A DNA stretch of 64,000 nt from Pavona decussata (lineage: Eukaryota). Positions 1 to 64,000 of the stretch are shown here, one piece after another. The stretch spans positions 682,001-746,000 of the forward strand of contig CDRNST010000180.1 in the NCBI GenBank assembly GCA_977016875.1, read 5' to 3'. The notes under the pieces were generated by a model, which was given only the letters and a program-made list of their open reading frames with translations, was not told the DNA's origin and did no database searches. The first letter of the stretch is position 1. The number at the start of each line of letters is the position of its first letter. The translations under genes and the position numbers were made by a program.

Positions 1-267
1 TATTAAAAAGTGCAAAGTAAATTGGGTTTGTTTGCGAAGAAAATAGTTAAAACATACCCAAAATGAAAGATGATTTCCAAGAAAATGGTCAAATTTAGGT
101 CATGGAAAACTTGGAGAAGTCATGGAAAGTCATGGAATTTCAAAAGCTCAAAAGAGTATGAACCCTGGATCAATATAGCTGATACATGTTCTGTTGACTA
201 TTTGTATAAGTATGCACTTTATTGATTTGTAAAAATTAATAACAATAAAACATATTATGTTTTACAG

Positions 268-1078
268 CCACGCCGTATAGTAGCGATGTCAATTGCAGAG
301 AGAGTGGCCTGGGAGAGAGGAGAGGTCCTGGGAAAGAGTGTTGGGTATCAGGTAATAACCATAAATTTGTGTTGAATTTTCTTTATAGAGGACCAAGGGG
401 ATAAATGTACATCCTAAAAGACTCCTTTGCCTTTTGCATTAAAATCATGCCCTTTTTGCATGTCAAATACAGTGTAAGACCTTGTTATGAAAGGTTCAAG
501 TAAGTTAGCCTTCAAATTTTATTTTATTTATTTATAGTATATTTTTTGGACTAGTATCAACTGGTCTCACATTGAATTATCAAATTCCAGTTTTGTTTTT
601 CACCTAGACCATTCATGTATGTTTCCCTGAGTTTCAAATGGAGCTTACTATATCCATGTGAGAAAAATAAAAACAAGTAAATAACAAAAACCTTTATGAC
701 CAAGCATGTCCTGTACACATGTAGATATATTGTTTTTGTTCCATTCCTTGTTCACCTCTGGATCTCAAATTCATCTTGGTCCACATGCGAACAAAAAAAG
801 AAAAAAGGAACTCAACCAATTTTTCTACATCTGGACTGAAAATGCTTGGTCCGTAGTAACCACTGTTACATTGTATGTTACAGGTGAGGCTAGAGGGCAC
901 ACCTCCATCACAATATGGTCGAATATTGTTTTGTACTACAGGAATTCTACTAAGAAGGATGCAGACTAATGCTCTGTTGCAAGGTATCTGCATATACAGT
1001 ATATTGGCGTCATTTATGTGCTTTAGTCAAAGATGAGTGGTGTGGCCTCTAAACGTAGACAAAATTGGCATCATGATC

Positions 1079-1110
<32 letters not shown>

Positions 1111-4100
1111 CAACATCATCATCATCATCATCATCATCATTTTTATCATCATTATCATCGTCATTGGTGCCATTGTCATCCTCATCATCATTCCTGAGAC
1201 AACACTGCAATAATTTAATTTGACATGTTATGTTGTTGCCAGTTTCTTGTGAGTGCCAAAAAAGAATTGGCTTAGTCTTGACAAAATATGACATTATAGA
1301 CTACAATGATGGGATTCCCCAGCTACTCCAAATCTACATTCTCCTCTTTGAATGCTATACTTTCCTTTAAATAAATGTTAACTACACAAATTTAATTTCC
1401 AAGTTTGAATTTCTCTTCATTCTAAGTTCTTTTATTGGCAGGTGTCAGTCATGTTATTGTTGATGAGGTGCATGAGCGAGACATTAACACAGATTTCCTG
1501 CTGATCCTTCTGAAAGCGTTGCTTGACAAGAATCAGCTATTGAAGGTTGTTGTGATGAGTGCCACAGTCAATTCAGAGAGATTCTCTCAGTACTTTCATG
1601 GGTGTGTACCTTATATGCTATTAACCCTGTAAAACTATGTTTCCCTTCTACAATGAGGAGCCCTCTGCACGACAAGTACCAAGTGTTCATCTCACTAACT
1701 AAAAGTTCGGAAGTTACATTACCGTCATCAGAGAGATTTAGATTTGTGTTTAAACGCGAGATTCGTGTTTGCGTTTTCTTGAAAAAATTGGTATCTACAT
1801 GTCAATGAGAATAGTGCAAAATAATTCTGATCTTTGATGCTAACATAAAACTACTCAATTTTACTTGAGATACATCAATATTTCTAATCTAGAGTAAACG
1901 AAAATTAAATATTGCTGTTTTTTACTTAAATCAAAACTAAACGTGAGCATCTCCAAAAGACTGCCCAAGTTTGACCATTAAATTTTCTGAATTCACCCGC
2001 TGTGTAACAGAGTACCGTAACAGTCAAAGTGTCGGACAATCTTGTTCTGTTTGTTTTAGTATGGTTTCACCCATTCTGTAGCAGAGTATAACAGTTTTGT
2101 AGTACATGTATCTTACAGTCTTGTTCTGTTTTGTTTCAATGTCCAGCTGCCCCAGTTTGACCATTCCTGGCTTCACCCATTCTGTAACAGAGTATTTTCT
2201 GCATGACGTTCATCAGATGTTGGGTGGAATACCCTCAGCTGTTGGTCCATCACAGAGCAAACGATTCAAACCAAACAACAACTTTGTTATAAAGGTTTTT
2301 CACCCTTTATTACAATGATTTAGTTGATGATTATGAGTTTCTTCTTGTGGTAGTTACTTACATTTGTAACTAGTTTGCAATCTCTATATTCCGACTTACA
2401 TGAAATATATCTCTTTCAAATGAAATTTTGATAAACTGAGTTTTTGATTACATTCTGTGGTCATTTTGTAGAGCACTAAATACTGTTAATCATTTCTTGA
2501 GTTGATTTGTCGTGTACACGTACACTTAAAATTATTGGGTGGGCTTTTGCTACTACAACTGAGATAAAGCTGATCAGTTGATTCTTTCTGGTAATGGACT
2601 GAATTTCAAAGAAATTATTGAAAACGCTATTTTTTGCATGGTTTTAGCCAGAAAAGAGCACCCATTTTGAAGGAAAATGTTATTAACCTATTGAGCTAAT
2701 CTACATGTACTGAGAAGAAGCGATCTTGGTTGGGGGTGGGGGGGCATCTACCCTCCTTCCTGAAACTAGTTTCCTTCCATAAACATTTTTCTCTCAATGG
2801 TCCCCATTTTTATCACCAGACCCTCAATTTTTAAGCAAATTTAAAATAGTAGCTGTTTATCCCTGTAAAATAACTGTGTTTTATTTCAACACCCCAGCCC
2901 AGGTTTTATGACAACTCTTGCCATGGTGTGTAAACTACAAGCTTTCCATAATGAAGGTACTTTAAGGAGATTAAAAACTACATTTCAGAAGTATAGGGAA
3001 TGTTCATGTATGTGTTAAAAGAAACTTGCTTTACAACGTTTTGTATGCAAATTGGGTGGACAACTCTATGTGTATAAATCTGAACAACAAGCAAAGGTAT
3101 ACATCCACAGAACTAAACCCTTGCTTTTTCTAACAGAGTAATGCTTCTACTTAATTTTATAGAAACAACAGGGAAGTGTTTCCTTATCCATTTGGAAAAT
3201 AATCAATGGAAAGTGTATCAATGTTTTTTCATGTTTCTACAGAAATTCATTCAATCAAAGTGGCATTCCTAAAGACTTAATCAATTTGGATAAATTTCCT
3301 TGTGAAATCACAGCTATTCAATTCACAAGTCAGTGGCAGATTGTGGTAATCAGTACCTGAAAAATTCCATACTCCAAAGCTATAAATAGCATGTGGTATT
3401 TACAGACTAAAATGTTAATCAACGCATTAATTGAACTTTTTATTTTGGATGTTACCAGGGGATATTGCACCTTGTATTTTTTTTTTCAATTTCATTCAGT
3501 TAGAATATACCTGGAGCTGGGGTGTTGATTGCATTAATTTGTTTATAAAACATACATTCTCTTTTTAATTAAAAATTGTTCAGCTATCAGTTGTTGTTTA
3601 AGTTATTAAATTGGATATTATTTCAGGAAAGTGAAGTAATGCTTTCAAATGTTGAAAATTTTTACAATTTTGTCGAGGTGCTCAAAGATAAATAGCCATC
3701 AAAATCAATGAATTGTTTTCATGCAGGTACAAACTGACACAGAGAACCCAGAGGCAGACAGTGAACTTGTCAGTGAAACTATTCTGCATGTATGCAGGAA
3801 CTACCCAGAGGTAAAAACAGACCAGAACAGAACTTACAAGATATCATTATTATCATTCAGTCAATTACTGTAAAGTTCTGCAAATGAACTGTATTTGTTC
3901 CAAGGGCTTTACATTGGCTTATCTCCAAATTGGTTTTGTTTGACACAAACATACATGTAGCCTCCTACGCAGACGCTTTCTGGGCTGGACATGCATTCTT
4001 CCTCCATGAGGGGAGGAATGCATGACAAGCTCAAAGAGCGTCAGCATAGGAGGTAACCTGCAATCAGGCGTTATTTTTTTTCAAGGGAACATGAAAGTGT

Positions 4101-7100
4101 GGTGACCACCTACCCTCGTGCTGCCACACTTGCGCGCCCCTTCAAAAAAAGAACACCTGATCACAGGTGACATAGGAGACTAACACAACCACTACGCTAG
4201 CAGGTTAAAATAGTTAACTGTAACAGTCCACTGAAGGGCTTATTATCACATGGATTGTAACGTTTTGAGAGTTCATGGGAGCTTATACTCAGGGGGCTTA
4301 TATGTGTATTTTGGGAATTTTCCAGTATCTCAGGATACAAGGAAATAATTTAATAAAGAGATTTAGCATCGCGATTACGGCAAACGGCAAACACCAGGCT
4401 GAAATTTTCTCTTTGATGAAAAACCATGAAACCTTTTTGGTTTAAGCTTATCTTCGCCCAGTCAGCGACAGCTATCGAGCAAACACGAAAAAGAGAGAAG
4501 TGAGTATGAGAAACACAAGTTTATGCATTTTAGAACAAACAGTGGCTTGACATTTCCCGTTTGGCGTAAGCCGTAAACGCGAAGCTAAATCTCTCTAATA
4601 ATTTAATCAGTGGGCAAGGAAGTGAGGTATATGTGTAGATTCAAAATTGGTTCCTTCACAGATGAAGGAAGGAGATACGAGAGTGATGCCTGCACAGAGA
4701 TCAGGGTTAGCTAACCGAGCTTCTAAACTGTGCAATTTTATTGATTTTGTTTCATTTCTGTGTTTAACAGGGGGCCATTTTGTGCTTTTTGGCTGGCTGG
4801 GATGAAATCACAGTTGTCCATGATGTACTGTCGTCCAAAATAAATGATGTACATGTAAGGAATAACTTTATCCTTTGGGTCACAAAAATTGCAAGTTAGT
4901 GTAGTCTTCGTTAACTCGTGAGATTAACTAAAAATTATGACTTGAAAATTATAAAAACAGCATATAACATGTTTTGAACTCAAAAGCTATAAACATTGGT
5001 TATTTTTACAGCAGGAAGTTTTCATAACATTGACATTTTACTTTAAAATATGACAAAAGTTGCTCACAAAAATTGTCAAATTCTTGAAATTTCCAGATGT
5101 CAATTCTAGTCTGAGCACTTAAAAGAAAAAAGTCAACAAATTCTCCTGAAAAAGTCATTATTTCAAGTCATCAAGAACTAATGTACATGTGGGTACAGTA
5201 CGTATGTTCAAAATGGTGAAAGAAAGATGTCCTTAGTTCAGTGAAATGGAACATGGTTGAAGTAAGTCAATGAATAACTATTGTTTTGCAGAAACCTCAA
5301 TTCCTCGTTTTACCACTTCATTCCATGCTACCAATGTTTAACCAGCGCCAAGTGTTTGAAAGGTTAGTTTCTAATGCGCCAGTATTCACAAGCAAAACAT
5401 TTAAGGTCAATTGTTTCAGAAAAAGATTCTACAAACTTTGAGAATAGTGAAAAGAATTCTATTTTTCTCTCCGGTAGACTGTTCCACATGGTTCATTTAT
5501 TTCACACTATTTACACAACATTAACATAGAAAGAAAAGTATTACAACAGATGATTACAAAATAAAAATAAATACAGTATAAATTATAAAATGTGTGTGGT
5601 GGTCAAAGTAGCAAAGGCTTTCTAGTTGATCACCACCTACTTTAAAGTAAACAAAGAAATGACACTGAGCTTTATTGAGATACAACTTCCCTCCTGAGTA
5701 TATAAATTAATGTAGTTCTTGATTTTGGCAGTTTTTAATTTGTTGTGTTTGTGCCCAGTGTTATGATGAGATTGGGGAGGTTTAGTTTGCCAGGAGGTGT
5801 GATTTGAGGTCTGAGGAAACCTACAGCCTGTTCTTCCTGTAACACCCTCCTCGGTAAAAGAAAATTCATTTCTTCATTTATCATCGATTAGCTCTTCGCT
5901 ATTTGCAAGTCAGCCTAGTTTTAACTTAAAGTTCTGCTGTGAATAAATAAAACTTGAAAACTTGAAAGCATGGTAAATTATAAGCAATGTGTTTGGTGTC
6001 TAGGCCCCCTGTTGGAGTCCGTAAGATTGTGCTGGCCACCAACATAGCAGAGACGTCAATAACCATTGATGATGTGGTGTACGTGATAAATGCCGGCAAC
6101 GAGAAGGAGCAAATGTATGATGCAGCCAACAAGGTAGAGTAGAAAATCCGCTTGTTTTTGTTTGTTTGTTATTTTGGACGGTTATCTGTCCAGAGGAGAG
6201 TAAATAATGAACAGTGTCCAAATCCAATCCCAGCAGTATGCAGGATGTTTCTCCCATGAACCTAGTTTAATGGCCTTAGCTCCCACGAGTCTCCTGTAGC
6301 TCAGTGGCAGAGCATACGAACTAGTAATCGGTCAGGCTTGATTCCTGATAGGAGCACTCGACTTAATCAGTGCACTCCACTGTAATCTCTTCTCGTATTC
6401 ACTTTACAACAGGCGTGTGAAAGGTAGTCTCTGATCGAAGTAAAGAAATCCTCATTTTTATACTACTACATTGTGCATTCTGATTGGTCGTTGCTAAGCA
6501 CTTAATCATAAAAAGGTCGTTCAATGATACGTCAATTATAATGTCAATAAACGTTTCTTACGAAAACAAAACAGTCTCACAGCTAGACTAAATGGCGTAG
6601 TCTCCAACAACTTCAAGTTTCAGGTCTTCGTGTTCAAATATATGGTAGAACAACTTTTTAGAACAGTTTTAAAACAGTGAAAATGATGTATTATTCAGTG
6701 AGTGACATACATGTAGGCAAACTCGGAAAAAAGAAATCCGAGTGCTCCTATCAGGAGTGGAACTCAAGACCCTCTGATTAGTAGTTTAGTACTACAGGAA
6801 AGCACTTCATAACAGTAATAGCTTTCATTTAAATGGTCATACTTGGTTCTCGTCCTTGTTCCGAGAGTTTTTTCTCCGGGTACTGCGGTTTTTCCCTCTC
6901 CTCAAAAACCGACATTTCCAAATTCCAAGTCGATCTGGATTGTTGGCAAGCACTTAATCACGAGTCTCTGGCACGGGAGATTGCACAAGCACTTGCGTGT
7001 TATTGNNNNNNNNNNNNNNNNNNNNNNNNNNNNNNNNNNNNNNNNNNNNNNNNNNNNNNNNNNNNNNNNNNNNNNNNNNNNNNNNNNNNNNNNNNNNNNN

Positions 7101-10100
7101 NNNNNNNNNNNNNNNNNNNNNNNNNNNNNNNNNNNNNNNNNNNNNNNNNNNNNNNNNNNNNNNNATAACCACCTTGTTCAATGTCTGCCTCGTCCCCATA
7201 CGCCCCCGCTTCGTGCCCGTTCCCATGCTCCGCCAGTTCGTATTCGCGCTCATTCCCAAATTCCCTTATAAAGAAGGTAGGAGACTGTGGAGGAGGCAGG
7301 TTGAGTGTTGCAAACAGTACTTCAGGACTCCTAATAACCACTCTTCTTCCTTTTCGCTATTCTTCTGCCCGCAAATTGCTGCTACTTGCACAGGTTAACC
7401 AAGCTACTGTTTTTGTTAGGTGTCCTGTTTAATGACGCACTGGACATCCCAGGCTAGTGTAGTCCAAAGACGAGGCAGGGCAGGGCGATGCAAGCCGGGC
7501 TTATGCTTCAACCTTTTTACAAAGGAACAGTTTGAAAACATGGGTAGGTTTCTTCAGTAGCAACAGTCTACTTCAAGTTTGTGTTTCTGTGGTTTAGTTA
7601 ATTATTTAATTTTTTTGAAAATTCTTCTGCAGCGCGGTACCAGACAGCCGAGATGCAGAGGATTTCACTGGAGGAAATAGTACTGCAAACAAAGGTAAGG
7701 AGAAGCAGCCACACCATGAACAGGTTTTCTGTGGATTATCACACTTGGTGTTTTCATCCGTAGACTCAACAGTTAGAACCACTAGAGCTCGAACAAATCT
7801 ATCAAATTATGTTGTTTTGCTTGAGACAGACAAAAATCGAAAAATCTCTTTAATTTGAATGGCGAAAGTTTAGGATTTTATCCACAGTCTCAAAATGTAC
7901 AGCCTAGTTACGTAGATCGATGTTTGAGGAAAGAAAAGGAAGGATTCACAGTTACATAATATCAATCCTTTTCTGTTTGTCTTAAAATGCAGATCCAGTG
8001 TTCAGATCATTCGTGTAAGGTGCAGAAGTTTTTGTCGCAGGCTCTAGACCCTCCATCGCCAGTCGCTGGTAAGAAGAGTTGTCAGAAAGTCCTTGTCTTT
8101 TAGACTTCTTTTGTCAGTGAACCTCCCTTGCTAATTAAAAAGAATTACTACTTAACAGGAGCGAAGAAGCGCACGTGAATCCTTCAAATGTGAACCTTTG
8201 TAGTCTATGTCCTTTCGTTTCTCTATTTCTGAGCCTTTTTGTAAGAAATGTCCTGGAACGTTGGCAGTTAATGAAATGGACTGTAAGCTGCTGTCTCCAC
8301 TCAGCCTTATCCTTGAGTCATTCGGTGAAGAAGGGCTTACTATAGTGAAGTCTTTGGATTGTTTTTTTTTAAACATATTTTTGTGCCAAGCTAAGGCGAA
8401 ATCTATTAATTCTGTTAATTCTAGAATTTTTGGCAGAGTTTTGTTTCACGTGCATCCTTGAAGAAAATCTGAAGAATACGTAGATTCGAACTGATCCCCG
8501 ACCTTCATAAGTAAATAATTATATAAATTTGCGGTCATCCTTCAGGAGCATTGAGAAGTGGTTTATTCATTAGTGAGTATCGTGAATAACTCGAGTTTGT
8601 TTGGTTTGCAGTGCAAAGTGCGATATCAGAACTGCAGGAGATCGGAGCTATGGATAATCAGGTGAGTAACACACCTAATTTCTTAGTTATATCTTGGGTT
8701 GCAGTGGCGTCAAACACACTTCAAGTTATAGATAAGAATCCAATCTTTTGTTGTTGTTGTTGTTGTTGTTGTTGTACAGCTTTATTGGGTACAACTATAA
8801 ATGAAAAAGAAAAAAAGGTATGAACCCCAGTAGGGGTGGTGCGAACGGGACACGAGCGCCCATGCAAGACACCGCCCTGCACTGCGTTCGACTTTTTAGG
8901 CCGTTCGTCTCTCATTGTAAAGTGTACTTGCTGTGCTTCTCGTTGTTTGTATGGCTCAGACACACTGTGACAGCAATTTTTGGCAAAAACTGCTTGAAGT
9001 ACACTGTACGCGGCTAAGCTCCCAGCTCACTTTGCTTTATTGAAACAAATAAATTGCCTCTAAGCAGCGCACTAAGCCTCTTGTAAATGAAATTAAGTGT
9101 TGATCAGTTTTGCGTATTAAACTGTTGAAAAGGTAGAAGGTAATAAAATTCTTCATAATTTTGAACAACTGACACTGTCGGGGTTGTACTCTGTTTTTGA
9201 GGCACAAAGTGACGTCAGTGAAGAGTGGTTCAGCGAATTTTTAAAGGAAAGGAGTCATTGAAGAATTTTAAGGGGTCAACATTTGTAGGTTTTTCAAAAG
9301 TCTTCTCAGGTTTGCCATTTAATTTGCTGGGTCAGGAAGCCAGCTTTGTCGGGGTTTTGATCTAAGACCTCTCTCTTATCTACCGGAACACTGCTACGTG
9401 GAGAAGTAACATTATATTACCAGCCCTACTCCCCCCGGTGAGAGAAATGTTACTTCAACGAAGATCCCCCTACCCCCAGCATTAGCATTTTGTTAGGTTT
9501 TACTAGTGGTTTATTGGTAGGCATTTATACACCCCGGTGGAAAGAGACAATGTGGAGCAGAGTTGTCCAAGGCAGCAGTGTATGAGGCCAAGCCTAGAGC
9601 CAGTAGGCCATTTCCGAGTTGCTGTGAATCTCATTATGAAAGCGAGGCTTAGTGCAAAGCTTTCGATATGAAAATTAGTTTTGTTTGCATATGAATGAAG
9701 ACTAAAATTTATAATAAAAACTTTGCACTTAGCCTCGCTTTTACAGTGAGGTTCAAAGCAACCCGAAAATGGCCTATTGACTTTAATACAAAGGTGTCAC
9801 GCTGGTAACCCCAAGGCTACTACATTTCCTTATAAAAACTAGAAGCTAAAGAAGACGGAGATCGATGTTTTCTTTTTGCACTGATTCCAGGAGGATCTCA
9901 CATCCCTCGGAAGGCACATGGCGTATCTACCAGTGGAACCACGGATAGCAAAAATGATCATTTACGGCACAATCTTCAGGTGCTTGGATCCAGTGCTGAC
10001 AATCGCTGCAAGCTTAAGTTATAAAGATCCATTTGTGACACCACTCAACTGCCGCGAACAGGCTGATCAGGTAAAGAACCACCGCATACAACATGTGTTT

Positions 10101-13100
10101 AGTTTTTACCTTTTTGTGTAAAGAGGAAAAGGTTGAAAAAACTAATTGGAAGACGTAGATTGAGGAGCGTAAATTCGGTTTTGTGTCTTTTCAAAGCCTC
10201 CCTTTCTGAATTTTTTTTAATGGGAATTGTCACTCTCAAAATCCAGGAACAGCCATGAAAATACGTGACAAGTGCAATTCTGAAAAATGAATTCCATGAA
10301 AAAGCATTTACCTCATTAGATGAAAACTTGGCGACACTTAACTTTACTGAATTTAGCGATTAATGGCTAAAATAAAATGAGCTAAAATTACACTGCATTA
10401 ATAGTTACAGTTACAGTTCCGGCTTTGTTTCGTTCAAAATTAAGTTGTAGAACGTTGCATGGTGTTGTTTTTATCGCATTTTAAAAAGTGATTTGAATGG
10501 AGCTAAATGGTTGACGTTTATGATCCTTTCCCACAAAAAGTCCATTATCGTCATAAAACTCTTGAATAAATTGGCTTGTCTCAGTTCGTGAATTCGCGAA
10601 AATTAAGTGACATATCTTCTAAAATTTATGCAAGATCTTAAAAGTGTTGCTAACTACAGATTTTTTTTAAAGATCGCTAAATTAACGTGTGGCCAAAGTT
10701 TCGTGTAATAATGTATTTGGATTATCTTTCATTAGCAAACTCCGTTTATCCTCAATAGAGAATTCTTTCACACGCTAGCTAGGAACGTCCCAAATTTTTG
10801 TGTGTATCCTCGTCAGTCCTTTTTCCGGTAATTTAGAGCAAGTCCCATATTTGGGGTAAATCCCTTATTTGATTGTTTATCCTTTTCTGTTGTAGTCTCG
10901 CAAAGGTTTTGCGCATGGCAGTAGGAGTGATCACGTGGCATTATTAAACGCTTACAATGGATGGACTGAGGCCATGAGCCAGTCACGGGGGAAAGAGTTT
11001 GTTGATCAGCGGTTTCTTCATTGGGGCACGCTCAACATGATACGCGGTAAGTGGTGTTTTATTTTCTTTATTTTTTATTTATTGTCACACCAAGGACATA
11101 CACTTTACTGATGCAAACATAAAGTAAAAAAAGAAAGGAACACAAGATGGTAACTACTGACAGTGACGAGGACAACCTCGTTTGCAGGGTCTCCCCGGGA
11201 ACGAGGTTGTGTATTGTGACGTGGAGGCCTGAATGAAACTATCAAGCTTCTATGTAAATTAAAAGCCCGTTTAAACGGTTTCAACGTTCGCCCAACATTC
11301 GTTCAACAAAGTTGAACGGACGTTGGGCAAATGTTGGATGAACGAAGTGACCAGACTGTTTCAACGCCATTCAACATTTTCAAGACCAAAGGAAATGTTG
11401 AATCGATATTGAATGAAAGTTTAAACCATTTAAAATTTGATTCAACACACTTTCAAAATTTTTTCCCCTTTCAACAATGTTGAACGACCTGTTCAAACGC
11501 CCCCGACATTTCGTTCAACAACTGTGTTAAACACATGTTTTAGCCTCGTTAATTTATTTAATCAGCAGATTTAATGTAGATTTGGTGCTAAGTAAAGGCT
11601 GGTTTCCATATGATCGCAGACCTTATTGCGATCTGCGATCCGTGATCATATGGAAACCAGCTGCAGAAACAATTTAATGGTCAGACATCAAGCGGTCCCT
11701 TACATGCTGTGAAAACAATAATGTTCATTTACATTTCTTGACCAACGCAAAATAACTTTCCAAAACCACAAAAATATTTCTTCTTCATAGGCACTTTAAT
11801 TAAATATTAAATAATAACAAAAAATAAATAGAAAAAAATCGATTAAAAAAAAATTAGAGAAATTTTGTTCAAATTATTTTTAATATGACAAGCATTTTGT
11901 TGTGCTTAGGATTTTTTTGTTGGCTACCTTCAACTCTGGCGAACAGAAAAACAAAAGTATTTTACAATAGTTATTATTTCTTAGAAGTTACTGTTATTTT
12001 ACGGTGAGAAATAGTTCAATAACCTCGAAGGTAAAGTCAACATGTCTTCATCTCTTTTCGTTGCAGCCCCGTTGATACTTGTAGCTCACGTAGGATTTCG
12101 ATTAGAATGTAGTTGTATTTGAAGGTTCTTGCAATCCGTTGAACGAAGAAAGCAGAAAAAGAATCATTCTGTTCTAAGAGTTTTACTGAGGCTTTTCATT
12201 GTGGATTTTTTCTTAATTCTGATGATGACTTTGGCTCAGTCAGTGTCATCGATTTTTCCCACTAGTTAAAGGACCCTAGTCAGCCTCCGCCATTTTCGAT
12301 GCCATCGAAATTATTGATATTGCATGGTGAAACGAAATCTTATTGCTCTACTGTAAGTTGTGTTCCTGAAAGTATGTTTCATTATCTTTAGTAATTTCAG
12401 AGTGATTTCGTTCATTTCGACATGCTCCGAATAAAATATAATAGCCAAACTCTCGCATATAAACAAAAACAAAGGTGTGGCTGACGAGGGCCCTTTAATC
12501 GACTGAGACTCATGCGTTCCAAATATTATGAAAGTTTTCTGTGCTATCCCTCTGCAGTAGCGGTTGTCTCTCTGCCTGGTTGTCTTTACTCTTAAACCTT
12601 GGTCTCAGGTGCGCATTGCACGTCTAAGTTTGACGAAGGTTTAAACACGTTCGTGTTCATGGGATTGTTGTTGATCTTCTGTTTCGGAATGGTTTGTGAC
12701 ACCGGAATCATGTCTCCGTTCATGTCGATAGTGTACTTCCTCCCAAGCACCTTGAACACGGCAATTCTGATCTCCTTCAAACGGAAGCAGTAAACGAACG
12801 GATTCACGGACGAGCTCAGGTAGACGACAGTAGCGGAAAAGTTGTACAGGATGTTTAGTCGTGGGCCACCGCCCCGCTTCATTCTGACCACCAGTATGGA
12901 GATGAAGGGGATGAAAGAGGCAAGGAACAGAATGATAATGTACAGCATGGTTACTGCAGATCGCTTGAAGCTGTTTATGTCAGGAGCCAGACGAAGCTGA
13001 TCTTTGGTCTTTTTCTGCAGAACACGGACCTGAAAATAGAAAAACGATCAGTTATTACAGCAGGTTTCTAATCCAAGTCCAACTCCCTGAAATGTCTGAA

Positions 13101-15892
13101 AAAACGTTACGTAGCGAGGTATTATCATGCGAAAGGAAGTCACTTATGCGTGACTTTAGTAGCTTTTTGTAGCCGCTGAAGAAGGTTAGTTTTGTCTAAC
13201 CGAAATATTGGGCAATAAAATTAGCCTCTTTAGCTGTCGGATCATGCCTTGCATTTGGTTTTACTTTTTTTTTTTTATAGATGACATAAGTACTCATCAA
13301 CATTCTATTGTGATTGCTATAAATTCACATGACATCATCGTCTATTATTGTAATCCTCGCGTCGTTCTCAGTTAGGTAATAAATGACCAAACTCAATTCT
13401 TACTGGCCGTTTCATAGAGGTCGCCGCTTGATAGAAGTGGCCGTCGTATAGAAGTTTTGTTTACAGTAATGTTCTGATTTTTAGGATGTTCAGTATAAGG
13501 TGGCCTCTCGGAGAAGCTTTGACTTTACTTTGCCATGGTTTTGTTTACAAGCTGGTTCTAAGTTTTGAGTCTGTGGATGAAATTCTAAGCTGTGACCATT
13601 CAGATGAAAGCTACTGAGCAGTACTATCCTGTGGTGCTGTTTATTATGCTGTACAAGGTGGTTCTATGTTTTGAGTCTGTGGATGAAATCCTAAAGTGTG
13701 ACCATTCAGATGAAAGCTACTGAGCAGTACTTTCCTGTGGTGCTGTTTATTATGCTGTACAAGGTGGTTCTATGTTTTGAGTCTGTGGATGAAATCCTAA
13801 AGTGTGATCATTCAGATGAAAGCTACTGAGCAGTACTTTCCTGTGGTGCTGTTTATTATGCTGTACAAGGTGGTTCTATGTTTTGAGTCTGTGGATGAAA
13901 TCCTAAAGTGTGACCATTCAGATGAAAGCTACTGAGCAGTACTTTCCTGTGGTGCTGTTTATTATGCTGTACAAGGTGGTTCTATGTTTTGAGTCTGTGG
14001 ATGAAATCCTAAAGTGTGACCATTCAAATGAAAGCTACTGAGCAGTACTTTCCTGTGGTTCTGTTTATTATGCTGTACAAGGTGGTTCTATGTTTTGAGT
14101 CTGTGGATGAAATCCTAAAGTGTGACCATTCAGATGAAAGCTACTGAGCAGTACTTTCCTGTGATGCTGTTTATTATGCTGTACAAGGTGGTTCTATGTT
14201 TTGAGTCTGTGGACGAAATCCTAGAGTGTGGCCATTCATATGAACTTTCCTGTGATGGTATTTATTATGCCGTACAAGGTGGTTCTAAGTTTTGAGTCTA
14301 TGGATGGAATCATTGAAAAGGAAGTCACTGAGCGGTACTTTTCTTACCGGTACTGACGCTGTTGTCAAAAAATGGTTTTGTGTAATGGTGACACTGAGAA
14401 GGCTTATTGAAGTTTATTTATTGGAAAAACAAACAAACAAACTCACCTGCAGATAAATGGCGAAATATGCAGCAATTGTGATCGCTATACATGTCATGTC
14501 CATAACAGCAATTGTGATAACCAGAGCGTTGTAAGGGGCTCCAAAAAACCGAGCGATAACCAAGCCTGTACAGATAATCCAGAAAGTCAACACTGCAAAC
14601 AAGACACGGCGGACTGTCACGAGGCTCTCATATCGCAAGTGCAGTTTGATAGCGAGAAATCTCTCGACTGATATAGCTGATATGACGAGAAATGAAACCC
14701 CGGCACAAATCCACGAAAGTGATCCAGTGGTGAGGATTTTCGCGACACAGAAAGCTTCAGTATTTCGCTGAAGTTCGAAGATGATTTGTAAAGCGTTCGT
14801 CGGTTGAACGATCAGCCCAACCAAGAAATCGGCTAATGCGAGACAACAGAGCAGTGTGTTGGACGGTGTGCGAAGTGCTGGTGTCCTCCAAACAGCGATC
14901 AGGATTAAAAAGTTACCGACAGAAGCTGAAATAGCTGTTAGCAAGTTCATCACTACCAAAATTATGTTAGTCACGTATGTCGCCTTTGAATCGTACCACT
15001 CTTCATTCAAAATAGTGAAGCAGGTTATGTTAGTTACGGAAGGTACAGCGGACGAGACGGCAGCCATTGTTGAGTTCTCCATGTGAAGTTACTTCTTCCT
15101 GTAGTGTGTGTCGCCTTTTTGTAGCAATGTTGCCGCGATGATAAACGTTTTTTTAAAATTAAACCAACACGGAAAATCTTATCACACCTCCTTGTTCCTG
15201 TGTAAGTGATATGTCTGGCGTGGTAAAGCGATGATCAAGCAAGCGTCGACGCTGTTTAGATTCTCTACATCTTGCTTCAGTTGACTGAAGGGCTTTTTGA
15301 CATGTTATGCTAATATGTATTTGGCGTGCGGGCCGCGCCGCCGGTAACTCTCTAGGGATATCTTTTAACAATCATTTATAATTAAATGTTATTCACGCTG
15401 ATCCTTATGCTCTGATAACCAGCATGACATTTAATCTTCTGTGACCTTTGTTCTAAAATACCCACAGCGAAATATTTACGTCATAGTTTTGTTTTCTTGC
15501 TTTCTTTTCTTTTTTTTTTTTTTCTTTCGATTTTGGCCGTTGACCAACTCAATCAAGCAAAACTACTGCGCGAGTTTGATTTTGATAAATATGTTGACAA
15601 AATAGATCCGCTTGCGAAGGAAATCGTTTTGTGAAAACAATATAATTTACAAAAAGCGCTCAACTTCATGTCAATTCAACGGAAAGGCGATGCAAATGTT
15701 TTGAATATATGTGTCTCAGCTGTCACTCGTTTTCTTGAGTTAATGGTTAATGGTCTAAAGTGCACTAATGTACTTTTATAAGGTAATCATGCGACTTCCA
15801 CTTAGTCCATTTACCACTTAGTAATAACCTGTTTTTCTTCATCTGCAATTCCCGACACTGTTAATACTTGTCAAAATAATAATTCATAATTT

Positions 15893-15940
<48 letters not shown>

Positions 15941-15990
15941 GCTCACGCACTCATCAGACAGATTAAATACTGTCTGATGAGTGCGTGAGC

Positions 15991-16036
<46 letters not shown>

Positions 16037-19000
16037 GTATTCAAAGCTCTACGCTTAAAAAGTGTATTGAGCACTGTTTAACGGCTTTAGCCACTTTATT
16101 GCACGTAATTCATAATTTAAAAAAGGTTCAAAGCTTTCCTACTTCAGCGTAAAGAACAGATTTGATCTCGATACTCGAACAGTAAACAGGACGTCGTTGT
16201 CTCGTGTTTTGTTTTTTCAAGTTTTGATGTGACGTCATATCCGTAACGTCAAACAACAGTCTAGTGAATGAGGATTATTCCAGATGATCATGACATAAAT
16301 CCAGATGAGCATGGCGTCATTTATTTTTCAGGAGTTTCCTTCGGCGAATTGTGCAAGAAATACACGTAATTTGTGCGATTTGCAGATACATCAATGTTTC
16401 AGTAGGGATCTACAATAGGTTTTGCGGCGGTACCCAGTAAATTGACTCAGGAGGCTGGAGTGGCGTGTTAATATAATTCCAAATTTCGTCAACAAAAATC
16501 TTGACATTAATTAGATTCGAAGAAATTTTTAAAAGCATTCTCTTCATGCCGTAAATTAACGGCTAAAATTGGATTTGTATGACATGCAAAGCAAGTTTGC
16601 GGTGAAAATAGTTCTTCATCTACAAAGGAAATCGACCACAAAATTAGCACTTGAGTTGAAAACTTTTATGAAAGTGGCCCAATTGAAAAGCCGTAAAACA
16701 CGGAAACCACGACGTTTCTTTCGCACCATGAAGTTGAAAAATATTCGAGGGATTTTTTCTTTTTTGTGATTTGTGAATAATCGAGAATATTTCAAGCCGC
16801 ATTGTTATCGGGTGTTTACAAAAACAAACCCTCTGGTTTCTCATGAGATGCGAGAAAACCACTGCACCTGCGCTTGCATTATCTCACAGCGGTTGTGGAT
16901 AGACTGGCGGAAAATACTGAGCAGTTTTCGCCATAAAAATTTGGAATATGTCGCTTGGTGGGCGCGCGAAGACCGAAATTGATCATCCCTAAAATAAAAC
17001 TTTTAAAAGGAACGTTCAACCGGAACATTCAACTTCTTGTTTACGTCCTTGACGCACGAGCGCTGAAACGCGGTCGGAAGTTGCCTTTTTGTTAATTTGT
17101 AACCTGTACAATGGTCACGTAGCACACCCACTACTCACTCAAACCTTTTGCTTTCATGGTGGCAGATGAGAGGTCAGTAGATTACGGGAAGTCGTTAGTA
17201 GTCTTCAAAAATATATTGGTGCGCCACTCGAGCGACAAGTGACGAAGTTCCCGCGACTTCGTCCCCTTTTTGACCCTGTCAAACGTAAACAACAGGAGAA
17301 GTCAAATAAAGATAAGATTTTTTTTCACTTGAGAGCTCATAGCTGATACGTTTTTCAGAGTCAACGAGTTCACGAAATCATTTTGCGATTCACAAAAGAG
17401 TTTCAAGTCTTTTTTTAGGTGAAGTTAGACTTTCTCAAAGTCCGTTTTCACGACTTCCTCGCTTGTCGGTCACTCTTTCGGCGCATAAGAAGTCGACTTG
17501 AGGCAAGTTTACAGTGAAGCGTGTGGAGACTGGTCTCTGTCTTCTATTTGAATGCTTGACATCCGGAAAACCGATTCACCTAATGGTTCCTGAAACACTT
17601 TAGTAAATCATAAAACACTTAAGTAAACTCAAACTCACAAAAAAAAAAAAAAAATTATCAGCGTTTGACCTCTCAAAGTGTAAACCTTATCTTTAACGAA
17701 TTTTTCTCATTTCTGGCGTTTGACCGCGGTTAACACGTCCAAGTCATTTGACGGGAAGAAGAGAGACCCTGCAAACAACGTTGCCGGTATTCTTGACCGC
17801 CACTTGAATCACCGGAAGGTCTCGCGATTCTCGACTGTCGCATCTTGTGCCACTGTTTTCTTTAAAGAGAAATAGAATGCTCAAAGTCTATTGAACATTG
17901 AATAGCTAACCTACGAAAGTACTGCTGTTGGAGTCTTTGGAGTAATGAAATTTTGAAAAGGGACTTGTTTGGATAGAAACTATTAAATACTTTGAAAGAT
18001 TAAGAGTATCTCTTATTTAACCCATTGTTTTTCTTTAAGTACTTCAACTTACTTTATCCAGTGGAATCTTTGGAGCAGTGTTTGTCCGGGGTGTGTCTTT
18101 GTAGTAAAACTTTGATTAGTGACGTCACCTTCCTGTCGGCCTTAACTCTCGGACACATTTGAATCAGACTTCCTGTCGGTATTCAAGTTAGTTTTCAACA
18201 GAAAAAACATAGAAACGACAAACTGCTATAACCGGCTATGACCAAAATTCCTTTGTCTGTCTTGTGACGTTTTAGTGGAAAGATTGCCTCCTACGCAAAC
18301 ACACTTTGACTGGCTCGTCACGTCACGAAAGATTGCCTCCTACGCAAACACACTTTGACTGGCTCGTCACGTCACGAAAGATTGCCTCCTACGCAAACAC
18401 ACTTTGACTGGCTCGTCACGTGACGAGCCTGTCAAACTGCGTCTGCGTAGAAGTTAAGTGGAAAGCTGATCTATTGAAAGTTTCAGACTTACCTAAAAAT
18501 CTGGACCAGCTTCCCACACTGAGAGGAAGTGATAACTTTCAGATATTTCCTGGGATGTAGTAATTTAATAGACCATTTCCGAGTTGCTTTGAACCTCATT
18601 ATGAAAGCGAGGCTAAGTGCAAAGTTTTTGTTATGAAAATTAGTTTTCATTCATATGCGAACAAAACTCATTTTCATATGAAAAGTTTTGCACTTAGCCT
18701 CGCTTTCATAGTGAGGTTCACAAGCAACTCGGAAATGGCCTATTTACTTTTTGACTTCTTTCCTTCTAAGCGTAAATTTTTTTAATTTTTAACTGGTTCC
18801 CTGGTAGAAGGGACTAATGCGTAATCATTTTCCTCAGGTATGCGCGAACAATTTATCCGACTTCTGGAGGGCTCGGGCCTAGTCCGTAGTTTTGAAAGCG
18901 GTCACGCGGTCAATGCCTTCGGTGGAAATCAGGAACTTGTCAAGGTAAGGAGGCTCTGATCATAACATATCTCCATGATCCAAAAGTGCTAAGTGGTTAC

Positions 19001-21882
19001 ATGAGAAAACCTTCCTCAAAAAACGGTGACCACACCCACACTGCCTTCGCTTAGTTCGACATTACTCCTGTTCCGCTACAGGAGGCAACTAGAAGTATTT
19101 GAAGACTCCACTCCCCCTCCCTGATAACATTCTAGTCCACTGGAGGTAGGCACTGCATGAGCAAAGTGATTTGTCTAAGAATCGGCGGCACATTTTCACA
19201 CTTCAATGAATAGCGGCTCTATGAGATTGCAAGGGCTTGAATTGACATCTTAACAAGATTTTTGTGTTTATCTGCTCACAGGCCATTGTATGTGCTGGTC
19301 TTTTCCCAAATGCTGTGAAAGTTGGTCTTGGTATAGAGTCTAAAGGGAGGTGTGGAAAAAAGCGAGTCAGGGTTGCCTTCCGAACCAGGTAAGTGTAGGC
19401 TTTTTAAGCATACTAGAGTGTTAGTTAGGATGATAGTTTCATCGGCATTAATATAAGCGCAAAGAAAACAAGCTTGCTGGTTTTTCTTGTTTTTATACAT
19501 TTGTTTCTTCTGAGGACAACATAAGAAGAATCAGTGTGTTAGTTTTCCGTATGTTTGTGATTATTATGCTTACATGTCGGTAGTAAAACCAGTCTTATGT
19601 CACTATTTCTGTAAGTTGAGTTGGCGAAAACGTCTATGAATGAATCCATGATCAGTGATATTCAGAGATAAAAGTTCCATTACGTATGCGCAGGTGGTAT
19701 TCATGCAGGCCGTCTTAATCAAATTCAATCCAGTGCCATAATAATCCACTGAGCACAGTCCGAAAGTTATATCAGCAAGCCTTATGCCCTAATCACACAA
19801 AAGTTACAGCATGTTTAAATGTTTTTCAGTTTAACGCGGTTTAAACTCGTTTTCTTTATAGAAGTTGTTCACTGATGTGTTTCGACTTCATTTCAAGCAC
19901 TACGATAGTACCAGCTAGAGCTTACTTGAACTCGGTTTTTCAATTTTTGTTCACTGGTCTTCATTTGGTTCACCTGGTTTAACTAATCATGTCTGCATTT
20001 GATTAGTTCAAGCGGCAAAACCGTGTACTACATAGCAATGACTTTCCTTGTAAGATGCTGATAGTCGAGCGAGCGAGGAGAACACGTAGCGCGCGTTTGA
20101 GTCGATTGCCTGTCGGAAACAGGACGCTTTTCCGCGTGACGGTCAATTTTTCCACATTTAGTTTATTTTGTTCTCTTTTTACCGCAGAACTGATGGCCGC
20201 GTTTTCTTACATCCCTCATCGGTCAACTCTGACGAGAGACAGTTTGCCAGCCAGTGGCTTGTGTATCACGACAAGGTAATGAGTATAGTTGAGTACTGTG
20301 CGGGTGACTAAGTCAGACTGGTAAAGGCCAGTAGTTTTATCAGCCAGTAATTAAAGAAACATGTAAAGACATGTTATCGTATTTATTTACCATCAGCTGA
20401 ATTGCGTGAAAGGCTTGAAAACAGTCTTTTCTTTTCTAAAACAAGAACAAGTGATTATGAAATAATCCCAACTTGACCATACTGACCCCTATGTAATTGG
20501 GAAGGAGTGGTAATGATGATGATGATGATGATAATGACAGCGATGACGATTGTGATAANNNNNNNNNNNNNNNNNNNNNNNNNNNNNNNNNNNNNNNNNN
20601 NNNNNNNNNNNNNNNNNNNNNNNNNNNNNNNNNNNNNNNNNNNNNNNNNNNNNNNNNNNNNNNNNNNNNNNNNNNNNNNNNNNNNNNNNNNNNNNNNNNN
20701 NNNNNNNNNNNNNNNNNNNNNNNNNGCTGATGTGGTCGTGTCTAAGTAAAAACTGCAAATACGAATTACAGATGATGTTGACGGTGATCATCGGATGATG
20801 ATAATGATGATGATGATGATGACGATGATGATGGTGGTGGTGGTGGTGGTGGTGATTACGAAGGTGACAGTGTTGATGAGTACTCAAGTTATTGGTGGCA
20901 CGAGCTAGGAGGATTCTTCGGTGGACCATTCTGTTCTATTTTCATAAACACGTTTGTCCAGGACTTATCATCATTTCCTTTTCCAACTCATTTTCCCTCC
21001 ACAGGTGAAGTCCACCCAGGTGTTCATCCGGGACAGTAGTATGGTTCACCCAGTTGCTTTGATTTGTTTGTCTGGAAAAGAAGTCAGAGAAATACGACAT
21101 GAGATACGGCATGGTATGTATTTCACTTACAAACTATCGGTTCCTTTTACTTGGTGAATAATTTACACAGGAAACGCAACGCTAAATAAAAAATTTAGCG
21201 AGCGACAGACATAAATGAAGATAAGAGCGATGCTAAAACTGGGGCCAGGTGGCGGGTTGGTAACGAACTTATTCCGAATATTCGACTACAAACAGTTCTT
21301 CTTTCCAGAATAGTCACGTGCGAAAGCAATTTTTGCACGTGTTCTGTCTCGTGTTCTTCACGTGATCGAAAAGAGGGCTCTTGGTAGTCTATGAACTGAC
21401 TCGTCTCAAGTCTTGTTTCTTGTTCTTGATCAACTCTCGTGCGACGCCCTCTTGTTAGGTGCATCTCATGATCCCCTCTTACTGCCTTTTTATGAAGGGG
21501 AGATGGCGGTGAAAGCTTTCATCTCCTACCTACTTAATATGATTGGATAATTGAAAGAAAAAATAGAGAGCTTGTTCTTCCTAGAAATCCTGCTCGGCTC
21601 AGTACCGCCTTCCGTTTTCCAGGTCCCTCTCAGTCCCCGCAACAGCCCCGAGCCGTAACCCTGGCTGTGGATGGTGACCGCTGGATGGCGTTCCATTGCT
21701 CACCAAGGCTTGCTCGAGTACTGCAGGCGATTAGAGAAGAGGTTAACAAGATGGTGTCAAGCAGCATTTCGCCGTCGTCCACAAATAACACATTATTTCA
21801 TCATAACACTCAGTTGATCGAGGCCCTGAGTCTCTTGCTAACGTTACCGATCCAGGAATCTCTTCCATGCACCGCTTACTAA
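268..21882 (+). CDS. DHX30: DEAH-box ATP-dependent RNA helicase, DHX30-like (5' end lies upstream of the window)
   Basis: Manually spliced GT-AG exons with consistent phase: 268-351, 884-983, 1442-1601, 2147-2294, 3727-3810, 4771-4854, 5292-5362, 6004-6133, 7420-7543, 7633-7694, 7993-8068, 8612-8661, 9891-10070, 10896-11046, 18838-18944, 19282-19388, 20188-20275, 21005-21113, 21623-21882 (stop). Motifs: PRR (Ia), CTTGILLR (Ib), DEVHER (II), MSAT (III), ILCFLAGW (IV), [11 protein letters not shown] (V), QRRGRAGR (VI), followed by HA2 and OB-fold regions. Segments [30 protein letters not shown] and [11 protein letters not shown] match my recollection of DHX30 better than DHX36 or DHX57. Confidence 0.88.
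1069..1190. repeat. (CAT)n microsatellite
   Basis: Direct observation; intronic. Confidence 0.95.
3958..4181. mobile_element. Small palindromic MITE with an adjacent or nested second hairpin element
   Basis: tagcctcctacgcagacgct...agcgtcagcataggagg (3958-4053), then acctgcaatcaggcg...cacctgatcacaggt (4056-4168). Confidence 0.55.
4354..4597. mobile_element. MITE with ~40-bp imperfect TIRs
   Basis: Left end agagatttagcatcgcgattacggcaaacggcaaac versus right end gtttggcgtaagccgtaaacgcgaagctaaatctct. Related decayed pieces at ~1731-1955 and ~50530-50750. Confidence 0.75.
6256..6364 (+). mobile_element. tRNA-derived SINE-like fragment; inverted second copy at ~6685-6800
   Basis: A-box-like tagctcagtgg (6297-6307) and decayed B-box ggcttgattcc. 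The 17-mer cctgataggagcactcg recurs on the - strand near 6740-6756. Confidence 0.55.
6845..7005 (+). mobile_element. SINE body fragment, truncated by an assembly gap
   Basis: ttctccgggtactgcggtttttccctctcctcaaaaacc resembles a widespread metazoan SINE central motif (recalled similarity). Confidence 0.45.
7006..7164. other. Assembly gap (N-run)
   Basis: Run of n. Confidence 1.
8748..8774. repeat. (TTG)n microsatellite
   Basis: Direct observation. Confidence 0.9.
9604..9777. mobile_element. Palindromic MITE (family A, copy 1)
   Basis: Termini taggccatttccgagttgc ... gcaacccgaaaatggccta; self-complementary along most of its length. Confidence 0.8.
11260..11540. mobile_element. MITE (family B, copy 1)
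   Basis: Starts aaagcccgtttaaacggtttcaac and is rich in ttcaac/gttgaa. Reverse-orientation homologue of 22571-22876. Confidence 0.7.
12592..15082 (-). CDS. Rhodopsin-family (class A) GPCR, orphan, ~357 aa, nested antisense in a DHX30 intron
   Basis: Exon 1 15082-14447 (donor CAG|gtgagt) and exon 2 13029-12592 (acceptor tttcag|GTC), joined in phase 0. Seven hydrophobic segments with GN (TM1), LALAD (TM2), SVERF (TM3), FIP (TM6) and NPFVY (TM7). N-terminal N-glycosylation sequons NST and NIT. Confidence 0.92.
13171..13214 (+). ncRNA. Degenerate hammerhead-like motif (Penelope-type)
   Basis: agccg-CTGAAGA-A-ggttag(ttttgt)ctaacc-GAAA-tatt-gggca. 6-bp stem II and a palindromic ATAT mini stem III; stem I has a mismatch next to the core. 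Confidence 0.45.
13554..14310. repeat. 106-bp tandem satellite, ~7 copies
   Basis: Unit ggttctatgttttgagtctgtggatgaaatcctaaagtgtgaccattcagatgaaagctactgagcagtactttcctgtggtgctgtttattatgctgtacaaggt starts at 13554, 13660, 13766, 13872, 13978, 14084 and 14190. Confidence 0.97.
15895..16105 (+). mobile_element. Truncated Penelope-like retroelement insertion with 5' inversion and 15-bp target-site duplication
   Basis: Direct repeat taattcataatttaa at 15880-15894 and 16106-16120. Perfect 67-bp inverted repeat (15895-15961 / 15970-16036) containing a hammerhead core, followed by a ~70-bp unique tail. Confidence 0.75.
15970..16009 (+). ncRNA. Minimal type I hammerhead ribozyme (mirror copy on - strand at 15922-15961)
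   Basis: ctgt-CTGATGA-gtgc(gtga)gcac-GAAA-ctc-g-gag-TA-acag. Stem I is ctgt/acag, the core CUGAUGA and GAAA are intact, stem II is 4 bp with a GUGA tetraloop, stem III is short and quasi-palindromic, and the GUA cleavage triplet is at 16003-16005. Confidence 0.8.
18278..18453. repeat. 49-bp unit x3 ending in a hairpin (collapsed palindromic MITE)
   Basis: gaaagattgcctcctacgcaaacacactttgactggctcgtcacgtcac at 18278, 18327 and 18376. The following tgacgagcctgtcaaactgcgtctgcgtag is an imperfect reverse complement of the unit. Confidence 0.9.
18567..18744. mobile_element. Palindromic MITE (family A, copy 2)
   Basis: aatagaccatttccgagttgc ... gcaactcggaaatggcctatt; homologous to 9604-9777. Confidence 0.82.
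20510..20880. repeat. (GAT)n/(GGT)n microsatellite spanning an assembly gap
   Basis: Direct observation; N-run at 20559-20725. Confidence 0.9.
20559..20725. other. Assembly gap (N-run)
   Basis: Run of n. Confidence 1.
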
Positions 21883-21924
21883 GTACCTACAAAGAACACG
21901 CGTGAGTTTGGCGTATAATGGATC

Positions 21925-22080
21925 GTAGCCTGCGTAGTGGGCGGGATGTTGGGCGAAGGCTAAATTTGGGCGAACAGGCAGCGAAGCCGCGGGGGGAATG
22001 GAGAAAAGTAATTTACGCCGCTGCTCTGCCGCCAAGACTTAATATTCGCATGCGGACGCTACCGTCAGCTGCCCTGGCTA
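21925..22080. mobile_element. MITE-like element in the presumed DHX30 3' UTR
   Basis: tagcctgcgtagtgggcgg ... ccgtcagctgccctggcta imperfect TIRs; GC-rich interior. Confidence 0.5.
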
Positions 22081-22570
22081 AGCGATTCATACAAGTCAAC
22101 CGTCTATCCACTAGAGTCAGTGCAAGCCTATTTCGCACGATTTGTCACTTGCTGCCCATCTGTCTTACTTATTATATTTGGTTTCACCAGGTTTTCAGCG
22201 GTTATCTGTTACTGTTAATATATAAGCAAATATATTTGGAAAAGAACCACCTGTCTCAGTTAGTGTATTGTATACGCAATATCCCTTCACTCGGGAATGT
22301 CCGAATCTCAAGGGTTTCATAAGTCAGTTACGAACGCTTTTAGAGCATTAAAAAATTGTCCTTGATAAAGTTTGTGTTGAAACTGAAAGTTTGCGGATAT
22401 TACTTGACCCAAGTTCGCATAGTTGAGCCCTTTTTTTATCAAATGTGCCACATGGAATCAAATGCCGGTTTTACTCCGAGCCAGTCGAGGAGGAGAACCC
22501 ACGAGAGATTTTTAGGGCGTACGAGAGTTGACAAGAACTACAAGAGTCAGTCAGTGAGTTTAAGAGTTGA

Positions 22571-22876
22571 GGCCCCTTTAAACGGTTTCAACATTTGCTT
22601 CAACATGCGTTCAACACTTTGTTGAACCAAATGTTGGGGCGTTTGAACAGGTCATTCAAAATTGTCGAAAGTGTAAAAAAAATGTTGAAAGCTTGTTGAA
22701 AGCGTCGATTTAAACTTTCATTTAACATCGATTCAACATTTCCTGTGTTCTCGGAAGTGTTGAATGGCGTTGAAGCCGTTTGAAGATCCCAAAGTGTCCA
22801 ACATTTATTCTACACCCGTTCAAGTTTTGTTGAACGAATGTCGGTCTAATGTTGAATGCGTTTAAACGGGCCTTTA
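22571..22876. mobile_element. MITE (family B, copy 2)
   Basis: ggcccctttaaacggtttcaac ... gttgaatgcgtttaaacgggcc terminal inverted repeats. Confidence 0.75.
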
Positions 22877-24017
22877 GACGCTAAAAGAGAGCTAAAGTTT
22901 GAACTTCATCGATTCCAATGAAAGTTTTAGCAGCTTCATACTCTTTGAGTACACATAAGAGTCGGCGTTTGAGTTTCATTGAAACGAGAACGAGTTATCA
23001 CTCGTCAATGTGCAGTTTTTCGTTCAGCAGGTGAAGATTTATGGTGGATCGAGTCTCATCCCATTCTCTCTTTCACCCTCTCCCCCCCCCCCCCCTTCCT
23101 CCCCCACTATTTGAAAAATCCAAATGAAAGCTATTGCCAGCATTGTATTTAGCAGTACTCTTCCTTCTTCCTGCTGTAAAACGAGCAACCTCTATACTTT
23201 GAGTCTGTGCGTGAAATCCATCCTGAAGTGTACTACTCTTCGACGGGACCCTATCTTCGATTCCTTTCCATTTCCCACATCGGGTTTTAATTAAATTTTC
23301 CCCCGCTTTATTGCCTGCAAAACAGGCGTTAAAGTTTTTCATGCATTTTATAATAAGGACAAGAGGCGAACGCTTAGCGTGGGGTTGATCTCCACACCCG
23401 TTTGTGGCCATGAATATAAAAACGCTTTCTCATGCCAACCTCGTCCCCCCCTTGGGAAGGGGGGGGGGGTTCCCTTGTAAACTGTGGGAACTGCAGTCAC
23501 CCTGTTGCTAGAAGTCAACTGTTACGTAGATTAAACTCGCGTGACGTTCATCATCTGTCAGTACTGACGTCATTGCAAGGGATCGTTTAGATGGCGCATA
23601 GCTGGGCTGAGGGAATTTGAAATTGAGGGGGAAATAGGGAGAAAGGGGTTGCGAAAACGTCCTCCACCGGGCTTTTGACAGAGATCTGCCTCCTGTACAG
23701 ACACTGATTAGTGCTAAGGCTTGCGAACAGGTTAGCAACATATACACGCTTAGGGAAAAAAACATACAATATAGGTAACGGCGCCACCAGAGCGCGTAAC
23801 AAGCTTGTGGAAATGTTGCGTGACCGCCTAATTAGGAAACAAAGATCAACAAAAATGACCGGCTTTCTTTTTTATAAACGCATCTAAAAGACGTTTTCTC
23901 AAACTATTTCAATCTAGGCAAGTCAACAATATCGCTGAAATGGACTTGTAATTGTGGGATGTATCCTGGGATAGCTCAATATTGAATTATCGATATTCAA
24001 CTTTTCTAATTGAAGTT

Positions 24018-24031
24018 GTTGCTGTGGCAAC
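24018..24031. promoter_or_regulatory. Candidate RFX X-box upstream of the DCLK gene
   Basis: gttgctgtggcaac is a close match to the palindrome GTTGCCATGGCAAC, ~420 bp upstream of the ATG. Confidence 0.5.
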
Positions 24032-24452
24032 CTAGTACAACATGAATGCACGCGCATCTTACAACGCGCGGTTGCTGTGATGTAATGAATAGTAAACTTG
24101 GATTTTACGAAACTTCTCGATGGCTTAACTTTGCGATTACCTCACGGCCGCCCTTGCCGTTGAATGGCGATTGATCCTTCTAAAGAGTTGAGACGGAAAA
24201 GGTTGCAAGCAACACTAAAATTACAAGTTTGGTTTCACTAATCGAACCTTTAAGAAGTTAAACAATCGATCGATCTTCGGTGGCAAATTAATTGACCTAA
24301 GCTGGATTGCCGTATTGTCGACATTATTTTCTATTGTGATCTGTTATGTCTGAAATATCATTAACAAGGAGTTCAAGGAAAGCCGTAAAGATCTTCAACT
24401 GAGAACGGAATTAACCAACAAAGCTGTTTTAACAGAAAACAGCGCATACAAG

Positions 24453-27400
24453 ATGGCGACCGCGAAATCATCATTCGCCGGTCAAATCGAGGAGGTCAAC
24501 CGATCATCAAAGACAGTTACTTTTTACGTCAACGGTGATCGAAATTTCCGCGGGCACGTAATGGTTATTACTGCCAGAAGATTTCGGAACGTGGAAATTC
24601 TTTTGAACGAGTTGGGTCGGCTGACGTACTTCAAGGATTTACCCCTGGGAGTTCGTTACTTATTTTCCCTTGAGAGCGGCGCCAGAGTTGACAACCTTGA
24701 ACAGTTAATTGACGGCAAAGCATACGTTTGCTCATCCCACTCACGTCTCAAGAAGATCTCATACGGAGGGAAGCCACCCTTGGCTCACTGGGGCTCCAGA
24801 CAGCAGTTCGAACTGCCTGATATACAACGGATGGCGAATAACGAAACAAAACGACGAATGCTCGGTGTTAAAACGACAGAGCATTCGAGGCCACGAGGAT
24901 ATTCTGACCCGAAATCAAACCAGAGTGATCGTAAGGTAAATTTGAAGCCTAAAATTGTCACTGTAATCAGAAATGGACCTCACAAACCTCGTACGGTTGT
25001 GAAAACTCTTCTAAACAAAAGAACTGCGCAGAAACTCGAGCAGGTTCTCGATGAAGTCGCAAGTTCCTTTGGCAACACCGGTGGACTGAGCCCGCCGAGA
25101 AAACTATACACAGTGACAGGACAGCATGTCCGCGACGTGGCTGAACTATTTCGTGACGAAAATAACATATTTATTGCCGTGGGAAGTGAGAAGTTCAGTC
25201 CTGACGAAGTCGCAGATATTTTGGAAGATCTGGAGGAGAGTACGAACTCGAAAAAGCATTCTAAACGAAAGCAATCGAAAATGGGTTACGAAGGAATGTC
25301 ACACAACAAACAAAGGAATGCTAAGGGTAAAGATGTCGAGCAGATGAAACCTATTAACACTGCTGAGGAAAGCAAACTACCAAAGCTGCCTGACATTCAT
25401 GCTATAGTTGAGAATAAACCAAAACAGGAAAACAGTAACAAACCGCGTGTGCAAGCTAATTTGAACGCTAAGAGATCGCAAGTCAGTCACGGGAAAGTAA
25501 AAGAAGTTGACGCTCGTAGCCCGGAAAGAAAACATCACAATGCAGTGAAACTACCTAAAATTGGTAACAATAACTTAGTTTCGAAACCGATGAAAGAAAA
25601 TAAAGAAAATGAAGAAATTTCTAAACCTAGCAACGAGGTAAATAATAGTGCCTTTGGGACTCAGAATGCTCAAGGAGAACTCAATGAATCGGAGAATGTA
25701 AACAATAATTACACCGGCACGGGAAAACCAAACAGAAAAGAGTCTGTGAGTAAGAAACACAGCGTTAGCAACAGTAAAACACGAAAGAAAACGTCAAGAG
25801 ATGACAGTGGAATTATAACAGAGGAAGAGGTTAAATATGGAACTGTCACAGACAGGAGCGTCGAAGATGTTTATCACATAGGCAAGAAAATTGGCGACGG
25901 AAACTTCGCTGATGTGCGTGAATGCGTTGATAAAATAACCAAGAAAGAATTTGCTTTGAAAATCGTGGACAAAAGCAAAATTCGGGGCAAAGAGCAGATG
26001 ATAAAAGACGAGATGGAGATTATGCGAAGGTGTAAACATGCGAATATTGTACGTATGTACGAAGATTTTGACACCCCACGACACATTTATCTCGTCATGG
26101 AGTTAATCAAGGGAGGCGATCTCTTCGATGCTATTTCGTCGTCGGTGAAATTCACAGAAGATGTCACGCGGAATTATGTGAAGGACATTTGTAAATCCCT
26201 GGCGTACTTACACACAAGAAAAATTGTTCACAGAGATCTAAAGCCGGAAAATCTGCTGGTGAGTAGAGCTTTGCCGTTAGATAGTACTCTATGTCAGAAG
26301 GTCACACTTAATCAGTCCATATAAGTTGGCTCTTAGAGAAATAAGTCCGTATATGAAATTAATTTTTAATGATGAGTTCTCAGTAGTAATAGTTGAAAGA
26401 TCCTTTTCAATTACCAGCTATTGAAAATGGGACATTAATCCAAAAAGAAGAAAAATGATCCAAAGTTCATTTGACAAAGGAAACGAAGGCTTGGGATAAA
26501 ACATTTTGTGAGTAAATGTTGTCTTTGTTTAGCAAACACAAAAAAACCACAATGCATTAAAGCTTGCTTACTATTCAAACAATTACACCCAGATTTTTAT
26601 TAAAAACGGCTCCATTGTTTACTTAATTTGGCTTCTAACATTATTTTGATGTAACCATGGAAACTTAACAGATTTAATGACAGCTGGCGTTTTCTGAAAG
26701 ACCTTTTCCACACAAAGCCAACTTAGTTCTTTCTGTGAAATTTCGTGGATGAAACAAATTGCATCGGCCAGTGCTTTCCTGCGGTGCTAAATTTTAAGTC
26801 TGAGGATGAAATCCTAAAGTGTGACCATTCAAACGAAAGCTACTGAGCAGTACTTTCCTGTGTGCTGCATGTTTAGTATACTGCATAAGGTGGTTCTAAG
26901 TTTTGAGTCTGTGGATAAAATCCGAAAGTGTGACCAATCAAATATAAGCTAAATTTTGCAAAGTCCTTCAGTGCTGTGGTGTTCAAATGGAAGTTATAGA
27001 GCAATGGTTTTCAACCGTCAAGCTCTTCTAAAATGTCTCAGATCTGTGCTTTGTAACTTTTACTGAGTGCTTCTCATTAAATACAGCATATAAAACCTTT
27101 GCTAGATGCATACCCATCTTTCCTCTCTACTCACCTCTGACAATACAAAATATCAATATTATGCGGCTTAACTTTGTAGCTTCAATATGCACTATCATCA
27201 AATCTCTTTCCTTTTTATTAAATGCCTCTTTCTGTAGCTTTAATGCTTTAATGTTTTTAATTAAATCCCTTTTTCATTAAATACATTTGCTTTGAGTTTT
27301 AATGCACCTTTAATCTGATCAACATTTTATTAAATACGTTTCTCTTTACAAATTCCTCTTCCACTAAATGCATCTTTACTTTGCTCTTTTTGAGTGTTAT

Positions 27401-28629
27401 TATTCAACATTCAACCCTCTTATCAAATTACTTCCAATTCAATCAAGTTGGACACCTTGTCGCCCGTTCATACTTATAATCTATTGTTTCCTTTTGTCCA
27501 CACTGGGCACTGTCTTTTACAATCTTACACTTCTTTCGTTTATTATCCAAACTAAGGAATGGAAAAGAATGTTTTGCTTATCAACAGATTTGATAACTAA
27601 TTGTGTAAAGGTAATTTGGGCACCGTAAAGAGATTCGAGTGTCGACGTTTCGAGCGTGAGCCCTTCGTATGAAACGTCAGCGCTCAAATCTCTTTGCAGT
27701 GACCAATTTACCTTTAGTTATCAACTCTATCGATAAACCAAACATTCGTTTCTACTCCCCACCGACACAGCACCACAGTTTCTTTAGCAACTAACCTCCT
27801 TCAAGAATGGAAAGCACAGACGTTTCAATAGGTTTTTGCCCATTGTTCACATTAAATGAAAAACGGCGTCAAAGTGTCGCCGATTTCCCCACGTTTTGTT
27901 GGCAAAAACTCATTAAGAGTTGTCGCAAAAACACATTAGTGTTGATGACCTAAGACGCATTGTCGAAAATGTTGTCTAGCATTGCGAGGTTTGTTGCCTA
28001 GAGATATCCGTTCGAAAAATGAACTTTCTAACATCTTGACACAGCAATGACTTATTTGAGGTTGTATTTCGTTTTAGGTTCACAAGAAACCGAATGGTCA
28101 AACGATCCTCAAACTCGCCGACTTTGGCTTAGCTATGGAGGTGAAAACTCCAATATTCACAGTATGCGGAACACCCACTTACGTAGCACCAGAAATCCTG
28201 GAGGAGACTGGGTACGGGCTCAAGGTAGACATGTGGGCAGCGGGTGTCATCACCTATATCATGCTCTGTGGTTTCCCGCCATTCCGGAGCGCCAAACGGG
28301 ACCAAGATGAGCTGTTTGATTTGATCATGGAGGGCGATTACGAGTTCTTGTCCCCTTACTGGGATAAAACTTCCGACGAAGCAAAGGACCTGATATCAAA
28401 ACTGCTCGTTGTGAGCCCGAACGATAGATATTCCGCGGAAGAAGTTTTGGTTCACCCTTGGGTAAAGAACACAGCCGATTCCGATCTCGGCGGCGACTAT
28501 CTCGGTCGAAATGCTGTCCCGAGGAGGAAGTTTAAGGCTGCAGCTATTGCTGTGCAGGGAGTGAAAAGATTTGAAAACTTAGCAGAGCAGTTTCAGCGTC
28601 AGCGAGGAGAGAAAGTCATCGTTAGGTGA
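24453..28629 (+). CDS. DCLK3: Doublecortin-like serine/threonine kinase (two DCX domains plus CAMK-type kinase, DCLK3-like), ~785 aa
   Basis: Exon 1 24453-26258 (CTG|gtgagt) and exon 2 28078-28629 (tttag|GTT), phase 0. DCX1 begins FYVNGDRNFRG; DCX2 begins KPKIVTVIRNG. Kinase motifs: GDGNFA, ALKIVDK, HRDLKPEN, KLADFG, CGTPTYVAPE, DMWAAGV, GFPPFRS..RDQDELF. The DCLK3 subfamily call comes from recalled similarity. Confidence 0.85.
26770..26950. repeat. Dispersed ~1.7 copies of the same 106-bp satellite (DCLK intron)
   Basis: Contains ggatgaaatcctaaagtgtgaccattcaaacgaaagctactgagcagtactttcctg. A more decayed copy lies at ~59500-59710. Confidence 0.85.
27567..27803. mobile_element. Degenerate Penelope-like hairpin remnant with collapsed hammerhead centre
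   Basis: Imperfect inverted arms (~27571-27651 vs ~27671-27743). The - strand reads acgaagggctcacgctcGAAACGTC, a hammerhead stem II plus GAAA lacking the initial CUG. Flanking gaatggaaa on both sides may be a decayed TSD. Confidence 0.55.
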
Positions 28630-30322
28630 CACTTGAAGCCGGTATCTGCATGCGGTGAAACCACTACCGCTCTGGGAAATGGTCCAATCGTAGCACTGAA
28701 CAACTCACGATTTGGATTGGCCAATCAGAATAGAGTGAACTGAAGCTGCACCTTGTTGTGCAGATACGTTATCGTACGACCCGCTTTTTAAACGCGGGCT
28801 CAGTCAATTTCCCAAGACTAGTTCCGGTTCGAAGATAGTAGCTGTTGCATTTTTTACTCCGAGATGATACATCATATTCTCATGTCGTTCGTACTGCCTT
28901 TGTGCTTAATTTACTCCAAGCCGTCGGAAAAAAGTGTCTGAGAATAGTTTCCTATAGAGTTTGTAGTTGAATTCTTTATTTTAGTGATGACGTAATCTAT
29001 TTAATGAAAATTACACCAAAGTGGTAGTATTTGAAATAGTGCATCGCAAAACAAGAAAACGATTGCGTCTTTACGATGATTTTTGTAGTCGAGAGTTGTC
29101 TTTCCCTTGACTTAGAGATCATGGTTATACAAGTACATATCACTCAGAGCTGTAAGGACTTATATAGTTATCACCATCTATTTCCTTGTTACTATCTTTA
29201 CTTGATTTTAGGCCAATAAAAAATATCGTAGGTGAATAATCTACTGCAAGAATAGATTGAAGAGAATGATTTGTGTATTTGTAAATACGCTGGATTTCTA
29301 ACTCTTGCAATGTGATATTGACTATCTTTTTGATGGGTAGTTAAATAATTGATAGGGACATGTGAAAATTGATTAAATTATTTATAATTTATTGAGGAAA
29401 GTGGTTTTGTTAGTCTATAATCCATGTGCTTTGCGCAGCTATAAAACAAAAGACGTCACTGGGTGGCACAACTTCAGCAGTAAGCGCAGTAGTCTCCGTT
29501 GTAAACAAAACGAATAGAGACATCACAACTGGCTGCAGCCTGACCAGTCTGCTGTTTGAATAGTCTGACTTGTTTCAAACCCATCTAGTTGTAAGCAACG
29601 AGTGTTCAAAGAGGGAACCATCACTCACAAGAATGGCGCCCTTGGTGCTAGGCTACATTTCATTATAGTTGATTATATGTTTCCCAAGTTCACTTTCCTA
29701 GGGGCATGAAGGAATAGCCCCCTTCGTAACAGTTATTTCAGTGGTCAAGCAACCGTTCGCGTTGATAGAAAGAGGTGTTGGGTAACTGCTCGCATTGCAT
29801 TTACAAAGGAGGGTAAATATTAGACGAGGAGCACCTCAATGTGATATTCTCTTCACACCTGTCTAACGCCCAGTTGATGTCCTTTGTTCAACACAGACAT
29901 CAAGAGGTTGAGCTGAGCTGAACTACCCTATCTGACTCACGCACTGGGCTTTGTTTTAACATTTTCTTACTCGTGTCGGACGATTCTAAGATGCGAATAT
30001 ACATGTTTATTCAAGATGTTAATTTGTACAAATAACACAAACAAAGAACACTGATTATCTTGATGAAAACACGAAGTTTACCCTATAACGTTTTGAAAAA
30101 TGAAAAAAAAAAAAAGACGTTATATAATATAAAAATTAAAACCCACTTCTGCTATTTACATATTAACAAATCAGGAAAGCTTTTTTAGTTAGTTGCTTTG
30201 AGCGCGTTTAGATTTGCTGCTTCCCGCGAAGGACCTCGGCAGGTTATTCCATTATTCCACAGCAAAAAAAAAAAAACAAAAAAAAAAAAAATGGAGATGA
30301 TTAAACTTGTAATTTGATTCGC

Positions 30323-33300
30323 TCAAGCGTAAGACTCGAGTTGGATTTCTGGAATTAAGTAAGTTACTTCTCCATCGTTCCTGAGAAAATCGTCGTCCTC
30401 TTTGATATCAAAATGTACTTTCTTGATAAGCGTTACAAGTCGATCGACCCTTTCTTTCAGCCTTTGTGCCTCATCAATCCGTTTCATTTTCTTGTATTTT
30501 GGTCTCGTATGTTCCGATCCAGCTCCGACACGATTTCTAAAAATTGAACGCGACTTGAATCCCAACCAGTTCAAAAACTGTTCGGTCATGAAGTCGATGA
30601 TCTCGTGCTCGTTGGATTGGAGGTCGTTCTGTTGTTTGACCTTGTTAAAATTTTCTATTATGATGGACAAAAACATGTTGACAAGAATGAACACAACTCC
30701 AATGCTGTAGAAAAAGAACATCATGGGTCCAAGAACCCTGTTGGCGCGCTCCAGGTTAACATAGCTAAACTTTCCAAGCATCACGCTGATAAGAGTTTCA
30801 ACCGTTGTCACAAAAGTGTGGAATTTGTACAGCTCGTGCGAGAATACTAGATAACACAGGTGCGAGAACCCGACGAAAACCAGCCCGAAGATGATTCCGA
30901 AGTGGACGAGTTCCCGAGCCGAAGATTTGATTGTGGAACCGAGTAGAGACATACGACGATTGAACCTAAAAAGTCGGAGAAACTTGACCGATGTTATGAA
31001 CACAACGAAAGCGTAAACATAACCGAATAGCTGATCAACAAGAGCGAGGTGTTGGAAGTCCACGAATTGTCCAGGGTTCTCGCGGAAGGACGTTTTTGTG
31101 TATTTGTCCAGTCCAAACCTGATCGCATATAGGACGATACTGGTCCATGACAATCCTATTAGAGTCAGCTCAATCCATGTCCAGAATTCAGCCATGTAAT
31201 TCTTAAGCTCTGACTTAAGAAACCGCTTAAATTCGCGATAGGTAAACAACAGAGTAAAAAGAACGAAAGAAACTTCACAGACGAGTACAAATATCAGAAA
31301 ATTCCCCACGTAGCGATCGATTCTTGTTGAGAGCAGCTGTATAAATGGGACAACACCACCCGCAGCAGTAAACTCCAGCAACAAGTTGACAACGCAGTAG
31401 AGGTTGCTGTGACCATTGTACACTGTAAACTCGACAAATACCGCGCGTGTGTATTTGTCGACCCAGCCGTTTAATTTCAAGTCGTTTAACAGGGAGTATG
31501 CATCGTTAATAGTTGAACCTAAGTCAACTTTGTAGCCGCCTCCACGGTACAGCGCGAAGTGCCCCAGGAAAGGACGTGTTTTGAGTTCAGTAGTTGTCTT
31601 GTAGTGCCACGCGCTGCAGCCTGAATCGTAAGAACTGTTCTGATTGGCTGGTTTCCAACCACGTGCGTAGCTGAGAGTCTGATCCTCAGCTTCCCACGAG
31701 TAAGGCTCTTCACAGGCCCCCAAATATGTTTCTAACACTTGGTGAACTTTGCACGCGCCTGAAATAAAGGGAAACAAGGCGAAACAGAAGCTCAGTTGTA
31801 CTTTCGAGCCAAATATTTTCCCGTTTGGTAGATTTTTTGTTATTTTCCTCACAATCCGCCCAAAGAAGATCCCGTAGAATTTCATTTACCCCTAAACTGA
31901 TTTTCCGTAAACCCTGTTTACTTCACTTTCCAAACTTTCACATTAATGTCACCAAATCCAGACCTTGGTGAAAAGAGGTCGATTCAGAACAATTTGTGTA
32001 TTTCTTCAAGGTCCAGCAAATACCACTGATCAAATTGCATTCTCAAAATGAACTCCCATCCCCTTAGAAAAAAATCATTAATTTTTATAAAACTGTGCCC
32101 CAGCAACGTCCCTTCTCCAACCCCCACCACGTAGACAATTCGCAAAATTACACTCCCGTCCGCAAACATTTCATAAAATACTGTAATTCAATTGTTGCCA
32201 GCCCAAGATTTCATTGCTTTTATTGCCTTAACATCCGGGCACTTACCGCTCTTCACTCGCAGCTGCCTCATGCGAGCCACGCCCACCACATACGACATCT
32301 TGTCATTCACGAACCCAGGCTCCCCAGACTTGCCGTTGTACCATATACCGTTGAAGAGGGTTGGGACTAGAGTCTGATTCATCCATTCCCAGAAGTCAAC
32401 AATATTGGTGACCTGTGGGTGCATTTAGGACGAACGTGACATGAATAGAATTGATACTAGTGTAGACCACATCTGCCCTCGCTGTTTAAGACTAATCTGA
32501 TATAAATCCCCATCTGCGATCTGATGCGTGAAGAATTCGTTTTTGGAAAATGATGTGGTGGCATTTTACACCTTTACATCTGACAGAATGGTCGTAATTA
32601 TATGGGTATTCTTTGAAATCAAAGAAAACCTTGACAGTAATTTGCGTGCAAAAAGACAAAGATTACACTACAACGCGACTGACTTTCAATTTATCTCTTA
32701 TCAGTTTTTCAGGTGACTTGGCAATCTGCCCCTGGGCAGAAAGAAATTTGAATGTACTTTTTTGTAATTTCCTTCCCAGGTACCAGCTAGTTCCATTTAA
32801 AGAGCGGCTTTAATTTTAGTGCCGTAAAACCAAAACGAAGGTAGCCTGAGTATTAGGAAGGCCTGATACTCGGGCTAAAACGAAAGTAATTATTCTAACC
32901 AATCATAACAGACGTAAACAGCGCAAAGAACCAATCAGAATTCGAAGCATGGTGTCAAGGGCGGGAAAAATCGTGCGAGCGAATCACGATTAAGATTTGC
33001 TTCTCGTTGGCTGAGCGAGTTTTGATAACCATTCGCAGAGCGTAGCCAGTGAGGCAAAACCAAAAAGAATACGAATTACCTTCCACAATCAATTGAAAAC
33101 CGTTTTTAAAAGTGTCAGTTTGCGTACCTGTTGTTATAATTTGAAAAGTATTCATTCTATAAAGAAGGCAAGACTCTGAGAACTTGCGTTGGACTCGATT
33201 CTCCTTCGACATCTCTATTTGACTTACAATGTATGATTAAATTAGCAATGAAATCACCACTGAAACATCCAATTAATTGCTTTCAAAGGTTCAAGCTCGC

Positions 33301-36300
33301 AAATAGTCGCGACTATCTACTTAGGAATGTAACTATTTCCGATTAAAGTCCGACGCACCAATTAACCACTCGACAATCTGTACTTACATCAGCAAGCTTG
33401 ATGATATCATCCCCATCATGCTTGTCGGTCGTTTCATGCCTGTCATCCTCACCTCCGCCGGGTGATTCTTGACGACCAACGAACGTGTTCTCCATGTTCT
33501 GCGTCATGAAGTGTGCGTACGGATCTCTATGGCCGCACGCTATTAATAGAACCGCCCACACAAATAGAAAGTAGAACACGATTTCCCGTATGACCGAGTG
33601 CATCTTCCTTTCTTTGAAGAGGCGGACGCGTGCGGCATGAAGCAGAATCTGGAGAGATAACAAGCGAGTAGAAAATAAAGAAAAAGTTTTAAAATAGTAT
33701 CTGAAAAAAAAAAAAGCCAAAAACGAAAACGGGAGTATAATATTCAACCCAAACCACCCCTGTCCAGTGGATGGAACGTTTGTCTGATACAGGAGTAATG
33801 TCGAGAATTTCGGTAGATCAGCTCCGGTAGTAGTTCACGTGCTACCAAGCTATGCACCTGAACACGGAGAGATACAGAGCAAAACATCATGGGAATATGA
33901 GAAAGCTACACCATGGCTAGCTACGCCATGACTAGCGATCAGCAATCTACAATTCAGTACCATGCCAGCTTAGCTAAAAGATGCAAACTCGTTCCTAGAA
34001 TTTTTTCCCTGGAAACTCGGACGGGCGTTTAATTAAAGCCCTGGGAACGAGTACTTGGTTCTGCGTAAACTTAATTGCAAGATCTGGAATGTTTTTTTTA
34101 ACTTTTAAGCTTCCAAAAATTGCTCATTCATACTATGAATTTCCTATTTCTTTCGCTTTTGTCTCCAGTAACTGAAATTGAATGGGATCAGACAAAGCAA
34201 TAAAATAGGTAATAAATAATATCTATACACATTATCCAGCGATAATACATTACTTACCTTATCTGGTGGACGGTGGGATTGCGTGTCAGCGGTCTTAGCT
34301 TCTCCTTTCTGCGTCTGCGTGAGATTTTTCTCGAGCCACTCCTCATCGCGCGCCAGTTCGGAATTGATGACGTCATCTTCTTCATCTTGTGGTTTCTTCA
34401 AAAGCAGCGCAAACAAGATGGCGATGATTATCACCTTAAGCGGTTGACTGATTAAGATGTCCTGAAACATGGATACAAACATGGACACAAGCCACTCTTC
34501 TTGCTGTTTGTTGTCGAATTGTAATCCGTACAACAGGGTGAAGAAGCCAGCAGCAGCTGCTGTGGAAAGGCAAAAGAACCAGCCAATGTACACCAACCAC
34601 CATGGAAACAAGCATGTCAGCTTCTTTCGCTCTTTCTTTTCCTTGGGTTTGTCTGTGGGAACTAAATCGGCGGTTGACTCTACAGAATCCCTGCTGCAAA
34701 CCGACCCTGGGAAAACTGCTGAAACTGAGAGGAAACAATACCAGTAGGTTAGTATATGTAACAAATTTATTTCATGATCATGAGGCCAGCATCGAGGATA
34801 CCCTATCACTGACAACCTTGCAAGTGACTAAAGAAATTACAGACGTTTCGGCCTTAGTCATTCAATTGAGTGTCGAAAGTAATTTCACGTTTGCTTTGGT
34901 TTGCTTTACTTCGCTCTGTGATTGGCCAGCAAATCACGTGCCACTTTCTCAACCAATCAGAAGCAAAACCCAAACCAATTGTGCCTTACTCGCACGCGTT
35001 TTCCCGCGCTTCCCGCCGGTTACATATATTTGCTTCGATTTCTGATTGGTTCATCGCACTGTTTGCGTCTGTTGTGATTGGCCAGAGTAATTACTTTGGT
35101 TTTGGTTTTACTACTCTTAATGAAAACTCTATCAGTGGAAAGCAAGTGGGGTTTTTGTTGGAAACGCGTGCGCCACGAGAGACTATTGAACCGATCAGCA
35201 AGGAACTCAAAGTATGCTTTTTCTTATCAAATCACGAATGACTGTAACAACAGCCGCTACATGATTGTACAGGGGATTTATGGTGTATTTTAATCAGCGC
35301 CACACAAAATAAGCTATCACGTTTTGTTCAAAATCAGTCAAACGATCCCTCGGGGTAACAAACATCACCAAGAAAGAAGAACCAGTTCCTCTCGAGGAAA
35401 ATTCATTAAGTTTAATTGTAGGTTTGGGACTCAGAACTAAATTATCGTTTCGTTCTTTGTGGGAGAAACAGTTTAACATTCCCAAATAAAGATTATAAAC
35501 GGGATTGGTAAAACAATAAAAAGTCATACCGATGTTCACTTCACCTTTTTCTTGATCACGTGATTCGTCCTGGTACATGTAGTAGTATATATCGGACGAT
35601 AAAAAGTCGGGTACTTCTCCCACGAGATCGTCTTTCTCCAGGGTTTTCTGTTTCTTTGAATCCTTTTCTTTGTTTCCTGATGTTAAATCAATTTGACTCT
35701 CAAGCAGCGAGGCGAAAAATTCTTCGTCCCATGAATCCTTGCGCGGGGTCAATGGCGCGCGTATGCTTGTGAGATTTCTCTGTGTCACTTGTACTTTTTG
35801 TTTGAGAACCACTCGTTCGCTTTCTGAATTTGTTGGTGTGATATCGCTAAGTGACACAGCGGTTTGTTTACGAGCTCTACGCTTTTCAGCCTCTGAGATT
35901 TTCGGCTTCTCTTCAGTCGTCGTTCTTTCGGCGTATTTCTGTTTGGCCCTAGGACTCACTGCTCTGTTTCTGAATAACTGAACTATTAACAAGTTTATTG
36001 GGAAGACGATTAAGCTCGATTGAATTCCAATAATAATCTCGTGCCACGTGAATTCAAAGAAGCCGATATCTATTAATACGCTGTTTTGTTTCTCCATGGG
36101 TGTTCTATACCACAGGACGTTCGCTAACATTGAACACATCAGAAGAGATAAACAGCACGACACTCGCTGAACGCACGTAAAGCGACTGCGCACTGGGCGA
36201 AACGCGATGGAAAACCACAAGTGTCCGTCAGAGAAGTCACGTGATGTCTTAGTCTTGAACAGATGGACGAAGTCGCGCAGTTCATCTTTTCCCGCCACTG

Positions 36301-39018
36301 GAAACAGCCTGTCAACCTGTCCATCACCCTCATCGCACGCCAGCCAATGGTTGCACAGAAAGAAGAACTTCTCATCAGTTTCAATATCCCGGATGACCAC
36401 CTGTGAAAGAAACCATGATGGGCTTTTTCCGGTGTTATCGTGCCAGATACGGATAAATGTCAGACTTCCAAGGCAGTCTGGGGTAGTGACAAGGAAGGAG
36501 TCAACACCACCTGGCTGTAAACATAATCTGGACGTGCTTTTTAGCATATGCACCGAGCTTTGCCCTTCCTCACCCGCAATGAGAATGGAGACGTTAGCTG
36601 TTGTGCCTGTCTTCTTTCCGCGCGCAGTGTAAACTGTTACTTCATAGCGATATCGGTCAGCTGGATCATTGTCTAACACGGGTACCAAACCAACCTGAAA
36701 GGAAACGAATCTGTGAGAAATAGCAATAAGTAAAACATAGCGAAAATCATCAGATACATGAAATTTCTAGATTCAAGCTTTTGGAGTGAAAAGGAAGATA
36801 TGAAATTCAAAATAAACATTCCTGTCGTTTCTTGTTATCAAGTAAATATACACAAACAAACAAAAAACAGTTGTTTTGTCGTAGTCTGATGGGCAATGTA
36901 TTGTTTTTGTAAGCATGCGGAAATCATGTAATTAAAGTGTGGCTAGAAATAGCTACACTTCGAGTGGTCTTTGTTTAAAAGAAAGTTGAAAGGAACAGTA
37001 ACATGCGAACGGGGTCAAAATTGCCCGCTAGCCGAAAGCCTTTATCACGCAATGTGTTTCTTCTTACGGCACAAACTGACATTCAACTCATCGGTAATTT
37101 TCTCTCTAAAATTCTCAAACTCATTAACAATTTATCAAGAGAAAACAAAGAAAATCACTACTGTGACCGTGGTTTGGATATGTGATCCTAATTACCATAA
37201 AATTTCGCCAACTTTAGCCTTGAATTTCTCCAAGAATTATTGATCATTTGAGAAGCCATATCAAACACTCGAAAGTGTGTTTCATCAGATATCTAAACAC
37301 CTCGAAGTCGTTTAAAAAAACCCGACTGCGCCTCGTTTTTTCAATCTACTTCTCAGTGTTTGGATATCTGATGAAACACACCTTCTCGTGTTTGATATAT
37401 TACGTCAAACACTTTATCAAAGAAACCTTAGTGATGTCCTTCCTGTCCTTTCTTCTGGCCCACACCAGCGCCAGGATGTATAATCCAATAATAACACAGT
37501 AGGTAGCAAGTAGTGCGGGGTGCTTGTGAATCTGTGTTAATTCCTTGAGTGAAGCGTTGATGTCCAGCTTGTTTGGCGGGATGAACAAATCGGCACCAAA
37601 CCACGTCAAGTGTGTGCACTGGCAACGAGTTCGGCTGCGTGTAGATTGCTCATGAACCTGAGGGAAAGACACAACAAAATGGGATTTTTGTGACTATGAT
37701 CGAGAAAAGACGAAAACAATCATATATATGGACTGAAAAAATAGATATGAAAACAAAAAAACGAAAAAATCATGTATGGACTGCGGACATAGGAGAAAGG
37801 AGATGTGGTTAGTTTGTATCGCTTAGACACACGTACGTTCAAAATAAGTCTGTACTGTGTTGTACTGTGAAAAGCTCCTTCAGTTCAAAATAGGAACTCA
37901 TTCTAAAGAGGGCAAGTGTGGCAGCTCAGAGATGAATTAAGTCCAATGAGACATACATAACTGGTGTACTCAGTCGTCTGTTTATGGAAGATACTTTAAG
38001 TAAAGGCTGGTTTCCATATGATCGCAGATCGCAATAAGGTCTGCGATCGTCTGCGATCATATGGAAACTACTTCTGCGATCGTCTACGATCCTGCGATCG
38101 CGATCGCAGACGATCGCAGAAGATAGAACCATGTTCTATCTAAAGGCTGGTTTCCATATGATCGCAGACGATCGCAGACATTATTGCGATCTGCAATCTG
38201 CGAACTGCGATCCGCGATCATATGAAAACCAGCCTTAATTAGTAGGACTGGTAATCCTGTGGTACGGTAGTGGCACAGTGCAGCTACGTTTTATGACCAT
38301 GTTTTTTTGTGACTACAATGCCTTTAAGGGGGACGCCTCTGTAGGGTAAACAGATAGAACTAGTATACCGATGTTGTCCGCCTTACGTTTTGCAGTGAGT
38401 TTTCTGACCACATTAATACAAAATGGTGCCATAAATTGATCCTGACTCAAATACATCATCTTTGACCCACACCAATTTAAGTATCGATTGCTTTTCTTTG
38501 TTAACAACAGAAAAAAAAACAGAAACAATAAATTTACCCTGCATCCCTTGGTGCTCCAGTCTGAAGAAATTTCATTCCAAAAATAGCAGGCTGTACTGAT
38601 GACGTCAAAGGTATAGTCTATAGTCGTCCCAATCGGCTCCAGATTATTGTCATGCGCACTCGGGAGAACTCCAAAATAATAGTCCCCCGCTTCCTTTATG
38701 TGATCGTTTGTAACAAACACCGTGTAGTTTGATCCCACCGTGAGGTCCTGGTGCGGGAGAGTTATTTGGAAGTCGTAGTCAGTTTGAGAGGGACGTTCGT
38801 TGTAGCGGAAGAAAACTGTTAGACCTGAACTTCCGTCAGACGGAGGGAATTTAGCTTTTATGACGCTGTCGTGGTTAGGCAAAGTTACTTTGTGGAAAGT
38901 CATTGAACCACTTGTTGAAGGAGTTTGAAAGGTGTTCAGTGAAATCTATGAGGAGAAATAAAAGAAAACAATATTGCATGATGGGATGATAATAAAAATA
39001 ATAATAATAATAATAATA

Positions 39019-39058
<40 letters not shown>

Positions 39059-42000
39059 CTTTATTTATTACCGTTGGCGATAAGAATTACGGTAATATTA
39101 CAGTGAAAAAAAATTCAAAACACTACATGTATGTATACAGTGAAACTATGTCAAGTTAATTAAGTTAAGTTAAGTTTAGCACCTCTAGGAAAAAGCGATT
39201 GTTTGTATCTGGTAGTGCGTGATACAGGTATTCTGAGATGCACTGGGTTCGACTTACAAGATCTTAGGATCTGGCTAAACATTGACCTTGCTTCTCCATA
39301 ACAGTAAAAAGGCCTCCAGTTTGGTCATGAAAGCCACAAAATAACAGTTAACAGTTAACGACCTTTTATTAATTACCTGCGGAGGATCTTCCTGAGGCAG
39401 AAATACATTGATTGGTGACGTCAGACTCTCCACGGGTAAAACGTTCCCGTCAGACCCTTTGAGCACCAGTGAGATTGGATTGGACTTGACTGGGGTGGAA
39501 TTACCGGAACTTTGGAATGGATTGGTGGACAGTGCTGTAAACTGTAGAGAGATACGAAAAATAAATGTAAAACACAAGCATACAACGCATATAAAAGGTT
39601 ATGGTAATTAATATTAGATGGAATAAATACTTTAAAATCCGTATCCTTAAGTGGTGAAGTCTAGGGTCGTCATATGTAGCTGGTCATTCCAGAAACAATG
39701 TAGAAAACACAAGTCTGAGGCAAGTGCTTCATACATCTCTCTACTACACCATGCTTTCTTGGTAATACTCGGTCCTGTCTTCTTTATTTGTTACTGATTT
39801 GTCAAGTCACTCCTCAACTTACTGTTGTTGTGATATAGGAGCTATTTCCTGTTCTGTCCATCAGGCTGCCGTTATTTGGCAACACAAACTGTCCCTCTCC
39901 TCCCACGTCGACTGAAAGGCCGGCCAGTTTACTTGGCATTTGTTTGGTTAAGCCAATAGCCACACCCTTGGTTTTCATGACGACTGCGCTCTGCCCTGGC
40001 ATCATGGTATAAAGCACCGCATCTGAAACTGTTTCCACGAGACCAAGAACTTCAACCAACACTTCCTAAAAAAAAACAACAAAATTTATTGATCATCCAA
40101 TGCTTTTGTAAAACCTGACAAAACGCATCAGTGTGAATGACATGATAGGTTATAACAGGTTAGGCTGGTTTCAAACGCCGCGCTAATGTCATACCGAACT
40201 AAATTCATCGCATTTAGCACGGCCGAAGACGACGTTTGAAACTGAATTGAAGTCGTATCAATGTCGTGTGACACGGCAAGCTCTGTTCAGTGTGCTACAC
40301 GCAGCCCGATAGCTCGACTTGGTGCGACTGCCGTGCCAAACATGAATACCATGTAACTACATTACAAAACTTGGTTAATTGGGCCAACTTGATTTATCGT
40401 ACAACCGCTCAGTTTTGTCTTTCCAAAGTTCAACTGAATTAAAATCTACGTCTGAAACCAAGTCGCGCTACATTCGTGCTAAAATTGAGCCAGCTTAGCA
40501 CGACACTGCCACCACGTTTTAAAAGGGCCTTAAAGCGAAATGCCAATGATGTGGGAGGAAAGGAGATTTTTCGATGGATTGTCAGGAAATAAACGGGCCG
40601 CTGGAAATGACTACTAATAACCCTACCTGAGAAGCTTCTTTCTCGATGTTGTTAGAACTTTCACCGCTGCTGCTGGCAGAAGCAAGGAATACATTTGACA
40701 ATCCTTTGAGGATTTCTTTGGAGATCTTTTCAATGACTCCCCCATCCTCCCCTCCCTGGGACTCTTTAGTGAGCTTCTCCGCCATTGTGGCATACTGCTT
40801 TGCCGCTAAAGCCTAGAATAACAAATAAGGAATTTTCAACTGAGTGTTGAAAGTAACTTTGATTTTCTTTTGGGTTTGGTATTCTTATAAAATGGCTAAA
40901 TGAGAAAACCTTGCCCCACCATTTCAACTAGCATTTAAGCTTGTTTTCTTGAGCTCATATTTGTTTTAAGAATATGTAAGTTCCGAGGCAACTATCGGAC
41001 GATAGTCCTTAGAGAGAAACACTCTGATTACGTACATGGGTGACGACGCCCTGAGACCATCAACAAAGTCAACGAAAACCAATTATGGCAGTTAATTTTC
41101 TTAGTACAATCTGGTCCTTGATCTGACTTATGCTGATATTTTGACGATTTTTTAATGCTTGGTCAATAATGTGAAATGCTGCCTGTGAACTCTTTGGAGG
41201 CCTTATATCGATCGAACGATGCCCTGGCCTAAGTAGCCAGCCATATCGTCCAAACAGTTAGCGACTGGATGATGCTTCATCCTTTACAGAAATATCTTTG
41301 ATTACACTTCAATCGTCGACGGGGCTCTGTCCCTCGGATAAGCGGCCCTTGGTGTCATGTAAACTGGAAGAACTGCGAAACCCTTACCAAGAGGAGGTTA
41401 CACTTAACTCACGTTCGGATTGACTTGGACATGAACTTGTCCATAAATTTAAGGTGAAAATACGAAATTTGAAATACGCATCCAGGGTGCTTGTTCAAGG
41501 AATTACGATATTACTTAAGTTTTAAAGACTTGTGTTAAAAGCCGATGCAAAATACTTTGCCATCTTTTTGAGGGCTGTATGCTAGCGTATCTATTGTACA
41601 TGACTACAAAGTAAAACAGTGAAATTGTGATCATATTTAAACTCCTTTTGTTACTTTTCCCTTAGCAGTTCTCCTTACTTGTGCTTCTACTGTCGTCTCC
41701 TTGGCAACGCCGGTTGCGGCCTGGAGAGTCTGGGAACTAAGCAATACGTCATCAAGCGTTTGTATACGGAAATCAGCCAAGTACTTGATCATCATCAGAC
41801 GAATCTAAAACCAAACAAAGGAAACAAGGTAATTAGCTTGTTTTCGCTTAATATTTACCCACTTGCAATCTCGTTCCAAAATGCTCAATACTTTGATCTT
41901 GCGTGACTAAACTCTTACAAATAGTGTAGCCAAGTGTGACAAAATCACTTTAAATAGCGTGACCTGCCGGTACCAGAGTCTTTGTGAACTTACCCGCTGG

Positions 42001-45000
42001 TTTTCTTCCACAGAAGAGTCGGTAGAATCGTTCTGATTGTTGAGTTTGTTGCTAACAGCGTTTATCAGCTGTGCAGCGATCTTCTCTGATCCAAGACCGA
42101 GTGATTTCTCAATATCATTTCCTGGCGCAAGAGTTTTGCTTATCAATTCTTCTTTAGTTACAATCCTTGGTTTTACCTGAGGACGAAAAATGGAAAGTTA
42201 CGTGACGTACTCCTTGCCTCTGACATCATGCCACTCTGACGTCACCACTTTCGAAATTATGCACTTATTGACTGAGTAGTGCCCAGTGGTGATTGGCCCC
42301 GCCCGGGGCCAAATACCAGCCTGTTTGGGAGGGGGTGGGGATGAAATATCAGCTCGGCTTGATGAGCAAGAAGTATTTTTATGTCGAGCCAAAATACATC
42401 TCACGCTAAAAATGTCAGCCGATTTGATTCGGCCCAGGCAGAATTTTCCTTGCGATACGGGCTGATAATTCAAAGCAGTACGTTGTTTAAGTGTCATATC
42501 GAATTGATGTCAGATAAATTAAAGGAAAAGTCACAAAGTTTTAAACAAAGTAAACTCATGACAAGTTCATCTTGTTACGAACATGGAAAAGAAAGCAATG
42601 AAAGAAGGTAAACAGTATTTTCCACAAGAAACTTTGTGTATTTTCCAATAATCATTAACAGCAACAACAACAACACGCCAAGCAAACAAACAATACCTTT
42701 ATTTGCAACTTGTTTTCCACGGCCTCCCCGTAAGCGTCCTTTATTGTCACCATAACCTCAATAATATGACCGTCACCTTCCTTCCCGGCAGGAAATAAAA
42801 AGTCAGCTTTTGTTAAAGAAGGACCGTAGAAGAACAGGACGCCATTCTCAGCGGAGCTTGGATCCTTACTGTCACGTGGATGAGAGTAAAACATTTCGTA
42901 GTTTAGCGGTTCATGTTCATCCTGCCAACCACTGCATGAAAAAGAGAATCTTGTTTTCAGTTCCTCGCCTGTTTTGGGTGTGACGTCACACGTGCCTTCT
43001 TTGGGCGGCTGATTGGTTATAATGTTATATTCAGCAAATCCTTGGGCTCCTGAAAAAAGATTAATGTCAGACGAGGTATGAAGGAGTATTCTAGGGAGTT
43101 TGATCACCACTTTGTAGTGCTGCCTGTGATTTCATTCCACTCCACTACACTCCACACCACGCCAATTCACTGCAATCCACTACACTTCCCTGCCTTCCCC
43201 TCCCCTCCCCTTCCCTTCCCTCCCCTCCCCTCCATTCCACGCCGCTCCACTCCATGTTACTCTGCTCCTCTCCACTCCTCTACATTTTCTTCTCCACGCC
43301 CCTCCCATCCATTTTACCCCTGTCCACCTCACTTCGCTTCACATCACTTTACTTTACTTAAAAAAAGATAATTTTGAAATGAAAGTGATTGTTGGTAATA
43401 ATCATATATTAAGTGTTGAAGAAAATCAATCTCCAGTTTTTTTTCCAGTAACTTTGAAGTGTAAATTTTTGATTGATGTGTTTTGTCAGTGGCAACTTTG
43501 CTTTCGGAAATTTTGCCTAGCAACCGTGAGACTTCCTGACGTTGAAACGGAGTTTTAAAATTTACATAGGAATTTAAAATCTTGTTCATATTTATCCACC
43601 TACAACGAATAAAAAATGAACCCAACAAATTTGTTATAACTTTTCAGAAATCAGCTTCCTAATGTAAACGAATATAAAAAGACAGAATGCATTTGTTTTT
43701 AACCTGAGTTAAGTCTGCTGGCGACGATCCTGATTCTGTATGAAGCGCCGCTCTTAAACGTGTTTCCAAGTATGACCGCATTTTGAAAATTTCTCAGCGT
43801 GAGGGCTCTGTCCGGCCACACCGGAAAAGGAGCTGACGATTGGACGTCTTCCGCTGACCAGTTATAACTGATAGCTTGGATGTCGTCACAGTTAAGACAC
43901 GTGGTTTTCAGTATCAATCTGCTTGCACGATTCAGGTACTTTCCACAATTCGACCCGTCACAACTGGATTGGAAGGAAATGAATGAATTATTAGCCAAGT
44001 ATAAATAAAGAACGCGAACTAGTACTGTACTAGTACTTTACTGACCATTAGAGACCTCGTACGGATTCAGAAATACGGCACATCTTCTATCATCTTCGTC
44101 CGACTTCTTTTTGAAATCGGAAATCCGAAAGCAAGCACGATAAACTATGCTGTTTATGGACAACTCACTGAAGTACGAATAGGAGGGTGGGGAGGGGAGA
44201 AGAGGCTCACCAGCTGGCTATTTGTTGAATTGAAAGCCAGTGGTCAGGTGGCGGGATTCTATCCTGAGATCTTCAGATCTCAAGTTTAAACACGAGACCA
44301 ATGACCAGCTCTGACTTTACGCAGTTCATTAGCACCCATTCTCTTGCGCTTCCGACGGTTGTTTCGCTTCTCCTATTGTTAATTATTTCCAGGAAAGGAA
44401 AGATACTTTCAGTAGTCCATCAAATAACCATTGAGAATCTTACCGTATTCTGATATCAGGAGGGTTTCCCATCAGGACCTTCACTGTCTGCGTTGCTGTT
44501 GACCGGCGGCCGCTTCCTGTAGAACTGACGTTAACCGTAAAAACATACGTGGTTGCTTCGAAGAGGCTTCTGGGTGGGAATGTCAAAACGTTGCCTGTGT
44601 AACTGACTTGTTTTTTTGCATTTCCAAAACAACCTGACCCTGAATTGACAATAGCAGCGTCACCTTCAATGATGGTGCAAAACCAAGTAAAATCTAATTC
44701 TTCCTTTCCTGGAATTAGAGGGTCACGTGATTTAGATGCATCCAATATCAGCTGCTGTTCCCAATCATGTGACCTCAAATCTCCTCCAACGATGCGAGCT
44801 TCAATATCCGCGCCTGCGATTCTAATGTAAGTGTAGTCAGCTTTAGCTACGCCTACACCTGATATTGTGACGGTGAGCTGGAAGATGTAACCACCAGGGC
44901 CCAGGCCTAACGCGGGAATAATTATCGATGACTGGTTAGTTAGGACATCTGATGGAAGGCTGTTGAACAAATAAACAAACAAATTATTTCTCAGTATACA

Positions 45001-48000
45001 ATTACTACAAGTTACCGTTCAGTATTGGATGAATTTAATCACACACACGTAAACTTCTTGAACTCACTTTCGTGTGTTAGCGACTCACAGTACTCCTCAT
45101 CTTATCTTACCTCGCTTCTCTTCCTGATTCCGGGGGGAGCTGCACGTGAGAAGAAGACCTATTGGCATGGTACGAGTCTGCTTTGTATACAATCCATTTA
45201 AACTTGACCGAGTAACTTTTATTGCTTAGGATCTCCACACGAGAGTTCAGAGAAAATCGCTTTCCATAAATCAGAGATGAAGTATTTGATAGACTCTTCT
45301 GGCCGCCAACAACTTGGACACGAAGTTCTGGAACAGGTTTGTCTGTTATTACAGCCATGGTCCGCGCTGTTTGCTGCGATGCGTCATTCCAGCCCCACAC
45401 TTGCGCCTCGTACAATCCTTGACTGGAATAATTATGGCTATACACCGTTGCATAGCAACCAGATGGATCAAACGGAAGGTTGATATTGGGGTCAAGGTAG
45501 CGCTTTTCTGCCTTCAAAACAGTATTTTTCATAAAATTTCTGAGAGTGATGTTGTTTCCGTCCCCGGCGTTGAAAACAAATTGCGAATTCGTTCCCAGGC
45601 TTGAGCAAAACACGACAAAAGTTACGCTCTCCCCAGGCTTCGCTGGGCCACTAGAAGCTAAATACAGTCCCATCACTGAAAACTGTAGAGTAACCGTTCG
45701 CCGTAAGGACTCTTCTCCAAGACTGTTATAAACTTTAACTATCACTTCATAACTCCCAGGTAGAGGATACACATGGGTAGAGACAGCTGTGCTCGCGTTT
45801 CTTAATTCATCGTAATCCCCGTATGACCAGTCATACGTCAGGCAAGTCCCCGTATCGTGTGTAACCGTGAAGGACACTGGGTACTCAAGGGGGAAAGTGT
45901 TTCCAGTTGGACCTCTCCCTGAAGTTCCCGGATGTACGGAGTATTTAGAATGCATTGCTTTCAATTGTGCGTTTGTTATGGTTTGTATGATTTCAACAGG
46001 AGCCAATAACTCAACCCGGCTTACAAAATTCCAGATAGTCAGCTTGGCCTTGTAACATCCTGGTTTGGAGTACAAGTGACTGTAACTAAACTGCTTTTGC
46101 ACGGGATTAATAGCCCTGTTTTCCGTACTCTCCCCATTACCAAACTCGATGCGGTATGTTGCATCCAAAAGATCTGGAGACTGAGCACTTCGGTTGAACT
46201 GGAAAGTAATACTCCTTGCAGGCCAAATCACAGTGTTATTTTGATGAAGTGAAAATCCTTGCACAGGACTGAGAGTTGTTACGTTATGTCTAACACGTTG
46301 TGTGGAATTTTGGTTTGACGTCACAACCTCGACCTGAAATTCTCCTTGAGTGGAATACACGTGAGTGGCGACAAATGTCTGGCTTCCATAGCCTCTGAAT
46401 TGACGGTTGTAAACATCACCATCTCCATATTTCCATCTAACCTCAACATCTAAACCTGACTCAACGGAAACATAAACGGGTATGGGAGAACCAGTTCTTG
46501 CCACAGGATTGACCCTGGCTGTCAAACCAGATATTTCCTCCAAAAAGGTAACTCTAGCTGTAAGCTTTTGTGGAGAAGAAACAGAATTTGAAAGCTCAAT
46601 CTCGACAACGTATTTTCCTGGATTAGGGCATAGGGTACGATCTAACTCGACAGAACCTGTTTGACCGGTTTGCTGACTTGTAATAGAACCATGATTCAGC
46701 AGCGTAACACTGAGATGAATGTTAGTACCTGTTGACCAAACCCATTCGACCACCACAGACTGACCAAACTCTTTTTGAATCAAACCACTCCCTGCGTTGA
46801 ATTTCAAACCTGTGATGATTGCGTCAACTTGAGCAGTTGTCTTCACAATGTGGCTTCCGAACTGATTTTCACACTTCACAATCACCTCAAAAACACCGAC
46901 TGTGCTGTAAGTATGCAACAAGGGAAGCGGCAGAGTTGCATCAGAAAATGTTTCCTTCTTTGTATCGCCAAAGTCAACCTCGCATTGAAACAAGTAACCG
47001 TATTCATAACTGATTCGAATTTCGCTTGCATTTCCAGGAATGGTCGCTTTGCAGGACACGTTGAGTCCACGGATCTCCAGCGGCTGGTTTGGTTTCTGTA
47101 CTGTGATGGTATCATTAAGCTGTGTTTGCAATGAAACCAGAGAGTTCCTAGCAGTAATTGTAACGTTAAAAACTCCGTGTTTTACGTACTGATGTGTTAC
47201 GCTGTTGTTCAATGTTTCTACAGGAGTAGAACCATCCGCAAAATCGAAGTTATAGGTAACCCGGCTCCCTTTCGAAATCTTCACGACAATGTTCACATTT
47301 TCATACATCTGTATTGTGCTGCGTTCGGCATAAGCTACGAGACCAACTATCGGATCATCTACCATGGCTTTCCCTGATATGGTCGCATTGGGGCCTACCA
47401 AGTTATATGCAGTGATAGTCACGGAATACTCCCCACTAGTTGTGTAATTGTGGAGTACAGTGACATTCATTCCAACAGCGTTAGTGTCTATAATCTGTTT
47501 ATCCGTTCCATCGCCATAATCGATTACAAACTTGACATCGCTCCCATCACTGATAACCCACGAGATTACAGTCTGTAAGCCCGTTTCCACTGCTCTGATT
47601 GGATGCACGAAAGCGAGGCCTTGAATTTGACGCTGCACTGTAATGGTTTTTGTTATATTCTGTGAACTAATTTGATTGACAGCCTCCGCTGTGACGTTAA
47701 ATACCCCTGTGCTGTTGTAAGTTTTAACAGTGGAATTTGCCGTTATGATTTGGCTTGATCCACCATCACCCAAGTTAATTATGTAGCTCACGTTGTCTCC
47801 TTTATTTTGTGAGAATCGAAAAACTATCGACTCCCCAGGGCTCGCACGGTCAGCCACGCTTAACTCAAACCCTTCGATTTTTTGTTGCGCATGCACTATA
47901 ACCCACCCGACGAGCTGACTGATTACGTTGAAAACCTTAACCGTGACGTTGAATTCACCGCTAAGAGAGAAAGAGTGTCCAACAGAGTGATTATATCCGC

Positions 48001-51000
48001 CTGTTAGAGTTCTTGATCCTTTGAAAGTATAGCTGTTACTTGCGTCTCCAAAATTCCAGCGGAAAGACACGTCTGTACCTTCCGATACCAGGCTGTAAAA
48101 CCTCGTATCAGACGCCACTGCCACAATTCTTCGTCCGTGAAACTCCCTTTCGGCTGTGAATCCTACAGTGATGTTCTTCACAGGATCTTGTACGGTCACG
48201 TTATAGAATACAATCACGTGATTGACAGCGTTCTCTCCGGTAAAGATGATTTGCCACTGACCAGAAGTAAACGTCCGATTAAACAGATAATTGGACGGAA
48301 AATCGCGCAGAACGAACCCGTCACCAAAGTCAAGGCGGTATTTGATGTTACTTCCGGTACCTTTGGTAAGGTTAAAAGTTATGGTGCTGTTCGAAGGTGA
48401 AGGATTTGGGAAAGCGGTTATACCAAGTCCTGTTATGCGCTGCTGTACATAAAACGAGATTGAAGCAAATTCAGAGGAAATTGAATTGGAAACGTTGACG
48501 CTCATAGTATAAAACCCGGTTGTGTTAAAATAGAGCTCTATCGAGTTATTAGTACATATCAAGATAGTTATGGTTTTATTGCCATGAAGGTACCATTCAT
48601 AAGTCAAATTATTTCCGGTTTTTGTCCGAGCTATGAAGGTCTTGTTGTCAAACAGTTCTATTCCAGTGAAGTTATCAATGGTTAGACCCGATACTTGCTC
48701 CAGTATAACAATCTCTGAGCTTGCATTCACATACACAGTGTTTTGAAGCCTAACCGACACGGAGTAGGTCCCTCCTTTGGAGTAGTTATGTGAGACGTGA
48801 TTTTTGTTCAGTCCTTGCTCGGTGCTGGTGTCACCGTAATCCCAGTAGTATTGCTGATCTGAAGCGAATGATCCTACCAATGAACATGAAAGGTTCACAG
48901 GGACACCAACCATGCCATGCAATGGCACAGTAATACTGAGGGGGTTAAGGACGGTCACCGTGAGCCAGCTTGTCTGTGTATACGCCACATTAGCTGCCGT
49001 CACCGTGACGTTCAGACTTCCTAACTTGGAGAAGCTGTGTATTACAGAGGTGTTTGAAATAAAAGGCGTCCACGAGCCGTCACCAAATGTCCACTTGAAT
49101 TTGACGTTTGATCCACGCACGGAGACATTAAACTTTGTTGGAGCGCCCAGATATACAGGATTTGAAATCAGAGAGACATTGAGGTCAGATACACTTTCTT
49201 GGACGTTAACTAGAATAGTTGTGTTTACTGTGCTAACGTTGTTTGCTGCCTCCACAAAAAGGTCGTGCATCCCGAAACTGGCAAATGATTGATTCAGCCT
49301 GCCGATAACAGAATCACTTCCCAGGTTCTGCAACGTTTCCTGTTTCAGCAGTGTGCTGGTGTTCACCAGAGTCCAAGACACTGTAACATTCGTATTGGTA
49401 GAGATATTTACAGTAATGACAATTTCTTGGTTGAGTCTTGCGCCAAAGAATGAAAATTCTAGTACTGGGTAGACAGGGTTAATACTATTTATGGGATCCT
49501 GTACAAGCATGCTTTGAAGGCCCGCTGACAAAGCGTTTCCAAGAGTGTCTGTAAAGTTGATTTGAGCCCAGTACTCTCCTGCCGAGAGATACTGATGGCT
49601 AAGCTCGATCGTGGAGGCCTGAGATCCAATGATATTGATCATGTATGTCAAGTCCGATATGTTTTGCGAATGGGCAACTGACACATTCGATCCCACTTGA
49701 AGCACGTTTGCGTCAAGTGCTGAGAAATGGTAAACCTTTGCTTTTCCTGTCTGATGAGTAATTGCCCCGTTTGTCGCTGGACCCCAAGCGATCATATCTC
49801 CTGGCAAAACATTCAAAGTTTTTTCCTTGGGAAGTACGTGCAAGTTGTAGCCGGTTTTTATCGCCAACACGCCGATATCAGCGGTTATTTTCAAGTTACT
49901 CGCACGAAGGGTGCTTACCGTGGGGGACTGGGAACAGTTTCCACTCGGCGGGGGATAACAACAGGACTTTGAAGCGCAAAGGATGTTGGGAGATGAGCAT
50001 GCGTAAGAGGAATGGATGGAGCATGGCTGATTTGCACAAGATAGATTCTTTGGACAGAAGTGAGGAGTTGGCGAGGTGCAGACTGGTCGCATAACCTGCA
50101 ATTAATGCCAAAAAATAATAATGGAAATGTTTTACATTAAAGGATCCGTTTACTATTTAATCCCGAGATGAGCTTTTCCGCAGGACGACTATCATTGCCT
50201 TGGCTGGTCATTTTCCTTTTCAGAACTGAGTGAAATGAATTCATCCCGAAACGACCGTTTTTATCCTCCAACACAGCACAGAATGTAGAATTTTAACTTC
50301 AACGCAACGTGCCCTTTCGTAAAAACGTCAAGGAAGAAAAGCCATCTCAAGATGAACTCATTTCGGCTTTCCGTAAACAGAGCCGAATTCTAAGGCGATT
50401 TTTATTGGAACACTGTTTTCGATTGTGTAGTATCAGTACTATCAGTTTAGTTGCGTAGTCTGGGTGCCAGAAGCCTTCCTTGGTGGTTTCCGATTCCGTT
50501 TAATGTTACGTTTGTGGCAAGCGGCAGAAATGACTACGTGCAAGACAGGATACCCCTTCATCCTCTCTTGCTACGTGAACATGTTTGTTCTATATTTGCC
50601 GCTCGCTGTTTTCTGTTGCTCAGTGAAATTGAGTGGTTTAACGTTAGCATCAAGAGCAACAGTTGTTTTTCACTATTCTCGTGATGTGCTAATTTTTTTT
50701 TTCAAGAAAACATAAACGCCGTTTGCCGTAAATGTCGTTCTAAATCTCTCCATCGTTTCTATTGTCTCGTGCTTCATCGCTCGTTGCGTCGGCCTTCGGC
50801 TGACGACCATCGATTCGCGGCCGATAATGGTCCTACTCCATTAACTTGACAAAATCCCTGGAAAAAAAAGCTCTGTAACTAAATTCTTCAGTTCATTTCC
50901 AGGAGCATCAATCTCAAGGGAATTATGTGCATCGAAGTCTAGTCAGAAAGGGACAAATATAATAATCATAATCATAATCATTAAAATCTCAATTTTAATG

Positions 51001-62889: not shown

Positions 62890-64000
62890 ATGTGGGGGAT
62901 GCCACAGATTAGCGTCCTCTTTACTCTCTCGTGCCTTTTGTTCGTTCGTGTCACAAATGCGGCCGTCCCAGCCAGCTCATCGTGCACTGCTTACAATTTG
63001 AGTTCGCTGGCCAATGAAACAGTCGCTTCGTATGAAGAACAAGCTCCAGATGGCCGCAAACCGCTGACCATTCTAACCATCCTTCAAGCAGCGCTAAACA
63101 GCAGTTCAAGGATGGATACAGCCGCTCGTTTACAGGTCTCTGAAGGGTGTTTGGATTATCTTGAATTCTCCCTGCCCGAGGTTTCTCTTTTCCTGCTGAA
63201 TACATCCCATTTTAAGCAAGTCACTTTTGATCAAGTTTTTCGCGGTGTGCTCGTCTCAGAAGTTGAATCAGTTTTGCGTTCCTTGCTCTCCTTGAGGTTA
63301 TATCTACAAAGGCTTCATATAATGGGCAACGAAACGCTGCATGAAATCGCCATGTCAAATAATCTGAGTGTCGAGGCTGATCCTATTCTGGAGATACTAC
63401 TGCGGCCCTTCAACATGAGTGACGTCAGCATGTTTTCTGCCTTTTTGGAGGTCAATTCGTCATCGTTTAATCTTCTCAACCAAACTACAAAAGAACTGGC
63501 GGCAATTCTGGCTGTGAAAAACCCAGACGAGATAAAAAATTACACATTGCTTCGCTTGGTCAAGATCTCATTGCTTGGAAGTGAATTTTTCAGGGGCTTG
63601 CAGATGACAATTCGAAGGGTCCGAGCTTCCCTTCATGTAAGCTGGATTGAACTCAGTGCAGGACTCGAGAACGTGACGTCAGTGTTGGAGGGAGTGTTGG
63701 CCAAGATTCCTAAACGAGTGCGTTATCTCAGCTCCTATATTTTAGGTGTTATGGGATATGATCTGCAACTTTTGAACATCACTTTGCAAGATATAGCAGA
63801 GCTGACAAACAACACGGTCGCTGAACTCCAAGCGTACAAAGTTTATCCACAATTGGTAACGTTCATCATAAAAACAAGAACGAAAATCATTGAAATAAAC
63901 GGAGAGACAAGAAAGGAGATAAGAGATGCTATCAGAGAGATTCTGGAAGCCTACAGTGTTACTTACGAACAACTAAGTAACGCATTCAATTTGACAGTTG
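62890..64000 (+). CDS. Uncharacterised secreted or membrane glycoprotein, N-terminal >=370 aa; runs off the window
   Basis: Stop-free frame from ATG 62890 to the window end, absent from the ORF track because it has no stop. In-frame TGA at 62884 just upstream and a splice acceptor ttatttttcag at 62875. Signal-peptide-like start MWGMPQISVLFTLSCLLFVRVTNA; 14 N-x-S/T sequons; Leu-rich, helical-looking sequence. Confidence 0.85.
   Translation, partial: MWGMPQISVLFTLSCLLFVRVTNAAVPASSSCTAYNLSSLANETVASYEEQAPDGRKPLTILTILQAALNSSSRMDTAARLQVSEGCLDYLEFSLPEVSLFLLNTSHFKQVTFDQVFRGVLVSEVESVLRSLLSLRLYLQRLHIMGNETLHEIAMSNNLSVEADPILEILLRPFNMSDVSMFSAFLEVNSSSFNLLNQTTKELAAILAVKNPDEIKNYTLLRLVKISLLGSEFFRGLQMTIRRVRASLHVSWIELSAGLENVTSVLEGVLAKIPKRVRYLSSYILGVMGYDLQLLNITLQDIAELTNNTVAELQAYKVYPQLVTFIIKTRTKIIEINGETRKEIRDAIREILEAYSVTYEQLSNAFNLTV

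Follow-up and report, generated by a model that had tools for sequence, protein, structure and literature searches.

A 211-bp hairpin with a hammerhead motif on each strand is very probably a truncated Penelope-like insertion in Pavona decussata

Results

The window analysed is a 64,000-nucleotide stretch of Pavona decussata DNA (assembly GCA_977016875.1, contig CDRNST010000180.1, positions 682,001 to 746,000). Two exons of a DExH helicase lie on its forward strand. The upstream exon (9885–10118, +) encodes an HA2 domain (Pfam HA2_C, E 4.4e-14). The downstream exon (20186–20284, +) encodes an OB_NTP_bind domain, found by a PF07717 profile search of the genome's contigs; the match, at contig positions 702186–702284 (+), scored 33.3 bits and was above the cut-off. 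The insert described here sits between these exons and, hence, inside a helicase intron. An earlier note on this DNA had placed it in a DHX30 intron (+). The DExH helicase intron and its strand are borne out but, in respect of the name, the closest solved chains to the HA2 exon are those of DHX36 (E 8e-21). On the opposite strand, the intron region contains a nested rhodopsin-type receptor. Its ORF for TM1-5 spans 14414–15082 (-), with the ATG at 15082 (Pfam 7tm_1, E 3.8e-17), and a TM6-7 piece is at 12595–13047 (-; Pfam 7tm_1, E 1.1e-4). The insert is 813 bp upstream of the receptor ATG, in agreement with the distance of about 800 bp given previously.

The insert is 211 bp long (15895–16105) and is flanked on both sides by exact 15-bp direct repeats, taattcataatttaa, at 15880–15894 and 16106–16120. 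The repeat is AT-rich, has TA at its start, and can be counted as a target site duplication (TSD) of 14–15 bp. In the first 142 bp of the insert, two perfectly complementary 67-bp arms (15895–15961 against 15970–16036) are separated by an 8-nt spacer. If arms of 70 nt are considered (15892–15961 and 15970–16039, with 8 nt between them) complementarity is 99%. Both the direct repeats and the hairpin had been described before, and their coordinates and identity are confirmed. Note that base 15 of the TSD, like the last 3 nt of the repeat, can just as well be assigned to the inverted arm as its terminal part, a case of microhomology. The parts of the insert can be assigned by reference to the element from which it derives. 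The inverted 5' arm (15895–15961, -) is the reverse complement of element positions ~9–78, counted from window position 15962. The direct, 5'-truncated copy (15962–16105, +) corresponds to the terminal 144 bp of the 3' UTR of a Penelope-like element (PLE), and its first 8 nt (15962–15969, +) are the hairpin loop. The final 66 bp (16040–16105, +) are a 'tail' found on the direct arm only, and would lie between two reverse transcription start sites.

A complete type I hammerhead ribozyme (HHR) had been claimed for each strand of the hairpin. The core pattern CTGATGAG..CGAAAC has two exact occurrences in the 64-kb window, at 15974–15997 (+) and 15934–15957 (-), compared with 0.00 expected from shuffles. 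A stricter, custom-built, helix-aware descriptor found the same two sites and no others in the window. The direct-arm motif, identified by sequence reading and pattern matches, occupies 15970–16009 (+), with positions assigned by canonical HHR numbering. Helix I pairs cugu (15970–15973) with acag (16006–16009), CUGAUGA is at 15974–15980, helix II is gugc-GUGA-gcac (15981–15992), GAAA is at 15993–15996, and helix III is A-cuc-g-gag-U (15996–16004). The motif of the inverted arm, running from 15961 down to 15922 (-), is the mirror image. Both strands have the type I core (C3 U4 G5 A6 N7 G8 A9 / G12 A13 A14 / A15.1-U16.1 H17) and the type I layout of three helices, helix I being open-ended. Hence, with core and helices read directly, the claim holds. 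Cleavage is predicted after A16005 on the plus strand, and between 15926 and 15925 on the minus strand. A short palindromic stem III had been given as typical of such minimal hammerheads. Helix III here is short, but only nearly palindromic, with a central G that breaks the symmetry. The Rfam check was negative: Hammerhead_3 scored 20.4 and 19.3 bits (E 0.2–0.4), below its gathering score of 48.5, no member of the Rfam clan did better, and nothing in the window reached a gathering score. Note that short PLE hammerheads have been detected with a relaxed descriptor of the authors' own, not with Rfam models (Cervera and de la Pena; PMC4209133).

Hammerheads on opposite strands are known from metazoan PLEs (Cervera and de la Pena 2014, PMC4209133). 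As in those elements, the motifs here are type I, have 4 bp in each of helices I and II, and lie in a PLE terminal repeat. The published examples, too, are mostly single motifs of truncated copies and sometimes opposite-strand pairs 100–700 bp apart; in contrast, the pair here is separated by 8 nt and is perfectly complementary. Helix III also differs, being 3–4 bp and near-palindromic (CUCGGAG), so the motif resembles the 'canonical metazoan' type more than it does the min-HHR, which has no helix III. Using nearest-neighbour energies, the HHR fold of the monomer is -4.7 kcal/mol against a minimum free energy (MFE) of -9.8, and is disfavoured. The full hairpin has an MFE of -127.3 kcal/mol (z -24.6). 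As modelled, both ribozymes should be masked by the 67-bp perfect duplex in any transcript through the insert.

The 602-Mb assembly contains at least 61 matches to the insert sequence, with 90–100% identity, as expected if the insert had related genomic copies. The direct copy is 90–98% identical to at least 40 other direct copies. Of 40 sampled copies, at least 26 carry an inverted 5' arm. Its outer end maps to element position 75–83 in 20 of the 24 copies scored; in most sampled copies the arm ends 63–67 bp before the 3' end or, put differently, ~66 bp inside. The inner ends of the two arms are within 13 nt of each other in 19/26 copies. In every copy examined, the ~66-bp tail is on exactly one arm, the direct one, and the inverted partner of a 1.6-kb copy also has no tail. 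The double-HHR hairpin recurs in at least 10 of the 40 sampled loci, at least nine of them besides the insert locus. Tandem pseudo-LTR organisation was not seen in this family, of which the sampled copies are only truncated or inverted. We conclude that the hairpin form is the family norm for fragments of this PLE. The earlier statement that truncated copies often have inverted 5' ends is thus sustained, and both an inverted 5' copy and a one-sided tail have been described for PLEs (Craig, Yushenova, Rodriguez, Arkhipova 2021, PMC8557442). The TSDs of other copies are 13–15 bp, all different and AT-rich, and several are within (TAT)n, (TAA)n or (GAA)n microsatellites. Such differences suggest that the copies are independent insertions. 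Most of these TSDs are 14 bp. The exact 15-bp repeat at the insert stands, but its TSD can be read as 14 or 15 bp, the 15th base being ambiguous.

In about 10 of the first 30 loci, element sequence common to the copies extends on the upstream side. The longest copies include an ORF with a YRDDGL motif and a C-terminal VIY..YIG domain, so the predicted linkage of the insert to a reverse transcriptase (RT) plus GIY-YIG ORF, and with it a Penelope-like origin, is supported by physically continuous copies. The ORF stop is ~125 nt before the HHR, which is itself 100 nt before the element 3' end. We found 2438 homologues of the ORF, full-length ones being ~670–700 aa. Pfam and PDB sequence searches with the ORF gave no matches, including to Pfam RVT models; hence, the RT and GIY-YIG calls rest on motifs and the predicted folds of homologues, rather than folds of the insert family's own broken copies. 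No intact full-length copy of the exact family was among the candidates scored. An AF2 model of a 75%-identical full-length homologue (pLDDT 79.7) has TERT 3du5 as its best PDB match (E 1.6e-8); further telomerases and prokaryotic RTs come next. The C-terminal domain of the same homologue (pLDDT 88) superimposes on the I-TevI GIY-YIG domain with a Z score of 9.3 and an rmsd of 2.3 A over 90/92 residues. It has the VIY..YIG motif, conserved R, H, E and N residues, and beta-beta-alpha-alpha-beta-alpha topology. Although Foldseek E-values for this domain are not significant taken alone, 12 of the 13 top structural entries are named GIY-YIG nucleases (I-TevI, T4 EndoII, UvrC, Hpy188I). The ORF therefore appears to encode a telomerase-like RT followed by a C-terminal GIY-YIG nuclease. 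Hence, the features of PLEs (EN+) that we find are a TERT-like RT, a fused GIY-YIG domain, truncated and inverted copies with a one-sided tail, and an HHR in the terminal repeat.

The 'Hydra' clade of PLEs is diagnosed by RWK, by DKT where DKG would be expected, by a CxCX5C linker, and by CxxC and CxH, which flank E and N (PMC8557442). In an alignment of 19 full-length homologues, MRWKAFFF, ADKT, CNCRxKxxC, CDLC and CRH are nearly invariant, and ORF pieces from the insert's family carry these motifs wherever they are covered. By visual inspection only, the canonical internal CCHH motif is absent. The elements thus share all of these diagnostic motifs with Hydra-clade PLEs, RWK being N-terminal and the flanked E and N being catalytic residues. 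Further likenesses are one short ORF that ends in a GIY-YIG nuclease domain, canonical HHRs, AT-rich or microsatellite targets, cnidarian and echinoderm hosts and, in related families here, units of < 3 kb. There are two differences. Targets are AT-rich 14-mers and (TAT)n/(TAA)n/(GAA)n, not strictly (TA)n, and the tail is ~66 bp, where 30–40 bp is usually quoted. By these motifs, the element is a likely member of the Hydra clade. The HHR core is kept in four PLE families of the genome; all three helices differ in sequence and still pair. The type I HHR descriptor matches these families seven times, compared with 0.01 in shuffles. In the other families, type I HHRs are ~100 nt past the stop and ~150 nt before the next ATG, and tandem units of 2396 and 2571 bp have an HHR in each spacer.

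Contigs from two samples (runs X1 and X2) lack the insert. Their match to the window stops exactly at 15894, the edge between TSD and insert, and restarts at 16165, so the search for an empty site that had been suggested was successful. Note that these contigs have 57 unaligned letters, compared with 44 expected; hence, a clean empty site is deduced rather than seen in the sequence itself. In four runs, no contig bridges the unique flank into the insert, and the filled allele is supported by the assembly only. Because contigs from two samples lack it, the insert looks polymorphic and young. The recent activity claimed in the earlier note is thereby upheld on a stronger basis than arm identity, which bounds the age only loosely.

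Discussion

Our data make it very probable that the 211 bp are a single retrotransposition product of a Hydra-clade PLE, with a hairpin that would result from copying from two start sites. We infer the following scheme. The GIY-YIG nuclease would nick AT-rich DNA with a stagger of ~14 bp, and the telomerase-like RT would copy element RNA from two internal start sites. Start one, the element 3' end (window 16105), would give the direct copy. Start two, ~66 nt further in (window ~16039), would give the inverted, tail-less arm; priming there could use the second target strand, or the site could be reached through template switching or fold-back. Both cDNAs would stop, or be joined, near a common 5' point (window 15962–15969). 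The proposed start sites are 100 and 34 nt beyond the predicted HHR cleavage site. Since both are downstream of the HHR, both arms would inherit it. Logically, every arm of more than ~70 nt then carries the motif, which would account for an HHR on both strands here. An intact tandem unit has its HHR in the short inter-ORF spacer where, by analogy with published elements, it may process multimers of element RNA, probably acting as a dimer or assisted by protein.

LINE-1 twin priming also places an inverted 5' segment beside a direct 3' segment in one TSD-flanked insertion. There, the inverted segment originates upstream of the direct segment and is not a second copy of it. Conversely, both arms here copy one region, with a fixed internal site as the start of the inverted arm. 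A closer parallel is PAc, a Poseidon element of Anolis carolinensis, whose RT extends both nicked strands in vitro and initiates at two internal sites, between which the tail lies (Frangieh et al. 2024, PMC11167929). Similarly, our elements would have two internal RT starts downstream of the HHR, delimiting the genomic tail, with both target strands cut and extended at AT-rich sites, and an HHR near the pLTR/ORF junction whose cleavage would need help. PAc belongs to a different clade and host, and its HHR overlaps the start codon, whereas the HHR here is ~125 nt after the stop. Furthermore, PAc uses its start sites without strand bias in vitro, while the tail here is on one arm only in every copy examined. 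Hence, a simple twin-priming picture is incomplete.

We considered other explanations. The hairpin insertions, whose complementary arms would both arise in one integration, might when in transcribed introns be an inherent source of long, perfect dsRNA, giving guides against the family's HHR and 3' UTR. We regard this as unlikely, though with some slight chance of being right; if true, PLE integration chemistry would seed silencing of the element itself via the host small-RNA pathway. Co-option of this particular hairpin is more doubtful still. Here, read-through in the intron (+) or upstream of the receptor (-) would yield a 67-bp dsRNA that is edited, or diced to small RNAs that target the PLE family, or the ribozyme would cut host transcripts. 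The perfect duplex is predicted for either strand, the insertion site is within an intron and has a promoter region downstream, and generic miRNA-precursor models score the hairpin at 30–52 bits. However, these scores are all below gathering scores, and any long perfect hairpin gives such matches. The same double-HHR hairpin occurs at no fewer than nine other loci, and a search for RNA data containing the locus found none. Moreover, the insert is absent from other individuals' contigs and so is not a fixed functional element.

Spread as a retrozyme, a non-autonomous element moving as small circular RNA cut and ligated by its own HHR, is very improbable. Animal retrozymes do derive from PLE pLTRs (bioRxiv 10.64898/2026.07.22.740005), most copies here are short with an HHR, and one copy (L047) begins at most 1 nt from the predicted cleavage site. 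Other copy starts, however, are not at the cleavage site but scattered, or clustered 8–14 nt upstream of the HHR. The PLE 3' end is the terminus of each copy, with a TSD, and head-to-tail tandem units are absent from the insert locus and from the sampled loci. Similarly, there is little chance that the palindrome is an assembly artefact, due to a chimeric or fold-back read error in the contig. PLE inverted structures are known to trouble assemblies (PMC8557442), and the lack of an independent bridging contig, noted above, would fit. Yet an exact 14–15 bp TSD bounds the insert, at least 25 other loci on other contigs have the same arm architecture and outer boundary with their own TSDs, and the insert-lacking allele breaks precisely at the TSD edge. 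A foldback or MITE-type DNA transposon with terminal inverted repeats and a chance hammerhead-like string would match the near-perfect inverted repeat, short AT-rich TSD and many copies, but can be practically dismissed, being already contradicted by copy-by-copy anatomy: the repeat is not terminal and the 66-bp tail is on one side only, many copies have no inverted arm, the inner junction differs between copies, RT/GIY-YIG ORF copies have a 3' UTR collinear with the direct arm, and a 13–15 bp TSD with 5' truncation is a signature of retrotransposition.

As a retrotransposition product, the insert is a textbook 5'-truncated PLE insertion; terminal-repeat hammerheads, inverted 5' arms and one-sided tails are all already published. 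What the family adds is clean genomic evidence, from a cnidarian and the deep-branching Hydra clade, for the model in which PLE reverse transcription has two start sites, derived in vitro with a lizard element. The support comes from an inverted arm that starts ~66 bp inside the 3' end in nearly all scored copies, together with the one-arm tail. The insert also marks a PLE family active recently enough for polymorphism. For genome annotation, PLE hairpins of this kind are liable to be called as false miRNA precursors.

An insert with a hammerhead ribozyme core on each strand

Positions 15895-16105 hold a 211-bp insert between exact direct repeats (15880-15894 and 16106-16120), as apparent from both a reading of 15700-16300 and a repeat finder. 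Its first 142 bp comprise two 67-nt arms (15895-15961 and 15970-16036), perfectly complementary and separated by an 8-nt spacer. In the repeat finder's output, the arms are 70 nt long, at 99%, since three further bases, the final ones of the left repeat, can pair with the direct arm as well. A search with the hammerhead ribozyme (HHR) core pattern found exactly two sites in the 64-kb window, one per arm and on opposite strands, where none is expected by chance. Our own helix-aware descriptor returned the same two sites and no others in the window. The + strand motif (15970-16009) consists of a 4 bp helix I, CUGAUGA, a 4 bp helix II closed by GUGA, GAAA, and a short helix III (A-CUC-G-GAG-U). 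The predicted cleavage-site triplet, GUA, ends at 16005. Hence, the repeats, the perfect hairpin, and the HHR core on both strands, all described in an earlier note made from the sequence alone, are confirmed.

We conclude that this observation, and the note's main interpretation, are right. The insert is an ordinary one: polymorphic, truncated at its 5' end, of the hairpin type, and derived from a Penelope-like element (PLE), most likely of the Hydra clade. The double HHR is best explained as a side product of how the element integrates, and nothing points to a host function of the insert.

Note that the window copy has G at 16037, 16053, and 16100, where nearly all other copies have T, A, and A, respectively. 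These positions are within or beside the tail (16040-16105). The variant at 16053 is common to another sampled locus, L011, which suggests source-lineage variation rather than change after insertion.

The insert is the 3' end of a longer Penelope-like element

If the insert belongs to a PLE family, it should have related copies, linked to an ORF with reverse transcriptase (RT) and GIY-YIG domains. Both expectations of the earlier note were borne out. The 602-Mb assembly contains at least 61 matches, of 90-100% identity, to the direct part (15962-16105). About ten of 30 loci compared extend upstream into common sequence; hence, there is a longer element, of which the window copy forms the 3' end. 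Copies traced over 7 kb are continuous with an ORF that carries the RT motif YRDDGL, then a cysteine-rich linker, and then a VIY..YIG domain. The stop codon is ~125 nt before the HHR and the element ends 271 nt past the stop. Among the copies of the exact family examined, none was untruncated and uninterrupted; all are truncated or interrupted by stops. A word search identified 2438 relatives. Full-length relatives are about 670-700 aa, and the few that are named are from a stony coral and a sea cucumber.

Longer copies (L005, L006, L010, L013, L015, L020, L024, and L026) have a TATATATATAA box 20-30 nt upstream of element position 1, which is 15962 in the window. The box ends ~20 nt before the start point of 14 of ~40 direct copies (element positions 1-6). 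Given this spacing, the 144-bp class may be full-length copies of a short RNA, from a terminal-repeat promoter, and not random truncations.

An RT with a C-terminal GIY-YIG nuclease is the defining trait of endonuclease-bearing PLEs. Pfam searches with pieces of the family ORF, four full-length homologues, and every member of A1 (a protein alignment of ORF homologues) up to E 10, gave no RT or GIY-YIG match. Searches of PDB sequences with the ORF, using phmmer and profiles, were also blank. We therefore tested predicted folds. A full-length relative, 75% identical, gave a model (pLDDT 79.7) whose best solved match was Tribolium TERT (E 1.6e-8), followed by other telomerases, and by retron, DRT, and group II RTs. 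The last 150 residues, as modelled (pLDDT 88), have the order beta-beta-alpha-alpha-beta-alpha. Foldseek of the isolated nuclease domain returned nothing at E <= 0.001, and only structural re-alignment gave a clear answer as to its identity. The domain superimposed on the I-TevI catalytic domain with Z 9.3 and rmsd 2.3 A, over 90/92 residues. The next matches, T4 EndoII, UvrC, and Hpy188I, are all GIY-YIG nucleases.

Alignment A1 contains an N-terminal MRWK, ADKT, a CxCX5C linker, and CxxC and CxH around the catalytic E and N. Craig et al. list exactly those motifs for the Hydra clade, and describe its elements as short (<3 kb), hosted by cnidarians and echinoderms, bearing canonical hammerheads, and targeting AT repeats (PMC8557442). 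Judged by this motif match, the element is most likely a Hydra-clade PLE.

Hairpins form anew at each insertion

An inverted 5' arm, which the earlier note took to be a PLE trait, is present in at least 26 of 40 sampled copies. The hairpin is, as such, the norm of this family. The inner junction differs between copies, with spacers of 0 to 21 nt and arms of 26 to several hundred nt; one sampled copy is a triple structure. Hence, the hairpin is made anew at each insertion rather than inherited. The outer end of the inverted arm is almost fixed: of 24 scored arms, 20 stop at element position 75-83, short of the 3' end by 63-67 bp. The direct arm extends to the very 3' end of the element. In a 1.6-kb copy, the inverted partner likewise ends 66 bp short. 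A tail at one end only is a PLE hallmark, and the one-sided ~66-bp offset of this family is that tail as described (PMC8557442).

In vitro, the enzyme of PAc, the Poseidon PLE of Anolis carolinensis, cuts and extends both target strands. Reverse transcription begins at two internal sites, the spacing of which equals the genomic tail (PMC11167929). The nearly fixed outer end of the inverted arms matches this two-start finding. Here, the two start sites would both be downstream of the HHR, at distances of 100 and 34 nt from its cleavage site and, if so, every arm of more than ~70 nt would carry the HHR. An HHR with an intact core is present on both strands at nine or more other sampled loci. The inner ends of the two arms are within 13 nt of each other in 19 of 26 copies. 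Two cDNAs running off one RNA 5' end might produce such matching ends; alternatively, fold-back or a template switch might occur as first-strand synthesis ends. The agreement fits either route alike.

Target-site duplications (TSDs) are 13-15 bp, mostly 14, AT-rich, usually TA-initial, and different at every locus. Several insertions, including L008, L016, L019, L049, L051, and L053, are inside (TAT)n, (TAA)n, or (GAA)n microsatellites. The TSD and target features are as published for PLE nucleases, and the microsatellite insertions echo the bias reported for those PLEs in which a cysteine linker precedes the nuclease.

The hammerhead motif is shared by related elements

Nowhere in the window did Rfam report a match at gathering thresholds. 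The best clan member at the HHR, Hammerhead_3, scored 19-20 bits, short of its gathering score of 48.5, and Rfam does not call the ribozyme. Many miRNA-precursor models of Rfam match the region at permissive E-values, all below gathering scores, and are treated here as generic long-hairpin matches.

Comparison with three other PLE families in the genome, ~50% identical in protein, supports a real HHR motif. These families have type I HHRs with the same core, while all three helices differ in sequence and still pair. Helix III is palindromic (CUAUAUAG, CAGGCCUG, and CAGGCUUG). In tandem units of 2396 and 2571 bp, their HHRs follow the stop by ~100 nt and precede the next start codon by ~150 nt. 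Across 45 kb of PLE loci, the descriptor found 7 matches, compared with 0.01 in shuffles. Note that L046 and its neighbours (G000:C361:121981-127651), and L044 (G000:C212), are other PLE families with open frames of 715-716 aa. Contig C361 has at least three head-to-tail units, 2396 bp apart, and each short spacer examined in the L046 and L044 families has a type I HHR (spacings 2396 and 2571 bp).

Helix III of the insert's own family is near-palindromic rather than palindromic, and two copies could pair over 8 bp around a central G-G mismatch. The monomer HHR fold is not favoured in a nearest-neighbour model (-4.7 vs -9.8 kcal/mol), in agreement with the view that such PLE HHRs act as dimers or with protein help (PMC11167929, PMC4209133). 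The competing structure in the window copy is the 67-bp perfect duplex, with a predicted -127.3 kcal/mol (z -24.6). From this, it is sound to infer, as the earlier note did, a ribozyme masked by its own duplex.

Copy 5' ends at the cleavage site were sought as a sign of processing. Among ~40 copies, one was clean and two were ambiguous, which is not enough. L047 (G000:C6:6300138-6300231), which has a TSD, starts no more than 1 nt from where cleavage is predicted (element position 44/45), and L048 and L049 start, ambiguously, at position 47. These are too few for a claim that ribozyme-cut RNA is used as a template.

An allele lacks the insert

The arms have zero differences over 67 paired positions, which sets no more than a loose limit on the insert's age. 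In two runs, from two samples of a single study labelled as the window's species, contigs align along the left flank as far as 15894 exactly, where the left repeat ends, and resume at 16165, with 57 unaligned letters between. Their haplotype is ~1-5% diverged in the flanks. The 211-bp insert is absent from this allele, and the empty site sought by the earlier note is the simplest reading of it. Four runs gave no contig bridging unique flank into insert, and no RNA from the locus; none of the datasets containing the locus is recorded as RNA. Hence, the filled allele rests on the assembly. An assembly artefact is very unlikely, given the TSD and at least 25 other loci that are built in the same way. 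One run, guessed to be RNA, contains a 1095-nt contig of a longer family copy, from ORF end to HHR, which is no more than a hint of transcription.

Genomic neighbourhood

The insert is between an HA2 helicase exon (9885-10118, +) and an OB_NTP_bind exon (20186-20284, +), the latter from a profile search of genome contigs. Hence, it is intronic in a DExH helicase gene. The intron claimed previously therefore stands, while the name DHX30 is unconfirmed; the closest solved relative of the HA2 exon is DHX36. An open frame at 21538-21879 (+), considered as a C-terminal exon of the helicase, matched nothing in Pfam or PDB, and the OB_NTP_bind exon served instead. The nested GPCR, placed ~800 bp away, is also present: a rhodopsin-type receptor ORF (14414-15082, -) starts at 15082, 813 bp from the insert. 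This ORF covers TM1-5, and TM6-7 are in a second open frame (12595-13047, -), ~1.3 kb apart from the first. N runs, 326 in all, are at about 6990-7170 and 20560-20730. Downstream of the helicase is a doublecortin-domain protein kinase gene (DCX plus Pkinase; 24354-26321, +, and 28078-28626, +). A very long open frame, of 1664 aa, is at 45110-50101 (-).
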